Shown: positions 1 to 64,000 of the stretch, one piece after another | Layout: each line of letters begins with the position of its first letter | Numbering within the stretch: position 1 is the first letter of the stretch | DNA from: an uncultured virus (IMG/VR IMGVR_UViG_3300030330_001568) | Taxonomy: Duplodnaviria; Heunggongvirae; Uroviricota; Caudoviricetes; Crassvirales | Direction: 5' to 3' (one strand) | Virus record (IMG/VR): IMGVR_UViG_3300030330_001568 | Length of the DNA stretch: 64,000 bases | Translations under genes and position numbers: made by a program | The notes under the pieces: model-generated | The model's input: the letters and a program-made list of their open reading frames with translations, nothing else | What the model was told of the DNA's origin: nothing | Databases searched by the model: none

Positions 1-33
1 CATGTAGGAGATAATACAGTAAAATTTAAGTAA
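1..33 (+). CDS. 3' end of an upstream gene (partial, ...HVGDNTVKFK*)
   Basis: Frame 1 is open from the window edge to TAA at 31-33; too short to assign a product. Confidence 0.4.
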   Translation, partial: HVGDNTVKFK

Positions 34-54
34 AACAATTTAAGTAAAACAATT
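23..54 (+). repeat. Tandem 14-nt duplication AATTTAAGTAAAAC immediately before the rIIA start
   Basis: Copies at 23-36 and 37-50 plus partial AATT; AATTTAAGTAAAA recurs at 2348-2360. Confidence 0.8.
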
Positions 55-2358
55 ATGAAAATAGTAAGTAATTCTGATATTCAGAGTGTAGGAACTGTGA
101 ATAAAAGTATAGACTTTGGAATAGATAAAAAGAATATAGGTATATTATTCAGAGGTTTCTCTGACACCTTATATTCTAACAAGATTGGTTCTATTGTTCG
201 TGAGGTAACTTCTAACTGTTTTGACTCTCATAGAGAAGCTGACATAAAAGATGACGTTGTCATTACTATGGTACCAGCAGATCCTTTGACAGGAAAGAAC
301 GGTAAGATTAGCTTCCAGGATGTGGGTGTTGGTCTAAGCCCTGAAAGAATCAAGGATATATATTCCAAGTATTTCTCTTCCACCAAGAGAGATACAAATA
401 ATGAGATTGGTGGATTTGGTATAGGTGCAAAGAGTCCTTTAGCTTACACTGATGTATTTGAGGTTAACACCATATATGGTGGTATATCATACAACTATGT
501 AGTACATAGAGGAGAAGAAGTACCTGTAATCAAATTATTAAAGCAAGAGAAATCAACTGAACGTAATGGTACTACTGTTATTCTACCAGTTAGAGCAGGA
601 GACGAAGAAAAGTTTAAGGATGAGTGTAAACATCAACTTAGATTTTTTAGTAACATTCGTTATATAGGACTAGATATAGATCGTGATTACAAAGTCATTC
701 AAGGTAAACATTGGATTGCCTCTACTGATAATAACACTGAGTATAATCTATCTATATGTCTTGGCGGTGTAAGTTATCCTCTAGATAAATCTCTTGCTGA
801 ATTAAGTGAGTATACTCAAGATGATAGTATGTATTGTAATTATTGGAATAGAACTACAATTGCTCTTAAGTTTGATATCGGTGAGATAGACGTAACTATG
901 TCTCGTGAAAGCATTGAGTATAATGATAGAACTATCAAAGCAATAAAAGACAAGTATAAACTAGCTAGACAAGAGCTTATAGATATGTACCAGACTAACT
1001 GGGATAAAGTAACAGATTTTAGACAATACTTTATAGACTGTAATCATAGAAATAGTAGTATAATTAAACTACCTGTAGGAGAATATACTATAGATATTAG
1101 TTTTACTATGAGAAGTGCAGATCGTCCTAAGTTTGCTCCATGGGGAGTTGCTGTAGATCAAAACATGCTATCATTAATTTTAAAGACTTATAGAATTATA
1201 GACGGTCAGAGAAATTTAAAGAAGTATGGCAATGAAGCTCACACTTTGTTTACTAACTATGATCTGGATCATTGGTTTAGAAAAGCAGACAAGCTTAGTT
1301 CCTTGAAGAGTAATTATATTCATGATGAGGTAATTCAATCTGGTACTTTTGTATGTGTAGAAGCTAAACAAGAGCCTGATTGGAATAGAAGCACTTGGTA
1401 TAAAGACGCACAAGAAGACTATAAGATAGTCAAACCTTTGTTGTTAAAATATATAAAAGATAACACACGAAGCTATGACAAGATAGTTGTACCTGAATCT
1501 TATAAACCAGTTGTACCTACTAGAGTTAAAACAAAAGCACCTAGAGGTGCTGTATGTGCTAGAATACCTCACTATGAAAGATATTATCATAGAGATAGTC
1601 AGTCTGATATTACATATAAAAAACATAGTACTACCTATGTAGCAGTAGAAGAATTAATAAATTCTGGTACTACTATTATATATGGGACACAAGACGAAAT
1701 AGAGATTCTAGATAAGTTTAGTTATATATTTTCTTATATGGGTGGTAGAATGGAGAGACGTGGAGACGTGTTACAAATTGGTAGAGAGCGTGTACAAATA
1801 CACAAGATAGCAGGCAGTCATGTTAAACATTATTCTAACATGGGTGCATTATCTATAAAGGAGTACATTATCAAGAATTACAATTGGATAACTTCGTTTA
1901 AAGAGGCTGAAACTTTTAACAATTTCTATAAACATCTCAATACTATAATAGAGGACACTAACATATTTCCTAAATCTTTTGAAGGAATATTTACAAAAAC
2001 TTCTATGATAGAAAACTATGGTCAAGTAGATCCTGTTTTTAATACACGTAGAAGAGGAGATATGGGAGAAGAGTATAAAGAGGGTAAGATGGAAGTAGAA
2101 GTTAAGAAGCTATTAGAATACTACGGTATTCCATATGCTCCAGATAACTTTTCTGTCAACGGATATTGTATAAAGTCTATTAACAATATGTTTAGAAGTA
2201 TATTTAATGAGATATACTACTTAACATATACTGTAAATGTGTCCCCTAGTAATTTAAGAGAGTATAAAGATACTCCAGAAAAAGGTCTAAACATACTAAA
2301 AAGTATTATAAAAGACCATTATAAAGTTGTATATTATAAAATCAATAAATTTAAGTAA
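55..2358 (+). CDS. rIIA: rIIA-like protein with N-terminal GHKL/Hsp90-like ATPase domain
   Basis: GHKL motifs LYSNKIGSIVREVTSNCFDSH, FQDVGVGLS, STKRDTNNEIGGFGIGAKSP, NGTTV; SRESIEYNDRT; followed by an rIIB-like gene. Confidence 0.85.
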   Translation: MKIVSNSDIQSVGTVNKSIDFGIDKKNIGILFRGFSDTLYSNKIGSIVREVTSNCFDSHREADIKDDVVITMVPADPLTGKNGKISFQDVGVGLSPERIKDIYSKYFSSTKRDTNNEIGGFGIGAKSPLAYTDVFEVNTIYGGISYNYVVHRGEEVPVIKLLKQEKSTERNGTTVILPVRAGDEEKFKDECKHQLRFFSNIRYIGLDIDRDYKVIQGKHWIASTDNNTEYNLSICLGGVSYPLDKSLAELSEYTQDDSMYCNYWNRTTIALKFDIGEIDVTMSRESIEYNDRTIKAIKDKYKLARQELIDMYQTNWDKVTDFRQYFIDCNHRNSSIIKLPVGEYTIDISFTMRSADRPKFAPWGVAVDQNMLSLILKTYRIIDGQRNLKKYGNEAHTLFTNYDLDHWFRKADKLSSLKSNYIHDEVIQSGTFVCVEAKQEPDWNRSTWYKDAQEDYKIVKPLLLKYIKDNTRSYDKIVVPESYKPVVPTRVKTKAPRGAVCARIPHYERYYHRDSQSDITYKKHSTTYVAVEELINSGTTIIYGTQDEIEILDKFSYIFSYMGGRMERRGDVLQIGRERVQIHKIAGSHVKHYSNMGALSIKEYIIKNYNWITSFKEAETFNNFYKHLNTIIEDTNIFPKSFEGIFTKTSMIENYGQVDPVFNTRRRGDMGEEYKEGKMEVEVKKLLEYYGIPYAPDNFSVNGYCIKSINNMFRSIFNEIYYLTYTVNVSPSNLREYKDTPEKGLNILKSIIKDHYKVVYYKINKFK

Positions 2359-2359
2359 A

Positions 2360-3490
2360 ATGAGTAAAAATCAAATATTTGCAATACGCAGTGACAAAGA
2401 TGTTACTGCGTTGGTCAACGGTATAAGCTACTACAAGAGCGAATCCGATAAGACTAAAGCTCAGTCATTATACGAAAGAATAAAGACTGTAGCATTGAAT
2501 CCAACTAATTTACTTGTAGAAGAACTCATACAAGAATTTGATCCTACATCTGCGATATATGGTCAAGAAAGTCTTGTAAGAGATAGTATGGGTAACTGGT
2601 TCCTTAAAGGTTATAGTGAACCACTACCTTCTAAACTTCTAAATAAAATGAGAGAGTTTATAGAGAAAGATATTCCTCTAACTCCTCTTGTTAACTTTTG
2701 GAAGTTGACTATGTTAAATCCTGCAGATCACGTAAAAAGAGATCTGTATAGTTTTATGGATCAGTATGAGTTTCCTATTACAGACTCTGGTTATTTTATA
2801 GCTTACAAGTCTGTAAAGAAGACTGAGAAAACATACAAGGCAGTAAATATGTGGGTACCAAAAGAGTATATACAATTAAAAGCTTCTGGTGGTGATCCTA
2901 CAAAGTATACAGTTGTAGATAAAGATGGTGACTTTTCTATTGTAGAGACTGATCTGATAACAGATAGTTCTGGTAACTTTATTGCACCAGATCATGTTGC
3001 TGGTAATCTAGAAGAGATGTTTAATTCTATAAATAATCTTACAGATGAAACGGTAGAAGCACCAGAGTTTACTGATTGGCATCAAGGCAGTACACAAATC
3101 AGACTTGGCTCTCCTGTTACTATGGATAGAGGTAAGTGTGATAGCAATCCTATGAACACTTGTTCTAGTGGACTACATGTTGGTGCACCAGGATACGTCA
3201 AAGGATTTGGCGGAGGTGGCGGTAACGTTTACCTTGCATGTCTTGTAAATCCTATGAATGTAGTTGCAGTACCATCTGATTATTCTTATATGAAGATGAG
3301 ATGTTGTGAGTACTATGCTTATGGTATTGTAGATCTAGACAATGATATGTCTATAACTACACCATACTTTGAGCATGACTACAAAACATGGGAGACAGAA
3401 GCTCTAGAGAAAGAACTCGAAGAGTTTAAGAAAGAAAGAGCCGGTGAGAAAGTTGGTATCATAAAAGAACGACTTATATCAGTAGCTTAA
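2360..3490 (+). CDS. rIIB: rIIB-like protein
   Basis: PITDSGYFIAYK, CDSNPMNTCSSGLHVG, VNPMNVVAVPSDY..KMRCCEY; start placed at ATG 2360 (MSKNQ) just after the rIIA stop. Confidence 0.85.
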   Translation: MSKNQIFAIRSDKDVTALVNGISYYKSESDKTKAQSLYERIKTVALNPTNLLVEELIQEFDPTSAIYGQESLVRDSMGNWFLKGYSEPLPSKLLNKMREFIEKDIPLTPLVNFWKLTMLNPADHVKRDLYSFMDQYEFPITDSGYFIAYKSVKKTEKTYKAVNMWVPKEYIQLKASGGDPTKYTVVDKDGDFSIVETDLITDSSGNFIAPDHVAGNLEEMFNSINNLTDETVEAPEFTDWHQGSTQIRLGSPVTMDRGKCDSNPMNTCSSGLHVGAPGYVKGFGGGGGNVYLACLVNPMNVVAVPSDYSYMKMRCCEYYAYGIVDLDNDMSITTPYFEHDYKTWETEALEKELEEFKKERAGEKVGIIKERLISVA

Positions 3491-3508
3491 GATGGTTTAT
3501 AATGCACT

Positions 3509-3538
3509 GGGGACTTCGGTCCCCTTTGTGTTTGTTTA
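3509..3538 (+). terminator. Intrinsic terminator after rIIB
   Basis: GGGGAC-TTCG-GTCCCC stem with a cUUCGg tetraloop and a T-rich tail. Confidence 0.8.
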
Positions 3539-3559
3539 ATTTAATTATTATATTGTATT

Positions 3560-4498
3560 ATGGATTATTTACAAAGTAAAAAGATTAGTAACTCATCCTT
3601 ATCATTAATAAATCCAGATCAAGGCGGTTCTCCTAGAAAGTTTAAAGATTACCTAGATGGTAATTTAGAGCATTTAGAGACACCTTCTCTGTACGCTGGT
3701 ACTACCATACATAAGTTTATACTAGAGCCAGATACGTTTGCTATATCAGACGTAGAGCGACCTAGTGATACAATTGTACGCATTATTGATAAAGTATATG
3801 AGATTACTAGAGGAGAAATGGATAGTGCGTTAGAATCGCACAAAGAGTACATTTTTGGTAGTGCAAAAGAATACAACTATGGACAGAGTTGGAAACCAGA
3901 TACATTAATTAAAAAGATAATAGATCAAGGTAATGACTATTATAACTTTTTATTACGAGCTGACGGTAAAACCTGTATAGATGCTAAGATGGCAGCTATG
4001 CTTACCGCTGTTAGCGATTCTCTCAAGAATAATAAAAAAGCAGCAGAGCTATTATTTGGCGATGGTGAAAATGAGAAAGAATTGTATTGGGGACCTAACT
4101 CTACCTACAAATCTAAGATAGATAGACTTGCTGAATGTGATTGTGATGACCACAAGTATCATTTAGTAGATCTAAAAACAACATCTAAGAGTGTAGAATT
4201 CTTTAGAAGTTCCTTTGACTATTACCATTACGATAGACAACTAGCATTTTATTATGATGCTCTTGTAGATCAGAACATCGGACCTATTGGCGAGGTGTAT
4301 ATAATAGCAGTAGAAACTACAGGTTATTATCAAACTAGAGTGTTTGAAATTGATACTTGTTTATTAGAAGCAGGTAGAAAGAAATACAAAGACTTGCTTG
4401 ATAGAATAGCTTGGCATAAAGATAGAGCAAATTGGTCCGACCGGAGAGAAATACTCGAAGGAGAATCAATAACTATTTTTAAAGAACATGATAACTAA
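3560..4498 (+). CDS. PD-(D/E)XK exonuclease, RecE/ExoVIII-like
   Basis: ISNSSL, GTTIHKFILEP, E..LYW, KSKIDRL, LVDLKTT, YDRQLAFY, IIAVE. Confidence 0.8.
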   Translation: MDYLQSKKISNSSLSLINPDQGGSPRKFKDYLDGNLEHLETPSLYAGTTIHKFILEPDTFAISDVERPSDTIVRIIDKVYEITRGEMDSALESHKEYIFGSAKEYNYGQSWKPDTLIKKIIDQGNDYYNFLLRADGKTCIDAKMAAMLTAVSDSLKNNKKAAELLFGDGENEKELYWGPNSTYKSKIDRLAECDCDDHKYHLVDLKTTSKSVEFFRSSFDYYHYDRQLAFYYDALVDQNIGPIGEVYIIAVETTGYYQTRVFEIDTCLLEAGRKKYKDLLDRIAWHKDRANWSDRREILEGESITIFKEHDN

Positions 4499-4676
4499 CG
4501 AAGAAAAAGCTAAGTATAATAAAAAGTCACAAGTAACACTTGATAAGATTAAAAGTAGTATAAAGAGACATGTAGAAAACAAGAACGTAGCTGGTCCATT
4601 TTATGTGGATGGCTGCGTTATCTACTGTAATAAAGAAAAAGTAAACGAAGTAAAAGAAAAGTATAATATACAATGA
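4488..4676 (+). CDS. Hypothetical protein (62 aa)
   Basis: Overlaps both neighbours in an operon-like arrangement. Confidence 0.6.
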   Translation: MITNEEKAKYNKKSQVTLDKIKSSIKRHVENKNVAGPFYVDGCVIYCNKEKVNEVKEKYNIQ

Positions 4677-5167
4677 CAAAAGAAAAATACGAGAATCTCC
4701 GAGCACATTTAAACGAGTGTGCTAAGGGAGTCATGTCCTTAAAACAACCTGAGTATACAGGTGAAAATGAGGATGTGTTACACAATTTTAAAAGTACAGC
4801 AGACCTAGTAGGTATATCACCACTAGAGGCTTGGGCTGTATTTTTTATAAAGCATGTGCAATCAGTAGTATCACATGCAAAAAATCCTAGTTTAAAAGAA
4901 TCAGAACCTATTAAAGAACGATATGTTGATTTAATAAATTATGTACACTTGGGGTATGCTCTTGTTAAAGAACAAGAAGATATAAAGATAGAGTTCTTAG
5001 GTAAAGCAAAAGGACATGATCCACAGTTTGGGGATTATACAGTACAACCTGGAGACGCAGGAACTGAAGGTGCTTACTTGAGAAAACATTATCCTAATGT
5101 ATACAATAAATATAAAAAGTATTACGATGATAAAACCGGTAACAATAAATCTTCCTCTGGAGGATAA
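4673..5167 (+). CDS. Putative all-alpha nucleotide-modification-associated / NTP-pyrophosphatase-like protein
   Basis: K..EY..E.EDVLHNF ... KH ... EPIKERYVDLINY pattern resembles DUF1599-like phage proteins (recognised by eye). Confidence 0.45.
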   Translation: MTKEKYENLRAHLNECAKGVMSLKQPEYTGENEDVLHNFKSTADLVGISPLEAWAVFFIKHVQSVVSHAKNPSLKESEPIKERYVDLINYVHLGYALVKEQEDIKIEFLGKAKGHDPQFGDYTVQPGDAGTEGAYLRKHYPNVYNKYKKYYDDKTGNNKSSSGG

Positions 5168-5579
5168 GAATTATATTAGTTTATTAGAAATAGAAAAAGT
5201 AGTTAGAGAGATAACAAAACTAGATATAAGAATAAAAACTAGAAAGCGTGAATACATAAACGCTCGAGGTTTATTTTATTTATTTGCTTGTGAATTTACA
5301 ATTACAAGCGTAACACATATAGCTAGATTTATAGGTATGCATCATTCTAGTGTATTATACCATAAGGAAAGAATGCCTTATACTATAGCACAAGATCCGC
5401 AACTAGAAATGTGGTATTTATGTGTATATAATAGTCTTACTGAACTTATTAAAGTAAAGAAAGCAACTGATGGAGAAATAGAATATGTAGATATATATAA
5501 TGTTTTTGAAAAAGTTGAGTATTTATTAAGTGAAGTAAAAAAACTTAAATCAACAAGAGATGAGCATAAAGAGTTATAG
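5127..5579 (+). CDS. Stand-alone DnaA domain IV-like helix-turn-helix protein
   Basis: TRKREYINARGLFYLFACEFTITSVTHIARFIGMHHSSVLYH resembles the DnaA C-terminal signature (R..AR..Y..S...I....DHTTV.H); likely start ATG 5127. Confidence 0.65.
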   Translation: MIKPVTINLPLEDKNYISLLEIEKVVREITKLDIRIKTRKREYINARGLFYLFACEFTITSVTHIARFIGMHHSSVLYHKERMPYTIAQDPQLEMWYLCVYNSLTELIKVKKATDGEIEYVDIYNVFEKVEYLLSEVKKLKSTRDEHKEL

Positions 5580-5745
5580 ATTAGATTACACAGAACTTCA
5601 TCCTGGTCAAGAGCTAGAAGAAGAAGACTATGTAATATTAAAAACAGATAGATTAAATTGGTCAATAGATCAGTTTATGAGAAATAGAAATATAATAGCG
5701 TATAAAATAACAGAAATAAAAGATGGAACAGAATATGAAAATTAA
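5560..5745 (+). CDS. Hypothetical protein (61 aa)
   Basis: Overlaps neighbours in the same operon. Confidence 0.6.
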   Translation: MSIKSYRLDYTELHPGQELEEEDYVILKTDRLNWSIDQFMRNRNIIAYKITEIKDGTEYEN

Positions 5746-6814
5746 TGATAAGTTTGGCAATGAGCTTATCATAGATAAAGAAGCACCATACCAGGTGCAC
5801 ATTGTACAAGCAAATGAAAACAGATCACGTATGGTAGGGTTCTTAGAACCACAATCAGACGGAACGTTTACATATAAAAAACGTGAAAAAGAATCTGATA
5901 TTTATAGAAAAACAAAAGCTTGGAGTATACATAACAGAATTTTAGATTTTGCACAACGTATTGAATACACTACGGAAAGAGCTGTGTACACTATAGACAC
6001 ACAAGATGCAAAAGTTAGATCAGGTAAAATGATTTATAAAAATGCTAGTTATACAGAAAAGTTATATATACCAATAAAGTATTGGAGTATAAAATTTAAT
6101 GAAAAACAAGATCAGATACTTTGTGACAGATTAGGTTACGAGTGGTGGTCTGAAATTAAACATGTATTTAATAAACCAGAAATGCTACAGCTAGGTATGT
6201 GGTTAAAACAGAGACGTAAAGAAACTGTTGTCTATCCCTCAGCTGGAGAAACATTTAATGCTTTTAAGTATTGTGATTTATTAGATACTAATGTAGTAAT
6301 CATAGGACAAGATCCTTATCATGATGGTAGTGCTCATGGTTTAGCTTTCTCTATACGAGAAGGTCAAACTAAAATACCACCATCTCTTAAGAACATCTTG
6401 AAAGAAGTACAGGATGACATATATGCAGAGAACTTTGCATTTAAGTCCGCACACAGTCCTGTATTAACAAGATGGGCAAGTCAGGGTATATTATTATTAA
6501 ATAAATCTTTGACTGTTGAGCAAGGCAAGCCTCTCTCGCACCAAAAACAATGGCAGGGCTTTGTAGATCTTGTTCTACGAATACTAATTGACTTTAAAAT
6601 TCAGAGAAAAGAACCTTTAGTTCTAATACTATGGGGTAAAGAAGCACAAAAGTGTGTACCAGAAGATGTAAATCAAGAGTATATACATGTGATAAAAGCA
6701 CCTCATCCAGCTGCAGAAGCATACAGCGGTGGTAACTCTGGATTCTTTGGGTCAAAGCCTTTTACAAAGTGCAATGAATTCTTAGACAAGTTTAATAAGA
6801 ATATTCTTTGGTAG
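5723..6814 (+). CDS. ung: Family-1 uracil-DNA glycosylase with ~130-aa N-terminal extra domain
   Basis: VVIIGQDPYH, AHGLAFS, IPPSLKNI, WASQGILLLN..LTV, LWG..AQ, HPAAEAY, FFGSKPF. Confidence 0.92.
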   Translation: MEQNMKINDKFGNELIIDKEAPYQVHIVQANENRSRMVGFLEPQSDGTFTYKKREKESDIYRKTKAWSIHNRILDFAQRIEYTTERAVYTIDTQDAKVRSGKMIYKNASYTEKLYIPIKYWSIKFNEKQDQILCDRLGYEWWSEIKHVFNKPEMLQLGMWLKQRRKETVVYPSAGETFNAFKYCDLLDTNVVIIGQDPYHDGSAHGLAFSIREGQTKIPPSLKNILKEVQDDIYAENFAFKSAHSPVLTRWASQGILLLNKSLTVEQGKPLSHQKQWQGFVDLVLRILIDFKIQRKEPLVLILWGKEAQKCVPEDVNQEYIHVIKAPHPAAEAYSGGNSGFFGSKPFTKCNEFLDKFNKNILW

Positions 6815-6900
6815 TATAGATAGGTGGGTATTACACTGGTTCTATTGTGGACTAAAATATAGGTCGTCATCCACAATAGTAATGCTCACCTTTATCTATA
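6815..6900. terminator. Long imperfect hairpin filling the gap between the convergent ung and RNAP genes; possible bidirectional terminator or structured RNA
   Basis: TATAGATA/TATCTATA, GGTGGGTATTAC/GTAATGCTCACC (2 G:U pairs on +), TATTGTGGA/TCCACAATA. Confidence 0.55.
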
Positions 6901-9900
6901 ATCTTTTATTAGCGGCTAGGAAGTTATCTAGTGCTGCGTCTGGATTAAACTGTAGTCCAGAAGAATAACCTAATACTTCTAGGAATCTTGCCTTAAGTTT
7001 ACTATCTCCTTTTTTGTATTGACCAGCATCTCTTTGATACTCTTCAAACGGATCAAACATCTGTGCATTCAATTTAATAAATCTGTCTATACCAGTAGTC
7101 ATAGCAGAAGGAGATCTTACAACTCTTAGTCCCTCTCTGAACATACCTGAAAAGTTTATAGGTAAAGGACCTATAAAAGGAGAGAATGCTTGTATTTCAG
7201 CATACGTAGTTTTTATTAGATACAATGCTAAGTAAGCAGGATAGTTTATAAAGTCTTCATCATCGTCATCTAAAGCTTGAGTCAACATAAAACCTAAGAA
7301 TCCTAATATATTAAGGGTTATTACCTCATGCAACAGTTTAAATGCTAGTTCTCTATCTTCTTTCGTAGCTGTTGCTCTTTTACCCGCATCCATAATTTTA
7401 CTAAATGCATTTTTCTCTACACTTGTTTTTAAATTGTTTATAAAATCTCTAAAGAATCTTCTATAAAATCCACCATCCGGTCTACCTGATTCATGATTAA
7501 CAAAATCAGCTCTCCATCTATTCATAGCAATAGGAACTAAGAACTTTCTAAATAACATAGCAGCTCTACCTATACTACTCTGTTCTGCAGGAGGTCTATC
7601 CATACTTCTATAGTTACCATTAAGTCTTCTATTCATTTCTCTAATTTCATTAATAGTATCTCTAACTATTTTATCAGCTTCTTTCTTTTGTTCTGGTGTT
7701 CCCTCTACATATTCTAATTTATTTTCTTTATTAACAAAGAAAGCATTGTATAGGTTATACTCATTATTTCCTAACTTAATTTTTTTCTTAAGCATAAGTC
7801 CTATTGCCGCTGCTCCTTGCATTTGTACCTCACCTACATGATAATTTAGTAAGAAACTATCTGTTGAAATAAATGCTCTTAGTGCTTGTCTACCTACTAG
7901 TTGTTTACCAACAAAGTCTTCAAAGTTTCCTTGTATAGCATCAAACTTTATTAAGAGCTGTCCTAGTTTAGATCTATTTCCTAGTCTTTCATACTTATCT
8001 TTATACAATTCATACCATCCTTGTCGCATTATACGATGACCCGCAATAAAATCGTTAGTACTAAGTCTATCTTTATTAGCTCTATTAGCACCAGACTCTA
8101 TTGCTTGCTGCCAAAATGCAGTAAGTGCGTTTCTTGTACCTTTTAAGAAGTCTAATCCTAATGTTGTAATAGCAGTATATCCTAATAACCCATCTACAAC
8201 CTTATCAAATTGTAAGGTCTTGCCAAATATTTCTACTTGATCACTTTTTTTAGTTTGACCTAAGAGAACCATTTCTATAAATTTCTCAATTCTTTTTTCA
8301 GAATTAGATTGTCCCGGTCTAAAGTTCATTATTTTTCTTCCTATTTTAGCTAATCCTATGCTAGAAGATTCTTCTGGATCAGCAACTCTTTCCCTTTTAT
8401 ATATATCTTCTAATAAATATGCGGTTTTTAATACTTCATTATTAGCTTCTGTTCTAGCTGCAGCGTTTGCAAAAATCATTAGAGAGCTCTTTATATCTAA
8501 ACTAACATCATCAGCATCTATTTCTTGTGTAAAGTATACTGGAGCTCTTCTACTAGACTGACCTTCTATAACGGCACTACCATATACAAAAGCATCATCT
8601 TCATCTATAGTAAATAATCTACTTGCTTGTTCTTTTATTTCACTCCAAACTCCATAATCTAATATTCTATCTAGTGTTCCTCTTCTTAAAGAAGGAAGCT
8701 GCATGTTAACAGTTTGTTGAACTCCTGTAGTAGCTAAAGCATCTTTGTATATTCTAGTAAATATTTCATGAGCTTGTCCAAGTTTATTTTTTGGAACTTC
8801 TACTTCAATAGTTTGACCATCTGGTCCTTTTCTTTTTACTCTCTTATACAACTTTCTCCATTTTGGATTTATAAACTTAGGTATAGTAACCTGGTAACCA
8901 AAATAGGCTCTATCTTGTGTTGGTTTTATTCCTGAAGCTTTGTCTATATCTTGTAACAGAGTGTATTCATCTGCACTAATTATATTGTGATAATACATTG
9001 CAGCATAATTCATTTGGTTAGAAGCCCAAGATCTTACTTCCGCAGGAGGTAACCTTTTAATAATAGCTTGTATTTCTCTTACATCTTTAGGTACAGTATT
9101 TACAGCTCTCCATGTTCTTGTAGCAAATCTAATAACTTCTTTTTCAGTTGCTCCTTGTTGAATTTGAGTTTGAACTCTAGATATAGAAGCTTCTAGTTCA
9201 GATATTTGTTGTTGTATTACAGCTGTTTTTAATTCGTCATCTAATCTATTAAAGGAATCTAATTTCTTCTTATATGTTTCTAATGTTTTCTTTCTTCTTT
9301 TTTCTAGCTGTGCTTTAAATCTTAAGAAGTCTTCTTGAGTTTTTATTAACTTTTCTTCTTGTTCTTTTAATTCTCTTTCAAATCTTTCTGAATCGTATTG
9401 AGTTACTAGTTGCATAACATCTCTACCATTATGACTAACTCTTTGTATTAATGCATCATACAAGGTTTTAGGATTATAAACTCCTTTTGTTTTTTGAGGA
9501 GGTGTACCTGCTTCTTCTAATCCTTGTATTACAAGCTCTTCTGCTCTTTCTAGTTCATTTGCTATTTCTAACGCTTGCATTCTTATATCATTATATAACG
9601 CATTTGTATAATTTACTAATGCTGCAACACCCGGGTCTCCCGAAGTAGCTGGTGATGTAAGAAGATAGTTTATAAATGAATCATCATGTGTAGTATACAT
9701 AAAGAAGTCTTTATATTGCTGTACACTTTGAGGAGCTTGTTCAGCTAGTCTTGTGAGTCTATTAAATTCTTTATTCAACTCAATTATTTTTTTATTTTTC
9801 TTTTCAGGAGTTAGATCTGAATTTCTAACTGTTTCTATTTGATCTGCTGTTATTTTTAGTCTCTGATCAACATAAGCTTTTGTAGCAGGACCAGATCTTT

Positions 9901-12900
9901 CAATAAATGGAAATAATTTCTCTGCTACTATAGGAATAAATTGCCTTCTTGTTTTTTGTTTCATTAAATCCAAAGTCTGTGCAGCCTCTTGTAACTTCTT
10001 TAGTACATCATTTGGCGGTTTATAGTTTGGATCTTTAATTTTTTCTACAAAAACATCAGGTAATTCCTCTAAGAAACTCATGTCCTGGTACAATGTTTGC
10101 ATCCTAAACAAGACATTTATAACTTCTTGTAGTCCTTTAGGACCTTTTTCTAGTATTTTAGGTATAGTTTCTAAGAAATCATCAAATAATTTAGACTGTG
10201 TCATTACATCATCATGAAAGTCAGCAACAGATGTAAACAAGTCTCTTGTTTGTTCTATTTGATTTATAATTTTTTTAATTCTATTTGATCTGTTTGTTGC
10301 AAACTCTATATTTTTTACCTGTTGTAAATCTTTTAATTGTTTATACAACTTTATAAGTATGTTATTAACTACATTATGATAAGGATCTACAGAGTTCATC
10401 TTTATCAGTTCTTCTAATTCTTTTGGTAGAAACTGCTCTACCTGTAGTATCATACCTTCTCTTCTACCATTTACAAATTCTAATAATCTGCCTTTTGCTT
10501 TCTTTTTTAAGTCTGCAAAGTTGTCAAATCCTAAATCTTTTGCATATTTTTCTTTGGTTACACGATTAAGTACTGCAAAGTTTCTAATAGGAACTTTCTT
10601 TTTAATGTATACTTTAGCACCGTACTTTCCTCCTCTAGATAAATTAACTATACTCTGTTCAATCGGCATTTTTAAACCATCAAACATTATAACAGTACCA
10701 CTGCCTTCTGTATTAATTTTTGCCATGGTATCGGGTGTTACACCTTTAATTGTAAGATTATCAAACAACTTACCATGAGGCATACTAAACAATTGATCTG
10801 AAGATCTTTCATTACTGTACTCTACCTCACTGTCTTGTAATAATCTATTTACAGGCTGCATTAAAGAAGACAACTTTTCTAACTCTGATCCTTCTTTTAC
10901 TTCTATACCAAGATACTTAGATAGTATTTGTATAAATTTATTCCACATTCTTTTTAGAATACCTCCTTCTTGTGCATCTGGAGATCTTAAGTTATTAAGG
11001 TCTTGAGCTATACCATATTCATTGTATAGTAAGTGTGTTACAATTTCTTCTGCTGCTTTCTCTTCATTTTTATAGAAGTTATTATACCTATTAAATATTC
11101 TTTGTATTGTTTGTATTTCGTTTTTACCTGCATGATCTTTTATAAGTTGTTTGTACCAAGACAATACATCTTTTCTTAATTTATTTTTTTGATCTTTAGG
11201 TAGTATATCTAGTCCTGCGTGTATTGCTTCTTCTAAGAAAGTATTTTGATCTAACTTACCTAGATATATTTTATTGTTAGAATAATAATTAGCTCCTCCT
11301 CTTGTATATTCTACTTGAACTCCTTGTTTTTGTAGTTTATCTAATAAGTTTTTAAATCCGTCATCAACATCAAGCTCTTCTGACATCTTATCAATAGTAT
11401 ATATACCATCTTCAAGCTGTTCTCTATCTGTTGGTACAGTCATTTCTAATCCTTCTTCTGTTTCTCCGGCATATACTTTTGCTTTTCTCTTAAGTTTTTT
11501 ATACTCATTGTCTGCCACTTTTCTTCTTTGTGGAGTTCTTTCGTAAGAATCTAAAGCATCAGACCATTTTCTAAATATACTAGGAGGTAAATATTTTACA
11601 AAAGAGTTAGCCTTATACTCTAATACAGAAGTACCAAACAAGTATTTTAAAAGCTGATCCGCTAGTCCTGGATTATCTTCAAATAAGTCTTCAAACATAC
11701 CTAACATCTCTCCTTCTATTTCAGGTGACATTTCAGTAAATGAATCTGCTAACAGTGTAAGCTTACCGTTTTCATCTCTTTCTATACGTAATAAATTATG
11801 TAATGCAATATTACTTCTAAACTTAGGATCTGCTTTTAACTGTTGTATTCTAGCTAAAACTTCTTGCATTTCTTTAGGAGTAGTCTTACCGTATACTGAT
11901 ATAAAAGCATCAGCTACCTCTGAGTTAGTTAACAACATAGATCCAATACTTTGAGTCATGTTCTTTATTATCCGTGCATTATTTTGGAAGACAGGATGAA
12001 CAAGTAAAGGATCTGATATTTTCATATTTCTGAGAGCATCTATTCCTTTTAGTCCTCTAGTAGTAGTCATGAATTGTATCATGTCGCCATACTCTGTTTC
12101 ATACTTTCTTACAACCTCATCGACAAACTCTAATGCTTTTAATTGTGTACCTAAGAATACATTATCTTCTTCATTTAGTTCTAGTTTTAGTACTTGATTA
12201 GGTAACCCTAAGTTTAAAAGAGTTTTTATATCTGTTTCATATGTAAGTCCACTGTCTAAACTTTCAGTAGTAAAAGGAGCTCCTTTGTTATTTGATACAG
12301 CTCGTATTTTTTGCACAAGCATTTGTCTTATTTCACCTCTTCTTTTCGCAGCTTCTTGTCTAGACTTTGCTACATTCAGTTTAGTATCGCTTTCTTTTAA
12401 CTCATTATATAATCTAAGTATTGGTTGGTTAACAAGCATTAGAGCTTCCATTTGAGATACTGCCATTCCTACTAAATGTCCAAATGTTTGTGACATGTCC
12501 GGATCTAGATTTAATCTAGGAGCAACACCTAACTTAACGTTATCTACAAACCAAGTTATTAATGTAGATATAGAGTCAAATTTATTTTTACCTGTAGGGT
12601 CTACTATTCTACCAAAACTACCAAAGTACTCATCATTAATATTTATTCCTACAGTAGATGTGTCAGGTGCAAACTGAGTCATAAACGATACAAGAGTATT
12701 TAAGTTTGCAGCTATACCTACATTTGTAGCACCTAATTTATTTTGTGTATGATAATCTAAAACTCCTACAACAGTATGTATAGGTTTTAGTTTATCTAGG
12801 TTAGGATATTTTTCTAAGAAACTATCAGCTTCTCCTTCTGAAGCAGGAATAAACATAACTTCTTGTACTTCTGGATCATTAAATACTTGTAACATGTTAT

Positions 12901-15900
12901 CAAGCATTTTATTTTGTTCTACTCTAGGATGAGCTACAGCTGCACTTCCATCTTCATCTATTAAGTTTAGCCTTTTCATAGCTTCTGGTAAGTCAAGCTT
13001 ATATGTACTCATCATTAACTTTACAAAAGGAGTCTGACTCCAGAACCTTTTGTATTCTACCAAGTCATTAGGATCTTCTATTACTTTTCCTTCATGGCTT
13101 GCATATCTATGTAAATAAAGTTTATCTAGGTCATAATCAGATCCTGCAAGACCTGGAAGCTCTCTAGGCGTTACAATAGAATCTCCTTTTGAGTCAGGTA
13201 AAAAGCCTACTACTTTTATAGGTATCATAGAATGATACGTTTGTGAAGGTATTCTAGTACCAAAAGCTTGTAATAATCTTTCGTCTGGAACTTCTTCTAT
13301 AGTTTTGTATTTATTTAAACCAAAGAATTTTCTAGATGCTAGTACCTCTGCATATTCTATTTTACCATTTACATTTCTATGTATACGTAAGGGTTGACCG
13401 GTTTGTGGATTAATGTAGTGAGTACCTGAAATTAAAGTTGCAACTCCCCCTACAACTTTAGATTTTAATGGTCCATCATTATGTACATTTACAAGAGCGT
13501 TTTCAACATAAGTTTTTATATTACCTAAACTTAAATTAAACGGTTTAGCAAGAGAAGGATCTAAGAAGCCTAATATTTGTGCTCCTCTATTTCCTTTTTG
13601 TGCATTCATATGTAACAGAGCACGTAATGCTTCTCTGTTTTGTGGATCTAAAAAGGCATTTACAACTGCTTCGTATGCTGCCTTTTGATCTGCGTTAGCC
13701 TGATTTAAATTATCGACCAACGATCTATCTTTTGTAATTACAGAACCAATAAGGTCATGTACCTGTTTTGCCATTACGGACTCATTTACTTGTCCTACTC
13801 TAGATTTAGATCTATTAATAACTTGATCTCTTTCGAATCTTAAGTTACCTGTTCTTATAAGACTAGAGTCTAATTCATTATCTGACTTAAAGAAATCTGC
13901 AGGAAGTGCAGGGAATGGCTTTCTTTTCTGTGAACTTAAAGGAACTAGATACATTATTTTATTAGAGTTAAGAAGATTATATATACGACCTAAGTCTGGA
14001 TTTTCTTCTGCTTCCTCTTTTGTAATTATGTTATCAGACTTTTTGAAATAGTCTTCCATGTTTTCTGATACTGTTTTTGTACTATTAAGATCTAGAGCTC
14101 TTCTTTCTTCGGGTGTTAATTCTATAGAAGGATCATCTAATCTAGCTGCTAGTTTAGTTAGAGCTGAGAATTCTATATCATTTTTATACTTACCTGCTTC
14201 TAGTTGACGTACAGCATACATTTCTTCAGTCATGTGCACTTGAGCATCACTAGTATTACTCTTAGTTCCAAACTCAGTATCTATTATTTCATCTTCTATA
14301 AAGAGATAGTTATAGTCTGATTGACCCATGACATCACCAGCTGCGTTAGGTCCTGCCATTCTTTTATTCATATCTCTGTCGTCTATAAAGTTTGCATCAC
14401 CATGCATTAACTGTGTCCAAGAAACAGACATTATAAAGTGATTAATAGCGAATCTTCCTACTTTATTATTTATAGTACCTTGAAGAGGACTATCAAGTCT
14501 AAGGTCTCTAAGTTGTTCTCTAATATTTAAATTATCTATTCTTTCATTAGTATCAGCTACAACTTGTTCTAACATAGGTTTTATAACCTTTTGTTTTATA
14601 TCAGCAGCTAAGCCATCTAAATTATTTTTTCTACCTCTTAGAAAATCAGGAAGAAGTTGACCTTCATACTCAACATCATTTAATTGTTGTAGTACACCAA
14701 AGTAATTAACTTTATTATTTTTACTTATTAATAGTTCTCCTGTTGCATTTCTATTAACTTCTCTAACAAATATAGAATTGTATACATCGTCTATTGCTTC
14801 TTGTGTTACACCTTCATTATAGTATGTATCTATTACCGGCATTCTTATACCGAACATTGATTTTTTATCTGCAATTACATGTGGTATGTAGTAAGCTGTT
14901 CCAGGTATGTCTCTTTTTTGGAATAATGCAAAGTGTAATAAAAGTCTTTCTCTTTCTACTAAATTTTTGTTTACTTTACCTTTTTTATTTATAACAACAT
15001 CCCCTACATACTGTAGATCTAATGTACTTAGTGCTCCTTTTTTAATTAATAGATTATAGTTACCTGCTTTTATAAAGCTTTTATTTCCTTTTTTTAGAGA
15101 ATTGGTTGCCTCTATGTAATAGTTTCTTTGTGTATACTTATAGTGAGCATTACCGTCAGCGTCTATATAATTAGGTTCATAAACAGTAGGATCAAACATA
15201 GCAGCTATTCGTGCTAGTTTAAACATATTAGTTTTTGTTTTATTTTTTTTGTTAAAATCAGATATATAACCTCTAAAGAATTTTTTAGGATTACTTATTA
15301 ATTCATTAGTTTGTAATTCTGTAAATGCACTTACTACCTGTTCATCTCCTAGTATATAAGCAGCTGCTCCTTTAGTTAACTGCCATCCTAATTTATCAAA
15401 CTCTTTTATTAACTTATCTATCTGAGCAGAAGTCGGATCAGACTCTACGCTTTCTATTAAATTTGCAATATTGTCTATAGCTTTTTTATCTTTTGTGTTT
15501 TTACTTTTCCACATTCTGAATACTTGATTAGCTCCATCATGTTCTAGCGGATCTATAAATATAAATCTACCTTTGTTATCACCAACAAGCTTTAGAAACT
15601 TCATTGGTTCTTTATTAAAGTTACTTTCAAATGCTGTTTTTACATGCTTGTGTGCAGGATCATTTAATGCAGATAGAACTAAAGCTGCTTGTTCATCATA
15701 CTTAGCGAGAGCTTCTAGTCTTCTTTGTAAGTTAACTAAGCTTCCATCATTTGCTAATGCTTTTACTAAGTGAGACGCAAGATTATGTCCGTTTAAAGTT
15801 TTACGTATAGTCTCTGTACCATATTGTTTAGACTGCCATTTAGTTCTACCAAAGTTATCTTTAGCCTCAGAAGTTAGTAATGATATAAATTGTTTTATTC

Positions 15901-18900
15901 TAGAAGATAAAGATTTAACTCCCCCAAGTTCTGTAAAACTTATGTTAAAGTCTGTTCGTCCTTCGTCTAATATATCAAAATCAGTTGCAAGAAAAACAAC
16001 TTGTCTCTTTACTTCATTTATAATATCATCTTTTATTTCTTGATTTGTTTCTAGTTTTAGTTTTGTTAAAAATGCTTGTCTAAATTTACTTTTTATATCA
16101 GCTGCTTCTTCAGCGGTATACTCTTTAGACCCATCCATAAAACTTTGTGGAGTTAGTCCAGCTATGTATGCATCTAATATTTTTTCTATTAGTGCATCTT
16201 CCATAGGTTTATCTATATCTAAAACAGCTAGAGTTTCACTGTAATTATTTGACCCGTATATATACTTAGCAACTATTTGTTTTATAATATCTTTACGTAC
16301 TTCGTTGTTTAGTCTACCTTCTGGTAGTGAGCTCATAAGATCTCCTCCATCTTGACTAAGGTCGTCTAGAAGATCTTCTGCTGATATTTTTTTATTTGTA
16401 TCAGGTTTGTCTTCTAGTTTTACTTCTTCTCTTACAGTAGTTTTTTTCTTTTTTGGTTTTGTTTTTTGTGTTGGTGTTACAGGTTTACCTTTTACTGGAG
16501 TTTCAAAAAACTCATTTTTAGGAGTTATTATCATAGTAGGATTATCAAAATTACTACTAGATGGTTCTAACGTAGTTTCAAAGGAACTAGGATCTACTAC
16601 TACATCCTTACCAGGGAGAGGTATGCTTTGTTTAAAACTATTTACCCCTATAGTAGATAGTCCATATTTTTTCATTACGTTGTTTACAGTCGATATAATA
16701 TTGTCTAAAGATACATCTGGTCTTTGTGTTCTTTTATATAGCTTGTGATACTCTCCATTTCTTCTTTGAGTTATTTCTAACTTAAGTTCGTATTTGTCTG
16801 TTTTTCTATTATAGTCTGCTATTACATGTACCCCTATATCTTTTTCTGCAGCTATAAATAAATCTAGATCTTTATTAATACTCTCTATGTAATCTTTTAA
16901 GTTAACTTCTTCACTTCCTTCTTTCTTAATTTTATTTGCTTTTTCTATTGCAGCTTTTGCACGTTTAAGTCTCTCTTTGATATCTGCACTTGCTAGCTGT
17001 CTAGGATTAACTCTAACCCATTTAGTAGTATTACCTCTCTTTACTAATGCAAAGTATCTACCGTCAAAAGATGGTAGTCGACTTAACTCGTCTTTTGTAA
17101 ATTCTTTTCCTATAATAGCTTTTTGTTCTTGTCTATCATATATTCTATAGTCTCCATCAAAAGTATGATCACCTACAAGTAAGTCTGTAATTAATAATCT
17201 TTTTTTAGTTTTATTACTAACTAGCCCAACTTCAAAACTAATATCAAACTGTGACTCATCAAGAATAATAGGATTTTCTTCAGTAGCATTTTTATATTCT
17301 CCTTCTAAATACTCTATTAGTTGAACTAGCTTAGTGTAGTGCATACCAAACTCTTTCCATTCTTGTTTTGTAAATGGTGTATTTTTATCAAAGTTATCAG
17401 AGAAAAACTGTCTAGTCATTTTGTCTCCAGGTATAAGTTTACCAGACTTATCATAGAATCTACTAGGAGTTCTTATAACTGCTATCACAGTATTATCAGA
17501 TGTATCTACTATTTTTAAGTAAGAGCCATTCATGTTTATATCCATGTTTTCTTCTTTTATAGCAGAGTCTGATAGTTCTCTTTTCTTGTAAACAAATTGT
17601 ATTTGTATTCTATTTATTAAATCTTTATCCTTAAGTATTAAAGCTTCTAATTGATCTCGCTGTTCATCATTTAAACCAACAGCGTGTAGCCAATATGTTT
17701 TTAAGAAATTATCTCTATGTTTTTCTCTACCAAAGTCAGTAACTTTAAGTATTACTTCTTCTTCGGGTACTTTTATATTATTTCCAAGATTGTCTAAAGT
17801 TTCACTAACATACACAACCTTATTATTAATATCTTTCTCTACACTAGCTACTTGATGTAAGTTGCCATCTTTATCTTCTATCATTTTAACTTTAGCACTA
17901 GGTACTATAACATTACTTATAGCTTGACTTTCTAGACCTACTTGCTTTTCAATTCTTTCTGCTTCTTCTTTAGCTTCTCTTTTTCTTTTTTCTTTTATAG
18001 TTTCATTTTTCTTAGGTTGTTCTTTAGGATTAGTAGTTAATGGTTTTTCTTCTTCTGCTCTCTTTTCTTCTGTTGTCTTCATTTCATTATTTACTTTCTC
18101 TACTATACCATCCCAGGTACTAGAATCTGTAAAGTAAGTATCCATCTGCTCATCGAGTTGTTCTATATATTTTTCATATTTTTTTATTTCATCTTCTACT
18201 TGTTGTTTTTGAGCTGCAGTAAGAGCACCTAAAGTTCTTTTCAGTTCGGTATCTCCTAGTATTTTCTTTAGTACGTTTCTTGCTCTTCTTCTATTTGCCG
18301 GTGTGTCATTTACAAGTAAGTCTCTTAAGTATTCTATTCTACTCTGATGTAAGCTTTTTTCTCTAGATAAATGAAAGATAGCATTTCTTACAGTAGAAGG
18401 CATTTTATTTATTTTTGTTTCATCTACTTTTTTTGGATCAGAGTATATATCTAAAAAGTTTTCTAAAACTTTCTTTTGTTCTTTTCGTGCATTTAGTTCT
18501 ATTTTAAGTTGTCTTGTTTTTTTGTTTTTTTCTTTGCTGCTAAGATCAGGATTAGCATTTATTTTAGATATTCTTCTATTCAAAGACTCTATTTGTTTAT
18601 TGTTTTCTTGTTCAGATAATAAGAACTGTCCAACAAGACCTTGATCTTCTATAGATAGATGACTATATCCTACACCATTAGCATTCCATACATTAATTAA
18701 ATCACCTATTCTTTTCTTTAGTTTTTTAGTTTGATACTTACCTAATAAATTCATTCCTCCTAAATGATCTACTTGGTTTAGTAGTTCTTGTCCATTACCT
18801 TCTGCTATCATTCTCATAAGATCTGCCTCGCCTCTAGCATTACTAATAAATCTAGTTGATCCTCCTAGTATAAATCCAATAGCGGCTTCTTCTAATAACT

Positions 18901-20788
18901 TATTTGCATCAAAAGGAGTAGTATTAAACATTCCCATGCCAGGTCTTTTACCATCCTCTCCTGCTATTAAGTTGTTGTAAGTTTTTGTAGCTCCATCTAT
19001 AATAGCACCTTGTATAAATTCTTCGCTTCCTTCTTCAAGTCCAGATCCGGTTGCTCTAGCTGTTCTTGTTAGTAAGTTAGTACCATATTTACCTGCACTT
19101 TTAACTCCTACGCTTTCTAAATATCTAAAAGGTGAGTTAAGAAAATCGTCTCCTTTTTGTAAAAACTTATTAATTTTTTGTAGTATATAAGGAGTAGCTT
19201 GATCTAAGGTTTGTTTGGTATTCATCTTCATACCTCCTCTTTTACCAAAGTCTAGTATAGCTTTAGTCATAGCTCTTGTGCCGTATGTACCGAATGCTCT
19301 ATTAGCTAATGCATTTGTTCCTACACCATACTCTACTAAGGTATTTATAAATCCTACAGTAAGTGCTAGTCCTGCAGCATCGTCATCATCTAACCCATCC
19401 ATTTTAGCCATTGAGTATACTTCTCCAGCATTTAACGGCATACCTCCCGACATATGACCAATCATACTTACCGCTCTTCTAGGAAACTTAGTAAGCATTT
19501 TTTTAGTAACTAGTTTTACAGCTCCTTTTACTCCTGCTGCTCCTACTCCACCTAACCCCCAAAAAGATAACAAAGAAGCAAGACCACTACCTAATCCATT
19601 TCCAAAAGAATCTCCACTAGAAAACAGAGAGTCTGTCTGTTGCATTGCTGTTTTTGCATACTTATTAAAGTTGTAAGCAGTTCTAGCAGAAGCTGCAAGT
19701 CTATCAGTAAAACCATCAGGATTTAGATCTGAGTCCACACCATCAAAAGCATCTCCAACTATTTCTCCAAAGTTTACAAGGCTTTCCCATGTGCTACCTA
19801 AACCTTCACTAAACCCATCTACAAAAGAATGTAATGTACCTTTTTGTACTTGACCTACTCCATAAGGACTAAGTAATGCACCTCTTAGGTTCATAAACTC
19901 CTCTTCAGATAAGCTCGATTCTTGTAGATACCATTGTTGTTCATCTTCATCATATACTGGATAGTATCCTTTTTCTTTAAAAAAGTACGATGATATATCC
20001 ATTCCTTTAAAAGGTCTAAACATATTTTCTTTAGACTCTTGAGCTCTATTTTCTATTCTTTGTAACTGACCTTTGTACTCTTCATTATTTTCTAAAAACT
20101 TTATAAGCTCAGGACTTTGGCGATCTCCAAATACACTTTCTCTAATAAAGTCTTCATACCCGTAAGTACGTTTAAATAGTTTTCCATCATTGTCTTCTCC
20201 CCATATTCTTTCAAACCAATTAGCATTGTCAAATCTATATCCACTTTCTGGGTCACTAAAGTCAACTTTAGTTCCATCTTCTAGAATAACTCTACCTGAT
20301 CTACCTGCTTCTACCCCTTTTCTTTTTGCTATTGTAGCAGCTGGATTAAAATCACTTCTACCTGACCCTCCTGCAAGAAATGTAGTATTAGGTTTATTTA
20401 ATATTATAGTATCTGGAGCCCATACAGGAGGTGTAATCATTTCATCCGGTGTAATAGGAATTAAAGGAGGTGTGTATTCGAAGTCCACTTCTTCTAATGA
20501 ATAGGTAGGTGTATATTGTTCCATTCCAACCTGAATAGGATCTCCTCGTCTATCATTCATACCAGGAGTATAATCCGGATTGTCCTTCATTTTATCTAAA
20601 CTAAAACGAGAAAAAGGATCATTCTCTCTAGGAGCATAATTAGATATAAGATTACTACTTACAATAGGAAGCTTCTCAGTAACAGGAATAGTGTTTTTAT
20701 TATCTGCAGGAGGATTAAAGTTTTGAAGTTTTTCTAGTAGTTGTCCTCCACCCTGTAATTTTTTACCTTGTGTTTTCTTAGTTGACAT
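6896..20788 (-). CDS. Giant (4630 aa) virion-packaged RNA polymerase polyprotein of crAss-like type
   Basis: RIPSQ...GSDYDLDK (DxDxD, ~13121-13144) as in two-barrel crAss-like RNAPs; zincin-like EEAIH (~11219-11233); hydrophobic helices near both ends; last gene of the structural arm. Confidence 0.85.
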   Translation of the reverse strand: MSTKKTQGKKLQGGGQLLEKLQNFNPPADNKNTIPVTEKLPIVSSNLISNYAPRENDPFSRFSLDKMKDNPDYTPGMNDRRGDPIQVGMEQYTPTYSLEEVDFEYTPPLIPITPDEMITPPVWAPDTIILNKPNTTFLAGGSGRSDFNPAATIAKRKGVEAGRSGRVILEDGTKVDFSDPESGYRFDNANWFERIWGEDNDGKLFKRTYGYEDFIRESVFGDRQSPELIKFLENNEEYKGQLQRIENRAQESKENMFRPFKGMDISSYFFKEKGYYPVYDEDEQQWYLQESSLSEEEFMNLRGALLSPYGVGQVQKGTLHSFVDGFSEGLGSTWESLVNFGEIVGDAFDGVDSDLNPDGFTDRLAASARTAYNFNKYAKTAMQQTDSLFSSGDSFGNGLGSGLASLLSFWGLGGVGAAGVKGAVKLVTKKMLTKFPRRAVSMIGHMSGGMPLNAGEVYSMAKMDGLDDDDAAGLALTVGFINTLVEYGVGTNALANRAFGTYGTRAMTKAILDFGKRGGMKMNTKQTLDQATPYILQKINKFLQKGDDFLNSPFRYLESVGVKSAGKYGTNLLTRTARATGSGLEEGSEEFIQGAIIDGATKTYNNLIAGEDGKRPGMGMFNTTPFDANKLLEEAAIGFILGGSTRFISNARGEADLMRMIAEGNGQELLNQVDHLGGMNLLGKYQTKKLKKRIGDLINVWNANGVGYSHLSIEDQGLVGQFLLSEQENNKQIESLNRRISKINANPDLSSKEKNKKTRQLKIELNARKEQKKVLENFLDIYSDPKKVDETKINKMPSTVRNAIFHLSREKSLHQSRIEYLRDLLVNDTPANRRRARNVLKKILGDTELKRTLGALTAAQKQQVEDEIKKYEKYIEQLDEQMDTYFTDSSTWDGIVEKVNNEMKTTEEKRAEEEKPLTTNPKEQPKKNETIKEKRKREAKEEAERIEKQVGLESQAISNVIVPSAKVKMIEDKDGNLHQVASVEKDINNKVVYVSETLDNLGNNIKVPEEEVILKVTDFGREKHRDNFLKTYWLHAVGLNDEQRDQLEALILKDKDLINRIQIQFVYKKRELSDSAIKEENMDINMNGSYLKIVDTSDNTVIAVIRTPSRFYDKSGKLIPGDKMTRQFFSDNFDKNTPFTKQEWKEFGMHYTKLVQLIEYLEGEYKNATEENPIILDESQFDISFEVGLVSNKTKKRLLITDLLVGDHTFDGDYRIYDRQEQKAIIGKEFTKDELSRLPSFDGRYFALVKRGNTTKWVRVNPRQLASADIKERLKRAKAAIEKANKIKKEGSEEVNLKDYIESINKDLDLFIAAEKDIGVHVIADYNRKTDKYELKLEITQRRNGEYHKLYKRTQRPDVSLDNIISTVNNVMKKYGLSTIGVNSFKQSIPLPGKDVVVDPSSFETTLEPSSSNFDNPTMIITPKNEFFETPVKGKPVTPTQKTKPKKKKTTVREEVKLEDKPDTNKKISAEDLLDDLSQDGGDLMSSLPEGRLNNEVRKDIIKQIVAKYIYGSNNYSETLAVLDIDKPMEDALIEKILDAYIAGLTPQSFMDGSKEYTAEEAADIKSKFRQAFLTKLKLETNQEIKDDIINEVKRQVVFLATDFDILDEGRTDFNISFTELGGVKSLSSRIKQFISLLTSEAKDNFGRTKWQSKQYGTETIRKTLNGHNLASHLVKALANDGSLVNLQRRLEALAKYDEQAALVLSALNDPAHKHVKTAFESNFNKEPMKFLKLVGDNKGRFIFIDPLEHDGANQVFRMWKSKNTKDKKAIDNIANLIESVESDPTSAQIDKLIKEFDKLGWQLTKGAAAYILGDEQVVSAFTELQTNELISNPKKFFRGYISDFNKKNKTKTNMFKLARIAAMFDPTVYEPNYIDADGNAHYKYTQRNYYIEATNSLKKGNKSFIKAGNYNLLIKKGALSTLDLQYVGDVVINKKGKVNKNLVERERLLLHFALFQKRDIPGTAYYIPHVIADKKSMFGIRMPVIDTYYNEGVTQEAIDDVYNSIFVREVNRNATGELLISKNNKVNYFGVLQQLNDVEYEGQLLPDFLRGRKNNLDGLAADIKQKVIKPMLEQVVADTNERIDNLNIREQLRDLRLDSPLQGTINNKVGRFAINHFIMSVSWTQLMHGDANFIDDRDMNKRMAGPNAAGDVMGQSDYNYLFIEDEIIDTEFGTKSNTSDAQVHMTEEMYAVRQLEAGKYKNDIEFSALTKLAARLDDPSIELTPEERRALDLNSTKTVSENMEDYFKKSDNIITKEEAEENPDLGRIYNLLNSNKIMYLVPLSSQKRKPFPALPADFFKSDNELDSSLIRTGNLRFERDQVINRSKSRVGQVNESVMAKQVHDLIGSVITKDRSLVDNLNQANADQKAAYEAVVNAFLDPQNREALRALLHMNAQKGNRGAQILGFLDPSLAKPFNLSLGNIKTYVENALVNVHNDGPLKSKVVGGVATLISGTHYINPQTGQPLRIHRNVNGKIEYAEVLASRKFFGLNKYKTIEEVPDERLLQAFGTRIPSQTYHSMIPIKVVGFLPDSKGDSIVTPRELPGLAGSDYDLDKLYLHRYASHEGKVIEDPNDLVEYKRFWSQTPFVKLMMSTYKLDLPEAMKRLNLIDEDGSAAVAHPRVEQNKMLDNMLQVFNDPEVQEVMFIPASEGEADSFLEKYPNLDKLKPIHTVVGVLDYHTQNKLGATNVGIAANLNTLVSFMTQFAPDTSTVGININDEYFGSFGRIVDPTGKNKFDSISTLITWFVDNVKLGVAPRLNLDPDMSQTFGHLVGMAVSQMEALMLVNQPILRLYNELKESDTKLNVAKSRQEAAKRRGEIRQMLVQKIRAVSNNKGAPFTTESLDSGLTYETDIKTLLNLGLPNQVLKLELNEEDNVFLGTQLKALEFVDEVVRKYETEYGDMIQFMTTTRGLKGIDALRNMKISDPLLVHPVFQNNARIIKNMTQSIGSMLLTNSEVADAFISVYGKTTPKEMQEVLARIQQLKADPKFRSNIALHNLLRIERDENGKLTLLADSFTEMSPEIEGEMLGMFEDLFEDNPGLADQLLKYLFGTSVLEYKANSFVKYLPPSIFRKWSDALDSYERTPQRRKVADNEYKKLKRKAKVYAGETEEGLEMTVPTDREQLEDGIYTIDKMSEELDVDDGFKNLLDKLQKQGVQVEYTRGGANYYSNNKIYLGKLDQNTFLEEAIHAGLDILPKDQKNKLRKDVLSWYKQLIKDHAGKNEIQTIQRIFNRYNNFYKNEEKAAEEIVTHLLYNEYGIAQDLNNLRSPDAQEGGILKRMWNKFIQILSKYLGIEVKEGSELEKLSSLMQPVNRLLQDSEVEYSNERSSDQLFSMPHGKLFDNLTIKGVTPDTMAKINTEGSGTVIMFDGLKMPIEQSIVNLSRGGKYGAKVYIKKKVPIRNFAVLNRVTKEKYAKDLGFDNFADLKKKAKGRLLEFVNGRREGMILQVEQFLPKELEELIKMNSVDPYHNVVNNILIKLYKQLKDLQQVKNIEFATNRSNRIKKIINQIEQTRDLFTSVADFHDDVMTQSKLFDDFLETIPKILEKGPKGLQEVINVLFRMQTLYQDMSFLEELPDVFVEKIKDPNYKPPNDVLKKLQEAAQTLDLMKQKTRRQFIPIVAEKLFPFIERSGPATKAYVDQRLKITADQIETVRNSDLTPEKKNKKIIELNKEFNRLTRLAEQAPQSVQQYKDFFMYTTHDDSFINYLLTSPATSGDPGVAALVNYTNALYNDIRMQALEIANELERAEELVIQGLEEAGTPPQKTKGVYNPKTLYDALIQRVSHNGRDVMQLVTQYDSERFERELKEQEEKLIKTQEDFLRFKAQLEKRRKKTLETYKKKLDSFNRLDDELKTAVIQQQISELEASISRVQTQIQQGATEKEVIRFATRTWRAVNTVPKDVREIQAIIKRLPPAEVRSWASNQMNYAAMYYHNIISADEYTLLQDIDKASGIKPTQDRAYFGYQVTIPKFINPKWRKLYKRVKRKGPDGQTIEVEVPKNKLGQAHEIFTRIYKDALATTGVQQTVNMQLPSLRRGTLDRILDYGVWSEIKEQASRLFTIDEDDAFVYGSAVIEGQSSRRAPVYFTQEIDADDVSLDIKSSLMIFANAAARTEANNEVLKTAYLLEDIYKRERVADPEESSSIGLAKIGRKIMNFRPGQSNSEKRIEKFIEMVLLGQTKKSDQVEIFGKTLQFDKVVDGLLGYTAITTLGLDFLKGTRNALTAFWQQAIESGANRANKDRLSTNDFIAGHRIMRQGWYELYKDKYERLGNRSKLGQLLIKFDAIQGNFEDFVGKQLVGRQALRAFISTDSFLLNYHVGEVQMQGAAAIGLMLKKKIKLGNNEYNLYNAFFVNKENKLEYVEGTPEQKKEADKIVRDTINEIREMNRRLNGNYRSMDRPPAEQSSIGRAAMLFRKFLVPIAMNRWRADFVNHESGRPDGGFYRRFFRDFINNLKTSVEKNAFSKIMDAGKRATATKEDRELAFKLLHEVITLNILGFLGFMLTQALDDDDEDFINYPAYLALYLIKTTYAEIQAFSPFIGPLPINFSGMFREGLRVVRSPSAMTTGIDRFIKLNAQMFDPFEEYQRDAGQYKKGDSKLKARFLEVLGYSSGLQFNPDAALDNFLAANKRL

Positions 20789-20803
20789 AAAACAAATTAT
20801 TTA

Positions 20804-22738
20804 TTATAACCTACCAGAGTTATTTCTAGTTTTTGATAATTCTCTTTCTATAACAGGATCTGGATTTAAAGTTCTTAGAACTGTTCCCATTAACTTTTGA
20901 TCAATTTCACGCATAACAGCATAGTCTATAGCATCTAGTTTTCCTCCCTCTTCATTAAATTTATTTTTAATAGCTACTGCTGCATTGTAAGAATCTACTG
21001 TAAGTTGATACATTGGGTTATTAGCACCAATAGTATTTGCATATTCGTTTAAGAATGCAATTGTATAATCCATATTACCTAGATTAGCGGCAGCTCCTCC
21101 ACCATCTTGGAAGAACGTTCTATAAGATGTTTTAAGGTTATTGTTAGCTGCTACTGTTGGATCAACTAGCTGTAATACTCTACCTCTATTTTTAGCTTCT
21201 GCAGGATCTGAACTATCAAATGTATCATATACAGCAAATGGCTCAGATTCTACTATTAAAGGTTGACCATTTTTAACAATATAAGACATTGGAATAATAG
21301 CTGTTTGTTCCTCTCCTGCTTCATTTACAAATGTTTTTTGTACTGAAAGAGGTAAAGGTTTTATGTCTGCTTCAACATCGCCATATCTTCCTCCGGCTAT
21401 TCCTGAAATAGCACCAGCGTAAGGAAGTTCTCCTGCAAAACCTTTTTGAGTAGACATTGTCCAGTTATAAGTTTCATCTTGGTTTTTTAATGCAGTTCTT
21501 ATTTCTTCTTCTAGTCCTTTATAGAATACATTATTATCTCCTACTATTATAGGAACAGTAACAAACTCACCAGTAGGAGTAGCATTGTATCCTGCTCCAC
21601 TAGGTGAAAGTTTGAATATACCTTCTTCTCCTCCTTGATAGTCTCTTGAATCAGTCATATCTACTATAGGACCAGAAAAAGTTTGACCAACACTAATAAT
21701 ACGTTGACCATTTGTACCTCTATTTTCGTATGCTTGGTTCCTGATACGTTGTTCAGCAAAAAATCTATACCTATCATTACTTATAGGATCAATATCAGTT
21801 CCTGTTATATAACTTGACATCTGTGGTTGTACAGTTGTTAAGCTTGTAGGTGTTGTTGTAGTCTCTTGATTAAATCCAGCATTAAACAATGCTCTATTAG
21901 GATCTTTTGCTGTTTGTGTATAAGCAAACTCTGCACCTACTTGTCTAAGATCATTTTTCCACTGATTGTCAAAAGCAACTTGATCAAATGGTTGACCACT
22001 AAAGTTAGCTTCTGCCTTAGCATTTTCTAAAGATTGTTGATACTCTTTAGTTCCTTTAAGTATATCGAAAGCTTCGCCTATGACTTCTTGTACTCTTGGT
22101 TCTGTAGTTTGAACTGTTGTTATATTTAAGAAGTCATCTATTATATCTTGTCTATCTGGTTTAATTTGATTGAAGAAAGATTCTAATACTGGTCTTCTGT
22201 CTACTCTAGACCCGATATAAGATTGATAGCCTTGAGGCGTACCATCTGGACCCATTGTAGTAAAGTTTTCATCAGCTAAATATAAAGGAGCAAGTCCTTT
22301 AACTCTCATCTCATCTAACATTTTTTGATCTTCATCAAATAGTTTTTTGTTTTCTATTGCTTGGTATAGCCAAGGATTCTGTGATACATCTTTTGCTAAT
22401 CCTCTAACAAACTTATCTCCTTTTTCAAATGCACCTCCTGTGTCTTCTACAAAGGTATTTATTTGATCTTGTAGTCCTTTAATTAAATTTTGTTTTTCTG
22501 GGTTATCTCCTTCCATTACTTGAGCTGCAGCTAGTGCTTCTGATAAAGCATCTTTTTGATCTGCTACTCTTAAGTATTCTTTATTAAGTCCTTCCATAGC
22601 TGTTTGTACAGCTGTAACAGGAACGTCTGTATATAGTTTACCTAATGACGCTAAGTTCATATCATCAAAAGGACTTCTCCTTCTTCTTCTACCTCTGTAG
22701 TATTCTCTTGGTCCGTAATATCCTGGATAATAACTCAT
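20804..22738 (-). CDS. Putative ejected cargo protein (644 aa)
   Basis: Lies between tail genes and RNAP; helical N-half; no Cys; Tyr/Arg-rich N-terminus. Confidence 0.55.
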   Translation of the reverse strand: MSYYPGYYGPREYYRGRRRRRSPFDDMNLASLGKLYTDVPVTAVQTAMEGLNKEYLRVADQKDALSEALAAAQVMEGDNPEKQNLIKGLQDQINTFVEDTGGAFEKGDKFVRGLAKDVSQNPWLYQAIENKKLFDEDQKMLDEMRVKGLAPLYLADENFTTMGPDGTPQGYQSYIGSRVDRRPVLESFFNQIKPDRQDIIDDFLNITTVQTTEPRVQEVIGEAFDILKGTKEYQQSLENAKAEANFSGQPFDQVAFDNQWKNDLRQVGAEFAYTQTAKDPNRALFNAGFNQETTTTPTSLTTVQPQMSSYITGTDIDPISNDRYRFFAEQRIRNQAYENRGTNGQRIISVGQTFSGPIVDMTDSRDYQGGEEGIFKLSPSGAGYNATPTGEFVTVPIIVGDNNVFYKGLEEEIRTALKNQDETYNWTMSTQKGFAGELPYAGAISGIAGGRYGDVEADIKPLPLSVQKTFVNEAGEEQTAIIPMSYIVKNGQPLIVESEPFAVYDTFDSSDPAEAKNRGRVLQLVDPTVAANNNLKTSYRTFFQDGGGAAANLGNMDYTIAFLNEYANTIGANNPMYQLTVDSYNAAVAIKNKFNEEGGKLDAIDYAVMREIDQKLMGTVLRTLNPDPVIERELSKTRNNSGRL

Positions 22739-22747
22739 ATTATATTT

Positions 22748-24370
22748 TTATGTGGTTTGTCCTAATAGTCTTCTCATTAAAGAAGCTAGCTGTGCATCAC
22801 TAAACTGAGGAGCATTTCTATTCATAACTCCGTACATATTTAAGTAAGGAGTAAGTGCTTCTAGTTGTGCCTCTTGTGATCTTCTACCCGTTCTTTGTGT
22901 TAATAGATCTTGTGCATCTTGTACTATACCAGAAAATAATCTTGATTTTGCTCTGTCTCTGTCATTTAAGAAGTCTCTTCTAGCAAGAGCATTGTCAAAC
23001 GAAGTTTGGTTATTTAGTTTTTCTATGTTAGAGTTTAACATAGTTTGCATATTTCTATTTTTTTGATCCATTATATTTTTTTGCTGGAATAATTTAGCTC
23101 TTGCTCTATTAGCTTGTGCTTCAGAAGCAGCTAGGTTAGCATCAACGTTTTGTCTTTTTGTTCTGCTTTGTTTTAGAGCTCTTTCTCTCATTATTCTTTG
23201 ATCATTTAAATCTGACAGCTGTGGATCTATACTAGTATTAGTATTTAAAAACACTGGACTTTGTAGTAACATATCTTCAGGAGGTCTCATTCCTCTAATT
23301 AAGTTAAGTTTATCAAAGTATTCTAATGCTTTTGTTCCTGGACCTAATAGATTATCAACTATAGTATTTACAGCTTTTCCAGATCCTGTAGTTTCTTCAC
23401 TAGACTTATCACCTTGTGTAGTATCAGTTCCTATCTTTGTTGGATCTACAGTTGCTATTGGTTTTAAGTCTGATAAATCTACAGCTGGGATTTCAGGCAT
23501 TACAGGTACTATTTCTTTTTCTGTTAGCTTACTAACAGGAGAATTCTTTGCTTCACTAAATTGTTGTAAAGCAGTAAGTGTATCAATACCAAACTTACCG
23601 TCTACTCCTGCTTGATTAACAGATTGTGGACCATCAGGTCCTATAAACTCTAACTCTGTTCCTGATAACATTCTATCAGCTCCAGGTCCTGTGTAACCTC
23701 CTAGTAATCCTTCTTGTAGTTTTTTTACATGTTCAGGATTTCTAGGATTAAACTCACCACCTAGTCCTGATAATATTCCAGCTTCTTCTAATAATTGTTG
23801 TGTTATTTGTTCATCTGTTATACCATCATATAACTGTCCTCCGGATTGAAAAACTCCCCTACCTTTCAATATATCCGCAAACGTTACTTTACCATCTCCT
23901 GTAAGATCTGGAAACGTTGAACCTCCTTTTTTCATATACCCCATGTTATTTCTAACTGATTCAGCTAGCATAGGTAATCCTTTGTTACCTGGTGGTATAG
24001 GTTTAAGGTTGCCTCCATCTTTCATGAATCCCATTTTGTTTCTCACTGATTTAGGTAATTTAGATAACCCTTTGCCTTTTTTACCTTTTGGTACAGGTTT
24101 AAGTTTACCTCCTTTACCCATCATTCGCATTTCTCTTTGAGCAATGCTTTGGTCTGGTGAATCAGGAGCCGTTTCTTTTCGATCTGATTCATTTGCCTGT
24201 GCTTGATTATCAAGCATTAAATTATTGAGTCTATCTGACACACGTTTTAACATGAGTGTAGCTGCATTTTTTTCTGCATCATTTGTGGCAGTTTGTAATG
24301 CACTATCATATTTATTATATGCGTTAGATAACTTCTCTGCTATATCTGCGTATGTCATTTTTTTTGCCAT
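22748..24370 (-). CDS. Putative cargo protein with basic GG-delimited repeats and a peptidoglycan-binding-like domain
   Basis: LKP.P..KGL..L..SVRN.MG.MK.GG twice; PDLTGDGKVTFAD; VKKLQEGL...VDGKFGIDTLTAL; coiled-coil C-terminus. Confidence 0.6.
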   Translation of the reverse strand: MAKKMTYADIAEKLSNAYNKYDSALQTATNDAEKNAATLMLKRVSDRLNNLMLDNQAQANESDRKETAPDSPDQSIAQREMRMMGKGGKLKPVPKGKKGKGLSKLPKSVRNKMGFMKDGGNLKPIPPGNKGLPMLAESVRNNMGYMKKGGSTFPDLTGDGKVTFADILKGRGVFQSGGQLYDGITDEQITQQLLEEAGILSGLGGEFNPRNPEHVKKLQEGLLGGYTGPGADRMLSGTELEFIGPDGPQSVNQAGVDGKFGIDTLTALQQFSEAKNSPVSKLTEKEIVPVMPEIPAVDLSDLKPIATVDPTKIGTDTTQGDKSSEETTGSGKAVNTIVDNLLGPGTKALEYFDKLNLIRGMRPPEDMLLQSPVFLNTNTSIDPQLSDLNDQRIMRERALKQSRTKRQNVDANLAASEAQANRARAKLFQQKNIMDQKNRNMQTMLNSNIEKLNNQTSFDNALARRDFLNDRDRAKSRLFSGIVQDAQDLLTQRTGRRSQEAQLEALTPYLNMYGVMNRNAPQFSDAQLASLMRRLLGQTT

Positions 24371-24371
24371 G

Positions 24372-26882
24372 TTATATATATTTTAAGTAGTCGTCAACAT
24401 TAGTTTTTAATCTATCAGAGAATACAAATCCTGCGTCCAATGCTTGATTAGTTTGTGAACCAAAACCGGTGTTTCCTCCTTTTACTCCTATACCTCCCGA
24501 AGGTGCATCATGAGTATCTCCTACAAATTTAAACATATTTGGTCCAATTTTACGAACTTCTCCGTTTTCATCTGTTTGTGGAGGATTATTTGCAGGTCCC
24601 ATCATTAGTTCTCCTCCTTCTACAGTGTAATCAGGTGCTTTCATCATTCCACCATCTTCTGCGTAGTAACTATAATTATCTACGCCCTCAGTTGGATATT
24701 GACTTAACACACTAGCTGCATTAACTTGATCTTGTGCAGACATTGCTGCTAATCTATTATTTAATGCTTCTTCTTTTTGTCTTTTTAGTTTTGCTAATAG
24801 TTTTTTATGTTGGCTTTTTCCTAGTAATCCACCGCCTATAGCTCCTAACACTCCTCCAACTATTCCTCCTATAGGACCTAGTGCCATTCCCATAGATGCT
24901 CCTTGTCCTGCCATGCCTATAGCTCCAGCTGTTCCTGCTTCACCTTCTGATATTTCTGTAGGATCAGATGGAAGACTAGCATTATATAAACCAGCTCCTA
25001 AAGATCCTAGTTGTGCGAATGGTATTTTGCTCATAGCTTTACCGAATCCGGTATTTGCACCCATAAAGCCCATTCCTTTTTCTGCTTCGTCTGCTGTTCC
25101 TTGAGTTGTTCCACCAGGTGCCATTTTTTTCTTAGGTAGTGTTTTTATTTTACCGTTGTGTGTTCTTGCAAATCTAGCTTTATCTGTTTCCATACTTGGT
25201 ATAAGAGTACCACTATATTTTTTACCTCCAAACATCCAACTTACACTTCCTCCTTTACCCATACCTACTCCTTGTAAAGGTGTTGTTTGCATTTCTGTAC
25301 TTGCACTAAGCACAGGTTGTATACCTTCACCTGTTAATGTACTAACAGCTGTTGGTCTAAACCTTCCTGTGTCTAACATTTCTTGATATCTAGCTAGTTC
25401 GTTATTAAGGTTTTGCATATCACCTGTATATCTAGTTACTCTATATCCGCTTTCAGGATCAGCAAAATTATAATCTACACCTCTTGAAGATATTCCTTTT
25501 CTAAAACTTCCTCCCATATTTTCCATTATTATAGGTCTTCCTTGATCGTCATATTGTCCAGAGAATATTTGTGTGTGTTGTCCTCCTTCAGGTCCACCAG
25601 TGCTGTAGTTACTTACAATTCTATCTCCGGGTTGTAAGTCTTCGTATGACTGTGGATTAATAACTTCAAATCCCATAGCTGCAGGATCTTGTTCTATCAT
25701 AGAATTCATCATAGCATTACCTGCAAAAATAGGCAGTTTACTACCTGCACTATATACACGATCGCTTCCTGGCATTTGAACATCTCCTGGTAAAGTAGCT
25801 CCTGCTTCTCTCATCATTCCACAGCCGTAGCTTGTACAACCATAAGAATTTTTATTTTGCTCTGCTAAAGAGTTTAAATAACCATAAGTATTACCTATAA
25901 CTTGAGTTGAGTCTATACTTTTTTGATTTTTTGGATCTGCATTTCTTTCTTCTGCTGTAGCATAGTTAGGTAGTTGACCTTGTATATTTTGTTGAAATTG
26001 TGCTAGTCTTTCTTGTTCTGCAGCTCTGGCTTCATTTATTCTTTCCATCTCTGCAGCTATTTGTTCTCTAGACATAAGCATACCTCCACCTTGTAATTCA
26101 TTTTTATTATACTTTTCAAAGTATACTTCTAAATCCGGCTTACCTTTTTTCTTAGAAGGAAACCTTATTATGTTTTTTATATCAAAGTTCTGTGGTAAAT
26201 AAGGTATTGTACCTGTAAAGTTTCCATCTTCATCAAGTCTTTTAGCTACTCTGGCTTTTAGTACTTCATCCGATACCATAAATTCTTTGTTAGGACCATA
26301 TCCAAAGAATGCTGTATCAGGAAGTTTAATATTATACTGTTCAGCAAACTGATCATAGGTAGGTAGATCAGGATAAAGTTTTTCTAGTTTTTTATTATTA
26401 AGTATACTACCTCCTCCTTGATAAGATGTATTTGCTTTTAATGATTTATTAACACCTTTAGATACTGCTTTCGCAGTTGTTGGACTAATTCCTACTGCTT
26501 TTAATGGTCTTACAAAAGGTAATACACTTGCAAAATTCATTGCTGATTTACCTGCATCTCCGTCCATAAGAGACTCCGTACCTTTTATTAGAGCACTTGG
26601 TACATTAACCATACTTGCAGCAAAGTCCATAGGCTGACTTGGAACTTGACCTGCTTCTACACCTTTATCAAAGTTATAAGGTATTTCACCTTGCTGTAAA
26701 AATGTTCTTGCTGATTGAAAAGGATATTTAACAATAGAACGAACATCACTAACCAAGTTATCTAAAAAGCCAGGAGCTTGTGAGATAGTAGCAGGGGTAG
26801 GTGGAGGCGGCATCATAGGAGGTAACTGCGCCCCATTTTGATACTTTTTCGGATTATATGTATATTCTTTTTTTATTTTCAT
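24372..26882 (-). CDS. Putative cargo protein with NlpC/P60-CHAP-like domain and glycine-zipper membrane segment
   Basis: YGCTSYGC ... LQPGDRIV ... GQHTQIF; GMALGPIGGIVGGVLGAIGGGLLG; C-terminal VEGGE..GDTHD..GG..VFSDRL. Confidence 0.6.
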   Translation of the reverse strand: MKIKKEYTYNPKKYQNGAQLPPMMPPPPTPATISQAPGFLDNLVSDVRSIVKYPFQSARTFLQQGEIPYNFDKGVEAGQVPSQPMDFAASMVNVPSALIKGTESLMDGDAGKSAMNFASVLPFVRPLKAVGISPTTAKAVSKGVNKSLKANTSYQGGGSILNNKKLEKLYPDLPTYDQFAEQYNIKLPDTAFFGYGPNKEFMVSDEVLKARVAKRLDEDGNFTGTIPYLPQNFDIKNIIRFPSKKKGKPDLEVYFEKYNKNELQGGGMLMSREQIAAEMERINEARAAEQERLAQFQQNIQGQLPNYATAEERNADPKNQKSIDSTQVIGNTYGYLNSLAEQNKNSYGCTSYGCGMMREAGATLPGDVQMPGSDRVYSAGSKLPIFAGNAMMNSMIEQDPAAMGFEVINPQSYEDLQPGDRIVSNYSTGGPEGGQHTQIFSGQYDDQGRPIIMENMGGSFRKGISSRGVDYNFADPESGYRVTRYTGDMQNLNNELARYQEMLDTGRFRPTAVSTLTGEGIQPVLSASTEMQTTPLQGVGMGKGGSVSWMFGGKKYSGTLIPSMETDKARFARTHNGKIKTLPKKKMAPGGTTQGTADEAEKGMGFMGANTGFGKAMSKIPFAQLGSLGAGLYNASLPSDPTEISEGEAGTAGAIGMAGQGASMGMALGPIGGIVGGVLGAIGGGLLGKSQHKKLLAKLKRQKEEALNNRLAAMSAQDQVNAASVLSQYPTEGVDNYSYYAEDGGMMKAPDYTVEGGELMMGPANNPPQTDENGEVRKIGPNMFKFVGDTHDAPSGGIGVKGGNTGFGSQTNQALDAGFVFSDRLKTNVDDYLKYI

Positions 26883-27349
26883 TATTTACCATTCTTGATA
26901 GTTTGAAACTTTTCTGCCCCACGACTTCCAAAGTAGGCTACGTAGACGGTTACAAGAAGTGTCTGCAATAAATCTACCCAACCAGCTGATACTTGAAAGC
27001 TCCATTCAAAACTGTCTAGTAATATTAATAATACCATAGATATAGTTAAGAAGATCAAACTTATAGGTCTAGTATTCTTACTTAACCACGAGTCTGATTT
27101 CATATCGCTTTCCCATCGTTTTGAGACTTCTTGCATCTCAACCATATCTTGTTCTAAAAGCTTTAGTGCTTTTTCCTTGTCTTCTGGAGGGAGTGTAGCA
27201 TCCGGTTCTTTCTTTATAAGATTTTTTACTAAGCCTAATACACCTGCGTCAGGTAGTACATCTCCTGCTATACCTAATATACCAGGAGCAGCCTTAGATA
27301 AGAATGCTCCTACCTTAGTTTCAGAAAACTTCTTTTTTGGTTTTCCCAT
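26882..27349 (-). CDS. Putative holin (3TM / gene-transfer-agent-like family)
   Basis: RWESDMKSDSWLSKNTRP, then two hydrophobic helices and AYFGSRGAEK. Confidence 0.7.
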   Translation of the reverse strand: MGKPKKKFSETKVGAFLSKAAPGILGIAGDVLPDAGVLGLVKNLIKKEPDATLPPEDKEKALKLLEQDMVEMQEVSKRWESDMKSDSWLSKNTRPISLIFLTISMVLLILLDSFEWSFQVSAGWVDLLQTLLVTVYVAYFGSRGAEKFQTIKNGK

Positions 27350-27352
27350 AAT

Positions 27353-27439
27353 TTATTTCTTTTTTTTCTTAGTGGTTTTTTTCTTTTTTTTAGGAGGTCT
27401 TCCCATTTTAGACCCGTATGTTCCTTTACCTTTAGGCAT
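27353..27439 (-). CDS. 28-aa basic micro-protein MPKGKGTYGSKMGRPPKKKKKTTKKKKK (not in ORF track)
   Basis: Hand-translated ATG 27439 to TAA 27353; fits tightly between neighbours; GRP AT-hook-like core. Confidence 0.75.
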   Translation of the reverse strand: MPKGKGTYGSKMGRPPKKKKKTTKKKKK

Positions 27440-27457
27440 AATTATTTATTTAAGTGT

Positions 27458-27742
27458 TTAACATTTCCACCTACGTCTAGCTTGTCTTATTCTAGAGTTC
27501 GGATTATTTCTAGTTTTTGCACTAGACCTCTTAAGTTGTCCTAAGCTTCTAGCACAGTATGACTTTCGTCTTTTAGCAGCTTTGCTACCTTTTTTAACTT
27601 TACCGGTAACAGCTGTCTTAAGTTTAGATCCAGGGTTAGCACGCCTGTAAGCTCTAACTCCTTTACGAGTCATGCCTGCTCCAGACTTAGTTTTACGGTA
27701 GTTACCGCCTTTGCCTGTAGTACGTCTAATCGCCTTTGCCAT
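27458..27742 (-). CDS. Small basic protein (94 aa)
   Basis: GMTRKGVRAYRRANPGSKLKTAVT...AKRRKSYCARS...RQARRRWKC, a pattern I recall from aquatic phages. Confidence 0.8.
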   Translation of the reverse strand: MAKAIRRTTGKGGNYRKTKSGAGMTRKGVRAYRRANPGSKLKTAVTGKVKKGSKAAKRRKSYCARSLGQLKRSSAKTRNNPNSRIRQARRRWKC

Positions 27743-27744
27743 AA

Positions 27745-27912
27745 TTATTTCTTTTTACGTTTCTTAGCAGTCTTCTTAGCTCTCCTAAAGTTTGCAGCTG
27801 TAGGAGCTCCTTTAGATCCTGGCTTTCTCATTTTCTCACCAGAGCCTGCTTTGATACGTCTTCTTTTAGCGTGGATATTTGCGTATAATCCTTTTTTCTT
27901 TTTTTTTGCCAT
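27745..27912 (-). CDS. 55-aa basic protein MAKKKKKGLYANIHAKRRRIKAGSGEKMRKPGSKGAPTAANFRRAKKTAKKRKKK (not in ORF track)
   Basis: Hand-translated; 2-5 nt spacing to neighbours. Confidence 0.8.
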   Translation of the reverse strand: MAKKKKKGLYANIHAKRRRIKAGSGEKMRKPGSKGAPTAANFRRAKKTAKKRKKK

Positions 27913-27917
27913 AATAA

Positions 27918-28043
27918 TTACATTTTACATCCGTCCTTACGGAATTTTTTTAAACTTAACATACCACCATATGCGTAAGAATAAGTTTTTCTCTTTCTCT
28001 TACGTTTTGTAGATCCACCTTTTTTCATGCATCCACATCCCAT
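27918..28043 (-). CDS. 41-aa basic protein MGCGCMKKGGSTKRKRKRKTYSYAYGGMLSLKKFRKDGCKM (not in ORF track)
   Basis: Hand-translated; tight packing; two phi-x-x-GG motifs. Confidence 0.7.
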   Translation of the reverse strand: MGCGCMKKGGSTKRKRKRKTYSYAYGGMLSLKKFRKDGCKM

Positions 28044-28045
28044 GG

Positions 28046-28198
28046 TTATACTTTTCTTTTTTTGATGTTCATAGCAGCTAACATTCCGCCACCCATCTTA
28101 CTTATTTTTTTATCTAACATGCCACCTATTGCATACATGCCTGGATTTGCTGGTCTCATTTTACCACCGCCTCCATATTTCATTTTTTTATTTCCCAT
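28046..28198 (-). CDS. 50-aa Met/Gly/Lys-rich protein MGNKKMKYGGGGKMRPANPGMYAIGGMLDKKISKMGGGMLAAMNIKKRKV (not in ORF track)
   Basis: Hand-translated; tight packing; GG motifs. Confidence 0.7.
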   Translation of the reverse strand: MGNKKMKYGGGGKMRPANPGMYAIGGMLDKKISKMGGGMLAAMNIKKRKV

Positions 28199-28224
28199 TT
28201 TGAAAATATTATATAGTTACACAA

Positions 28225-28398
28225 TTATTTACCAACTTTCTTCATCGCCATTTTATGCGATTTACCGAACGTTGCGCCTTTTTTCATAGCAGTAACCATA
28301 CTTCTTATATGCTTTACTGTATGATGTTTAGAATGCCTTTTAAGAGCATTCTGTTGTCTTTTATTTAGACTATCTACGTTTACGCCTTTTACTTTCAT
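28225..28398 (-). CDS. 57-aa His/Lys-rich protein (…LKRHSKHHTVKHIRSM…GKSHKMAMKKVGK) (not in ORF track)
   Basis: Hand-translated ATG 28398 to TAA 28225; five His residues. Confidence 0.75.
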   Translation of the reverse strand: MKVKGVNVDSLNKRQQNALKRHSKHHTVKHIRSMVTAMKKGATFGKSHKMAMKKVGK

Positions 28399-28399
28399 A

Positions 28400-28564
28400 T
28401 TAATGCCATCTAAGTGTTATTGCAATTATAATAAAATAAATATTTAGTTCATACCAATCTTCGTCTGCATACTCAGGTATTCTATCATCTTTACTAAAAT
28501 AAGTAAATCCTAATAAAGCACCGTCTCCTAGAAGACGAATATGAATTAAACTAAATAAATTCAT
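28400..28564 (-). CDS. 54-aa hydrophobic small protein (MNLFSLIHIRLLGDG…YELNIYFIIIAITLRWH) (not in ORF track)
   Basis: Start overlaps the upstream stop (TAATG); stop lies 1 nt before the next ATG. Confidence 0.7.
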   Translation of the reverse strand: MNLFSLIHIRLLGDGALLGFTYFSKDDRIPEYADEDWYELNIYFIIIAITLRWH

Positions 28565-28782
28565 TATTTTTTTCTTTTTCTTCCTTTTCTTTTTTTACCT
28601 TTTACTGCTGCTCCTACATCACCAAGTTGATTACCAACTTCTTTCATAGCACTACCTACATCAGATAGTTCTTGACCTACATTTTTAGCACGTCTTTTAA
28701 CTTCTTTTACTGTTGCTATGGCTTTCTCGTCAACTGTGGTTTTGCTCCATAACTTAGTCCACCATCTTTTTAATATATTCAT
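28564..28782 (-). CDS. Small protein with amphipathic helix and basic tail (72 aa)
   Basis: Internal repeat VG..L.DVG.A.K; KRKGRKRKK tail. Confidence 0.7.
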   Translation of the reverse strand: MNILKRWWTKLWSKTTVDEKAIATVKEVKRRAKNVGQELSDVGSAMKEVGNQLGDVGAAVKGKKRKGRKRKK

Positions 28783-28786
28783 ATCT

Positions 28787-29197
28787 TTAAAATTGTCCCG
28801 CTTGTGCGGCTTGGTCTACTGCTTCTTGTATATCAGCTAAATCTGCAGGTAGCAGTAGATCTAAACCTGCCTTGAAAGCTGTTTCTTTTATACCGTCATA
28901 AAATATAATAACGGTAGGTGCCATACGCACCTTGTATTTCTTTTTCGCATTAGGTGCTTTTGATATATCTATTCTATAGTATAAAGCATTTTCTACTTTA
29001 TCCCATTCTGCAAAGCAGTTTTCTTTATTAAATTCTGCCCAGAACTCTACTACTATAGGTTGTAGGTTATCATCTCCAAATGCGGATCTTTGATTTATTG
29101 TTTCTTCAAAGTTGCTATCATCAATCCAATACTCTTCTGGTACATCGCTTTGTGCAAAGGTATAGAAGCTTATTAGTAATAGTATTATGTGTTTCAT
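28787..29197 (-). CDS. Secreted thioredoxin-fold protein lacking CxxC
   Basis: Signal peptide MKHIILLLISFYTFA|Q; IVVEFWAEFNKENC, YRIDI, KKYKVRMAPTVIIFYDG match Trx topology. Confidence 0.7.
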   Translation of the reverse strand: MKHIILLLISFYTFAQSDVPEEYWIDDSNFEETINQRSAFGDDNLQPIVVEFWAEFNKENCFAEWDKVENALYYRIDISKAPNAKKKYKVRMAPTVIIFYDGIKETAFKAGLDLLLPADLADIQEAVDQAAQAGQF

Positions 29198-29514
29198 CTT
29201 TGTTTCTGTATTTCGTATAGCCTTTCGTCTATCTTATCTAATTTTTCTTTTATATCTTCAACATCATCTTGTGTATCTAATATTGTAGATCTAATTAATT
29301 CGTCTTTTAAATCATACTCAGTTCTAGATATTTCTGGTTTAGGCAACTCTTTAGCTTCAGCTATATCTGCCTGTAGTGTAAACCACATACCAGCTAATGC
29401 CACAATACCAGCTATTAAGCCTCCTATTGTTTTAAGTGATATAGCAAAATCTGATTTACCATCTCCATCTATATCTATACCCATAGATGTATTTTCGTCT
29501 AATTGTCGTGCCAT
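29194..29514 (-). CDS. Single-TM protein with C-terminal coiled coil
   Basis: DIDGDGKSD loop; TM segment IGGLIAGIVALAGMWFTL; heptads DDVEDIKEKLDKIDERLYE. Confidence 0.65.
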   Translation of the reverse strand: MARQLDENTSMGIDIDGDGKSDFAISLKTIGGLIAGIVALAGMWFTLQADIAEAKELPKPEISRTEYDLKDELIRSTILDTQDDVEDIKEKLDKIDERLYEIQKQR

Positions 29515-29525
29515 AACTTTCTCAT

Positions 29526-29582
29526 TTAATCACCACATAAACCACAGCCTATGCAGAACGGACATATAAAATTTGTTTTCAT
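29526..29582 (-). CDS. 18-aa Cys-rich micropeptide MKTNFICPFCIGCGLCGD (not in ORF track)
   Basis: ATG 1 nt after the upstream stop (TAA-T-ATG); fills most of the 69-nt gap; CxxCxxCxxC. Confidence 0.65.
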   Translation of the reverse strand: MKTNFICPFCIGCGLCGD

Positions 29583-29583
29583 A

Positions 29584-30849
29584 TTATCTAAATGTATAAT
29601 TAATTCCAAAGGTTGAGTTAAAAAATTCAGTATCCCACATTTTAGTATATTCTCCTTCTACAAATACCCCAAGCGTCTTACTAATTTTCCATCCCATGTT
29701 TAGACCCCCTTGGTAGTCTAACCATTGTTCAAATTCGTTTTCATCTCCTGTTACAGGATCGTACTTCCATCCATTTCTATATCCATAGTTTAGTTCATCC
29801 CACTCTCTATCATTAAATATATATTTATGATAAGGAAGTAGTACACTAGCGTATGCATGTATCCAGAAACTAGACTTATAATGATAGAAATCCATACCTA
29901 CAATAGGTGATACAACATGATAAGGTTCTACAGTTTCCCAAAACTCTCTGTTATATCTATTCATGAGTTTTCTAAATACAGTATTTCTAAACTGTAAATC
30001 TGTATATGCAACTATGTTTCCCTGATCATCTCTCCATAACCAGTCTCCCATTTGTTCAACTGTACCATCATTATTGTAGACAACAGATGAGTAGTATACG
30101 TCTTCGTATCCGTATTGATATCCAAGACTGTACCAAGGATTTGCAGGGTATTGATTACCAAACTCATCTGTTTCCATTTGGTTTAACCAAAGCTCTATTG
30201 GATTAAATCCATAACCACGTTGATGAGTACGGTAGATTGCGCCAGCTGAAATAGAAGCTTTGCTACCTAGTGGTAGTCTAAATCTAAGCTCTGCTGATTT
30301 ATATTCGAAGTCTCTTGATCCTATATTTCTTTGCTCTAGCTTAGCAATATGATATTTACCAGTGTGTCTAATAAAGAATCTAGAGTTGTTCCAAACCATT
30401 CCTCTATGTCTTTCCTTTTCATAGTGTAGTAAGTATTCTAAACCGTCAACTGCAGAAGTAGGAGCAGATAATGCATTTTGTTTTTCTCTTTTTACATTAC
30501 CAGTCCAGAAGTTATCCGGCTTTCTCTCGTATCCAAAACGACCAAGCTTACGGATTCCAAATCCATATCTATAATCAAAAGGATGTTTGATAGTTACATC
30601 TATTACTTCTGGTACATCATATAAACTTCCACCTTCTGGAGGTCTAACAAAAAAAGACTCTTGCTCTACTTGAGCATTGTTAATATCTCCAGCTACGTAA
30701 ATAGTTCCGTATTTAAAGATCTGTTCGTATATAGATTTGAAAATGTTCTTCTTTTCTTTTTCTACTTGACCGTAGGTTACAAAAGAACATAATAAGAATA
30801 TTAAGGTAAAGATGTAAGTACCTCTTTTATAAGTATAAGAATCTCTCAT
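29584..30849 (-). CDS. Putative outer-membrane beta-barrel protein
   Basis: Signal peptide ...IFLLCSFVTYG|Q; aromatic-rich alternating strands; C-terminal GVFVEGEY...STFGINYTFR beta-signal-like end. Confidence 0.7.
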   Translation of the reverse strand: MRDSYTYKRGTYIFTLIFLLCSFVTYGQVEKEKKNIFKSIYEQIFKYGTIYVAGDINNAQVEQESFFVRPPEGGSLYDVPEVIDVTIKHPFDYRYGFGIRKLGRFGYERKPDNFWTGNVKREKQNALSAPTSAVDGLEYLLHYEKERHRGMVWNNSRFFIRHTGKYHIAKLEQRNIGSRDFEYKSAELRFRLPLGSKASISAGAIYRTHQRGYGFNPIELWLNQMETDEFGNQYPANPWYSLGYQYGYEDVYYSSVVYNNDGTVEQMGDWLWRDDQGNIVAYTDLQFRNTVFRKLMNRYNREFWETVEPYHVVSPIVGMDFYHYKSSFWIHAYASVLLPYHKYIFNDREWDELNYGYRNGWKYDPVTGDENEFEQWLDYQGGLNMGWKISKTLGVFVEGEYTKMWDTEFFNSTFGINYTFR

Positions 30850-30866
30850 TTTTATTTAGTGTTTAT

Positions 30867-30969
30867 TATCAGAGAGAGTCAGCGAGCTGCTGTTACTATA
30901 TAATTGGAGATTCTATACTAAATTTTGGTATTCTTTGGAACTTTATTACTACGCTGACTATCTTTGATA
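30867..30969. promoter_or_regulatory. Structured non-coding element upstream of the beta-barrel gene
   Basis: 18-nt inverted arms 30867-30884 / 30952-30969 (16/18 complementary) with an inner ATACTAAA/TTTGGTAT stem; no ATG on the minus strand in this gap. Confidence 0.55.
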
Positions 30970-30982
30970 TCTAAAATTAATA

Positions 30983-31768
30983 TTATCTGGCAGATAATCT
31001 CATATTCGCACTAACATCATACAAATATAAACTATTTTGGCTTACATTGTCAAATGAAAAACGAGAAATTATGAACTTATCTACAAACCTCTTTTTAGTA
31101 AACCAGTCTTTATTAACATTTAAGTTACTAGTTATTAGTTCTAAATTACTGTCTATGAAGGGATTGTCAGGATTAATAACAATATCTCGGAACTTATTAA
31201 CAGACCAAGTGCCTTCTGTATTAAACATATTAAAATTACGTATATCTTCTTGGTTTGTTGAGGTTTTCCTCACTAAATCAAGATTACCAGAACACTGATA
31301 CGAGTTATATATTAGTAAATCAGTAATAGTACTATTATATAAGTGTGCTCCGTTTGATGCTGTAGTCTTAGATATCCAGTTGACCGTTGCATACATTTTA
31401 CTACGATCCGGCTGTTCATTAAATACTGCATCTACAAAACTTGCATATGTTTGTTGTGTACCTCCTACTTCATAAAACCTTGCATATTTAGTAGGTATAT
31501 TGTGTTTATATATTTCATCGTAATTCATTGAATATAATACATTACGAGTGTTAGTCATTAGATAAGGGGTGTAATCATGATAAGAAATCCAAGCTTGTGT
31601 ATCTAACGAAAAAGATAATGTCCAACTATTATCTGTAAAAAAGGTAGCTAGCTGTGCTGCAGTTATAAGCTGTAGTACTTTTTTACCATTAACTGTTGCA
31701 ACAACATAGTACTGTCCTTGATTAAGAACTAGTTGACCGTCTGATAATGTATTTATATTAGTTGGCAT
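30983..31768 (-). CDS. C-terminal part of the tail muzzle/stabilisation protein encoded as a separate gene
   Basis: SWTLSFSLDTQAWISYHDYTP, VFNEQP..SK, EGTW..N.FRD, KRFVDKFII.R resemble the C-terminus of crAss-like tail stabilisation proteins. Confidence 0.65.
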   Translation of the reverse strand: MPTNINTLSDGQLVLNQGQYYVVATVNGKKVLQLITAAQLATFFTDNSWTLSFSLDTQAWISYHDYTPYLMTNTRNVLYSMNYDEIYKHNIPTKYARFYEVGGTQQTYASFVDAVFNEQPDRSKMYATVNWISKTTASNGAHLYNSTITDLLIYNSYQCSGNLDLVRKTSTNQEDIRNFNMFNTEGTWSVNKFRDIVINPDNPFIDSNLELITSNLNVNKDWFTKKRFVDKFIISRFSFDNVSQNSLYLYDVSANMRLSAR

Positions 31769-31770
31769 AA

Positions 31771-34700
31771 TTAAAATGTAAATCCGAGATTTTCCATCGC
31801 GGTTTTTATTAAGTTTTTATAATATCCTGTATTAGGTGCACCTGAACCTCCATCATTATTAGGAACTACATCAAATGTAAATCCTACATTACTTACACCG
31901 CTTAGTCCTCCAGCATTGTATACTCCTGTTCCATCTTTTACTGCTGTTAAATACTGCTTAAATGCTAAGTTTTCTCCAGTTGTAGAAGTAGCTACTTGGA
32001 ATACGTTAGCTCTATAGAAAGCGGCATCGCTTGAATTTAAGTTTGTTATAGTTGTTTTTAGATTGCCGATATCTGTGTCATGCTGACTAGTAGTAGAAGT
32101 AGTATTAAAGTTTGAAGCCGGATGATAAACACCATTTGCTTCATCTTGAAATGCAAACATAATTACTTTTGAAGCAGATGGATACGGATCACTAGCTCCT
32201 GTACCAAAGCCTGCACCTCCATTATTTAAACAGTGCCAAGTTCTTTCTACAGGGTTAGTACTTAAATCTGAATAGTCTCTTATTCTTACTTTAGAATCAT
32301 ATGCATCTTTTCCATTAGTTGTTGTATTTGTATTTCCTTGAGCTTCTGTTTGACCTGTAGCATAAAAGTCTTGTAATAGTTTTCTAAGTCCGTGTTGATT
32401 ACTATAAGGAGCATTCTTCATAGCATTTAAATCATCTTCTGTAGTACCCATGGATCCTGAATCATCAAAGAAAATATCTATGTAAGTATTTTCATCTACT
32501 GATAAAACTCCTAAGTCTACAGTTGCAGTAGTGCTACAAGAAGCTTTAGATACGCTATATGAGAATGATCCAGTTGTTGCTGCAGTACTATTGTGTGTAA
32601 ACTTAACAGAATATGTTCCTGGTTGACTTTGTCCATTAGTACCAGAAGTTGACTTAGTAAGAGTACTACCTACAACTAAAGAAGCATTGTTGTTATTATT
32701 ATCAGTAAGTGTTCCTATTACATTATTGCTGCTATCTACTGGTAATCCTGTTATCTTGTATATCTCATCAACTCCTGAGACAATAGATCCATAGCTATCA
32801 TTGTTAGATAATACTATATCTGTACTACCACCATTAGTAATACCTGCAGCACTATCATTAGCTAATACAGGACAATCTAATACTTTTACTGTAACAGCAG
32901 ATCCTATAATATCAGCTGCATTTTGTATTGTTATTTGATTATTATTATCATCTAATCCTCCATCTTTAGTAACTGCAGTAGCAGTAGCTATAATTGTTTC
33001 ATCCGGTGTAAGTTCAATAACTTGATCAATAGTTAAAGTTGCTCCTTCTATTTCAGCCTCTATTGCTCCTGTAGGTATAACAATTGTAGTTCCAGGTATT
33101 CCTGCTTGATCATAAGTACCAGAGTATGCAACAGTAACTGTTAGATCTCCGTCTTGTGGTTCGCTAACAACTGCTTTTAAGACAACCTTTTCACCTTCAA
33201 ACTTATTAACTCTAGATCCTTTTCTACCAACCCACTCTAGATAAAGTGTAGGCTTACTAGGACACAACACAGGATCTAAGCTTGGAGCTACATAGCCTTC
33301 ATGAGTGCTAACGTTAGGAACAGTTTCTATTAGCTCTCCGTATTGATCTAATACTTGTAAGTTTTGGTAAATTACAAAACCAGTTGGATTACCATCACTG
33401 TCTAACTGACAAGCAGGATCTACTGCTAAGAAGGTTGTAGGAACCTGTACATCAGTTACTAGTGGTACATTTAGTTTTAGATCTTTTTTAGTTAGTAATA
33501 TTCTATTATTTAATTCGTCAAATGCAGTAACATATCCAGAGCCTCCTAAATTAAAAGGAGTGTCTGTACTAGGAGTTGTAGTGTTTTGGAAAGATAGATT
33601 ATCTCTAAACCACTGTCTTAACCCAGTAGAAGATATTTCTTGTAATTTATTATTTACTAAAAATACTTTGCCTTGTTCTTCATCCACAAAGCTATATCCA
33701 GCCTTGCTTATAAGAATAGAAGAAAGATGCTGTGTACCTGCATATCCGTTTTCTGATGTTATAAGCTCTGTAGGAGCAAACTGAAATATATCTCCAGTAC
33801 CTAAAGTTGCTTGAGCTGTGTTAGTAGCTATAACATCTTTAGTTGTAGTTTTAAATATAGAATGTTCGTGATGTATAATTAACTCTTTTCCTATTCCTTC
33901 TAAGTTAACTAGGTGACCACGGTTTTTTACCATTTCATAAAAGTCATTTGATCTAAACTCTTTTAAGCTCATTGTTTTATCTTCTTGAGCAAAAGGCTGA
34001 CTTCTTATAATTCTATAAGGAAACTTACCTAAAAATAAGTCTCTGTTATCATAAGCAGTTAATACATTATAATTATTTAATGAACTATAATCTTGATTAT
34101 ATGTAATACTATTTGTATTATCTATATCTGTACTTCTTCCTCTATAGTTATGGAGTGCTTGTTTCTTTTGATCTAGTCTACTATTTATTGTAGTAGTTTC
34201 TCCCGAATTTGTTAAAGATCCTACACCACATCTAGGATAATAACTATCTTTAAAAACTTCAGTTGCAGCATGTCGTAAGGCTACGTTAGCTGCAGTATAT
34301 ACAGGGAAGAAGAATATATTTTTAACTCCGTGTAGTTTATTAGAAGAAGACCATATTTCTGCATCTTTACCTTTAGAGTAGTATGCAGGTCCTGTTAGTC
34401 TTACACCGTACATTCCTGTAAATGTATCTCCACCGTATATAGGTCCAGTATCTAAGGTTATACTTTGATTTATTTCTATTTCTAATTTTTGATTATCTGT
34501 AAGTTTAAAGTAGTTTTTAGTTGCTATAAACTTTTGATCATAAAAGCTATTATATAAATTAGTCTTATATGATTTTAAATCAACTAGGTTATATTTAGGT
34601 CCTTGTATTTGGTCTACTATTTGACTACCAGTTTCTGTTTCAAAGTTAGATTTTATTTTTCTCCACCCCATAGGTTCAGTGTATGTAGTAATATTAGTAT

Positions 34701-37700
34701 TACTATCAACACTACTACTTAAGAATCCTGTATGATGATTTATTTCACTCCAGTTATTTTCATTATCATAATGTACAATTGTTGCATGTAAACACTCTTC
34801 AGAAAAAGTATTGTTTACAGTAACACTCTTTTTAGTAACAACTGTATCTCCAGGAACATACCCTATATCTTGCAGCTGTCTTAATTTATAGTAATGATTA
34901 GATGCTAAACTAAAACTTGGGTTTCTTTGTGCTGTTGTAGAAGTACCATATCTATTCCATATTTGATTATATCCTGCTTGTAGTATAGTATCTACAGTAT
35001 TATTTTTTCCTGTAGTTGTAGAATTCAAAAAGAATGGATCACCTCCACCTGCTGCTGTTGCTGTATCAGCAGTATCTTTACCTGCATCTAATTGATTAGC
35101 GTTTGTAATAGTATTTAATCTAACATCCGTATACTCACAAGATCCTAACTCAGCTACTCTTTTTATATAAGCTCCTTGTACATTTGGTTTAAAGTTTAAC
35201 ACATTAAATCCATGAAATCTAAATGATGACGGATTTATTTTATGTTGTTTACTAAAGTCATTACCATCCATTGTAAGACCCTCTTGACTCCAGTCTGAAG
35301 ATGTATACCCAGACCCTGTATCTCCATATTCATTAGTACTTGTTAATCTTAGATTGCCCATAGGTATCAAGTGACCTGCGTATGATCCTTCTTCATCTGG
35401 GAATAAAGCATGAGGAGCTCCATGAAATGCAATTGACTGATCAAACGTTTGTGTATTTTTTGCATCTCTTTCTGCATAGAAGAATTGATACCCTTGTATA
35501 TCTTTTGCTAACTCTCTAGGTATTTCTATATTATTAAATCTAATACCTAGTACAGCTGTATACATAGAGTACGGACTATATGTAGGTTCTGGGAATGTAT
35601 ATTTATAAGTTAAGAACTGTAAATCATATTCATAAGCTATTCTAGTAGGTGTTGTAGAATTAGTATGAGATACAGAACCAAGTCCTGTAACTGTAGTCTC
35701 ATGATAAAACTGTAGTATATCACCTGTATTTAAAGTAATAGCAACAAAGACATCAGGTCTAAATACATTTTCTACATCTTCTGATAAAAAGTTTCCTCCT
35801 AGTGTAGAAGTAGCTACTTTATCTCCAGATGCTTTTAGTGTTCCTTGGTTCGTCTCTGTATTTTTAAATACGTCTGTTCTTTCCCATGTTGTTTCATCGT
35901 CAGGATCCCCTCTTCTAAGTTTTCTTATACCTGATATTACAATCTGTCTTGGTTTCTTTTCGTCTCCAGATGTGTACGAGCTTTCTACTAAACATCCAAA
36001 CTTACCACTGATATATAAGGTATGAGGACCTACTGCAGTATAAGTATAATTATTATTACTAAAGAATCCATCAGGAGTATTACCTGTTTTAGTTGTAGGA
36101 AATTGAGAATTACCAGTTAACGGAGCCTGAGCAACCGCATTAGCCAAACCAGAAGGACCTGTGTGAAAAGACTCAAAAGTTACTGGAGCAAGAGTACTAG
36201 TAGAAACAGAAGTAGTTGCGTTAGCAAAATTAGTTTGTTTTACTTGTCCGTTACCTACAGCTCCATAAGGTTGAGATGTTATAAAACTAGGCTGTGTATA
36301 ATTACCTAAAGAAGCAGAAAAGTTATACTCAACGTCTTTTCTAATTGTTTTTATACCATTACCATTAAGAGTAGAATCACTTACTTGATTACTAGTACTA
36401 GACCACCAGTTAGGTATAACTGTAAAATTACCTACACCTGTATCACCTGATCCTTGTATTATATCTAAATGTTGTAGATTCCATTCATAATAATTATAAG
36501 GTCCTCTTGCTCTAGGGCACTTTGCATTTTTTCCTTCTCCCCATCTACGTGCGTACGCTTGTGTTTTTGGTGTTCCTGGACCACATAGCTTACCATTTCT
36601 ACAGTGTTTGTGATACCAATGACCCATAAAAACATTAGATGCGTAATACTGAGCATCCCCTCCATTTATATATTCATAAGACTGCTCTGTTCTCATTGGG
36701 AGTTCAAAGATATCTCTTTCGAATCCACATCCATCTTTATTCATTTTAGTTCCTTCATACTCATAATCAAGTCCATCTGCTAATCTATCAGTATTTCTAG
36801 GAGTTAACATGTTAGGATACAAATCTTTTATAGCATTAGTACCATCAACAATATTTTGAGGAGGTATATTACTATGTTGCCAGTCTCCCCTTCTTTGATC
36901 TCCTGATATTTCTATTACAGGATCGGTAAGATAATGAGAGAATGCTCCTCCTGTATCTGTAAAATCTCTAGGATCTAGAGACTGAGCTAGGAAGTAATAT
37001 CCCGGAGCAGCTTGTCCATTACCAGAAGCAATATATAAATACAAGTGATGATAAACTCTTTGTCTATTATATAAGTGATTGTGAGCAGTACTTTTACTTA
37101 AGTCATTACTTCCTTGACTCATGTATTCTTCTTCGTCACCTACAATAGAAGGTCTAAGATCCATCATACAACTATCCATGTATGCAATAACAACTAAATG
37201 TCCAACTCCTGTTCCACCTGGAGGTATACTATTACCATCAGCATCTTGTTGAATAAAAGTTGTATTCAATCCATTCATTGTTTCGTATCCAGGAAACTTA
37301 TGATGTCTAACAGGAGTACCTGCACTAGATCCAAAAGTGGTAGGATCTCCAGGATATAACTCTGTTGCATTAGACCAGTAACCCATTTTACCATCTATCC
37401 TAGCAGTTTCTCTTGTATGAAACCATTTTATATTTTTGCTAATACCTAAATCATGTTGAAATATATCTTGATATTGTATTCTATCAGTGCTTGTAATTGT
37501 CCCTTCTGTTACATCTCCTAGTACAATATCTTTTAGTTTAATATCTTCATCTACAGTAACAGGTGATAAATAATTACCATTAGCATCTTCTAACGACACT
37601 GTAACCTTTTCTTTATCTCTACCCGGTATGTGGTATGCACCAGACCAAGTACCATCATTATATAAGAATGCAATGTAAAAAGCATAAACTTCATCAGGTC

Positions 37701-39225
37701 TAAACCCACGTTTATTATATACCATTAACTCATCTTTGTAAGATCCTCTTACAGAGTTAACATCTATATAATCTCTTGTCCATGTTGATTGTATATTCAT
37801 GGCAAAAGGTTGATAGTTAAAATCTTCGTGAGATGTTAGGTTACCTAAAAATAGTTTACTGTCAAAGTATGTAATTGTTTTAGCAGTAGAGTAAGTATCA
37901 TTACCTATACTTATATCCTCTAGAAGAAGATCTATACTTGTTTCTCTTCCAGAATATGTAATAGTAAGTCCTTCATCTGTATCTTCAGAGTCAGGTGTAT
38001 TTACAGTAGTAGCTCCACTAGATGGTATATCATCATCTGATCCATCTAAAAGGTTTAATACAGAAGCTATTTCTATTTTTTGTACTAACTCACTTGTTGT
38101 ATTACCTCCTATTTTTTTATAAACTGCAAAAAGTAAATACTTATATCTTAAGTCAACATTAGTTACTTTAAATCGTATAGACTTAGAGCTTGTAGTATTT
38201 GGTTCTGCTCCATCATACATTGATACTAACTCAAAGTTATTTTGCATATCTTTTCTGTATGATCCTGTTAACTCTAAAGTAGAATTAGTAACTATTATAG
38301 GACCATCTAAAGGAGTAAAATTAGTTCTACTACCATCTTCTAATTCATAAGCAAAAGACAGAAAATAAGCACCTGTTTTTAAAGCTCCTCCGTTATCTAC
38401 TACTTCTTTATATACAACTACAGGTCTTTTATACTCAGGGAATATGTACATTAATACTATTTCCTTTTCATCTATTATTTTTTTATTAGCATCAACTGAA
38501 AAAGGTAGTTTATCTATATTAAGTATTTTAGGTTGTGTTTTATCATCTGTAAAAGCAATTATAATTTCTTTATTAAAATTTAAAACATAAATACCTTTCA
38601 TAAAAGAATCAGATCTAAACTTAAGTGAATCTGATTTTAATATAGTAGTATATACTCCATCTTTTGACAGTCTTCCTATTTCTGACTCATATGCTATAGT
38701 AGTTACAGTGCTTTGTTGTATAGGAGTTATTGTAAGATTAGATGCAACATTATCACTATCAGTAGAAGGCGGAATACTAAAAGTAAAAGTTAAGTCAGCA
38801 TTAGTACTATATTGAATGAACGAGCCTCCGTTTATAGTAACATCATGACTTGCAATAGTAGAGTCCTCAGCTATTGTCTCTTGCATATTTATTACTTGTT
38901 CCTGTGCTGTACCATTACTATTTATATATGCAACAGTAAGAGTACCCGACATAGTATTAGGAAAAGTTATTGTTACTTTAGCTAAAGCAGTACTAGTTGT
39001 TTGTGTAGCATCATCATCATCTCTAGAAAATAGTATGATTTCATCATTAATAATAGGAATAGATCCTACTATCTTTTTATTTAAATCATGCACTTTGTCA
39101 AAACCCAGTTCATTTACAAGAGCTCCTTGTACTTTGTTAATGATCATATTCCTAGCGTTTGGATATGTACCCAACAGCTGATCTATAGGATCAGTATCTT
39201 TATAAAGCCCTTTACTTAGTTTCAT
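31771..39225 (-). CDS. Tail muzzle/stabilisation protein (N-terminal part) with large insertions and C-terminal vWA domain
   Basis: KGLYKDTDP..Q..GTYPNARN, RGFRPDEVYAFYIAF, PVRHHKFP, YGGDTF, GYAGTQH, FDELNNRILLTKKD; MIDAS-like FFDDSGSM near the end; follows ring and IHF genes. Confidence 0.75.
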   Translation of the reverse strand: MKLSKGLYKDTDPIDQLLGTYPNARNMIINKVQGALVNELGFDKVHDLNKKIVGSIPIINDEIILFSRDDDDATQTTSTALAKVTITFPNTMSGTLTVAYINSNGTAQEQVINMQETIAEDSTIASHDVTINGGSFIQYSTNADLTFTFSIPPSTDSDNVASNLTITPIQQSTVTTIAYESEIGRLSKDGVYTTILKSDSLKFRSDSFMKGIYVLNFNKEIIIAFTDDKTQPKILNIDKLPFSVDANKKIIDEKEIVLMYIFPEYKRPVVVYKEVVDNGGALKTGAYFLSFAYELEDGSRTNFTPLDGPIIVTNSTLELTGSYRKDMQNNFELVSMYDGAEPNTTSSKSIRFKVTNVDLRYKYLLFAVYKKIGGNTTSELVQKIEIASVLNLLDGSDDDIPSSGATTVNTPDSEDTDEGLTITYSGRETSIDLLLEDISIGNDTYSTAKTITYFDSKLFLGNLTSHEDFNYQPFAMNIQSTWTRDYIDVNSVRGSYKDELMVYNKRGFRPDEVYAFYIAFLYNDGTWSGAYHIPGRDKEKVTVSLEDANGNYLSPVTVDEDIKLKDIVLGDVTEGTITSTDRIQYQDIFQHDLGISKNIKWFHTRETARIDGKMGYWSNATELYPGDPTTFGSSAGTPVRHHKFPGYETMNGLNTTFIQQDADGNSIPPGGTGVGHLVVIAYMDSCMMDLRPSIVGDEEEYMSQGSNDLSKSTAHNHLYNRQRVYHHLYLYIASGNGQAAPGYYFLAQSLDPRDFTDTGGAFSHYLTDPVIEISGDQRRGDWQHSNIPPQNIVDGTNAIKDLYPNMLTPRNTDRLADGLDYEYEGTKMNKDGCGFERDIFELPMRTEQSYEYINGGDAQYYASNVFMGHWYHKHCRNGKLCGPGTPKTQAYARRWGEGKNAKCPRARGPYNYYEWNLQHLDIIQGSGDTGVGNFTVIPNWWSSTSNQVSDSTLNGNGIKTIRKDVEYNFSASLGNYTQPSFITSQPYGAVGNGQVKQTNFANATTSVSTSTLAPVTFESFHTGPSGLANAVAQAPLTGNSQFPTTKTGNTPDGFFSNNNYTYTAVGPHTLYISGKFGCLVESSYTSGDEKKPRQIVISGIRKLRRGDPDDETTWERTDVFKNTETNQGTLKASGDKVATSTLGGNFLSEDVENVFRPDVFVAITLNTGDILQFYHETTVTGLGSVSHTNSTTPTRIAYEYDLQFLTYKYTFPEPTYSPYSMYTAVLGIRFNNIEIPRELAKDIQGYQFFYAERDAKNTQTFDQSIAFHGAPHALFPDEEGSYAGHLIPMGNLRLTSTNEYGDTGSGYTSSDWSQEGLTMDGNDFSKQHKINPSSFRFHGFNVLNFKPNVQGAYIKRVAELGSCEYTDVRLNTITNANQLDAGKDTADTATAAGGGDPFFLNSTTTGKNNTVDTILQAGYNQIWNRYGTSTTAQRNPSFSLASNHYYKLRQLQDIGYVPGDTVVTKKSVTVNNTFSEECLHATIVHYDNENNWSEINHHTGFLSSSVDSNTNITTYTEPMGWRKIKSNFETETGSQIVDQIQGPKYNLVDLKSYKTNLYNSFYDQKFIATKNYFKLTDNQKLEIEINQSITLDTGPIYGGDTFTGMYGVRLTGPAYYSKGKDAEIWSSSNKLHGVKNIFFFPVYTAANVALRHAATEVFKDSYYPRCGVGSLTNSGETTTINSRLDQKKQALHNYRGRSTDIDNTNSITYNQDYSSLNNYNVLTAYDNRDLFLGKFPYRIIRSQPFAQEDKTMSLKEFRSNDFYEMVKNRGHLVNLEGIGKELIIHHEHSIFKTTTKDVIATNTAQATLGTGDIFQFAPTELITSENGYAGTQHLSSILISKAGYSFVDEEQGKVFLVNNKLQEISSTGLRQWFRDNLSFQNTTTPSTDTPFNLGGSGYVTAFDELNNRILLTKKDLKLNVPLVTDVQVPTTFLAVDPACQLDSDGNPTGFVIYQNLQVLDQYGELIETVPNVSTHEGYVAPSLDPVLCPSKPTLYLEWVGRKGSRVNKFEGEKVVLKAVVSEPQDGDLTVTVAYSGTYDQAGIPGTTIVIPTGAIEAEIEGATLTIDQVIELTPDETIIATATAVTKDGGLDDNNNQITIQNAADIIGSAVTVKVLDCPVLANDSAAGITNGGSTDIVLSNNDSYGSIVSGVDEIYKITGLPVDSSNNVIGTLTDNNNNNASLVVGSTLTKSTSGTNGQSQPGTYSVKFTHNSTAATTGSFSYSVSKASCSTTATVDLGVLSVDENTYIDIFFDDSGSMGTTEDDLNAMKNAPYSNQHGLRKLLQDFYATGQTEAQGNTNTTTNGKDAYDSKVRIRDYSDLSTNPVERTWHCLNNGGAGFGTGASDPYPSASKVIMFAFQDEANGVYHPASNFNTTSTTSQHDTDIGNLKTTITNLNSSDAAFYRANVFQVATSTTGENLAFKQYLTAVKDGTGVYNAGGLSGVSNVGFTFDVVPNNDGGSGAPNTGYYKNLIKTAMENLGFTF

Positions 39226-40019
39226 TATTTAAGTATTTGTTCTTGAGTTTGTGTTGCCATAAAGAAATCTCTATGATGATTAATATTAGGTATTAACCTG
39301 CACCACATATTTTTAAATGCTTCTACTTTGTCTACTGATGGATAAGCAAGATCATTACCAGCACTGACACAGTATTGACCCCATTTAGCATCAGCAAAAG
39401 CCCAGTCAAACTGAGGATGTTTATATCCACCCATCAGCATTTGTCTAAGAACATACCACTCTAATGCTTGTTTAACATATACATTATCAGGAACCATAGG
39501 ATATCCTTCTTTATCTGTAGGATAGGCACTGTAATGTATTTTTAGCTTACCATCCGGAAAGTTTGTTTGTATAGCCCCGTTGTTTATAAGATAATAATCT
39601 CCTCCATAAGGACTATTTTGTGTTTTACGTAATGTCAGACCGCTTTGATTATTACTTGTATTGTTTACATCTGTTGTATAAGCAGAAGTAAAGGTAGAGC
39701 TGTCTGTACCATTAGGTGTCATGTTTGTTGTTCTTGGTGCATTTGGTAAATCATATCCAGCTGTATCTCCACCATAAGCTAAGGCAGATCCATTATATTC
39801 AACTTGATTTATCCATAATAAATCATTAGGTAATATAGCTTTATGACTACTTATTGTTAGTTCTGTTGCTTTTCTTTCTGTAGTAGATACATGTCCTATA
39901 AACTCCAAAGCTTCTCCAATCCACTCCATAGCATCTAGAACCCAGCCTTCATCATTGATTCTTAGGTCTCTAAATATTTTAGAGATAACATGTTTTGCAC
40001 TTGTGTGTTTATAATTCAT
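39225..40019 (-). CDS. Tail ring / tubular protein
   Basis: EWIGEALEFIG, I.TNF..G...I.Y.A..TD.EGYPMVPD; canonical position before the muzzle gene. Confidence 0.7.
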   Translation of the reverse strand: MNYKHTSAKHVISKIFRDLRINDEGWVLDAMEWIGEALEFIGHVSTTERKATELTISSHKAILPNDLLWINQVEYNGSALAYGGDTAGYDLPNAPRTTNMTPNGTDSSTFTSAYTTDVNNTSNNQSGLTLRKTQNSPYGGDYYLINNGAIQTNFPDGKLKIHYSAYPTDKEGYPMVPDNVYVKQALEWYVLRQMLMGGYKHPQFDWAFADAKWGQYCVSAGNDLAYPSVDKVEAFKNMWCRLIPNINHHRDFFMATQTQEQILK

Positions 40020-40477
40020 TTTTTTACATAGTTTAAGAATGCAAATTCATCCTGGTTTAACTTATTTGACAGTGCACGTTTTATCCCATTAGGTCCACTA
40101 GTAGGAGAAAACTTATACACACTTTTATTAGGTACTTGACATTTTGCTTTAGTCCAATACCAGCGAAACCAATGTTCGTCAGTATAATACACTACTTTAT
40201 CTATTCCTTGTTCTTTGAGTTTTTTAGTCTCAAAGTAATTTACACTTTTCTTATCAAAGTTTCTTTCTATTCTACGTATACTTATTGTACCTAATCTATG
40301 TCCCATATAAAACTCTTTACCATCTAATACTTTGTTAACAATCTTTTTGTTAAACTTTGATATTATATACTTAAATAGAGTATATGTTACATCTGTATCT
40401 GGGTTCTTTTTTACAAAGAACTTATACATGTCTTTTGCTCCGTATCTATTCATCTGGTTGTACTTCTTCGTTATCAT
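40016..40477 (-). CDS. IHF/HU-like protein of the crAss-like tail module
   Basis: FNKKIV..VLDG.EF.M..RLG.ISI, VYYTD, WYW.K..C; position between ring genes. Confidence 0.65.
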   Translation of the reverse strand: MITKKYNQMNRYGAKDMYKFFVKKNPDTDVTYTLFKYIISKFNKKIVNKVLDGKEFYMGHRLGTISIRRIERNFDKKSVNYFETKKLKEQGIDKVVYYTDEHWFRWYWTKAKCQVPNKSVYKFSPTSGPNGIKRALSNKLNQDEFAFLNYVKK

Positions 40478-41474
40478 TTACCGGGTTTTCTACTCTATAT
40501 TCACCAGATAATATAGATTGAGTTATCTGTTGTACCATATCCATAGTACAAGGAAACTCCATATCATCATTATAACATGGTTCTCCTAGATACGTAAATC
40601 CTCTTAGAGAGTCTACGTCTTCAAATATTGCTCTAACAAAAAGCTTAGGCAATACATAACTAGATCCTAAAATAGAATCTGAGGTTGGTATATTTAATGT
40701 ATATATTCTATTATTTTGATGAAAGTATTTAGGAGCATTTGCTGTATACTTAGTAAACGAAGAATAGTTTTGATTACCAGGAGTTATAGGAATTAATGGT
40801 ATTTTATCTACAGTTTTTTGACTTGCATCAATATCTCCAGTAGGTCTTATAGTAATTATAACATCTACAGTACCACCGATAGTGGCTTTTGGTATTGTTA
40901 AAGTATCTAATGCTGCGTAGCCTGACCCTCCATTAGTTATAGTAATAGCAGTTACTGCATTGCCACTAACTGTTACAGTTGCTGTAGCACCTGTTCCTGA
41001 TCCACTAGTTGTAGTAAGAGGAACAGTACCGACATTTCCATATACACCATCAGTAGCATCTGTTGTATTTGTAGTAATAGATCCTAGTAACTCGTCTGCA
41101 GTTGTAGACAATGCACCAGTATAATTATTTTGAAAGTAAGCTACCTCAAAAAAAGGCACTCCTCTTTTTAATCTTACTGGTTCTGGTAACTGAGAGTCTG
41201 ATTTATGTAAAGCTTGATTATTAATAGAAGTAGTAGGATCTATATCTCCTCCTGTTAATGCGGTAGCATTTGCAGGTGTAAGTGTTACAGCAGATATTGG
41301 AACTTCTATAGTTTGTATAAATGCGTCAGGAAGATAAGTATTTCTTTCTTGATCTCTTCGGATTAGCAGTGCACGATAATACTTTATTTGAAACTTCAAA
41401 CGTTCTATGTATGCCGCATTAGTACCTCTGCCAGAAGCATCAGCTATATTATATGCGATTTCGTTTAAAGTCAT
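40446..41474 (-). CDS. Tail ring protein with an inserted beta-rich domain
   Basis: MTLNEIAYNI...IKYYRALLIRRD, VRAIFED, C.NDD..FP; insert containing ITNGGSGY. Confidence 0.65.
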   Translation of the reverse strand: MTLNEIAYNIADASGRGTNAAYIERLKFQIKYYRALLIRRDQERNTYLPDAFIQTIEVPISAVTLTPANATALTGGDIDPTTSINNQALHKSDSQLPEPVRLKRGVPFFEVAYFQNNYTGALSTTADELLGSITTNTTDATDGVYGNVGTVPLTTTSGSGTGATATVTVSGNAVTAITITNGGSGYAALDTLTIPKATIGGTVDVIITIRPTGDIDASQKTVDKIPLIPITPGNQNYSSFTKYTANAPKYFHQNNRIYTLNIPTSDSILGSSYVLPKLFVRAIFEDVDSLRGFTYLGEPCYNDDMEFPCTMDMVQQITQSILSGEYRVENPVNDNEEVQPDE

Positions 41475-41495
41475 TGTTTATCGTTTTAAATTATT

Positions 41496-42122
41496 TCATG
41501 CACTCTTTTTTTTATTTACTTTAATATCTTTTGATTCTATTAACGTGTAAGTAAAACTATTACTCCACACAGTTCTAGCAGTATTAGCTAACTCCATAAG
41601 CTTTTTAAAGTCATCTGCAGCTGCTATTACCTGACAACCTGCAGACCACTTATCTATTTGTTTAGACTTTTTACCTGCATGTTTAGTTGCCCTGTGTATA
41701 TTTATTCCGAATAATCCAATTTCTACATTGTTTTCATTCTTATCATATACACCATCTTTGTTCTTATCTCTATAGACATGCACCGGTTTCATCTGTCTAA
41801 GTGCTTCATATTTTCCTTGGTGCAAACCTATTTTATGAGATCCTCTATACTGACCAGGTTTAAGTATTGCTACTCCTGATGCTTTAAGTATATTTTCTAC
41901 CCAATGGGTACCAGGATCTGTTGTACAATCAAACTCATGATACTGCCACTTGCGTCCTATTTTATAAGAAACAGTGATAGTATCATCAAAAGCATTAGTT
42001 ACTTTATTTTTAGTATCGGAGTTTCTAATACCTACAATATTTAAATTATAGTCTCCAGTATTAAACCATTTATAACCTTTACTTTTTACTGCTTGTTCTA
42101 GTATAGAATTATTATATTTCAT
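41496..42122 (-). CDS. Putative endolysin, L,D-transpeptidase (YkuD)-like catalytic domain
   Basis: LNIVGIRN, TTDPG, PGQY, GINIHRA...WSAGCQV (His...SxGC). Confidence 0.7.
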   Translation of the reverse strand: MKYNNSILEQAVKSKGYKWFNTGDYNLNIVGIRNSDTKNKVTNAFDDTITVSYKIGRKWQYHEFDCTTDPGTHWVENILKASGVAILKPGQYRGSHKIGLHQGKYEALRQMKPVHVYRDKNKDGVYDKNENNVEIGLFGINIHRATKHAGKKSKQIDKWSAGCQVIAAADDFKKLMELANTARTVWSNSFTYTLIESKDIKVNKKKSA

Positions 42123-42436
42123 TATCCTTCTTGCGGAGGAGCAGGAGGAGCTTCAGTAATAACACCTGTATTTTTATCTACAGATACTTCACCGTATTTT
42201 TCTTGTAGGGATTTTCTCATTTCGTTTTGATCCTCTACAGTTTTATCAAACTGTTCCTTCAAGCTTACCTCTCTTTTTTCTAAGTTCATTTTCATGATTT
42301 CAATTTCTCCAAATGCAAATTGTATTTGTTGAAACTTTTGGTCAAAATCTTGAACTTGTTTTAATTCATCACTAGTTAATTTTTTTTCTTCATTAACTGC
42401 AATGTCTTCCATTTTTGTTTCTGCTTTTTCTGCCAT
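42122..42436 (-). CDS. Coiled-coil hypothetical protein (104 aa)
   Basis: Helical heptads ending LQEKYGEVSVDKNTG. Confidence 0.7.
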   Translation of the reverse strand: MAEKAETKMEDIAVNEEKKLTSDELKQVQDFDQKFQQIQFAFGEIEIMKMNLEKREVSLKEQFDKTVEDQNEMRKSLQEKYGEVSVDKNTGVITEAPPAPPQEG

Positions 42437-42462
42437 TGTTTATTTAATTAAGTTAAAGTTTA

Positions 42463-42825
42463 TTATTCTTCTGTTTCTTCTTCCTCTGTTTCCTCTTCTT
42501 CTACCCAAGGTAAATTGTCTACCTCAACGTTAGTAGGAGTTATTTGATCATTGATAGCTTTTGTTACTATTTCGTTCATATGATCTGTTGGATGATTAGC
42601 CTGTGCCCAAGCTATTACATCTGATTCTTTTAAGTTTGCTAGCTCAATAAAATTGTCTTTATCAGGGTTTCCTATGGGACAAGACCCGTTAAAACTAGCA
42701 GTTTTACTTGTGTCTTCATCTGTACCTGTGTACTCGAAGTTAACATGAGTAATCACATCCGACAATCCGTCTAGCGAAGGTGCTTTTTTTAAAGCCGTGA
42801 TTTTCCATTCGTAGTTTATAGCCAT
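42463..42825 (-). CDS. Small acidic protein, possibly tail-fibre associated
   Basis: YEWKIT...FIELANLKESDVIAW...LPW; downstream of the fibre genes. Confidence 0.55.
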   Translation of the reverse strand: MAINYEWKITALKKAPSLDGLSDVITHVNFEYTGTDEDTSKTASFNGSCPIGNPDKDNFIELANLKESDVIAWAQANHPTDHMNEIVTKAINDQITPTNVEVDNLPWVEEEETEEEETEE

Positions 42826-42856
42826 AATATTAAATTTAAAAATTAATGTATATATA

Positions 42857-42889
42857 CAAATATATATTAAATTTTTTAATTATATCAAG
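42857..42889 (-). promoter_or_regulatory. Bacteroidota sigma70-type promoter (-33/-7)
   Basis: Minus strand reads CTTG-N21-TATATTTG, matching TTG/TAnnTTTG, ~30 nt before ATG 42825. Confidence 0.65.
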
Positions 42890-42908
42890 AATCAACTACA
42901 AAAAGGGA

Positions 42909-43502
42909 TTATGGTGGTGGTAACCCTCGTCCACCTCCACCGCCTCCAGGTCCTCCACCTGAACTACTACCATTTTGACTAACAGTACTTGTTCTAGTTG
43001 TTGTTGAGTTAGAATCTCCTACACCTCCGCCTGTTGTTCCTACATTTAGTGTAACTACAATATCTCCTTGTCTTGAACTTCCTGTATTAGCAGTAGTAGA
43101 AAATTTAACACTGCCATCACCTGTGCTAGGACTACTACTAGATGTTGATCCCTGAGTTATAGTTACCCAGCTAGGTTTAGATGATACATACCATGTTGAG
43201 TGCTCTGCGTGAGTAACTGTTATAGTATTATTAGAAGTACTACTACTTCCTAAACTAAATATTAGTGGACTAGTAGATAAAAGAATATCATGTTCATATT
43301 TGTAAAACTCACCCATTAAATGAGGACTAGAAGTATCTGGCTTGTTTTCATTTAGATTAGTAATGTTTATTGTACCATGTGTTCCGTCAGATACTTCACT
43401 TAATTTAGTAGAAGAACTAGTATGAGCAACAAGATAGCTATTGTTAGTTACTTCTCCTCTAATAAGAGATAAACGTATTGTTCCACTAGCTGGTACGGTC
43501 AT
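42909..43502 (-). CDS. BACON-domain protein with Gly/Pro tail
   Basis: WYVSSKPSWVTI...GDGSVKFSTTANTGSSRQGDIVV matches the BACON pattern. Confidence 0.7.
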   Translation of the reverse strand: MTVPASGTIRLSLIRGEVTNNSYLVAHTSSSTKLSEVSDGTHGTINITNLNENKPDTSSPHLMGEFYKYEHDILLSTSPLIFSLGSSSTSNNTITVTHAEHSTWYVSSKPSWVTITQGSTSSSSPSTGDGSVKFSTTANTGSSRQGDIVVTLNVGTTGGGVGDSNSTTTRTSTVSQNGSSSGGGPGGGGGGRGLPPP

Positions 43503-43504
43503 AA

Positions 43505-44074
43505 TTAAACTATTACAAATGGAACTTTATAAGTTGTTCCGTTAAAATATTTATTAGTTGGCGGATCTACTTCTACATCATGAAATGTTACATTATTAAA
43601 TCCTAAATCAACATCATTATTCCAATAAGAAATTTTACAGGAATCATTACCATAGTTAGAGACTAATGCTTTTAGTCCTATAACATCCGGATCTGCGTAT
43701 GTGTCTAATAAAATAGAATCATACGTTTTATATTGATCTATAACATCTGCCCAAGTTCCTTCTATTACTATTACATTATCTTTATCTTTTGCCCACTCTT
43801 TTAATCTTGGTATTATATCCTTGTGTAATTCAACTATAGTATGAGTTTTAGGATTTTTAGCTTGTATAGCATCAGATAAAATACCCATACCAAATCCTAA
43901 TTCTAATACATCATCTCCTTCACTAACAGTTAAATCTGCCATCTTTTCCATAATAGGCTGTTCCCAAGACATCATAATTTGATACGTTTCGTTATTCTCT
44001 GGATTAACCCAGTATATACCATCTGAATCAAAAGTTAAATTTGCTGCTCGGTAATTATCAACAAAAACAGACAT
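43505..44074 (-). CDS. Class I SAM-dependent methyltransferase, GAMT/RMT2-like
   Basis: IMMSWEQPIMEKMA, VLELGFGMGI, HTIVE.H, G.W, YDSILLDTY. Confidence 0.8.
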   Translation of the reverse strand: MSVFVDNYRAANLTFDSDGIYWVNPENNETYQIMMSWEQPIMEKMADLTVSEGDDVLELGFGMGILSDAIQAKNPKTHTIVELHKDIIPRLKEWAKDKDNVIVIEGTWADVIDQYKTYDSILLDTYADPDVIGLKALVSNYGNDSCKISYWNNDVDLGFNNVTFHDVEVDPPTNKYFNGTTYKVPFVIV

Positions 44075-47000
44075 TATTTATTTTTTAGTTGTTCTTTTAA
44101 ATCATTTACTTCTGCAGTAAGTTCTTTAACTGCTTCTATTAATACACCTACCATGTTACCATAAGATACAGAGTAATGACCGTCTGATTCTCTTTTATTA
44201 ACAACTTCTGGTATTATATCTTTTACTTCTTGAGCTATAACTCCCATCATTCTTTTATCACTAGATCCTTCATCTGTTCTTTTAAATGTAACACCTCTAA
44301 GTTTATTAACCTTATCCAAAGCATTTGGTATTGTTTCAACATCTGTTTTAACTCTAGCATCTGAATAAGCAGCTACATCATGAGAAGCATATATAGAAAT
44401 ATTACTGACGTTACCGTTTACATCTAAAGTATAATCAGGGGTTGAATCATTTATACCAACTCTACCATTTTGTTGTACAGTAAATACTTCACCACTACCT
44501 GCACCAGCAAATAGTCTCCACCTGTCTGCATCAAATCTTAATGTTGTTTTACCTGTATCACCATATTCCATTTGCTGTCCATTAGTACCAACAGCTAAGT
44601 TTCCTATTGTAGATGATGCACTCACTGAACCTGTTACAGATACACCACCACTTGTTGTTGCTAATTTTATAGCAGTGCCATAACCTAAATTACAAGTACT
44701 TGTAGGAAATAAATTTAAATTACCTCTTAAGTTTCTAATTTCTACATTAGCAAAACTATGATTAATTCTAAACTGGTCTGCATTACTAGCAGATGAATTA
44801 CCAGACAATAGTACAGTTTGTGAATCATTTCTATGAGAATCAATTGTACCGGTCATAGTACCACCAGCTAAAGGTAATTTATTATTAGCGTCAGATATAA
44901 ATGCAATTTGTGTCCAAGCTGTAGTATTGTTTATAGCGGTATTATTAAAGTTTCTATAATATATCTTACCATTTGAACTAAAACCTAACTGGCTATTATA
45001 TTCGCCAGCGTGTTTATTTAAAGTAATAATACCATTAGCATTGTTTACTGTTGGCATGCCTAATACATCAGCACCAGCTGAAGTTTGTCCAGTGTACAAT
45101 AAACAACTTGTACCAGGATGAGTACTTGCGTTACCGCCATCAGTAAGTTTTCCAGCCCCACTAGCTGATATGCCTGTTATGTTACTACCGTCACCATATA
45201 AATTAACAGCATAAACATTTCTATATCTTACGCCTGAAGTACCAAGATCATATGAATTATGAGCTTCTGGAAATGTATTTCTTGTTTGTAAAGTTTTAGC
45301 ATTTAAAGTTCCAGTCATAGTGCCACCAGCTAATGGTAGTTTAGTACTATCATTAGCAGAAGTAGATACACTACCGTCTGCCATTAGATATTGTGAAGAT
45401 GTACCCCCTGTTTTTACAAACTCATCAGCTTGCATTTTAAAATTACCACTACCAGCATTATGTAGTCTAAATGTTTTTGTACTTGATGTAGTTGTTTCTA
45501 ACCTATACGTATTAGTATCAGGAAATACAACATCATAATCAGCAACTCCAGCATCTGTTAATCTTAGTACTGGATCTGATGTTGATGTTGTTGAAGCTCT
45601 AAAGTAATTAGCTTGTACTATGTCAAGAATACTAGTACTAGCAGGAGAAACAAAATAAGCTGTATCAGATGAATCAAAGAATTTTGGAGCTCTAAAGCTA
45701 ACATCAGACTGTAAGTGTCCAGTTTTTGTTTGATTGTTTGAACCTGAATCTATTAAATCTATATAGTTAGAATATGCCGTTGATGATCCCCAGCTTTGAT
45801 TCCAAACTCTAACGCCACTTGGATTAGCTTTTTTAACCATAATAAGCGTATCATTACCTCCAGAAGAATCAGTGTAACTTCGCAGATGTAAAAAGTCTGC
45901 GTATGGCGCACTATTATTATTTGCAAACGAAGTAAATCCAAATTTTAATCTACCTGCCGCTAACTCAGAAGGTGATATAGTTCTATTATCTTCTCTAACT
46001 AAACGAAGTGAATCAGTAACGGTTCCAGAAATAGTTTGGTTAACACTTAACCCATATAAACTTGAAGTACCATTAGGGTCTAAAAAGTATGATGTATTAT
46101 TTGAATCATAAAATATAGGAGTTCTAACGTCAGAGTTTACAATAAGATTACTTCTTGTAATATTTACTTGACCATTTTGCTGTATATTCATTGCTGTTTT
46201 AGAACCTGTAGCATAACTATCAGTAGTTGAAAAATGCATTCTAGTACCATAACTACCATCTGATCTTATATATATACCAGCTTGTGCGTTAGTACCACCA
46301 CTAGCATCAGAAGCACCAAATGTTATTGCTCCACCTGCGTTATCAGTTCCAGTATTAGGATCTATATGAAGAGACCCTTTGGATGTACCTTGTGTTGTAG
46401 CATCCCAAACTTGACCTTCATTTAAATCTAAAACAGCAAGATTACTTCTAGAAGCTGCATCTACATAATAAGCTGTATCATTATAATCATAAAATATAGG
46501 AGCTCTCATGTCTGAAGTAGCCCAAACATCTCCTTGACCAGGCGTAGTGTTATAGCTTCCACTTGCAAACAAGTGTCTTACGTTTATACCCTGTGCTCCT
46601 GAACCTGTTGTTCCTTGTGAACCATCCAAAAATGATATAACACCCGAATGTTGTAAACTTGCAAAATATCCTCTTCTTGCAGTATCTATTACTGTATTAC
46701 TACCAACTGTAAGTGTGCCAGCAATAGTAGCGTTACCAGAGTCATTAAGTCTAAATTTTTCTTGGAAAGAAACAGTAGCACCTGCACTAGCTGAAGCGGT
46801 AAAATAAAATCTTATCTTATCTCTATCTAACTGTACTAATGATGTTTTACCAGCTTCAATAGCTGTACCCGCATCACTTGAATTATAAAAACAATTATTT
46901 GCTAGGAAAAGTTGATCAGCTCTAGTAAATAAACTAGTTTGATCATCCAGTGCTAAAACACTTGTGATATTTGAGTGATAAGTTTGTAAAGTACCACCAC

Positions 47001-50000
47001 CTAAAGCTACATTACCAGCAACATTTAATGATGTACCTGTGCTAGCTGGATCTAAATAGTAACTTGTATCGCTTGCATCATGATATGCCGTAGCTTGAAG
47101 ATATCCGGTAAGAGGTCTGTTTGTTTGAGCTATTTCATACCAAGATCCCCAGCTACCACCACTTCTATTTCTGTGATGTAGTGTACCAGGACTAGTACAA
47201 AAAGCCATTTGATGCATGTAGTTGTTAGTACCATCACCAGAATGCGTGTTAAAAGTTAATAAGCCATTACCATTATGTAAACCATCTCTTGGTCTATCGG
47301 TTGTAGAATTTTCAAATGTAGTATAAGACCAAGCGCCCTCAGTGTCCCAGTCTCTATCATTAAGTCTAGTGTTACTTCTTTTACCTCTAAAGTTTGGTAG
47401 CTCAGGATTACCAGCTGCAAAATTAATCATCTCATCTTGCATTACTAAATCACCTGTCATTGTACTACCGGTCAATTGTACATATCTATTATCCGCGTCT
47501 GATTGAGATATTCCACTACTACCACCACTTGCATCTTCCCAAGCTATACCACTACCTGTTGATGTTAATACCTGACCGTCAGAACCTTGTGCTCCATTAA
47601 TAGTAAGATTGTCTAAATTTAAAGTTCCTGTTACATCAGCTCCACTGCTTGTAGTTTCTAATTTTTTGTTATTATTATGGTATAATTTTACTTCACCGTC
47701 TCCAACAACTACAATACCATTTTCCCCATTCTGAGGTCTTATAAATATATCATCTGTTGCTTGTAAATACAGATCGTGTCCTGATCCTTGTGATTTTATA
47801 TATAAATCTCCTGCACTTGTTGTTGTGGTTTGAATATAGCTATTAGAACCATCATGATATATTTGTAGGTCGCTTGCATTTCCGAACCTAGCTTTGGCAC
47901 TATCTGCCCAAAGTGTATCTCTAGAATATGCAGCACTTAGCGAACTAGATTGTGATAAATCAGCAATCTCACCTAATGCAACTGTTTCAGTAAATGTGTC
48001 TGTTAATGTTGTTTCAAAAGAAATATCCCCAGTTTCATGACCACCCCATGCTCTAGCATGTAGCTCGAAACTAGTATGAGAACCACTCCTAAATAATCTG
48101 ATTATTACCTTATAAGCAGTACCACTTTTGATTACTCTTATACCTCTAAGATTTGGATAACCACCATTAGCTGTATATGTTGAGCCAGTACAATGAATTG
48201 ATGCTGTATTAGAGCCATGATAACCCCTTGTAATTACAAAAGATGCACTGTTATGAGCTGCTGTTTTTATATTTAAATATAGTGGTGATGTATTTTCTCC
48301 AAATTCTAACAACATATACTCATCGTCTAAACTTGTACCAGCAGTTACACTTGAACTAGTATTGCTTGAAGTGTATTTTTTTGATTTTAAAGATAAAGGA
48401 TGGAATGTACCACCAATGTTTAAGTCTGTACTTACTCTCAGATCATCAGCTACCCAAACACCTGCAGTGGCTGTTGTTGAAATTCTATAATAGCTTCCAT
48501 TAAAATCATAAGTTGTATACTTACCGTCATTAGCTGCGCTGTAGTGGTAAAGATTAGCACCATTACCTGAGTCACCAAGATATATATGACCACTTCCATT
48601 AGCATATAAAAATAAACTTTGATTCGCACTAACTGAGGTAATAGTTGGAGTTGCTAAACTAGTAGTTGTTAGTCCTTGAAAAGTACCATCTCTGTGTAAC
48701 TCAACTCTTGTTGTTCCTGAGTCTTGTATTCTTAGCAAGTCATCATTATTATCATCTAATCCAGTGACGTTTATTCTAAAACCACTTGCATTATTAGTAG
48801 AGTTTGCTTGTAAAATAGGACCAGCGTTACTTATAACTATATTACCAACAAAATTATTACTTCCAGTGCCATCTACATCTAAACTACCTGGAACTTTTAA
48901 AGATATACTAGAGTTACCTAAATCTAAATAATTAGTTGTTCCTGCTGTATCATAATAGATAGGTGATATTACTGAACCTGATACTTGTAATTGACCGGCT
49001 GTATTAACTCTAAAATAATTTGAGCCACTACCACTATGTGGATTAGTATTACTATCAGTTGCTACTGCACTAGTAGTAGCATTCATTCTACCAAACCACA
49101 AACCATTATCACCTATAATTAAGTTACCATGATTATTTGTACCATTACCTGGAACTTTAAATGATAAATAATCTCCTGTACTGTTTGTCCAACCTGCGTA
49201 TAATATATTATGTTCTGATGCATTACTCCAAGAAGAAACCTCTGTATTAATTAGCCTGCCTGTACCGGAATACTCTAAGTATTTAGAATTAGGTAATATT
49301 ATGTGACCTTTTGTATTAACATCACCGCTAGATATGTTAACTGAAAACTTTTCAGAAAAACTGTCATTATAAATTCTAAACTTATTGACATCAATACCTA
49401 TATAACCACCACCAATAGTACCACTAGTAGTTCTAAATAAACCAAGCTGTGCTGAACCACCGGATGTATTTATTCTAAAGTAATTACTTGCATCTGAGGT
49501 TAGTAATTTACTGTTACCACCATCTATTTCATCTACATATAAATCTCTAAATCTTGTTGCATTCTCACCTATATCATAAGTAGAATCAGCAGCAACGTAT
49601 ATGTGTCCATTGAATCTAGATCTAGTTGTATTTATTTGTAATCTTTCACCACCACCAAGAACAACTCTAAATGTATCATTACCGTCATCAAAACCAAAAT
49701 AACTATTAGTATCACCAGCATGATATATAGAATCAGGTATGTAAAGTGATCCTGTAAAAGTTGCTTCACCTGTATCATCTATTTGAAATCTTGTATATTG
49801 TGTACCACCTGAGCTAGCAGCTTCTTGGAATAATAATCTACCACTACTATCTATACTTAATTCCCATAACTGTGTAGTTGCATCTGATCTATATAATTGT
49901 AGATTTGGGTTAGTTGCTTTATTAATACGTATATTTCCTGAAGTTATATCACCTGTAAAAGTTGCGTTACCTGCTTGAGTTAATTCAAGTGCAGTGCTCA

Positions 50001-51714
50001 TACTACCACCACTACCATTACCAGATCTCCATGCCCAATGTCCATTAGTATCAGATGTGTTACTATCCCACTGATCAAATCTAGTAGTCATAGTACCACT
50101 GGTTTCATCTTGTCTATGTACTAGGTGCGCGTTTCTATCATCCACATACGCTCCCCAGTATTGACTATTACTTCTACCTACTTTAAGTTGAGGTTGTGTT
50201 GTTTGTCCAGCTGCATTTACATAAACTTCTAATCCTGGTAATTCATCTCTATGGTATATATTTACAGTAGAGACATTTTCATCCCACATAAAATATTCCC
50301 CTGAAAGATCACCAAAAAACTTTACGTCTTTACCTGCAGCATCTGAACCTACTGTGACATTACCTGCAAAAGTTGCGTTTCCTGTTTCTCTGTCTAAAAC
50401 AAGTGCATTAGCACCTAGACCATAAGCGTAAAAATGTAAATCACGAGCTGAACCAGAGTTTATTATTTGCCAGTCATTAGTAGGAGTGCTAGAACCTGAT
50501 TTTGAACTCATAACTATACCACCATCATTAGCAGTATTTTTACCTATAAGCAAATATTCATTGCTAGTTTGATAACTTTGATTAACCTTTAATGTGTTAG
50601 CAACATCCACATCTCCTGTGAAAGTTGCTTTAGTCTGATTATTTAAGTGATCGAAAGATACCGCGGTTGTTAATACTTTACTAGTATTAGCAACTTGTAA
50701 ATATAAAATAGCATCAGTGCCATTAGTACCAGCTTGTACTCTAGCCGCATGAGTATCTGTTCCACTATACTCTGTATGAAAAGTTAAAGCACCACTATAA
50801 AGATTATTATCATTTTTTATATGTATACCACCATCATTGTTGTTAGCAGCATTATTTACTGTTAATTCATTTCCACTCGACAAACTTACGTCACCTCCAA
50901 AAGTTGCATTACCGTCTTGTGTAAAAGTTAAAGCATCAACAGGGCTTCCTAAATTTTCTGATCTAAAAATTAATTTATTAAGATTACCACTACCACTGCC
51001 TTGATAAAAAAACCTCCAACCATATCCTGAATTGTTACCTGCATTACCTAAATATATAGCCGCATCACTACCGTCTAACCCGCTGCCTCCAATATATAAA
51101 TAGTCTGTAGATTGACCTTCATAGCTACCAGAATGATTAAGTAGTTTTAAATGTGAACCGTTAATTGTAACATCACCTTCAAAAGTTGAATTTGCACCAT
51201 CTTGTGTAAGGTTAAGTGAACCTTTTGAATAAAATACAGTAACACCAGTTCCTGTTCTAGCGTTAAACTCAATAGATTTATTATCTAATTGTCTAAGTGA
51301 AAAATAATCACTACCAGCAGCGTCACCATTAACAGCATCTATATATAAACCTGCAGCACCAGTTCCTGTAGCATATGCTCTAAGATAAGCATTACCAGTT
51401 CCAGTATTTCTTACAGTTATATCACCACCACCTTCAGCGAGTATATCACCTCTTACATCTAATCCAGATGAGTGAAATTTACCGTATTGTTGTAGAGTTG
51501 AGCTGTCATAACCCATCAATTTAACACTTGTGTTTCCAGTAATGTGACCTGCACCTGTATTATCAGCTATAAGAAAGGCTTCTGTACTACCAGAAGACAC
51601 ACCAACTCTTGCTTTTGCTGAGTCAGTTTGGTCTACTGTTAAATCAATAAAATTAGCAGATGATAAAGTTACACTATTTGCAAAAGTTGCACCTGTAAAG
51701 AACTTTCTACTCAT
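44074..51714 (-). CDS. Long tail fibre (2546 aa) with C-terminal peptidase-S74 intramolecular chaperone
   Basis: G/S/T/N-rich beta repeats; YSDARVKTDVETIPNALDKVNKLRGVTF...GVIAQEV...LIEAVKEL. Confidence 0.85.
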   Translation of the reverse strand: MSRKFFTGATFANSVTLSSANFIDLTVDQTDSAKARVGVSSGSTEAFLIADNTGAGHITGNTSVKLMGYDSSTLQQYGKFHSSGLDVRGDILAEGGGDITVRNTGTGNAYLRAYATGTGAAGLYIDAVNGDAAGSDYFSLRQLDNKSIEFNARTGTGVTVFYSKGSLNLTQDGANSTFEGDVTINGSHLKLLNHSGSYEGQSTDYLYIGGSGLDGSDAAIYLGNAGNNSGYGWRFFYQGSGSGNLNKLIFRSENLGSPVDALTFTQDGNATFGGDVSLSSGNELTVNNAANNNDGGIHIKNDNNLYSGALTFHTEYSGTDTHAARVQAGTNGTDAILYLQVANTSKVLTTAVSFDHLNNQTKATFTGDVDVANTLKVNQSYQTSNEYLLIGKNTANDGGIVMSSKSGSSTPTNDWQIINSGSARDLHFYAYGLGANALVLDRETGNATFAGNVTVGSDAAGKDVKFFGDLSGEYFMWDENVSTVNIYHRDELPGLEVYVNAAGQTTQPQLKVGRSNSQYWGAYVDDRNAHLVHRQDETSGTMTTRFDQWDSNTSDTNGHWAWRSGNGSGGSMSTALELTQAGNATFTGDITSGNIRINKATNPNLQLYRSDATTQLWELSIDSSGRLLFQEAASSGGTQYTRFQIDDTGEATFTGSLYIPDSIYHAGDTNSYFGFDDGNDTFRVVLGGGERLQINTTRSRFNGHIYVAADSTYDIGENATRFRDLYVDEIDGGNSKLLTSDASNYFRINTSGGSAQLGLFRTTSGTIGGGYIGIDVNKFRIYNDSFSEKFSVNISSGDVNTKGHIILPNSKYLEYSGTGRLINTEVSSWSNASEHNILYAGWTNSTGDYLSFKVPGNGTNNHGNLIIGDNGLWFGRMNATTSAVATDSNTNPHSGSGSNYFRVNTAGQLQVSGSVISPIYYDTAGTTNYLDLGNSSISLKVPGSLDVDGTGSNNFVGNIVISNAGPILQANSTNNASGFRINVTGLDDNNDDLLRIQDSGTTRVELHRDGTFQGLTTTSLATPTITSVSANQSLFLYANGSGHIYLGDSGNGANLYHYSAANDGKYTTYDFNGSYYRISTTATAGVWVADDLRVSTDLNIGGTFHPLSLKSKKYTSSNTSSSVTAGTSLDDEYMLLEFGENTSPLYLNIKTAAHNSASFVITRGYHGSNTASIHCTGSTYTANGGYPNLRGIRVIKSGTAYKVIIRLFRSGSHTSFELHARAWGGHETGDISFETTLTDTFTETVALGEIADLSQSSSLSAAYSRDTLWADSAKARFGNASDLQIYHDGSNSYIQTTTTSAGDLYIKSQGSGHDLYLQATDDIFIRPQNGENGIVVVGDGEVKLYHNNNKKLETTSSGADVTGTLNLDNLTINGAQGSDGQVLTSTGSGIAWEDASGGSSGISQSDADNRYVQLTGSTMTGDLVMQDEMINFAAGNPELPNFRGKRSNTRLNDRDWDTEGAWSYTTFENSTTDRPRDGLHNGNGLLTFNTHSGDGTNNYMHQMAFCTSPGTLHHRNRSGGSWGSWYEIAQTNRPLTGYLQATAYHDASDTSYYLDPASTGTSLNVAGNVALGGGTLQTYHSNITSVLALDDQTSLFTRADQLFLANNCFYNSSDAGTAIEAGKTSLVQLDRDKIRFYFTASASAGATVSFQEKFRLNDSGNATIAGTLTVGSNTVIDTARRGYFASLQHSGVISFLDGSQGTTGSGAQGINVRHLFASGSYNTTPGQGDVWATSDMRAPIFYDYNDTAYYVDAASRSNLAVLDLNEGQVWDATTQGTSKGSLHIDPNTGTDNAGGAITFGASDASGGTNAQAGIYIRSDGSYGTRMHFSTTDSYATGSKTAMNIQQNGQVNITRSNLIVNSDVRTPIFYDSNNTSYFLDPNGTSSLYGLSVNQTISGTVTDSLRLVREDNRTISPSELAAGRLKFGFTSFANNNSAPYADFLHLRSYTDSSGGNDTLIMVKKANPSGVRVWNQSWGSSTAYSNYIDLIDSGSNNQTKTGHLQSDVSFRAPKFFDSSDTAYFVSPASTSILDIVQANYFRASTTSTSDPVLRLTDAGVADYDVVFPDTNTYRLETTTSSTKTFRLHNAGSGNFKMQADEFVKTGGTSSQYLMADGSVSTSANDSTKLPLAGGTMTGTLNAKTLQTRNTFPEAHNSYDLGTSGVRYRNVYAVNLYGDGSNITGISASGAGKLTDGGNASTHPGTSCLLYTGQTSAGADVLGMPTVNNANGIITLNKHAGEYNSQLGFSSNGKIYYRNFNNTAINNTTAWTQIAFISDANNKLPLAGGTMTGTIDSHRNDSQTVLLSGNSSASNADQFRINHSFANVEIRNLRGNLNLFPTSTCNLGYGTAIKLATTSGGVSVTGSVSASSTIGNLAVGTNGQQMEYGDTGKTTLRFDADRWRLFAGAGSGEVFTVQQNGRVGINDSTPDYTLDVNGNVSNISIYASHDVAAYSDARVKTDVETIPNALDKVNKLRGVTFKRTDEGSSDKRMMGVIAQEVKDIIPEVVNKRESDGHYSVSYGNMVGVLIEAVKELTAEVNDLKEQLKNK

Positions 51715-51736
51715 ACTTATTTATTTTAATATTTTC

Positions 51737-54193
51737 TTATCCTATCTTATTGATAAGTACTCTAATATTATTTGTTGCAGGAGCAGACCCGCTGGCGAAT
51801 ACAACTTGTACTCTACCTCCGGTTTTTCTAGAGACATCTGCGTGTACTGTTTCTCCTGTTGAAACTTCTATTAATTGTACCATAAACTGGCTAGAGTCTG
51901 TGCCTAATCCATGATTTATATGAGGTGAACTAGCACCACTATTATCAATATTAAATGATACAGCAGATCCATTACCTATAGTTCCAGAGAACATTCTATC
52001 TGTAGGTACTTCTATTGTTTTAGAAGTTAATCCTGTAACGTGACCATATGTATCTAATGTAACATCTTGTATAACTGCATTACCTGAATTGTTTACTGAT
52101 GCTTGTGATGATGTATCTTGGTGTGATATTTTAATATCTTCTCCATTTTCAAAAACTATATCAATAGCACCGCCTTCTACAAAGTCAACAGATTCTGTAC
52201 TACTTATATTATCTACAGAAGTATTATTAACTTTTAGGTTCCAGTAGTCATAGTTATCAAGACCTGTAACACTAATTTGATGTGTAGTACCCTCGCCCGC
52301 GCCTGCGTTCGTAATAGATATATTAGTACCTGCACTAATAGAAGCTACATAGTTACCAGAAGTATGAGTACCTAATACTACATCATGTTGTTCTGTATGT
52401 AGTTTGTATTCTGTTCCTCCGGCTAGTCTTTGCGACCATCTACCGACATTTTCATCCCAATATAAAATAGCATTAGTTGATGTTCCTCTTTCTATTTCAA
52501 TACCACCATCTTGACTAGGAGTACCAGTTTCATTACTATTAAGAGTAATTATATTATCTTCAATTAATACAACTTCAGAATTTTTAGTTGTCTGGTTTCC
52601 TGATACAATCAGATCACCTTGAATAGTTACAGCTCCACTAAAGTGTCCAGTACCATTAACATCTAAGTTATGTGTAGGTACAGACATGGCAGTTGCTGGA
52701 TTAATTAATATAGCACCACTCATTGAGTTGTTAGCACCAATAGACATTATATTTACAGCGGTATCAAATGCACCACTACCATTACCTTTATTTGTAGCAA
52801 TTGATACTACTGATTCTTGGTCACTTGCATCTGTTATTCTAGCATAAATACCAGCATAACTTATATCAGCTGTATTTGCTCCACCACCACCAATAACATT
52901 TCTACCTCTAAATTCAACAACACCTAATGTATCATTATCTGCAGGAGTCCCTGCGTTTCTATAAAGAACTAAATCAGGAGCAGAAGCAGCAGAAGTCTCT
53001 CTACCTTCTAACATTATATTTTCTGCAGTAGAATTAGATATAGATTTAATAATTGGTGCGTCTGTGCTAGAAGCTGTACCAACAGTAAGTTTACCATTTA
53101 TAGTAGCATCATCAGAAACAATTAGATCATCATTAGCAATAAGATCTCCGGTAGCTGTAAAGTTACCATTTATGAAATCAAATGTAAATCTTGTATGTAT
53201 TCCACCACTTCCATCGTAATCTCTTAAAAACCAATTTTGAGTAGCATCACCTTGAAAATCTAAAAAGAAGTCACTATTATTAGAATGGAATCTAGCTCCT
53301 TTATCATTTGAATTTGAAGAAATTTCATTTCCTAAATATAAATTTGCTGTTCCTCCTGAACCTAAAACTTGTTTTCCTGTTACACTAAGATTTCTACTAA
53401 CACTTAAATCTTGACCAATAGTTACATCATTTGGTAAACCTACTCTAAGAGTTACATCTGTACCAGATTTGGAAGCTTCAGTTTCAATTTCGTTAGTTGT
53501 ACCAAGAATTCTTAGATCGTCTGTAGCTAATGCAACGTCTTCTGTTGTGCTGTCAGCATCTACAGTTAATGTTGTAGATATTGCTACACTACCAGCTGCT
53601 GTAATCAATCCTTTCGCATTTACTGTAAAAGTTGGTATTGCAGTAGCAGATCCAAAAGGTCCTGTATTAGAGTTAACTGTAGCTAGAGTAAGAGCTCCAC
53701 TATCTGCTAGTGTAGCATCTCCGGACATTTGATTATCAATCCATTTAGATGTATCACTATCATATAGAAGCATAGCACCATCTCCAGGAGACGTTATGTT
53801 AGTATCTGTAAGTTCAGCTAATGTATCGTGAGTATCTACCTGTGCGTCTACGTAAGCTTTAATTTGTGCTTGTGTAGCTAACTTAGATCCGTTTTCAGAT
53901 ACGGCTCCAGTTAAAATAGCAAAGCTTGGTACTGGACCATTTGGATTTGTTATAGTAAGTTGTCCTGTGGTTGTATTTGCTACACCTTTGACATCTCCTG
54001 AGATGGATACAAAACCAGTACCATCATATATTTTTAGTTCGTAGTCGCCTTCACTTCCTATTCCAGCTGAAGTATCATAATAGACTCTACCTATTTGTAA
54101 GTTATTACTAGGAGCAGATGGTAAAGGTTCTAAAGCAGCCTGTTCTAGCCTATTTCCTCCTAGATTTATATGGTTTAAATATTTTATGCTCAT
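51737..54193 (-). CDS. Tail fibre protein (818 aa)
   Basis: TVNAKGLITA, IEDNIITLN..GIEIERG, TLDTYGHVT fibre motifs; C-terminal HGLG domain. Confidence 0.75.
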   Translation of the reverse strand: MSIKYLNHINLGGNRLEQAALEPLPSAPSNNLQIGRVYYDTSAGIGSEGDYELKIYDGTGFVSISGDVKGVANTTTGQLTITNPNGPVPSFAILTGAVSENGSKLATQAQIKAYVDAQVDTHDTLAELTDTNITSPGDGAMLLYDSDTSKWIDNQMSGDATLADSGALTLATVNSNTGPFGSATAIPTFTVNAKGLITAAGSVAISTTLTVDADSTTEDVALATDDLRILGTTNEIETEASKSGTDVTLRVGLPNDVTIGQDLSVSRNLSVTGKQVLGSGGTANLYLGNEISSNSNDKGARFHSNNSDFFLDFQGDATQNWFLRDYDGSGGIHTRFTFDFINGNFTATGDLIANDDLIVSDDATINGKLTVGTASSTDAPIIKSISNSTAENIMLEGRETSAASAPDLVLYRNAGTPADNDTLGVVEFRGRNVIGGGGANTADISYAGIYARITDASDQESVVSIATNKGNGSGAFDTAVNIMSIGANNSMSGAILINPATAMSVPTHNLDVNGTGHFSGAVTIQGDLIVSGNQTTKNSEVVLIEDNIITLNSNETGTPSQDGGIEIERGTSTNAILYWDENVGRWSQRLAGGTEYKLHTEQHDVVLGTHTSGNYVASISAGTNISITNAGAGEGTTHQISVTGLDNYDYWNLKVNNTSVDNISSTESVDFVEGGAIDIVFENGEDIKISHQDTSSQASVNNSGNAVIQDVTLDTYGHVTGLTSKTIEVPTDRMFSGTIGNGSAVSFNIDNSGASSPHINHGLGTDSSQFMVQLIEVSTGETVHADVSRKTGGRVQVVFASGSAPATNNIRVLINKIG

Positions 54194-54207
54194 AGTATTT
54201 TATTTTA

Positions 54208-54564
54208 TTAATTTAAAAAAGCTTTACCTGCAAATGCTGCGGTAAATAAAATTTGTAACTTGGTAGTGCTAGTATTACCGGTATCCCAGTCTTTATATAT
54301 CACTTTACCAACTACTTCAGTTTCCGATGTATCTACTACGCTAACTGATGGGTACTTTCCTAAATTATGCGTGACTTGCCATATTGCGCCCGCTGTACTT
54401 TGTGTATGTACAAAATTAAGATCGCCTGCTCCTGCAGGTCCTTGCGTACCTACAGCTACTATTTTAACAATATTACCAGAAGTTGTAACTTTATTGTTTG
54501 TACTATCTGATAGTCTTACAATGTTACCCGCTGGGGTTGTTATTTGTACCTTATTTTGTGACAT
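54208..54564 (-). CDS. Small fibre-associated structural protein
   Basis: GTQGPAG; FVHTQSTA..W.VTHNLGKYPSVSVVD. Confidence 0.6.
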   Translation of the reverse strand: MSQNKVQITTPAGNIVRLSDSTNNKVTTSGNIVKIVAVGTQGPAGAGDLNFVHTQSTAGAIWQVTHNLGKYPSVSVVDTSETEVVGKVIYKDWDTGNTSTTKLQILFTAAFAGKAFLN

Positions 54565-54908
54565 TATCCAACTCCTTTTATAATTTGAATCTGTCCTGTT
54601 AACAACCTTGTAACAGTTCCAGATATGTTTATATCTAAATCATAATCTGCTCTGTTGAACTTTAATAACTTTGTTTGATTTGCAGTAAGGTTTATGGTGA
54701 ACTCTCCACCGGAAGGATTACTAAGAGTTATACCATTTCCATTAGACAAATTTAAAACAAAATTCTGATCACTCCTATTATCTTTAGCTTTTAAACTAAT
54801 ATTAGCACCAGATAAATTTATCGGAGTACCAGAAGCGTCTTCGTATTTAATTGTATTTCCAAAGGTTGCTCCTTGTTCTATTTTAAAATTATGTGACCCT
54901 GCTCCCAT
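54564..54908 (-). CDS. Putative tail hub / fibre-attachment beta-sandwich protein
   Basis: IEQGATF...PINLSG...YDLDI..G.VTRLLTG. Confidence 0.55.
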   Translation of the reverse strand: MGAGSHNFKIEQGATFGNTIKYEDASGTPINLSGANISLKAKDNRSDQNFVLNLSNGNGITLSNPSGGEFTINLTANQTKLLKFNRADYDLDINISGTVTRLLTGQIQIIKGVG

Positions 54909-56119
54909 TATAAAGAATAATCAAATACGTTAGGTTTACCTGTTCCATTGTTTTCTATTAAGGTATATCCAGCTGAGCTAGTCCACCCGTTTGATTCGCT
55001 GTAGAAATTGCCGGTAAACAATGGAGCAACATCTATAGCCCTATAATTTGCTTGATCTACATAAGTCTCATTTAGCGTATGATAAACTTTTTTTGTTTTT
55101 CTACTGTGCCAATGACCTCCTAGTAAAACATTATATAAACCTTGTTTGCCATATTCCCATATGACCTTACCAAAGTCTCTTTTTGATAAGCCGTGGTGAT
55201 TATGAGTCATGATATAATATATATTATCAATCTTACTCCCTATTACTAAAGGACTAAACTCAATTTTAACACCTGTTATTGCATTTCTTAACATGTAAGA
55301 TAATAACCCAGCTATATCTCCTTCGTTGTCATGTTTAGCATCCGAGGTTGATCTATCATGATTTCCTGAAACCATGTAAACCGATGTAAGATTGTTTATA
55401 TTAGATAGAAACTCTCTTAGTATCTCAAATGCTAAAATCACAACGTGATGTCCGTACATTCCTTTACCCATAGACTTCCAAGAGTTTATGTGGTTTAGTC
55501 CTGTAAATGACTCTATAAAATCACCCAGAAATATTACTTCTAGACTTTCATAGTTTCTACTATTAACCTGATCAGCAATTGATCTTAAATATTTAATTAC
55601 TGTTTTATAATTAAAATCAGGCGTACGTTGTAAATTTCTAATATCAGCACCAATATGTAAATCTGCCAGACATAAGACTCCAGTCTTTTTTCCAGGAGTC
55701 TTTTTTACATTAACAATAGATATCGCCTTATCAAGTTCCTGCTTGATAGTTTGATAGTCTATTTCTTCTTCTCTCGGTTTTAAGGAGAGCTTGACTTGAT
55801 AGTTAGTTTTTTTACCCGTCTTAGTTGAAACATCCCAAGCATTACAAGAATAGCCTGTGACTTCATACTCATTGACATCAATATCAAAGAACGTTATCGC
55901 TTCTTCAAGCGATGTAATAGGTTTTTCACCTTTATAATTGTACACTGTAGGTACACCGTATGAATCTCTTTTTAACTGTTTTGTTACTTCTGCAACTTTT
56001 CTTCTTATCGTTCGATGCGAAAATGCATCGCTCTTCTTTAGTATTCTGTCCGCTGTTTTACTATAAGATTCATTTGGGAACCGCATTAAGGTTTCCCTTA
56101 TTAAATCTTCTAAGCCCAC
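54908..56119 (-). CDS. Calcineurin-like metallophosphoesterase
   Basis: ADLHIG, LGDFIE, VSGNHDR, THNH, GGHWH; GTG start. Confidence 0.8.
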   Translation of the reverse strand: MGLEDLIRETLMRFPNESYSKTADRILKKSDAFSHRTIRRKVAEVTKQLKRDSYGVPTVYNYKGEKPITSLEEAITFFDIDVNEYEVTGYSCNAWDVSTKTGKKTNYQVKLSLKPREEEIDYQTIKQELDKAISIVNVKKTPGKKTGVLCLADLHIGADIRNLQRTPDFNYKTVIKYLRSIADQVNSRNYESLEVIFLGDFIESFTGLNHINSWKSMGKGMYGHHVVILAFEILREFLSNINNLTSVYMVSGNHDRSTSDAKHDNEGDIAGLLSYMLRNAITGVKIEFSPLVIGSKIDNIYYIMTHNHHGLSKRDFGKVIWEYGKQGLYNVLLGGHWHSRKTKKVYHTLNETYVDQANYRAIDVAPLFTGNFYSESNGWTSSAGYTLIENNGTGKPNVFDYSL

Positions 56120-56166
56120 TTTATGGTTAGTTTAGTTCATATAAATTTACATCTTTTAATTTAATT

Positions 56167-56198
56167 AAAAAAAGGCGGTGACTAAGACCGCCTCTTTT
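56167..56198 (-). terminator. Intrinsic terminator
   Basis: Minus strand GGCGGT-CTTAGTC-ACCGCC-TTTTTTT after the 282-aa gene. Confidence 0.85.
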
Positions 56199-56228
56199 CA
56201 ACAAACTAAAACAAAATAAAATGTTTGA

Positions 56229-57077
56229 TTAAGCCTTAAGCTTATCTACTTCTGTTTGGATAGCGGCAGGCGTGATAGTTGAATTACCATCTTTCACCCA
56301 GACATAAATACAAAAGTCTTCGTATGCTTTTGCATTACCTACAGCTTTAGAAGCATATTCTTTTGTTCCTTCAATAACTAATAAATCATAGTTACCAGAA
56401 ACAACAGAAGCAGGCTTCTTAAGTGTAGCAGCTGATCCAGCTAATCCATATACACCATCAGCAACAAATCCTTCTTCTTCAGAAACTTTTACTTTAGCTT
56501 CAGTACCAAATGATGGAACTGCTGCAGTTGTGTAAGTAATAGTACCTGCGTCATTCATTGCTAATCTAAAATGAGAATCTACTGGAGCAGTAATGTTAAT
56601 TCCTGCGTCAGATCCTACATCCGCTGCACTGAATCCAAAGAATGGAGAGTGAGGCTTAGCAAATTCGACATCCATTAGAGCTTTGATAGCGTCTGCAGCT
56701 GCTTCAGCACTTGCTGCACCTACTGCTTCAAAAGTCATAACTGGAAGGTTCATTGTACCTTTAGTTGTATTAATAATTTTTACGTAAGCAGAGTTGTCAC
56801 TCTCTAACGCAACTAGTGCTTTAGACACTTGTGCAGTACCAGCAGAATATGCTATTACTGTTGTCTTTTTTACGTCCCCTTCACTAATAGGACCTACAAG
56901 TTTTGAACCGAAAAATAATGATACATCTTCTTCACCGCCTGATAGATCAATTGCTCCACTATCTAAAGCAGAGAAAGATGATCCGTTTTCTACAAAGCCG
57001 AACTTAGCAGCTTCAAATGCAGATGATGCAGCAGTATCGCTGTTTACGATCAACACTTCTTTTTTAAGATTTGCCAT
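56229..57077 (-). CDS. Probable auxiliary capsid / abundant structural protein
   Basis: Ala/Ser-rich; third gene after the MCP and followed by a terminator, matching crAss-like synteny. Confidence 0.5.
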   Translation of the reverse strand: MANLKKEVLIVNSDTAASSAFEAAKFGFVENGSSFSALDSGAIDLSGGEEDVSLFFGSKLVGPISEGDVKKTTVIAYSAGTAQVSKALVALESDNSAYVKIINTTKGTMNLPVMTFEAVGAASAEAAADAIKALMDVEFAKPHSPFFGFSAADVGSDAGINITAPVDSHFRLAMNDAGTITYTTAAVPSFGTEAKVKVSEEEGFVADGVYGLAGSAATLKKPASVVSGNYDLLVIEGTKEYASKAVGNAKAYEDFCIYVWVKDGNSTITPAAIQTEVDKLKA

Positions 57078-57106
57078 AATATTAAATTTAGAAATTAAAA
57101 AATTAA

Positions 57107-58267
57107 TTATTCAGTTTGTGAACTCTCTACTGTGTTCGTTTGGTATCTCTGTGACTCTGTGGCTTCTAGTAAGTGTTTGACCGTAAGGTCTACTATTTCT
57201 TGATGAGTATGATCTGCTAGTTCACAATCTACATTCGAAGATAGAGAGATTTCTACAGGAATCCTAATGTAATCTGCTCTCAAGCTTTTTAATAGATAAC
57301 TTTTGTTGTTTTTTGTATTTCTAAAGACCTTAATTGATGTGCCATTTATAATACCAAATGCACTTTGGTCTGTAGCTGTAGCAAAAGGGTTACCTAAAAT
57401 ATTGTAAGCATCATCAGGTTCTACTATTCTAAGTGGAATCTCTTTTATCCTCTTTACAGATACTTTATCTATTACTCCAGTAAAATCTTGACTAGGAGTA
57501 AAAGTTATTGCTGCTTGATCACTTAATGCTTGTAACTCTAATTGTTTTTCAATGGTATTATTACCAGAACTATCTTCAGATGTACTTTGATAGATAGTAG
57601 CATTTCCAGCTGCAACCGCAGAAGCATCATACTGGAATGTAAGTGATGTATTCATGCCTCCTGTTACAGGATCTCCAATAGAAACTGTAAAACTACCAGC
57701 ATAACCAGCAGGAACACCAGGTCTTTGTAAAAGAAAAGTTACAAGATAAGTTTCACCTCTTCTTACTTCTTCTAATACTTGGGTAGCTGCTTCTTGGTAA
57801 CTAGCGTCTGATCCAGATGCATGTGATAGAAGTCCGTTACTTATTGTCCATCTATCATCTGTTCCATCTCCTAATATCCAATTAGAATTAGTATCAAAAT
57901 TGCCATTAGATACAAGTTCAGGATCTACTTTACAGTCATCATAAAGTATATTTACTCTGCTATTAATTAGAAACATATAATCAGTAGGTAGATCAAAGTC
58001 CTCATGATCTGTAGCAGGATTTGGAGTTATTACAGTATCTAAATAATCTAGTTCTGTAAGAATTCTTAAATCATCTACTCTTTTTTGAGATCCATGAAGA
58101 CCCTGTCTTTTAGGATCTGATGCAAAAAAGAATCTTTGTTTTACAAATCTTTCTTGCATTTTATTCAAAGCAAAATCTATCTCCTCCGGCAAAAATGTGT
58201 CGAATGAGTTAGAGGCTACTTTTTGCAGACCCTGTTCTACCGCATGATGCATTTCTAATACTGTCAT
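57107..58267 (-). CDS. Tail ring / head-tail adaptor protein with inserted CBM-like domain
   Basis: FLPEEIDFALNK.Q..FVKQ, QKRVDDLR.L, DYIRIP, CELADHTHQEIVD. Confidence 0.7.
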   Translation of the reverse strand: MTVLEMHHAVEQGLQKVASNSFDTFLPEEIDFALNKMQERFVKQRFFFASDPKRQGLHGSQKRVDDLRILTELDYLDTVITPNPATDHEDFDLPTDYMFLINSRVNILYDDCKVDPELVSNGNFDTNSNWILGDGTDDRWTISNGLLSHASGSDASYQEAATQVLEEVRRGETYLVTFLLQRPGVPAGYAGSFTVSIGDPVTGGMNTSLTFQYDASAVAAGNATIYQSTSEDSSGNNTIEKQLELQALSDQAAITFTPSQDFTGVIDKVSVKRIKEIPLRIVEPDDAYNILGNPFATATDQSAFGIINGTSIKVFRNTKNNKSYLLKSLRADYIRIPVEISLSSNVDCELADHTHQEIVDLTVKHLLEATESQRYQTNTVESSQTE

Positions 58268-59070
58268 TCACTAAATGTTTTTAGACGAGCTTTTAAAGTA
58301 GTATATACTTCAGAGTTCTTTTTATCTTTTAGATATAAAACTGCTGCTTCTAGACTATCTCCAATCACTTCGTCACCATTCAAATAACTATTGCCTACCC
58401 TACGTAATACATCGTTTGTTAAACACTCTTCGATAAACGCCTGGTATTCAATATTCTTATCTTGGGCATACATTAAAAATTCAGATGGGTTTGAGTCTAA
58501 CTCTCCTTCTAAAGTAATCTCTTTTTGTGTTTCATCCATAGATTTAGGATTATATCCATAGACTAACAACATTTGATTAACTTTAGCAGAATCTGCAGAT
58601 AATTTAATAAACTCTTTATATGCATCTTTTCTACTTTTAACTCCTGCAGCTTGTTTAGCTTTTTCAATTGCAGTGTCGTAGATAAAATACTTATACTTTT
58701 TATTAGAATATAACTCTTGTTCATCTTTTGCTACATATGGATGTGCTAAAGCAAACTTATATCTAATAAAGTCTAGTAAATTAACTGGATCTCCGTTAGA
58801 ATCTATACCCACTTCTAATTTAGTACCCGTATTCTCAATTGTTATTGACATATCTTGAAAATACTTTTTAACTTCTCTTTGAAAGTTAACGTCAGAAGGA
58901 TCTATCCCTATGACACCTGGTAGGTATTTTTTTTGTTCTCCGAATGATAACCCTGTATTGGTATCTCCATTCATAGAAAATGTAGAACCTATTTTTCTCT
59001 TTGCTTCACTGTATATTTCATCAGGTAAGTTAGTAGCATTAGGTCTACGTTTAATTATTACTTGTTTCAT
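58264..59070 (-). CDS. Conserved crAss-like protein downstream of the MCP
   Basis: Synteny; C-terminal YLNGDEVIGDSLEAAVLYLKDKKNSE. Confidence 0.55.
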   Translation of the reverse strand: MKQVIIKRRPNATNLPDEIYSEAKRKIGSTFSMNGDTNTGLSFGEQKKYLPGVIGIDPSDVNFQREVKKYFQDMSITIENTGTKLEVGIDSNGDPVNLLDFIRYKFALAHPYVAKDEQELYSNKKYKYFIYDTAIEKAKQAAGVKSRKDAYKEFIKLSADSAKVNQMLLVYGYNPKSMDETQKEITLEGELDSNPSEFLMYAQDKNIEYQAFIEECLTNDVLRRVGNSYLNGDEVIGDSLEAAVLYLKDKKNSEVYTTLKARLKTFSE

Positions 59071-59092
59071 GTTAAAATTATTAAAGGTTAAA

Positions 59093-59132
59093 TTCAGAAA
59101 GAAAAGGGGACGTTGGTCCCCTCTCTTCTGAA
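59093..59132 (-). terminator. Intrinsic terminator after the major capsid gene
   Basis: Minus strand GGGGAC-CAAC-GTCCCC-TTTTCTTT with outer TTCAGAA/TTCTGAA pairing. Confidence 0.8.
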
Positions 59133-59139
59133 AAGAAAT

Positions 59140-60576
59140 TTATGATTTCACACACTCTAAGTGTAAACAATTTGTAGCTCTTCTGATTGCAATACCAGTT
59201 TCTTTCATGAAGTGAACTGATGCACCGTCTACATCGTTTGCTCTTAGTGAGTTACCACCGCTAAATCCTGGAGGAACAGAAGCACCAGCTACTGCCCATC
59301 TTACTAGTTCTCTACCTTTTCTAGAAACCATTTGAACGTTAGTTTCTCCATCATATGTAGACATATCAAGGAATAACATTCTATAAGATTCTAGTGGTAA
59401 ACCAGAAACAGGATGTTTTGGACTGTTTAGTGATCTCGCACCGTGGTCGAATAATGGTAAGTGTCTTACTGTAATCACGTGACCATCAATATGCTGGTAA
59501 GAAGTGAAATAACCTCCTAATTGTAGGTTAGAACCACTACCAGAAATAAAGTTAGATGGATCTGTGTTTTTGATGTAAGTACCAGAACTGATCTCGCTCT
59601 TCATAGCGTTATCAAATTCTTCCATACCACCGATTCCTGTAAACAACACAATGTTCATTTGCTGAGCATCAGAAGCACCATATAATGCGTCTCTTACTAC
59701 AGACTTGATCTTGTTAGTTGTTAATGAAGAATACGTATCAACGTTAGGAATTTGCTCAATAACTCCTGCTCCGATTGGAATAGGCTTGTTATTGTCATCC
59801 TTCAAATTAATAGTACCATCTGAAGATCTGTTGTACTTAGAATACCACAGAGCATACTCTGTTTCTTCTTTCCATCTCAGCATGTGCTGATACTCTTCAA
59901 AGTCATACCATAGATTTGTTTTTCTGCCATCTACATTAAACTCGAAGTTAACCACTTTGTCAGGCATATTACCTTCATATCGGTAAGATTTTCTGATTAA
60001 AGAGATTTGGTTTCTCATTTTAGATGGAGCAACCCAATTACTTTCGTTACCAACTGATCCAGAAATTGCAGTAGGTGCAAATAATTGTACCCATTTCTTT
60101 CCTGCACAGTTTCCGCTGCTAACAGAGTCAGCTGCATCTGCAGTAACTAATTGTAAAGTATATACCCAACCTCCGTCTGATTCGACAGGATCAGTCATTA
60201 CTCTTGCTTGGATTCCTTCTTCACTTTCAATAATGTATTGCTTAATGAACCATTTTTCATTGAACTTTACTTTGAATCTAGTGAAGTTAACTCCAGAACC
60301 ACTCACTAATGAGCTTGATTCTACAGTTTTGTTAATTCTACCCATTACTGGATAATCATACTCAATGTCGTTGATGTACTTGATAGCTCCCTGTCCTTCA
60401 GTTAGGAAAGATAGAGGAAATCTCTTATCTTCTCTTCCTGCTAGATGAGTTATTACCGGTGACAGTACATCAGGCTGAGTTAAAAGGGCGTTCGCTAATG
60501 AGTTCTCATCAGTCATACCCTCAGCGTTGAAAATGTCTTCGTATAAACGAAGCTTTTTTAAATTATCTGCTGCCAT
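59140..60576 (-). CDS. Major capsid protein (crAss-like, HK97 fold)
   Basis: MTDENSLANAL, FPLSFLTEG, MRNQISLIRKS, GAGVIEQIP, TGIGGMEEFD, GGYFTSYQHIDGH; portal-scaffold-MCP order. Confidence 0.9.
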   Translation of the reverse strand: MAADNLKKLRLYEDIFNAEGMTDENSLANALLTQPDVLSPVITHLAGREDKRFPLSFLTEGQGAIKYINDIEYDYPVMGRINKTVESSSLVSGSGVNFTRFKVKFNEKWFIKQYIIESEEGIQARVMTDPVESDGGWVYTLQLVTADAADSVSSGNCAGKKWVQLFAPTAISGSVGNESNWVAPSKMRNQISLIRKSYRYEGNMPDKVVNFEFNVDGRKTNLWYDFEEYQHMLRWKEETEYALWYSKYNRSSDGTINLKDDNNKPIPIGAGVIEQIPNVDTYSSLTTNKIKSVVRDALYGASDAQQMNIVLFTGIGGMEEFDNAMKSEISSGTYIKNTDPSNFISGSGSNLQLGGYFTSYQHIDGHVITVRHLPLFDHGARSLNSPKHPVSGLPLESYRMLFLDMSTYDGETNVQMVSRKGRELVRWAVAGASVPPGFSGGNSLRANDVDGASVHFMKETGIAIRRATNCLHLECVKS

Positions 60577-60610
60577 GATAAAAAAATTAAATTAAAATTA
60601 AAAATTAAAC

Positions 60611-61735
60611 TTATCCTAATAACTTATCTAAAGATGGGATATTCGGTCTTTTACTAGTTTTATTATACCCTCCTTTGTTACCCTTCATTCTTCTGGATGC
60701 AGTTTGTGAATTAGCTTTTAATTTTGCTTTTAAATTCACTGCCTGCCTTGTAGTTGCTTTGGTGTTGATTAACTTCGACAAATCAAGTCCCTTATACATA
60801 AGGTATTCCATAGCAAGTATGGACTCTTGATCTAGCTTCTCTCTGTCTATAATTCGTTGACTTCTTCCTTGTTGATCAACTGGGACCGACATCCAATTAT
60901 AGAACTTCTTCTTGTCTGCCTCTGGAATAGTAAAGTCTTTCAACTTTCCTCTATTAACAATTTGGTTAATATTATTCCAAGTTTCTTTGGTTTGCTGAGC
61001 TACAACTTTTGCTTCTTCTTGCTGCTGTTTTAGTAAAGTTTCTTTTGCATTTGCTTGTGCAACTGCTAGTTTCTTTACTGCTCTACCAGCATTCTTATAC
61101 AGAATCTTAGCATCTTCATAATCTTGAATTGTATCTGTTACTTCTTCTGGTTCATATCCTTGAGAAGTTAGAAACGTTTCTAAGATCTTTCTTTGCATTC
61201 CGACATCCTTTTCATTGACTTCCAGCTTAGAGAAATCAATCTCTTTTGCTGCTACCTCAAAGTATTTATCAGGATCTCCTCCTGACACTCTATAATTAAG
61301 GTATTCTTGTATATCTGGGAATGCTGAAAATACTTGTTGAAACTGTTCTTCTGCCATCTTTGTAGCTGCTTCCTTAGTAACTCCGACAATACCATCGTAA
61401 TCATCACTAAACTCTCCTTGTATATCATACCCTAATCTTTCTATTAAGGTTGATACTATTGAAGGCTCTGAATCTGTCTCATCAGACTCAGTGTTCTCAG
61501 CCACGGGTTGTTCCGCTTCTTCTGTTTGTTCTTCCTTTACTTCCTCCACAGTTTCTTCATCTGTAGTTTCTTGTTCAGGAACCGACTCCTCTTGAGTCTC
61601 TTCTACTACCTCTTCAGTAGTGTTTTCTACAGGTTTTTCTTCTTGTTTCGGATCTGTAGACTCCGGAATTTGTTGATCATCTAATAGTTGACTTACAGTC
61701 ACCTTAGATAAATCTAAGTTTTCTTCTTTACTCAT
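60611..61735 (-). CDS. Acidic scaffold-like protein
   Basis: Very Glu-rich N-terminus, helical core, basic C-terminus; lies between portal and MCP. Confidence 0.65.
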   Translation of the reverse strand: MSKEENLDLSKVTVSQLLDDQQIPESTDPKQEEKPVENTTEEVVEETQEESVPEQETTDEETVEEVKEEQTEEAEQPVAENTESDETDSEPSIVSTLIERLGYDIQGEFSDDYDGIVGVTKEAATKMAEEQFQQVFSAFPDIQEYLNYRVSGGDPDKYFEVAAKEIDFSKLEVNEKDVGMQRKILETFLTSQGYEPEEVTDTIQDYEDAKILYKNAGRAVKKLAVAQANAKETLLKQQQEEAKVVAQQTKETWNNINQIVNRGKLKDFTIPEADKKKFYNWMSVPVDQQGRSQRIIDREKLDQESILAMEYLMYKGLDLSKLINTKATTRQAVNLKAKLKANSQTASRRMKGNKGGYNKTSKRPNIPSLDKLLG

Positions 61736-61815
61736 TGTTACAAAATTAATTAAATTATACTAGTTTTTTATGTTTATCTTTGTCTACATAAACACCTTTA
61801 TATAGACATTTTTTA

Positions 61816-63999
61816 TTATTTTTTACCCTTTTGGGCTTCTATTTGTTTATTAGCAATTTCTTTTTTATCATTTAGCTCTTTTCTTTTTAAATCAAGCTTT
61901 TCTCTTTCTAATCGCACACGTTCTAAATCAACTGCGTCATTAATTCCGTTGTTGTTCATATCTTGATCTACAACTTTAGATGCTACTTTCATTTCTTCAA
62001 TGTCCATTTTTGCATCTCTGTCTAGTTGATTTTGTTCAGCTGTAAACTGTCTATCTGCTTGTTTATCAGCTAACTGTGCTTGTTGTTGCATTTGAGCCAT
62101 CTGTTGTTGCTGTTGTGCTTGTGCTGCTTGTAGCTCTTTTTCTTTAGCATCTACCTCTGCTAGTTTTTCTTTAATCTTACTAAAGTTATTACCTTCTAAT
62201 ATTTCTGCTATAGTAACTGGACTACTACCATTCTGTGCAAATGATAATGTTAGTTGTTTTAATGCTCTTAGTTTGTCTGCTTCTATTGAGTTGTTCTTAA
62301 CAAATACTCCAAATTCAGCTTCTTGGAACATTCCAGGATCTATATCTAATACTGCTTGTCTAAAGTCACTTGTTATATATTGAGTCTTAAGTCCATCTTT
62401 CCATGCAACTTTAGCTACATCTAATAATCCGTTAAACTCTCTTTCAACTAACTTATCAAATCGTCTAAACATTTCTTCAGTTACTACAGATGATTGGAAT
62501 ACTGCTCTTTCAGTAGCACCAATACCATCAGATGCTTGCACCTGTCCTTTACGTTGTCTAGATATTCCTATTAACTCTTCCCACTCTGCTTTTATAGCTT
62601 GTAGTAGTTGGAATTGAGAAGCTATGTATTGACCTAAACTCATGTCTAATACCTGGAATTGATTGAACGACACTCTTTCACCACGTTTACCTTCTGCTGT
62701 AGAATCTATGAAAGCAAAGCCCATTGCATCTGCGTAGTACATAAACTTCTCTTCATCCCAACCATGTCTCTTTGGAATAGTGTTCATTTCCATTAACATG
62801 ATCTTATCTTTATTTTTAGCAATAGATAATTCTAATCTATAGTGAAATATATTATATAGGATTTGGTAGGGTACGCCCATAGATACTACAGATACTTGAT
62901 CTGAATGTCTATTTGAGTAGATTCTTCCGTTGTAGGGGAGTTTACATATGGAAAGATTTGACATTTCATTTCTTTGTACCTGATGTGGTCTAATATTTAC
63001 AAATATATCACCGTCTATTCGGTACCCTTCCCAAACCTGATTAACCCAAAAGTATTCTATACTTTCGTTATTATCTGGATTTACTTTGTACGTTTCGTCA
63101 ACAACAACCGACTGTTCTTGACCTAATTCATCAAAATATGTTAGTATTCCCACACGTGCGAAGGATTTCCACACAACATGTAATACTTCCGCAAACCTTT
63201 CTGCATCTTGCGATGAGTAGTTTCCGCTGAAAGGAGATATGAACCCCATGCTCTTTTTTTGAGAAGGTTTCTCCAATCTATCTATATCTGCCGGTTTAAG
63301 AACATCGTAAAAGTTATCTACAATAGCATTTACGCTCATTATTTTCTTTCTTACACACCAATCTCCGTCTTCTATAAACTGAATATCAGGAGATTTTTCA
63401 TAATCTACATCTAGAGGAGATACAATTTCATAATCACAGTCATTCATACATACATCTTTATATGTATAACATTCTCCTGCAACTAACCAATCAAAGAATG
63501 CAGTTTGAAATTGATCTGGTAATTCGAGTCTATCAATTAGGTAATCAAGAGATTCTTGACCCATAATAGCTCTAATATCTTTGTAATTAGCGTATATTTC
63601 TTGTTCTAGCTCTCCTAATTCAGGTAATTCTTCAGTAGGCATACCTGTTTCTACTCCTAATTCATTTAAATCATTAATAAACTTTTGTTCTAGATATTTT
63701 TTTAGTTCATCCTTTACAACTACTTGTTGCATAGATTGCATATCAGAATTACGTACAACTACTTGGTGATTAAAAGGTCTTTTTGCTTTTTCACCTAATA
63801 ATAGATCTACTACAGGTTTTATAATATTGTAATTACGTAATCTTGCAGGAAATCCTTTTGTTTTGTGCTTTTCTGAGTTGTATGGATTGATGACATAGTT
63901 GTAGTCATTCTCATTTAGGTTGCCATTGTATGCATCGTAGAATTTATGCATAGCAGATTTATGTTGATTAGAAAATCTACTTCTATCAATATAGGCGTT
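61816..63999 (-). CDS. Portal protein (5'-partial; frame open to the window edge)
   Basis: RNYNIIKPVVDLLLGEK.KRPF, WVNQVWEG, KLPYNGR, GISRQRKG; frame stays open upstream of ATG 63951 (NAYIDRSRFSNQHKSA). Confidence 0.88.
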   Translation of the reverse strand, partial: NAYIDRSRFSNQHKSAMHKFYDAYNGNLNENDYNYVINPYNSEKHKTKGFPARLRNYNIIKPVVDLLLGEKAKRPFNHQVVVRNSDMQSMQQVVVKDELKKYLEQKFINDLNELGVETGMPTEELPELGELEQEIYANYKDIRAIMGQESLDYLIDRLELPDQFQTAFFDWLVAGECYTYKDVCMNDCDYEIVSPLDVDYEKSPDIQFIEDGDWCVRKKIMSVNAIVDNFYDVLKPADIDRLEKPSQKKSMGFISPFSGNYSSQDAERFAEVLHVVWKSFARVGILTYFDELGQEQSVVVDETYKVNPDNNESIEYFWVNQVWEGYRIDGDIFVNIRPHQVQRNEMSNLSICKLPYNGRIYSNRHSDQVSVVSMGVPYQILYNIFHYRLELSIAKNKDKIMLMEMNTIPKRHGWDEEKFMYYADAMGFAFIDSTAEGKRGERVSFNQFQVLDMSLGQYIASQFQLLQAIKAEWEELIGISRQRKGQVQASDGIGATERAVFQSSVVTEEMFRRFDKLVEREFNGLLDVAKVAWKDGLKTQYITSDFRQAVLDIDPGMFQEAEFGVFVKNNSIEADKLRALKQLTLSFAQNGSSPVTIAEILEGNNFSKIKEKLAEVDAKEKELQAAQAQQQQQMAQMQQQAQLADKQADRQFTAEQNQLDRDAKMDIEEMKVASKVVDQDMNNNGINDAVDLERVRLEREKLDLKRKELNDKKEIANKQIEAQKGKK

Positions 64000-64000
64000 C

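Follow-up and report, generated by a model that had tools for sequence, protein, structure and literature searches.

A phage gene trio coding for a predicted outer-membrane barrel, a membrane-anchored helical protein and an exported thioredoxin fold without CxxC as a candidate module of host lysis

Introduction

The closest described counterparts of the locus reported here are the two-component spanins of the lambda Rz/Rz1 type, in which the gene for an inner-membrane protein (i-spanin), with an N-terminal transmembrane (TM) segment and a periplasmic tail of helical structure, adjoins that for an outer-membrane-targeted lipoprotein (o-spanin); the two genes abut or overlap and lie in or beside holin/endolysin cassettes. 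According to excerpts of one survey, about 96% of two-component spanins have a periplasmic cysteine (Kongari et al., 2018; PMC6139136). For phages of Bacteroidetes, the portions of two surveys drawn on here report unimolecular spanins only, and few of these (PMC12596118; PMC8776804), so that the outer-membrane step is largely unexplained for these hosts. Lysis cassettes elsewhere hold other solutions: extracts of the respective papers describe the phiKT gp28 "disruptin" as a single cationic peptide (bioRxiv 10.1101/515445) and mycobacteriophage LysB as a soluble esterase (PMC5707550).

In this context, we analyzed a window of 64,000 nucleotides from an uncultured crAss-like virus (IMG/VR IMGVR_UViG_3300030330_001568), for which a preliminary description had proposed an envelope cassette composed of a structured leader, a beta-barrel, a Cys4 micropeptide, a TM coiled-coil protein and a secreted thioredoxin. 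In our view, the best explanation is that the barrel, the TM protein and the thioredoxin fold (hereafter, the trio) form a phage-only envelope module working in host lysis, most likely at a spanin-like outer-membrane step, a reading that we consider a serious possibility although it falls a little short of probable.

Results and Discussion

All four ORFs of the cassette were located on the minus strand between the muzzle and holin/cargo genes, as tightly packed as first described: one base separates the barrel stop from the ATG of the micropeptide, and the TM-protein and thioredoxin-fold genes share a 4-nt overlap (ATGA). Upstream of the trio are encoded a 261-aa muzzle-C-like protein (30983-31768, minus strand) and a 2484-aa muzzle-type protein (31771-39225, minus strand), a pair (30983..39225) matching phrog_15100 at E 3.7e-35 and 1.8e-16, with a weak match to crAss_MUZ_C (E 0.013 at best); crAss ring proteins are also present in the window (PF24228, 171.7 bits). 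Directly downstream, a 72-aa Lys-rich protein (28564..28782, minus strand), conserved in a crAss-like subgroup with tblastn matches in loci L008, L010-L016 and others, may form part of one late/lysis block with the trio. The nearest lysis-type gene of the window codes for a holin-like protein (26882..27349, minus strand; phrog_3427, E 2.3e-20) and lies 1.4 kb downstream of the trio, with seven small ORFs between; Pfam and PHROG searches identified no endolysin in the window and none adjoining the trio. The trio is placed within the late operon of this crAss-like phage, with muzzle genes on one side and the holin-like gene on the other. A blastn search of positions 28500-31100 against GenBank phages gave no match. 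Contigs from RNA libraries match parts of the stretch; such libraries may contain DNA, so these matches show presence, not transcription, and the stretches without coverage carry no information.

The 421-aa protein (29584..30849, minus strand) is predicted to be an exported outer-membrane beta-barrel of about 14 strands. Its AF2 model, of middling confidence (pLDDT 69.5, pTM 0.63), is dominated by strands with alternating polar and hydrophobic faces, and the top fold matches are outer-membrane barrels, namely KdgM (Z 14.3), EstA (Z 13.9) and NalP (Z 12.7). Across known outer-membrane barrels, VIA gave Z 14.3 to 11.6 with 163-212 residues aligned, and Foldseek E values against porins went down to 5e-7, so that the modelled structure agrees with the barrel initially suspected. 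The protein resembles in fold the 12- to 14-stranded barrels (KdgM/NanC porins, autotransporter beta-domains, LpxR and Tsx), and shares with them both the alternating strand faces and an aromatic residue at the C-terminus, which reads F[RK] in 48 of 50 barrels. Unlike all of these, it lacks a sequence family match and has a large surface insert of about 100 residues (extracellular loop 210-309, besides a second one at 338-377), and a conserved periplasmic turn of 32 residues (102-133). Neither the query nor 18 distant full-length relatives matched Pfam or NCBIfam, no membership of a curated barrel family (porin, autotransporter, OMPLA, LpxR or others) was found, and none of the 2206 clusters of relatives at 90% identity carries a Pfam family.

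Relatives of the barrel were found in viral contigs only, both in a profile search run over 1.84 billion representatives (335 matches at E<=0.001, including many fragments) and in the ESM Atlas, where the 30 nearest clusters are all viral hypothetical proteins. A scan of genome contigs gave a single match, on a 12-kb contig in a MAG labelled Woesearchaeota; its gene order is phage-like (RNR, trio, 2-TM proteins, phrog_3000), and we take it to be a phage contig that was placed in the bin.

Conservation within the barrel is highest at the lumen faces (0.88-1.00) and the periplasmic turn (0.88), and lowest in the extracellular loops (0.71-0.72). The invariant residues H142 and E144 lie on the face of their strand that is polar and turned to the lumen, which may speak against an enzyme of the OMPLA, PagL or LpxR kind, as the active sites of these enzymes face lipid. 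A lumen that is polar and nearly invariant, together with specific channels (KdgM, NanC and Tsx) among the top fold matches, would suit a specific outer-membrane channel that supplies phage replication with, e.g., nucleosides or oligosaccharides, the thioredoxin fold being a periplasmic binder; RNR genes, moreover, adjoin the trio in 19 of 25 non-identical barrel-anchored loci. We nevertheless regard such a channel as very unlikely, since the TM protein and the thioredoxin fold occur without the barrel in some phages, in pure lysis cassettes devoid of RNR, since the trio belongs to the late operon in crAss-like phages, and since no transporter partner is encoded, fold likeness alone being no proof of function.

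The same surface loops could instead belong to an envelope moron, hiding or altering the receptor for superinfection exclusion or keeping progeny from adsorbing to infected cells and debris. Outer-membrane proteins encoded by tail or lysis genes, such as lambda lom and bor and T5 llp, offer precedents, and in the crAss-like group the barrel comes directly after the muzzle/tail gene. However, conservation in the barrel is lowest in these loops, the group with RNR context loses the link with tail genes and keeps that with lysis genes, PADLOC matched no family for the trio, and in one group a lipoprotein occupies the place of the barrel within a compact lysis cassette; we therefore judge a moron decidedly unlikely.

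The second protein of the trio is a bitopic membrane protein of 106 aa (29194..29514, minus strand), whose N-proximal TM segment is followed by an acidic, heptad-patterned C-terminal helix, an architecture like that of i-spanins. By crude tests, hydropathy over 19 residues peaks at 1.95 (family median 1.89 across 29 sequences) and nine of 13 a/d positions of the tail are hydrophobic in one heptad register, which is consistent with the TM coiled-coil protein proposed from the sequence and with the single N-terminal TM segment plus helical or coiled-coil domain expected of an i-spanin. Charges (K/R 2.5 before the segment and 1.7 after it) give a weak N-in bias. Its relatives comprise 6056 clusters at 90% identity. 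It has 24 invariant residues and matches phrog_1009 and phrog_6664 weakly, neither of which has an assigned function. In several loci, a paralogue of this protein is paired with a 196-aa lipoprotein, and the weak pelagiphage relatives of the paralogue adjoin an M15 peptidase or a lysozyme.

The third protein, of 136 aa (28787..29197, minus strand), is an exported thioredoxin fold without CxxC, as proposed initially: it scores 25.4 bits against PF00085 (cut-off 23.5), PDB profile searches reach E 1.9e-8, and its model (pLDDT 83.7) aligns with thioredoxins in Foldseek at a TM score of about 0.7. None of 31 relatives has CxxC, and hence the redox site of PF00085 is absent; the active-site stretch reads F56-N57-x-x-N60 followed by Cys (20) or Ala (11), with F56, N57 and N60 invariant, as are R91, M92, P94 and T95 of the cis-Pro loop, and the chain always ends in an aromatic residue (Phe in 24/31, Tyr in 7/31). 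Relatives form 2476 clusters at 90% identity. Thioredoxin folds that act as adaptors or chaperones without redox activity are familiar from host thioredoxin in T7 DNA polymerase and f1 assembly, and from CnoX/YbbN. By analogy, the fold would serve here for binding, not redox chemistry, which fits its invariant cis-Pro loop; unlike these examples, it is phage-encoded, exported to the periplasm and free of CxxC.

Signal peptides with a hydrophobic run, a small residue and then Gln, in line with the Q-rule of Bacteroidota noted at first sight, occur in 50/50 barrels and 31/31 thioredoxin folds. This pattern, the barrel fold and the membrane anchor, along with the replication or lysis contexts that other phages show, support the proposal that the trio products are aimed at the host envelope and not at the virion. 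The position of the trio between muzzle and cargo genes is what ordinary virion or tail-assembly proteins would show; nevertheless, a transmembrane barrel fold, Sec signals of the Bacteroidota type and the contexts just named render that explanation extremely improbable.

Regarding linkage, the order barrel, TM protein, thioredoxin fold is kept in all 26 barrel-anchored viral contigs, and among 86 distinct TM-protein-anchored loci the barrel is present in 76 and the thioredoxin fold in 84, which bears out, for these three genes, the co-occurrence across genomes expected of a module. On gene content, the trio is fixed and phage-only. Its flanks differ, as it comes either after the giant muzzle-type protein or after nrdB/nrdA, and identity across the muzzle and RNR groups reaches 56% for the barrel, 65% for the TM protein and 49% for the thioredoxin fold (43.5% for the RNR large subunit), suggesting that the trio travels as a unit between unlike contexts. 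The true core of the module is the TM protein plus the thioredoxin fold, with an outer-membrane part that varies, being usually the barrel, in four contigs a lipoprotein, and in a few cases none seen (L043, L092 and L112 have the core without barrel). In agreement with the initial statement that no system of this composition was known, none was found in the literature, neither the barrel nor the TM protein had a family in Pfam, NCBIfam or PADLOC or a function in PHROG, and tblastn of the three proteins against 50,697 GenBank phage records found none of them.

Lysis genes were counted within 1.5 kb in the 86 TM-protein-anchored loci. Of these loci, 50 encode an M15 or amidase endolysin and 62 an endolysin-like protein of whatever kind; 40 have a holin-like gene, and 67 have at least one of the two types. 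The endolysins near the trio pass Pfam cut-offs. The usual orders are 2TM/barrel/TM/Trx/amidase/holin and barrel/TM/Trx/M15, and in L089, L104, L109, L110 and the lipoprotein group described below, a homologue of phrog_3427 comes after the trio or after its endolysin. Consequently, among the three roles suggested in the preliminary description, a lysis-related step is the only one backed by context; superinfection exclusion and metal or nutrient uptake do not have such backing. Two counts weigh against lysis: 19 of the 86 loci have no lysis-type gene within this distance (six of these have <250 nt of downstream DNA and seven have RNR genes there), and lipoproteins that could be real o-spanins are also present in 23/86 loci. 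The lack of an endolysin next to the trio in the window, the distance of its holin-like gene, and the absence of the trio from the GenBank phage records point the same way. Morons, furthermore, can adjoin lysis cassettes, as lambda bor does, which likewise counts against the lysis reading.

The lipoprotein group comprises four distinct contigs (L093/L114, L097/L115, L111 and L116) with the order 2TM/TM protein/short thioredoxin fold/87-aa lipoprotein/M15/holin-like, in overlapping genes; the short thioredoxin fold aligns with the family at an hhalign probability of 94.4%. By analogy with i-spanin/o-spanin pairs, the lipoprotein of this group appears to stand in for the barrel. In the window itself, a relaxed lipoprotein pattern (3/3 positive controls) gave no true candidate on the minus strand, in keeping with the reported absence of a lipoprotein spanin pair.

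A lysis-cassette context would equally fit control of lysis timing, with the TM protein and the thioredoxin fold as a holin/antiholin or sensor pair, comparable to T4 T/RI, and the barrel as an outer-membrane input that delays or triggers lysis. The core also persists without the barrel, RIIA/RIIB-like proteins are encoded in the window, and the TM protein, with one TM segment plus a periplasmic domain, has what we take to be the layout of a class III holin. We find this unlikely: the cassettes already have holin candidates (2-TM proteins, Phage_holin_4_1 and phrog_3427), neither protein has a Pfam or PHROG match to T4-type holin T, antiholin RI or other holin/antiholin families, and a role in timing leaves the near-constant linkage of an outer-membrane protein unexplained.

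We return to an outer-membrane step of lysis. During late expression, the barrel would be inserted into the outer membrane, and the 106-aa protein would have its anchor in the inner membrane and extend its helical tail into the periplasm; the redox-dead thioredoxin fold could lie between them as an adaptor or holdase, by means of a retained peptide-binding groove. Once holin and endolysin had removed the wall, the assembly would break or open the outer membrane, as spanins do in phages of Proteobacteria. A complex prediction (barrel 28-421 and TM tail 46-106, with thioredoxin 17-136 as partner) scored 0.00 against a mark of 0.32 and carries no weight either way.

Comparison with Rz/Rz1-type spanins shows common traits, i.e., an inner-membrane protein with N-terminal TM segment and helical periplasmic tail, an adjoining gene for an outer-membrane-targeted partner, genes that abut or overlap and, among the relatives, a place in or beside holin/endolysin cassettes (67 of 86 loci) and a lipoprotein partner in the four contigs above, the only ones where the lipoprotein expected of an o-spanin was found. 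Unlike those spanins, the trio has as outer-membrane partner a 421-aa barrel whose signal is of the SPase I type, ending in G-Q without the lipobox Cys, and adds an obligatory thioredoxin-fold protein. Periplasmic cysteines are missing (TM proteins with Cys, 0/29; mature barrels without Cys, 49/50, Cys21 of the barrel in the window not being conserved), and the tail of the TM protein, about 58 residues, is short to span the periplasm alone, which counts against the lysis reading. The trio bears no sequence relation to any spanin family, and it falls outside the definition of a spanin. If it acts in lysis, it would resemble the disruptin and LysB, as far as the extracts cited above describe them, in supplying a third component for the outermost layer in phages without spanins; in those same extracts, both lack a barrel, and they have no membrane anchor and no thioredoxin fold.

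A bolder version of the lysis reading is possible, if doubtful: the trio may represent a new class of outer-membrane lysis machine in phages of marine Bacteroidota, widespread in the ocean and absent from all cultured phages, in which a three-part assembly spans the envelope, the barrel replaces the spanin lipoprotein, the redox-dead thioredoxin joins the barrel to the inner-membrane coiled-coil, and a translated Cys4 micropeptide, binding a metal or a cluster, tunes it in some lineages. Being abundant in marine viromes, phage-only, strongly conserved and linked to endolysin and holin genes, the trio is a concrete candidate for the outer-membrane lysis step in Bacteroidota. If the lysis reading is true, lysis components of a new kind would be recognized, the thioredoxin fold would gain a new use, an outer-membrane barrel made by a phage would be added, and lysis genes could be better annotated in a large share of ocean and crAss-like phages.

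Two further elements of the cassette proved less general than the trio. The Cys4 micropeptide gene, MKTNFICPFCIGCGLCGD (29526..29582, minus strand), lies at the barrel/TM-protein junction and codes for 18 aa from its ATG; the ORF list gives a 27-aa form from a TTG at 29609. Micro-ORFs related to it occupy the same junction in L042, L038, L041 and, in divergent form, L032, and the pattern C-x2-C-x2/3-C-x2-C, with a spacing that presumably recalls CxxCxxC ferredoxin motifs, occurs in five lineages among about 110 loci. A further pattern match, in L030, was set aside as chance in unrelated high-GC DNA. The junction measures 5-23 nt in 33/71 loci, and most loci are without the micropeptide. Both population variants within the gene are synonymous. 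Judging from these sequences, it is a real but optional mini-gene, and its proposed place as a part of the module does not hold.

The leader, in turn, was correctly described as structured: the 133-nt spacer before the barrel gene (30850-30982), which contains the hairpin (30862..30975, minus strand), folds at -24.1 kcal/mol (z -3.73), and 0/200 shuffles were as stable. As a component of the module it did not stand, since the spacers of eight other lineages (z -0.73 to +1.05) have no counterpart hairpin. Rfam gave no match for the spacer, and a scan for sigma-70 promoters and terminators found nothing for the leader (26 promoter-like sites vs. 22.8 expected). The 3' arm of the hairpin carries TGATAATAAA (30862-30871), a motif that occurs once in the window and is also present upstream of barrels in one related phage group (L004-L007, L009 and L013).

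Gene content and organization

The window comes from the low-GC (about 33%) genome of a crAss-like (Crassvirales-type) phage, and its minus strand encodes a portal (phrog_6547), a major head protein (phrog_11589), tail ring proteins (PF24228 at 171.7 bits; PF25702), a 2546-aa fibre protein, a muzzle-type protein of 2484 aa with a muzzle-C-like protein of 261 aa, a series of very small basic proteins, a holin-like protein (phrog_3427, E 2.3e-20), and large cargo-type proteins together with a 4630-aa giant. All four minus-strand ORFs that the preliminary description had joined in an envelope cassette were found exactly where it had placed them: a 421-aa barrel (29584-30849), an 18-aa micro-ORF with an ATG start (29526-29582), a 106-aa TM protein (29194-29514), and a 136-aa thioredoxin fold (28787-29197), whose gene shares an ATGA overlap with that of the TM protein.

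Elsewhere, RIIA-like (767 aa, phrog_612, E 4e-71) and RIIB-like (387 aa) genes lie at 55-3490 on the plus strand, opposite to the barrel/TM protein/thioredoxin trio. The interval from the trio to the holin-like gene holds five tiny, extremely basic proteins of 41-94 aa (27458-28398, minus), one matching DUF6321 (E 1.5e-11), relatives of which were found repeatedly near the trio in other loci. The 836-aa protein at 24372-26882 (minus), with a Gly-rich hydrophobic stretch and a weak tail-associated-lysin match (phrog_1047, E 6e-5), may be ejected cargo that cuts the cell wall. The 4630-aa ORF (6896-20788, minus) had no PHROG match at E<=1e-5, and its C-terminal part weakly matched giant proteins located upstream of the barrel in other loci.

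Predicted structures and export signals

The 421-aa protein matched no family in Pfam, NCBIfam or PHROG. Its AlphaFold2 model (50-sequence alignment; pLDDT 69.5, pTM 0.63) was mostly beta, and the best fold matches were outer-membrane barrels, in agreement with the beta-barrel first proposed: VIA-align retrieved KdgM (Z 14.3, rmsd 3.8, 163 aligned), EstA (13.9), NalP (12.7), NanC (12.5), LpxR (12.2) and Tsx (11.6), and Foldseek retrieved porins and autotransporters at low TM-scores (E 5e-7 to 1e-5). By our own count the barrel has about 14 strands, all of which oppose a near-invariant polar face (conservation 0.88-1.00) to a more hydrophobic and less conserved one (0.57-0.79), a pattern characteristic of membrane barrels that have a functional lumen. 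Such a lumen could belong to a specific channel, a reading that we consider improbable. The periplasmic-side turn (residues 102-133, 32 residues), modelled with low confidence, has a conservation of 0.88, and the two long surface loops are the least conserved parts (0.71-0.72). Since lumen and periplasmic turn are more conserved than the surface loops, and since a variant with a lipoprotein exists, the comparison argues for a trio that acts from inside the envelope. Both observations speak against an exclusion or receptor-masking moron, which we regard as rather unlikely.

The 136-aa protein exceeded the Pfam thioredoxin threshold (25.4 vs 23.5 bits) and matched PDB thioredoxins by profile and by fold (model pLDDT 83.7; TM about 0.7). 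CxxC was absent from all of its relatives (0/31); in the active-site stretch, F-N-x-x-N-[C/A], residues F56, N57 and N60 never vary, nor does the cis-Pro loop, and every relative ends in F or Y. In 50/50 barrels and 31/31 thioredoxin folds the signal peptide precedes a small residue and Gln. Both the CxxC-less secreted thioredoxin and the Gln-type Sec signals of the preliminary description were thus recovered. Such a Gln matches the Bacteroidetes Q-rule (PMC5837995, PMC10653852) and points to a Bacteroidota host.

The 106-aa protein combines a single hydrophobic segment (hydropathy 1.95 over 19 residues) with an acidic, heptad-patterned tail, and cysteine was absent from its family (0/29). A 12-residue insertion with a calcium-loop-like D-x-D-x-D-G motif precedes the TM segment (residues about 12-26; 29430-29480, minus); it is common to the window lineage and the related contigs L004 and L005, and most relatives lack it. 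The protein also gave a weak FG-GAP match.

Distribution and linkage

At E<=0.001, 2206 barrel, 2476 thioredoxin-fold and 6056 TM-protein relatives (90%-identity clusters) were found, all of metagenomic and many of marine origin, on contigs of up to about 210 kb. The barrel profile matched only 335 of 1.84 billion representatives, the nearest 30 ESM Atlas clusters were all labelled viral, and the one carrier among species-representative genome contigs had a phage-like gene order; tblastn of the three proteins found no match in 50,697 GenBank phage records. The order barrel, TM protein, thioredoxin was unchanged in 26/26 barrel-found IMG/VR loci. From a TM-protein-anchored scan (80 of 465 stretches examined), after removal of duplicates and addition of the barrel-anchored set, 86 distinct loci were obtained, 76 with the barrel and 84 with the thioredoxin fold, so the co-occurrence implied by a cassette holds for these three genes. 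Incomplete trios among the 80 loci include contig ends (L054 and L071 without upstream DNA, L095 and L096 without downstream DNA) and a lipoprotein group (L093, L097, L111, L112); L043 and L092 carry the TM protein and thioredoxin fold, with no barrel within 2.5 kb. Taken together, the comparisons indicate a fixed, phage-only trio, and no account of such a module was found in the literature consulted, including PMC12596118, PMC10136315, PMC8776804 and PMC6139136.

Lysis context and comparison with spanins

The flanks of the trio are not conserved between locus sets: one has a giant protein (about 1900-1985 aa) upstream, replaced by muzzle genes in the window, and the other has an exonuclease, DnaB, nrdB and nrdA upstream. 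Between sets, identity was 56% for the barrel, 65% for the TM protein and 49% for the thioredoxin fold, against 43.5% for the ribonucleotide reductase (RNR) large subunit. The trio thus appears mobile between contexts and anchored to lysis genes. Repeated orders were barrel/TM/Trx/M15 peptidase; two-TM protein/barrel/TM/Trx/amidase/Phage_holin_4_1; amidase/two-TM/barrel/TM/Trx; and RNR/barrel/TM/Trx/two-TM/two-TM/endolysin-like, with endolysins above Pfam cut-offs (Peptidase_M15_3 at 51.5, 50.4 and 35.0 bits; PG_binding_1 with Amidase_2). Within 1.5 kb of the trio, 50 of the 86 loci, which were chosen by similarity to the window proteins, include close lineages and are not independent events, had an M15 or amidase endolysin, 62 any endolysin-like gene, 40 a holin-like gene, and 67 one or the other of the last two types. 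Among the 19 loci without a lysis-type gene, six have <250 nt of downstream DNA and seven have opposite-strand RNR genes there. No endolysin adjoins the trio in the window.

Given the observed folds, export signals, three-gene linkage and lysis context, we tentatively favour, at slightly less than even chances, a module that serves lysis at the outer membrane in a spanin-like manner; its topology, the binding of its parts to one another and the act of membrane rupture are inferred. Among the roles first suggested for an envelope module, it is this lysis-type step that the context favours, with exclusion ranked lower. Control of lysis timing by the trio seems unlikely, and a role of its products as virion parts very improbable.

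Compared with spanins as defined in PMC6139136, the outer-membrane partner of the trio is a barrel rather than a lipoprotein, periplasmic cysteines are lacking, and a third protein is needed, which places the trio outside that definition. A relaxed scan of the window minus strand detected no lipoprotein, consistent with the earlier remark that no lipoprotein spanin pair is present.

Four distinct contigs (L093/L114, L097/L115, L111, L116) carry a compact cassette of overlapping genes in the order 60-aa two-TM protein, TM protein, 104-aa exported thioredoxin fold, 87-aa lipoprotein, M15 endolysin and holin-like protein. The 104-aa fold aligned with the thioredoxin-fold family of the trio (hhalign probability 94.4%), and the lipoprotein occupies the place that the barrel has elsewhere; L112 has the same cassette minus the lipoprotein. 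Furthermore, a TM-protein paralogue (phrog_20984) often lies between barrel and TM protein or is paired with a 196-aa lipoprotein, and has weak relatives in the pelagiphages HTVC027P (two genes upstream of an M15 peptidase) and HTVC121P (near terminase and lysozyme). The lipoprotein variant and these other pairings indicate a constant core of inner-membrane helical protein and dead thioredoxin, coupled to a variable outer-membrane-targeted partner and located where classical cassettes have their spanins.

The paralogue and the 196-aa lipoprotein, which has an acidic mature N-terminus (C-E-K-D-E-D), occur in either order (L024 8578-9478; also L061, L064, L068) and look like a separate spanin-like pair within the same cassettes. 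A putative lipoprotein of 146 aa, rich in Pro and Tyr (L004 9064-9504; homologues in L016, L037, L056, L086-L088) was repeatedly found by the endolysin or inserted among trio members. L004 also encodes, between thioredoxin fold and endolysin (8056-8610), a membrane protein of 184 aa that matches PAP2 phosphatase below the threshold (25.3 vs 27.2 bits). A 208-aa window protein (41496-42122, minus; phrog_3000), partially matching an endolysin PHROG, stands among tail genes; its homologues, 65-67% identical, directly follow the trio and two two-TM proteins in RNR-context phages (L025 6698-7312).

Micropeptide and leader

The Cys4 micropeptide, whose cysteine pattern presumably resembles ferredoxin-type motifs, proved inconstant as a module part: the barrel/TM-protein junction measures only 5-23 nt in 33/71 loci, and in the remaining loci other genes are inserted in it. 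Related Cys4 micro-ORFs of 11-18 codons occupy the same junction in L042 (MKQCPLCIGCSICWF), L038 (MCELCQGHCGLC) and L041 (MNTCSICGGYCGLC), and in the divergent L032 (barrel 35% identical), MCPFCIGCGLCL lies downstream of the barrel at a distance of about 1 kb. Compared with L032, the window differs in 9/10 core codons, every change being synonymous; the search pattern itself had fixed eight of these codons, which leaves as independent evidence only the final two codons together with start, stop and common context. The two population variants inside the ORF, at 29556 and 29535, are likewise both synonymous, and one RNA-library contig, which is not proof of transcription, runs from the end of the barrel gene across the micro-ORF into the start of the TM-protein gene. 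The micropeptide gene is thus a real mini-gene, though not a constant module member.

The 133-nt spacer before the barrel gene (30850-30982) folds stably (z -3.73; 0/200 shuffles as stable) and has no Rfam match. The hairpin announced before the cassette is therefore present in the window, and as a module part it did not hold, no counterpart having been found in eight other lineages (z -0.73 to +1.05). The 3' arm of the hairpin holds TGATAATAAA, a possible promoter or leader element that occurs once in the window and is also present ahead of the barrel gene in L004-L007, L009 and L013, about 15-30 nt from the start codon. A second, different and conserved leader, CAAATTT.CAG ... TATATTAT.ATATAAACCA, precedes the barrel by about 60-100 nt in L008, L010, L011 and L015-L017; this type marks the subgroup with RNR downstream, and the RNR-upstream group has a TTTG-containing motif.

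Follow-up and report, generated by a model that had tools for sequence, protein, structure and literature searches.

A conserved 18-codon, four-cysteine open reading frame in the lysis-gene neighbourhood of a marine crAss-like phage

Genomic setting

The window considered here is a 64,000-nucleotide stretch of DNA from an uncultured virus of the Crassvirales (IMG/VR record IMGVR_UViG_3300030330_001568). The window codes for a capsid protein of Crassvirus type, for crAss tail-ring proteins 1 and 2 and for a portal protein, together with three giant proteins and proteins like rIIA and rIIB. The capsid protein is 33–35% identical to the capsids of gut crAss-like phages. It alone was matched in an annotated phage collection, in which the window DNA and the barrel and thioredoxin-fold proteins described below found no match. 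Window DNA recurs in marine metagenome runs from several studies. The rIIA- and rIIB-like genes of this crAss-like phage genome lie on the plus strand at 55–3490 (PHROG E 4e-71 and 5e-36). A 4630-aa open reading frame (ORF) on the minus strand (6896–20788) has no Pfam or PHROG match at the thresholds used, and the adjoining ORFs of 644, 540 and 836 aa are likewise unmatched. Reassignment of a stop codon is known for some crAss-like phages. It is not at play here, since the long ORFs are intact in the standard code and TAA ends 23 of the 24 distinct DNAs of the micro-ORF family introduced below.

The feature of interest is an 18-codon ORF on the minus strand (29526..29582; ATG 29582..29580, TAA 29528..29526). 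Its hydrophobic product carries cysteines at residues 7, 10, 13 and 16. A first-pass annotation, made from the letters alone, had placed this ORF one nucleotide past the stop of a barrel gene and had remarked on four cysteines at three-residue spacing in an otherwise AT-rich genome. Both points are borne out: the translation is as claimed, the strand can now be added and the GC content of the window is 33.6%.

All genes around the micro-ORF are on the minus strand. Upstream lies the gene of a 421-aa exported protein (29584..30849; TAA 29586..29584). The AF2 model of this protein (mean pLDDT 70.4) consists mostly of long antiparallel strands, and its top Foldseek matches in the PDB are all outer-membrane barrels, at weak scores (E 3e-5 to 1e-3, TM 0.2–0.46). 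No Pfam or PHROG family matches it. The model thus points to a fold like that of outer-membrane beta-barrels, and the protein is called the barrel here. A single base (29583..29583; T in the window, C in the related loci L002 and L030) separates the barrel stop from the ATG of the micro-ORF, a gap that suits termination–reinitiation. On the other side, an 11-nt spacer (29515..29525) leads from the micro-ORF stop to the ATG of a 106-aa protein (29194..29514), which has one hydrophobic segment and a coiled-coil-looking C-terminal part. No family scores above cut-off for this protein; its gene follows the barrel gene in nearly all related loci.

Next in the operon is a 136-aa thioredoxin-fold protein (28787..29197), which matches Pfam Thioredoxin at E 1.5e-5 (25.4 bits; cut-off 23.5). 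It has a signal-like N-terminus, no CxxC and one cysteine, residue 61. At the position of the WCGPC site, homologues have instead a conserved FWA-x-FN-x-x-N-[C/A]-F stretch; among 117 distinct homologues, residue 61 is Cys in 73, Ala in 40, Ser in 3 and Lys in 1. The 73 with the single cysteine all fall in or near the clade that carries micro-ORFs. Both features are limited to this one clade, so their association is inseparable from shared descent. As the annotation had stated, the micro-peptide itself lacks a signal peptide. The accompanying suggestion that it might supply thiols to the thioredoxin-fold protein is unsupported: that protein has a signal peptide and the micro-peptide has none.

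Farther downstream are genes for a small basic protein of 72 aa (28564..28782, minus) and a holin-like protein of 155 aa (26882..27349, minus; phrog_3427 holin, E 2.3e-20). The latter marks a lysis-gene neighbourhood. In relatives, the block of barrel, 106-aa and thioredoxin-fold genes adjoins Peptidase_M15_3 or amidase endolysins and a holin. Seven tiny, very basic ORFs rich in Lys, Arg and Gly (28–94 aa) occupy 27353–28398 on the minus strand. One of the run, 27458..27742, matches DUF6321, and another, a 41-aa ORF at 27918..28043, begins Met-Gly-Cys-Gly-Cys.

The micro-ORF is locally rare. It is the only CxxCxxCxxC among the 596 ATG-initiated ORFs of 10–60 aa on both strands of the window, and this pattern occurs once in all six frames, in which CxxCxxC runs total 18. 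Rarity in the window alone is not decisive, because a scan of many windows would yield chance cases; the question of chance or gene is settled by the comparative evidence below. Several other readings of the stretch were discarded. An RNA element or terminator is out: the stretch shows no RNA structure beyond that of its shuffles (fold z = +1.32; 188 of 200 shuffles give a fold as good or better). Extension of the upstream gene by read-through or frameshift is out as well; micro-ORFs always have their own ATG and occur in all three phases, starting 1, 2, 3, 4, 6 or 11 nt past the preceding stop in the window and its relatives. Beyond the TAA of the window ORF, the frame runs to a stop eight codons on and differs from that of the next gene. 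A lipoprotein signal with Cys13 lipid-modified was rejected by eye, the hydrophobic segment being too short and relatives beginning Met-Cys.

Conservation in the window's own lineage

Bait searches with the barrel protein yielded 26 viral loci and 73 from metagenomes; six of the latter lack the barrel 3′ end and were left out. The micro-ORF follows the barrel gene in two of the 26 viral loci and in four of the remaining 67 metagenome loci (L029, L030, L031 and L033). These carriers of the window type have barrel proteins 89–100% identical to that of the window. It is missing from L032 and L066 (barrels 91–93% identical) and from all more distant loci, in which the next gene starts between 1 nt inside the barrel stop and 20 nt past it. 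Nucleotide identity of L032 and L066 to the window falls from about 89% in the barrel gene to about 73% right after its stop: a recombination joint lies exactly at the barrel gene border, where the micro-ORF is present or absent. Within metagenome run X11, a related phage without the micro-ORF has a joint that skips 76 nt of the window (29506–29583), with nine other letters between. The same run holds a carrier, so carriers and non-carriers co-occur in one sample. A degenerate DNA pattern of the peptide core matched only the window's own two viral contigs.

The annotation had proposed that conservation of frame and cysteines in related phages be looked for. Frame, ATG, stop and four cysteines are kept in every copy of the window type. 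The micro-ORFs of the window and of L031/L033 differ at four positions, all synonymous (4 of 10.3 synonymous sites, 0 of 43.7 non-synonymous sites); over the same comparison the neighbouring genes have pS of 0.37–0.68 and pN of 0.012–0.08. A fifth change, likewise synonymous, falls at Cys16 in a 5.8-kb contig of run X11. With every kind of change given equal weight, an outcome of five synonymous changes in five has a probability of 2.2e-4; with transitions alone it is 2.3e-3. Either of the other two frames, both of which are interrupted by stops, would make one of the five synonymous and four non-synonymous. Evidence for selection in the window's own lineage rests on this small number of five substitutions.

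The adjacent 11-nt spacer differs from L031 at 5 of 11 bases, compared with 4 of 54 in the micro-ORF, and on this comparison evolves much faster. Low divergence is no argument by itself: along the pair of window and L031 it is mosaic, with no differences at all in the final 54 nt of the barrel gene and four or fewer in 34% of all 54-nt windows. The argument that the ORF is unusually conserved and hence constrained was dropped for this reason. In a metatranscriptome (X18), a 218-nt contig covers 29423..29637 with five other letters; it is a hint that the micro-ORF stretch is transcribed and is indistinguishable from DNA carry-over. Parts of the window not covered by a contig of an RNA library carry no information.

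A family of free-standing four-cysteine micro-genes

Use of the thioredoxin-fold protein as a second bait added 80 loci; the family analysis covered 181 related loci and 831,792 nt. Micro-ORFs were termed free-standing if no ORF of at least 50 aa overlaps them, and were analysed apart because many of the look-alikes found at these loci are not genes. The 181 loci hold 24 distinct free-standing DNAs, the window micro-ORF included, which encode 19 distinct four-cysteine peptides of 11–18 residues. Two positions are used. In four loci (L147 type), a 12-codon ORF lies in the same slot as in the window, between the barrel gene and the next gene. In other relatives, ORFs of 11–14 codons begin 1–11 nt past the stop of the thioredoxin-fold gene, and a gene of the 72-aa basic type is the commonest directly after them. 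The thioredoxin-fold 3′ end with at least 80 nt beyond it is available in 163 loci; these represent 119 distinct contexts, of which 29 have a micro-ORF.

The strongest single result is a homologue of the window ORF in L149, because one core is kept at two genomic positions while the flanking genes have diverged far. This 14-codon ORF lies behind the thioredoxin-fold gene. Of its 10 core residues, 9 are those of the window peptide, and 80% of the core bases agree; all but one of the six base differences are synonymous (Fisher p = 2.4e-4). Saturation of synonymous sites is seen in phages with this homologue (pS 0.8–1.0; pN 0.04–0.12). Among ORFs of the L149 type (L136, L142, L145, L149, L156 and L159), pS is 0.63–1.06 and pN 0.04–0.13. 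Eight phylogenetically separate pairs, pooled, give a pS of 0.269 and a pN of 0.046, a ratio of 0.17 (Fisher p = 1.9e-6). Constraint is weak in one comparison, L159 with L156, where one synonymous and four non-synonymous changes are seen. Taken over the family, the substitution patterns show purifying selection on the peptide sequence and above all on its four cysteines. Core cysteines are never replaced; their codons alternate, with 60 TGT and 38 TGC.

The four cysteines (five in two peptides) are the only invariant feature. CxxCxxC occurs in 13 of the 19 peptides and CxxCxxxC in the other six; successive core cysteines have one to three residues between them, or none in the two five-cysteine peptides. 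Cysteine makes up 22–42% of the residues, from 4 of 18 in the window peptide to 5 of 12 in relatives. Some members have as few as 11 residues, some begin Met-Cys, and their character varies from hydrophobic to charged. The 19 peptides have no leader or signal segment in common, and the variation in length, charge and hydrophobicity argues against a membrane helix or export signal.

The distribution of cysteine numbers is uneven. Intergenic small ORFs on the gene strand with 0, 1, 2, 3, 4 and 5 cysteines number 235, 78, 26, 5, 24 and 2; on the opposite strand, those with 0, 1, 2, 3 and 4 number 216, 63, 25, 3 and 1. None of the five gene-strand ORFs with three cysteines is family-like. The family is thus all-or-none, without three-cysteine decay forms. 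A cruder control counts every ATG-initiated ORF of 8–25 aa with at least four cysteines in the 181 loci, 43 distinct on the gene strand versus 3 on the opposite one; it overstates the case because overlapped forms and nested starts are included.

On a quick tree, micro-ORFs are confined to one clade that comprises 67 of 117 distinct thioredoxin-fold proteins and are found with none of the other 50. Presence inside the clade is patchy, with 13 changes needed on the tree, and the gene is therefore dispensable. The groups of the family may have separate origins, and the likeness between them may hence be partly convergence. On the comparisons above, the window ORF is very probably a real protein-coding gene, and the four-cysteine peptides are among the smallest phage genes.

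The slot after the thioredoxin-fold gene is a hot spot for small cysteine-bearing genes. Seven loci (L011, L012, L014, L015, L056, L062 and L095) have there a 35-aa, zinc-ribbon-like mini-protein with four cysteines. A second thioredoxin with canonical WCGPC and no signal peptide is encoded in this slot in some relatives, as in L003, L034, L035 and, at about 3490–3750, L041. Other relatives have a lipoprotein of 177–188 aa after the thioredoxin-fold gene; basic mini-genes similar to those of the window follow it in L106 and L141.

Out-of-frame look-alikes and the origin of the family

A further 15 distinct look-alike DNAs are not free-standing: they lie out of frame over the signal-peptide part of a barrel gene or of a gene for a small exported protein or lipoprotein (loci include L107, L108, L111, L117, L124, L139, L166, L141 and L106). 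A 'YfiM-like' label for the small exported protein was given up, as Pfam offered no supporting match. A codon ending in T, followed by an Ala or Val codon, reads as Cys one base on. Synonymous randomisation of the signal-peptide code with the phages' own codon usage gives an open frame with at least four cysteines in 11–62% of draws. The two changes between L107 and L108 leave the signal peptide as it is but alter residues in the cysteine frame. The randomisation and the L107/L108 pattern together indicate that cysteine-rich micro-ORFs arise here without selection. The window ORF is not a by-product of this kind: no ORF of at least 50 aa overlaps it, and both other frames have stops.

These look-alikes, arising by chance over such code, make it probable that the family was born from signal-peptide code. 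Two sets of loci bear on this. The overlapped ORF of L104 is homologous in its DNA to the free-standing L006 type as far as the start of the mature part of the exported protein. In L117, the look-alike over the signal peptide of the small exported protein resembles the window peptide, its N-terminal part included. The simplest reading, which infers direction from these comparisons, is that free-standing forms trace back to signal-peptide code whose gene or frame was lost, and that the forms with four cysteines were retained. The position of micro-ORFs behind the thioredoxin-fold gene would likewise reflect descent from the signal-peptide code of the following gene in relatives.

Birth of viral genes by overprinting or frame shift of existing coding sequence is described in PMC8227390. 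The present case is like the examples given there in that a new peptide comes from an alternative frame, and overlapped and free-standing stages are found side by side. It differs from that account in three respects: the source is solely the signal-peptide part, the product has only 11–18 residues, and the overlapped stage needs no selection.

Relation to known cysteine-rich peptides

The first-pass annotation had described the peptide as having a ferredoxin-like cysteine motif. In one respect this is correct: CIGCGLC, a CxxCxxC, is present at residues 10–16 and corresponds to the usual first three ligands of a cluster (PMC10946529, PMC3320576). The likeness stops there. The full motif is CxxCxxCxxxCP, and the window peptide ends two residues past CxxCxxC, without CxxxCP, second motif or ferredoxin fold; its fourth cysteine comes two residues before the triad. 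No significant match was obtained. The best three of six sequence matches in the PDB are 4Fe-4S proteins aligned on their first cluster motif, at E of about 0.9–1.5, and the 27-aa extended ORF hits no Pfam family at E up to 10. Such matches do not show the window peptide to belong to the ferredoxin family. Cluster binding is put forward as a hypothesis, prompted by the motif. PHROG and Pfam scans of the window found no gene for iron–sulfur assembly, a radical-SAM enzyme or peptide modification, and none was found in the nearest record, G001, which is 73% complete and has 43% of sampled words in common with the window.

Ferredoxin maquettes, synthetic 16-mers with CxxCxxC and a fourth cysteine, assemble [4Fe4S] clusters, as reported in PMC10946529; the window peptide has 18 residues and four cysteines. 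The same report calls the cysteine spacing of maquettes immutable for cluster formation. On that account a family-wide [4Fe-4S] role is argued against, since 6 of 19 members have CxxCxxxC.

The C(P)XCG zinc-finger micro-proteins of Haloferax volcanii have fewer than 70 aa and two C(P)XCG or C(P)XCG-like motifs (PMC11241148). Some members bind zinc and some do not, according to PMC11241148 and PMC10716476. They resemble the phage peptides in being tiny and one-domain, mostly unannotated and recognisable only by two cysteine pairs, often CPxC and CxxCG (PMC11241148). In the window peptide one such motif is exact (CGLCG) and one is C(P)XCG-like (CPFC, with I instead of G as fifth residue); other family members have CxC or CC instead of a second motif. 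The haloarchaeal motifs, as described in PMC11241148, sit in a folded zinc-ribbon-like domain, whereas the phage peptides have 11–18 residues in total. With only two residues between its cysteine pairs, the window peptide is unlikely to adopt a zinc-ribbon fold. The sources also differ, a haloarchaeon and a phage of a marine bacterium, and homology between the two groups is not shown.

Metallothioneins offer another comparison. The smallest fungal copper thioneins have about 25 residues, and we know of no metallothionein as short as these phage peptides. The two are alike in small size, in a high share of cysteine in CxC, CxxC and CC motifs, and in the conservation of nothing else. Unlike metallothioneins, the phage peptides have only four cysteines and contain aromatic residues, and their genes lie in a phage lysis-gene neighbourhood without a metal-responsive regulator.

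Competing explanations

Four other accounts of the micro-ORF have to be weighed. The most serious takes it for a functionless relic: the frame-shifted, signal-peptide-coding 5′ end left by an exported-protein gene once present between the barrel and 106-aa genes and since deleted. Several observations speak for it, namely the ease with which out-of-frame signal-peptide code yields open frames with at least four cysteines (11–62% of randomisations), the 15 overlapped ORFs, the resemblance of L117 to the window peptide, the shared DNA of L104 and the L006 type up to the mature part of the exported protein, and patchy presence. A relic should, however, change at all sites, and here five of five changes are synonymous (P 2e-4 to 2e-3) and the pooled pN/pS is 0.17. 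Between the window and L149 types, almost all synonymous sites have changed, yet only one of ten core residues has. Forms with three cysteines, a lost ATG or an inner stop are missing, and the neighbouring 11-nt spacer has changed at 5 of 11 bases. The relic account is therefore considered unlikely. Pure chance, an ORF that happens to lie in a short intergenic insert, fares worst of all. Some four-cysteine ATG-ORFs are expected when very many windows are scanned, and the six frames of this one hold 18 CxxCxxC runs; yet the ORF recurs in independent contigs with silent changes only, and intergenic ORFs with at least four cysteines number 26 on the gene strand against 1 on the opposite strand. 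This possibility can practically be set aside.

The annotation had also raised the idea of a coupling peptide. In its sequence-indifferent form, translation would merely carry ribosomes from the barrel stop to the next start, so that openness of the frame is selected and its residues are not. The gaps of 1 nt upstream and 11 nt downstream suit such a role, as do micro-ORFs that begin 1–11 nt past the stop of the thioredoxin-fold gene and the generally close spacing of genes in the operon. Tight coupling is indeed the rule here: where relatives lack the ORF, its two flanking genes are never more than 20 nt apart and may even overlap. A spacer of this sort forbids only stops, so that replacements should outnumber silent changes by about 4:1; none is seen among five, and the pooled ratio is 0.17. 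The four cysteines are invariant although only one in nine single changes of a Cys codon makes a stop. In addition, the ORF is cleanly deleted from near relatives of carriers (L155 next to L149, and L032 and L066 next to the window type), which indicates that the operon works without it. The substitution pattern thus rejects the spacer idea, which has a slim chance at best. Slimmer still is the chance of a precursor or exported peptide, whether RiPP core, lipopeptide or signal-like peptide, that would act together with the barrel and thioredoxin-fold proteins outside the cytoplasm. In its favour, the window peptide is hydrophobic and is encoded among genes for exported proteins, and bacteriocin loci are known in which a cysteine-rich peptide is paired with a thioredoxin-fold protein. 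Against this stand the scans of the window and of G001, which found no modifying enzyme, radical-SAM gene or transporter. A RiPP precursor has a leader and a core beside a modifying enzyme; the family has members down to 11 residues, Met-Cys starts and no conserved leader or signal. The thioredoxin fold, moreover, lacks CxxC, and its single cysteine is Ala in 40 of 117 homologues.

Proposed role and significance

The explanation preferred here, and held to be more likely than not, is that the ORF is a micro-gene of a marine crAss-like phage whose translated product acts in the cytoplasm as a four-thiolate binder of a metal or cluster, encoded in a lysis-gene neighbourhood. The following course of events is proposed. 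(i) Ribosomes that end the barrel gene would restart at the ATG one base on and make the 18-residue peptide, as the spacing suggests. (ii) They would then stop 11 nt ahead of the start of the 106-aa gene. (iii) The peptide, having no export signal, would stay in the cytoplasm. (iv) Its four thiolates, held by selection in a gene of the envelope and lysis block, could provide the ligand set for a metal centre. For the CxxCxxCxxC subgroup, an iron–sulfur cluster of the ferredoxin-maquette kind is the best sequence-based guess; a single Zn/Fe(Cys)4 site or Cu(I) thiolate binding appears about as likely. (v) The phage might benefit through metal supply, redox sensing or the timing of lysis. As to origin, the set would arise from out-of-frame signal-peptide code: AT-rich genomes would give open cysteine-rich frames as a by-product, and some of these may have been kept after the host gene was lost or its frame shifted. 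A bolder version sees in the family natural ferredoxin maquettes: unmodified, ribosomally made peptides of 11–18 residues whose four cysteines carry an iron–sulfur or other metal–thiolate centre, which arose de novo from out-of-frame signal-peptide code and which serve the phage late in infection, perhaps by sensing or perturbing the redox or metal state of the host as lysis is timed. This version is offered tentatively, as a possibility of some but not great likelihood.

Genes this short sit below every gene caller, and a large survey of bacterial intergenic small ORFs set its floor at 15 codons, as described in PMC11188072. Searches of the literature returned no report of micro-genes with four cysteines, whether in crAss-like phages or in any others. 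The look-alikes also set a trap for such searches: cysteine-rich micro-ORFs over signal-peptide code in AT-rich genomes are expected by-products, not genes. If the peptides are made and bind metal, they would push down the lower size limit for metal-binding gene products in nature, provide a testable case of gene birth from signal-peptide code, and add a new player to the poorly understood lysis and envelope block in phages of marine Bacteroidota-like hosts. Should the maquette version be true, no metalloprotein genes smaller than these would be known, and they would be a living instance of a metal-binding peptide that arose from unrelated sequence.
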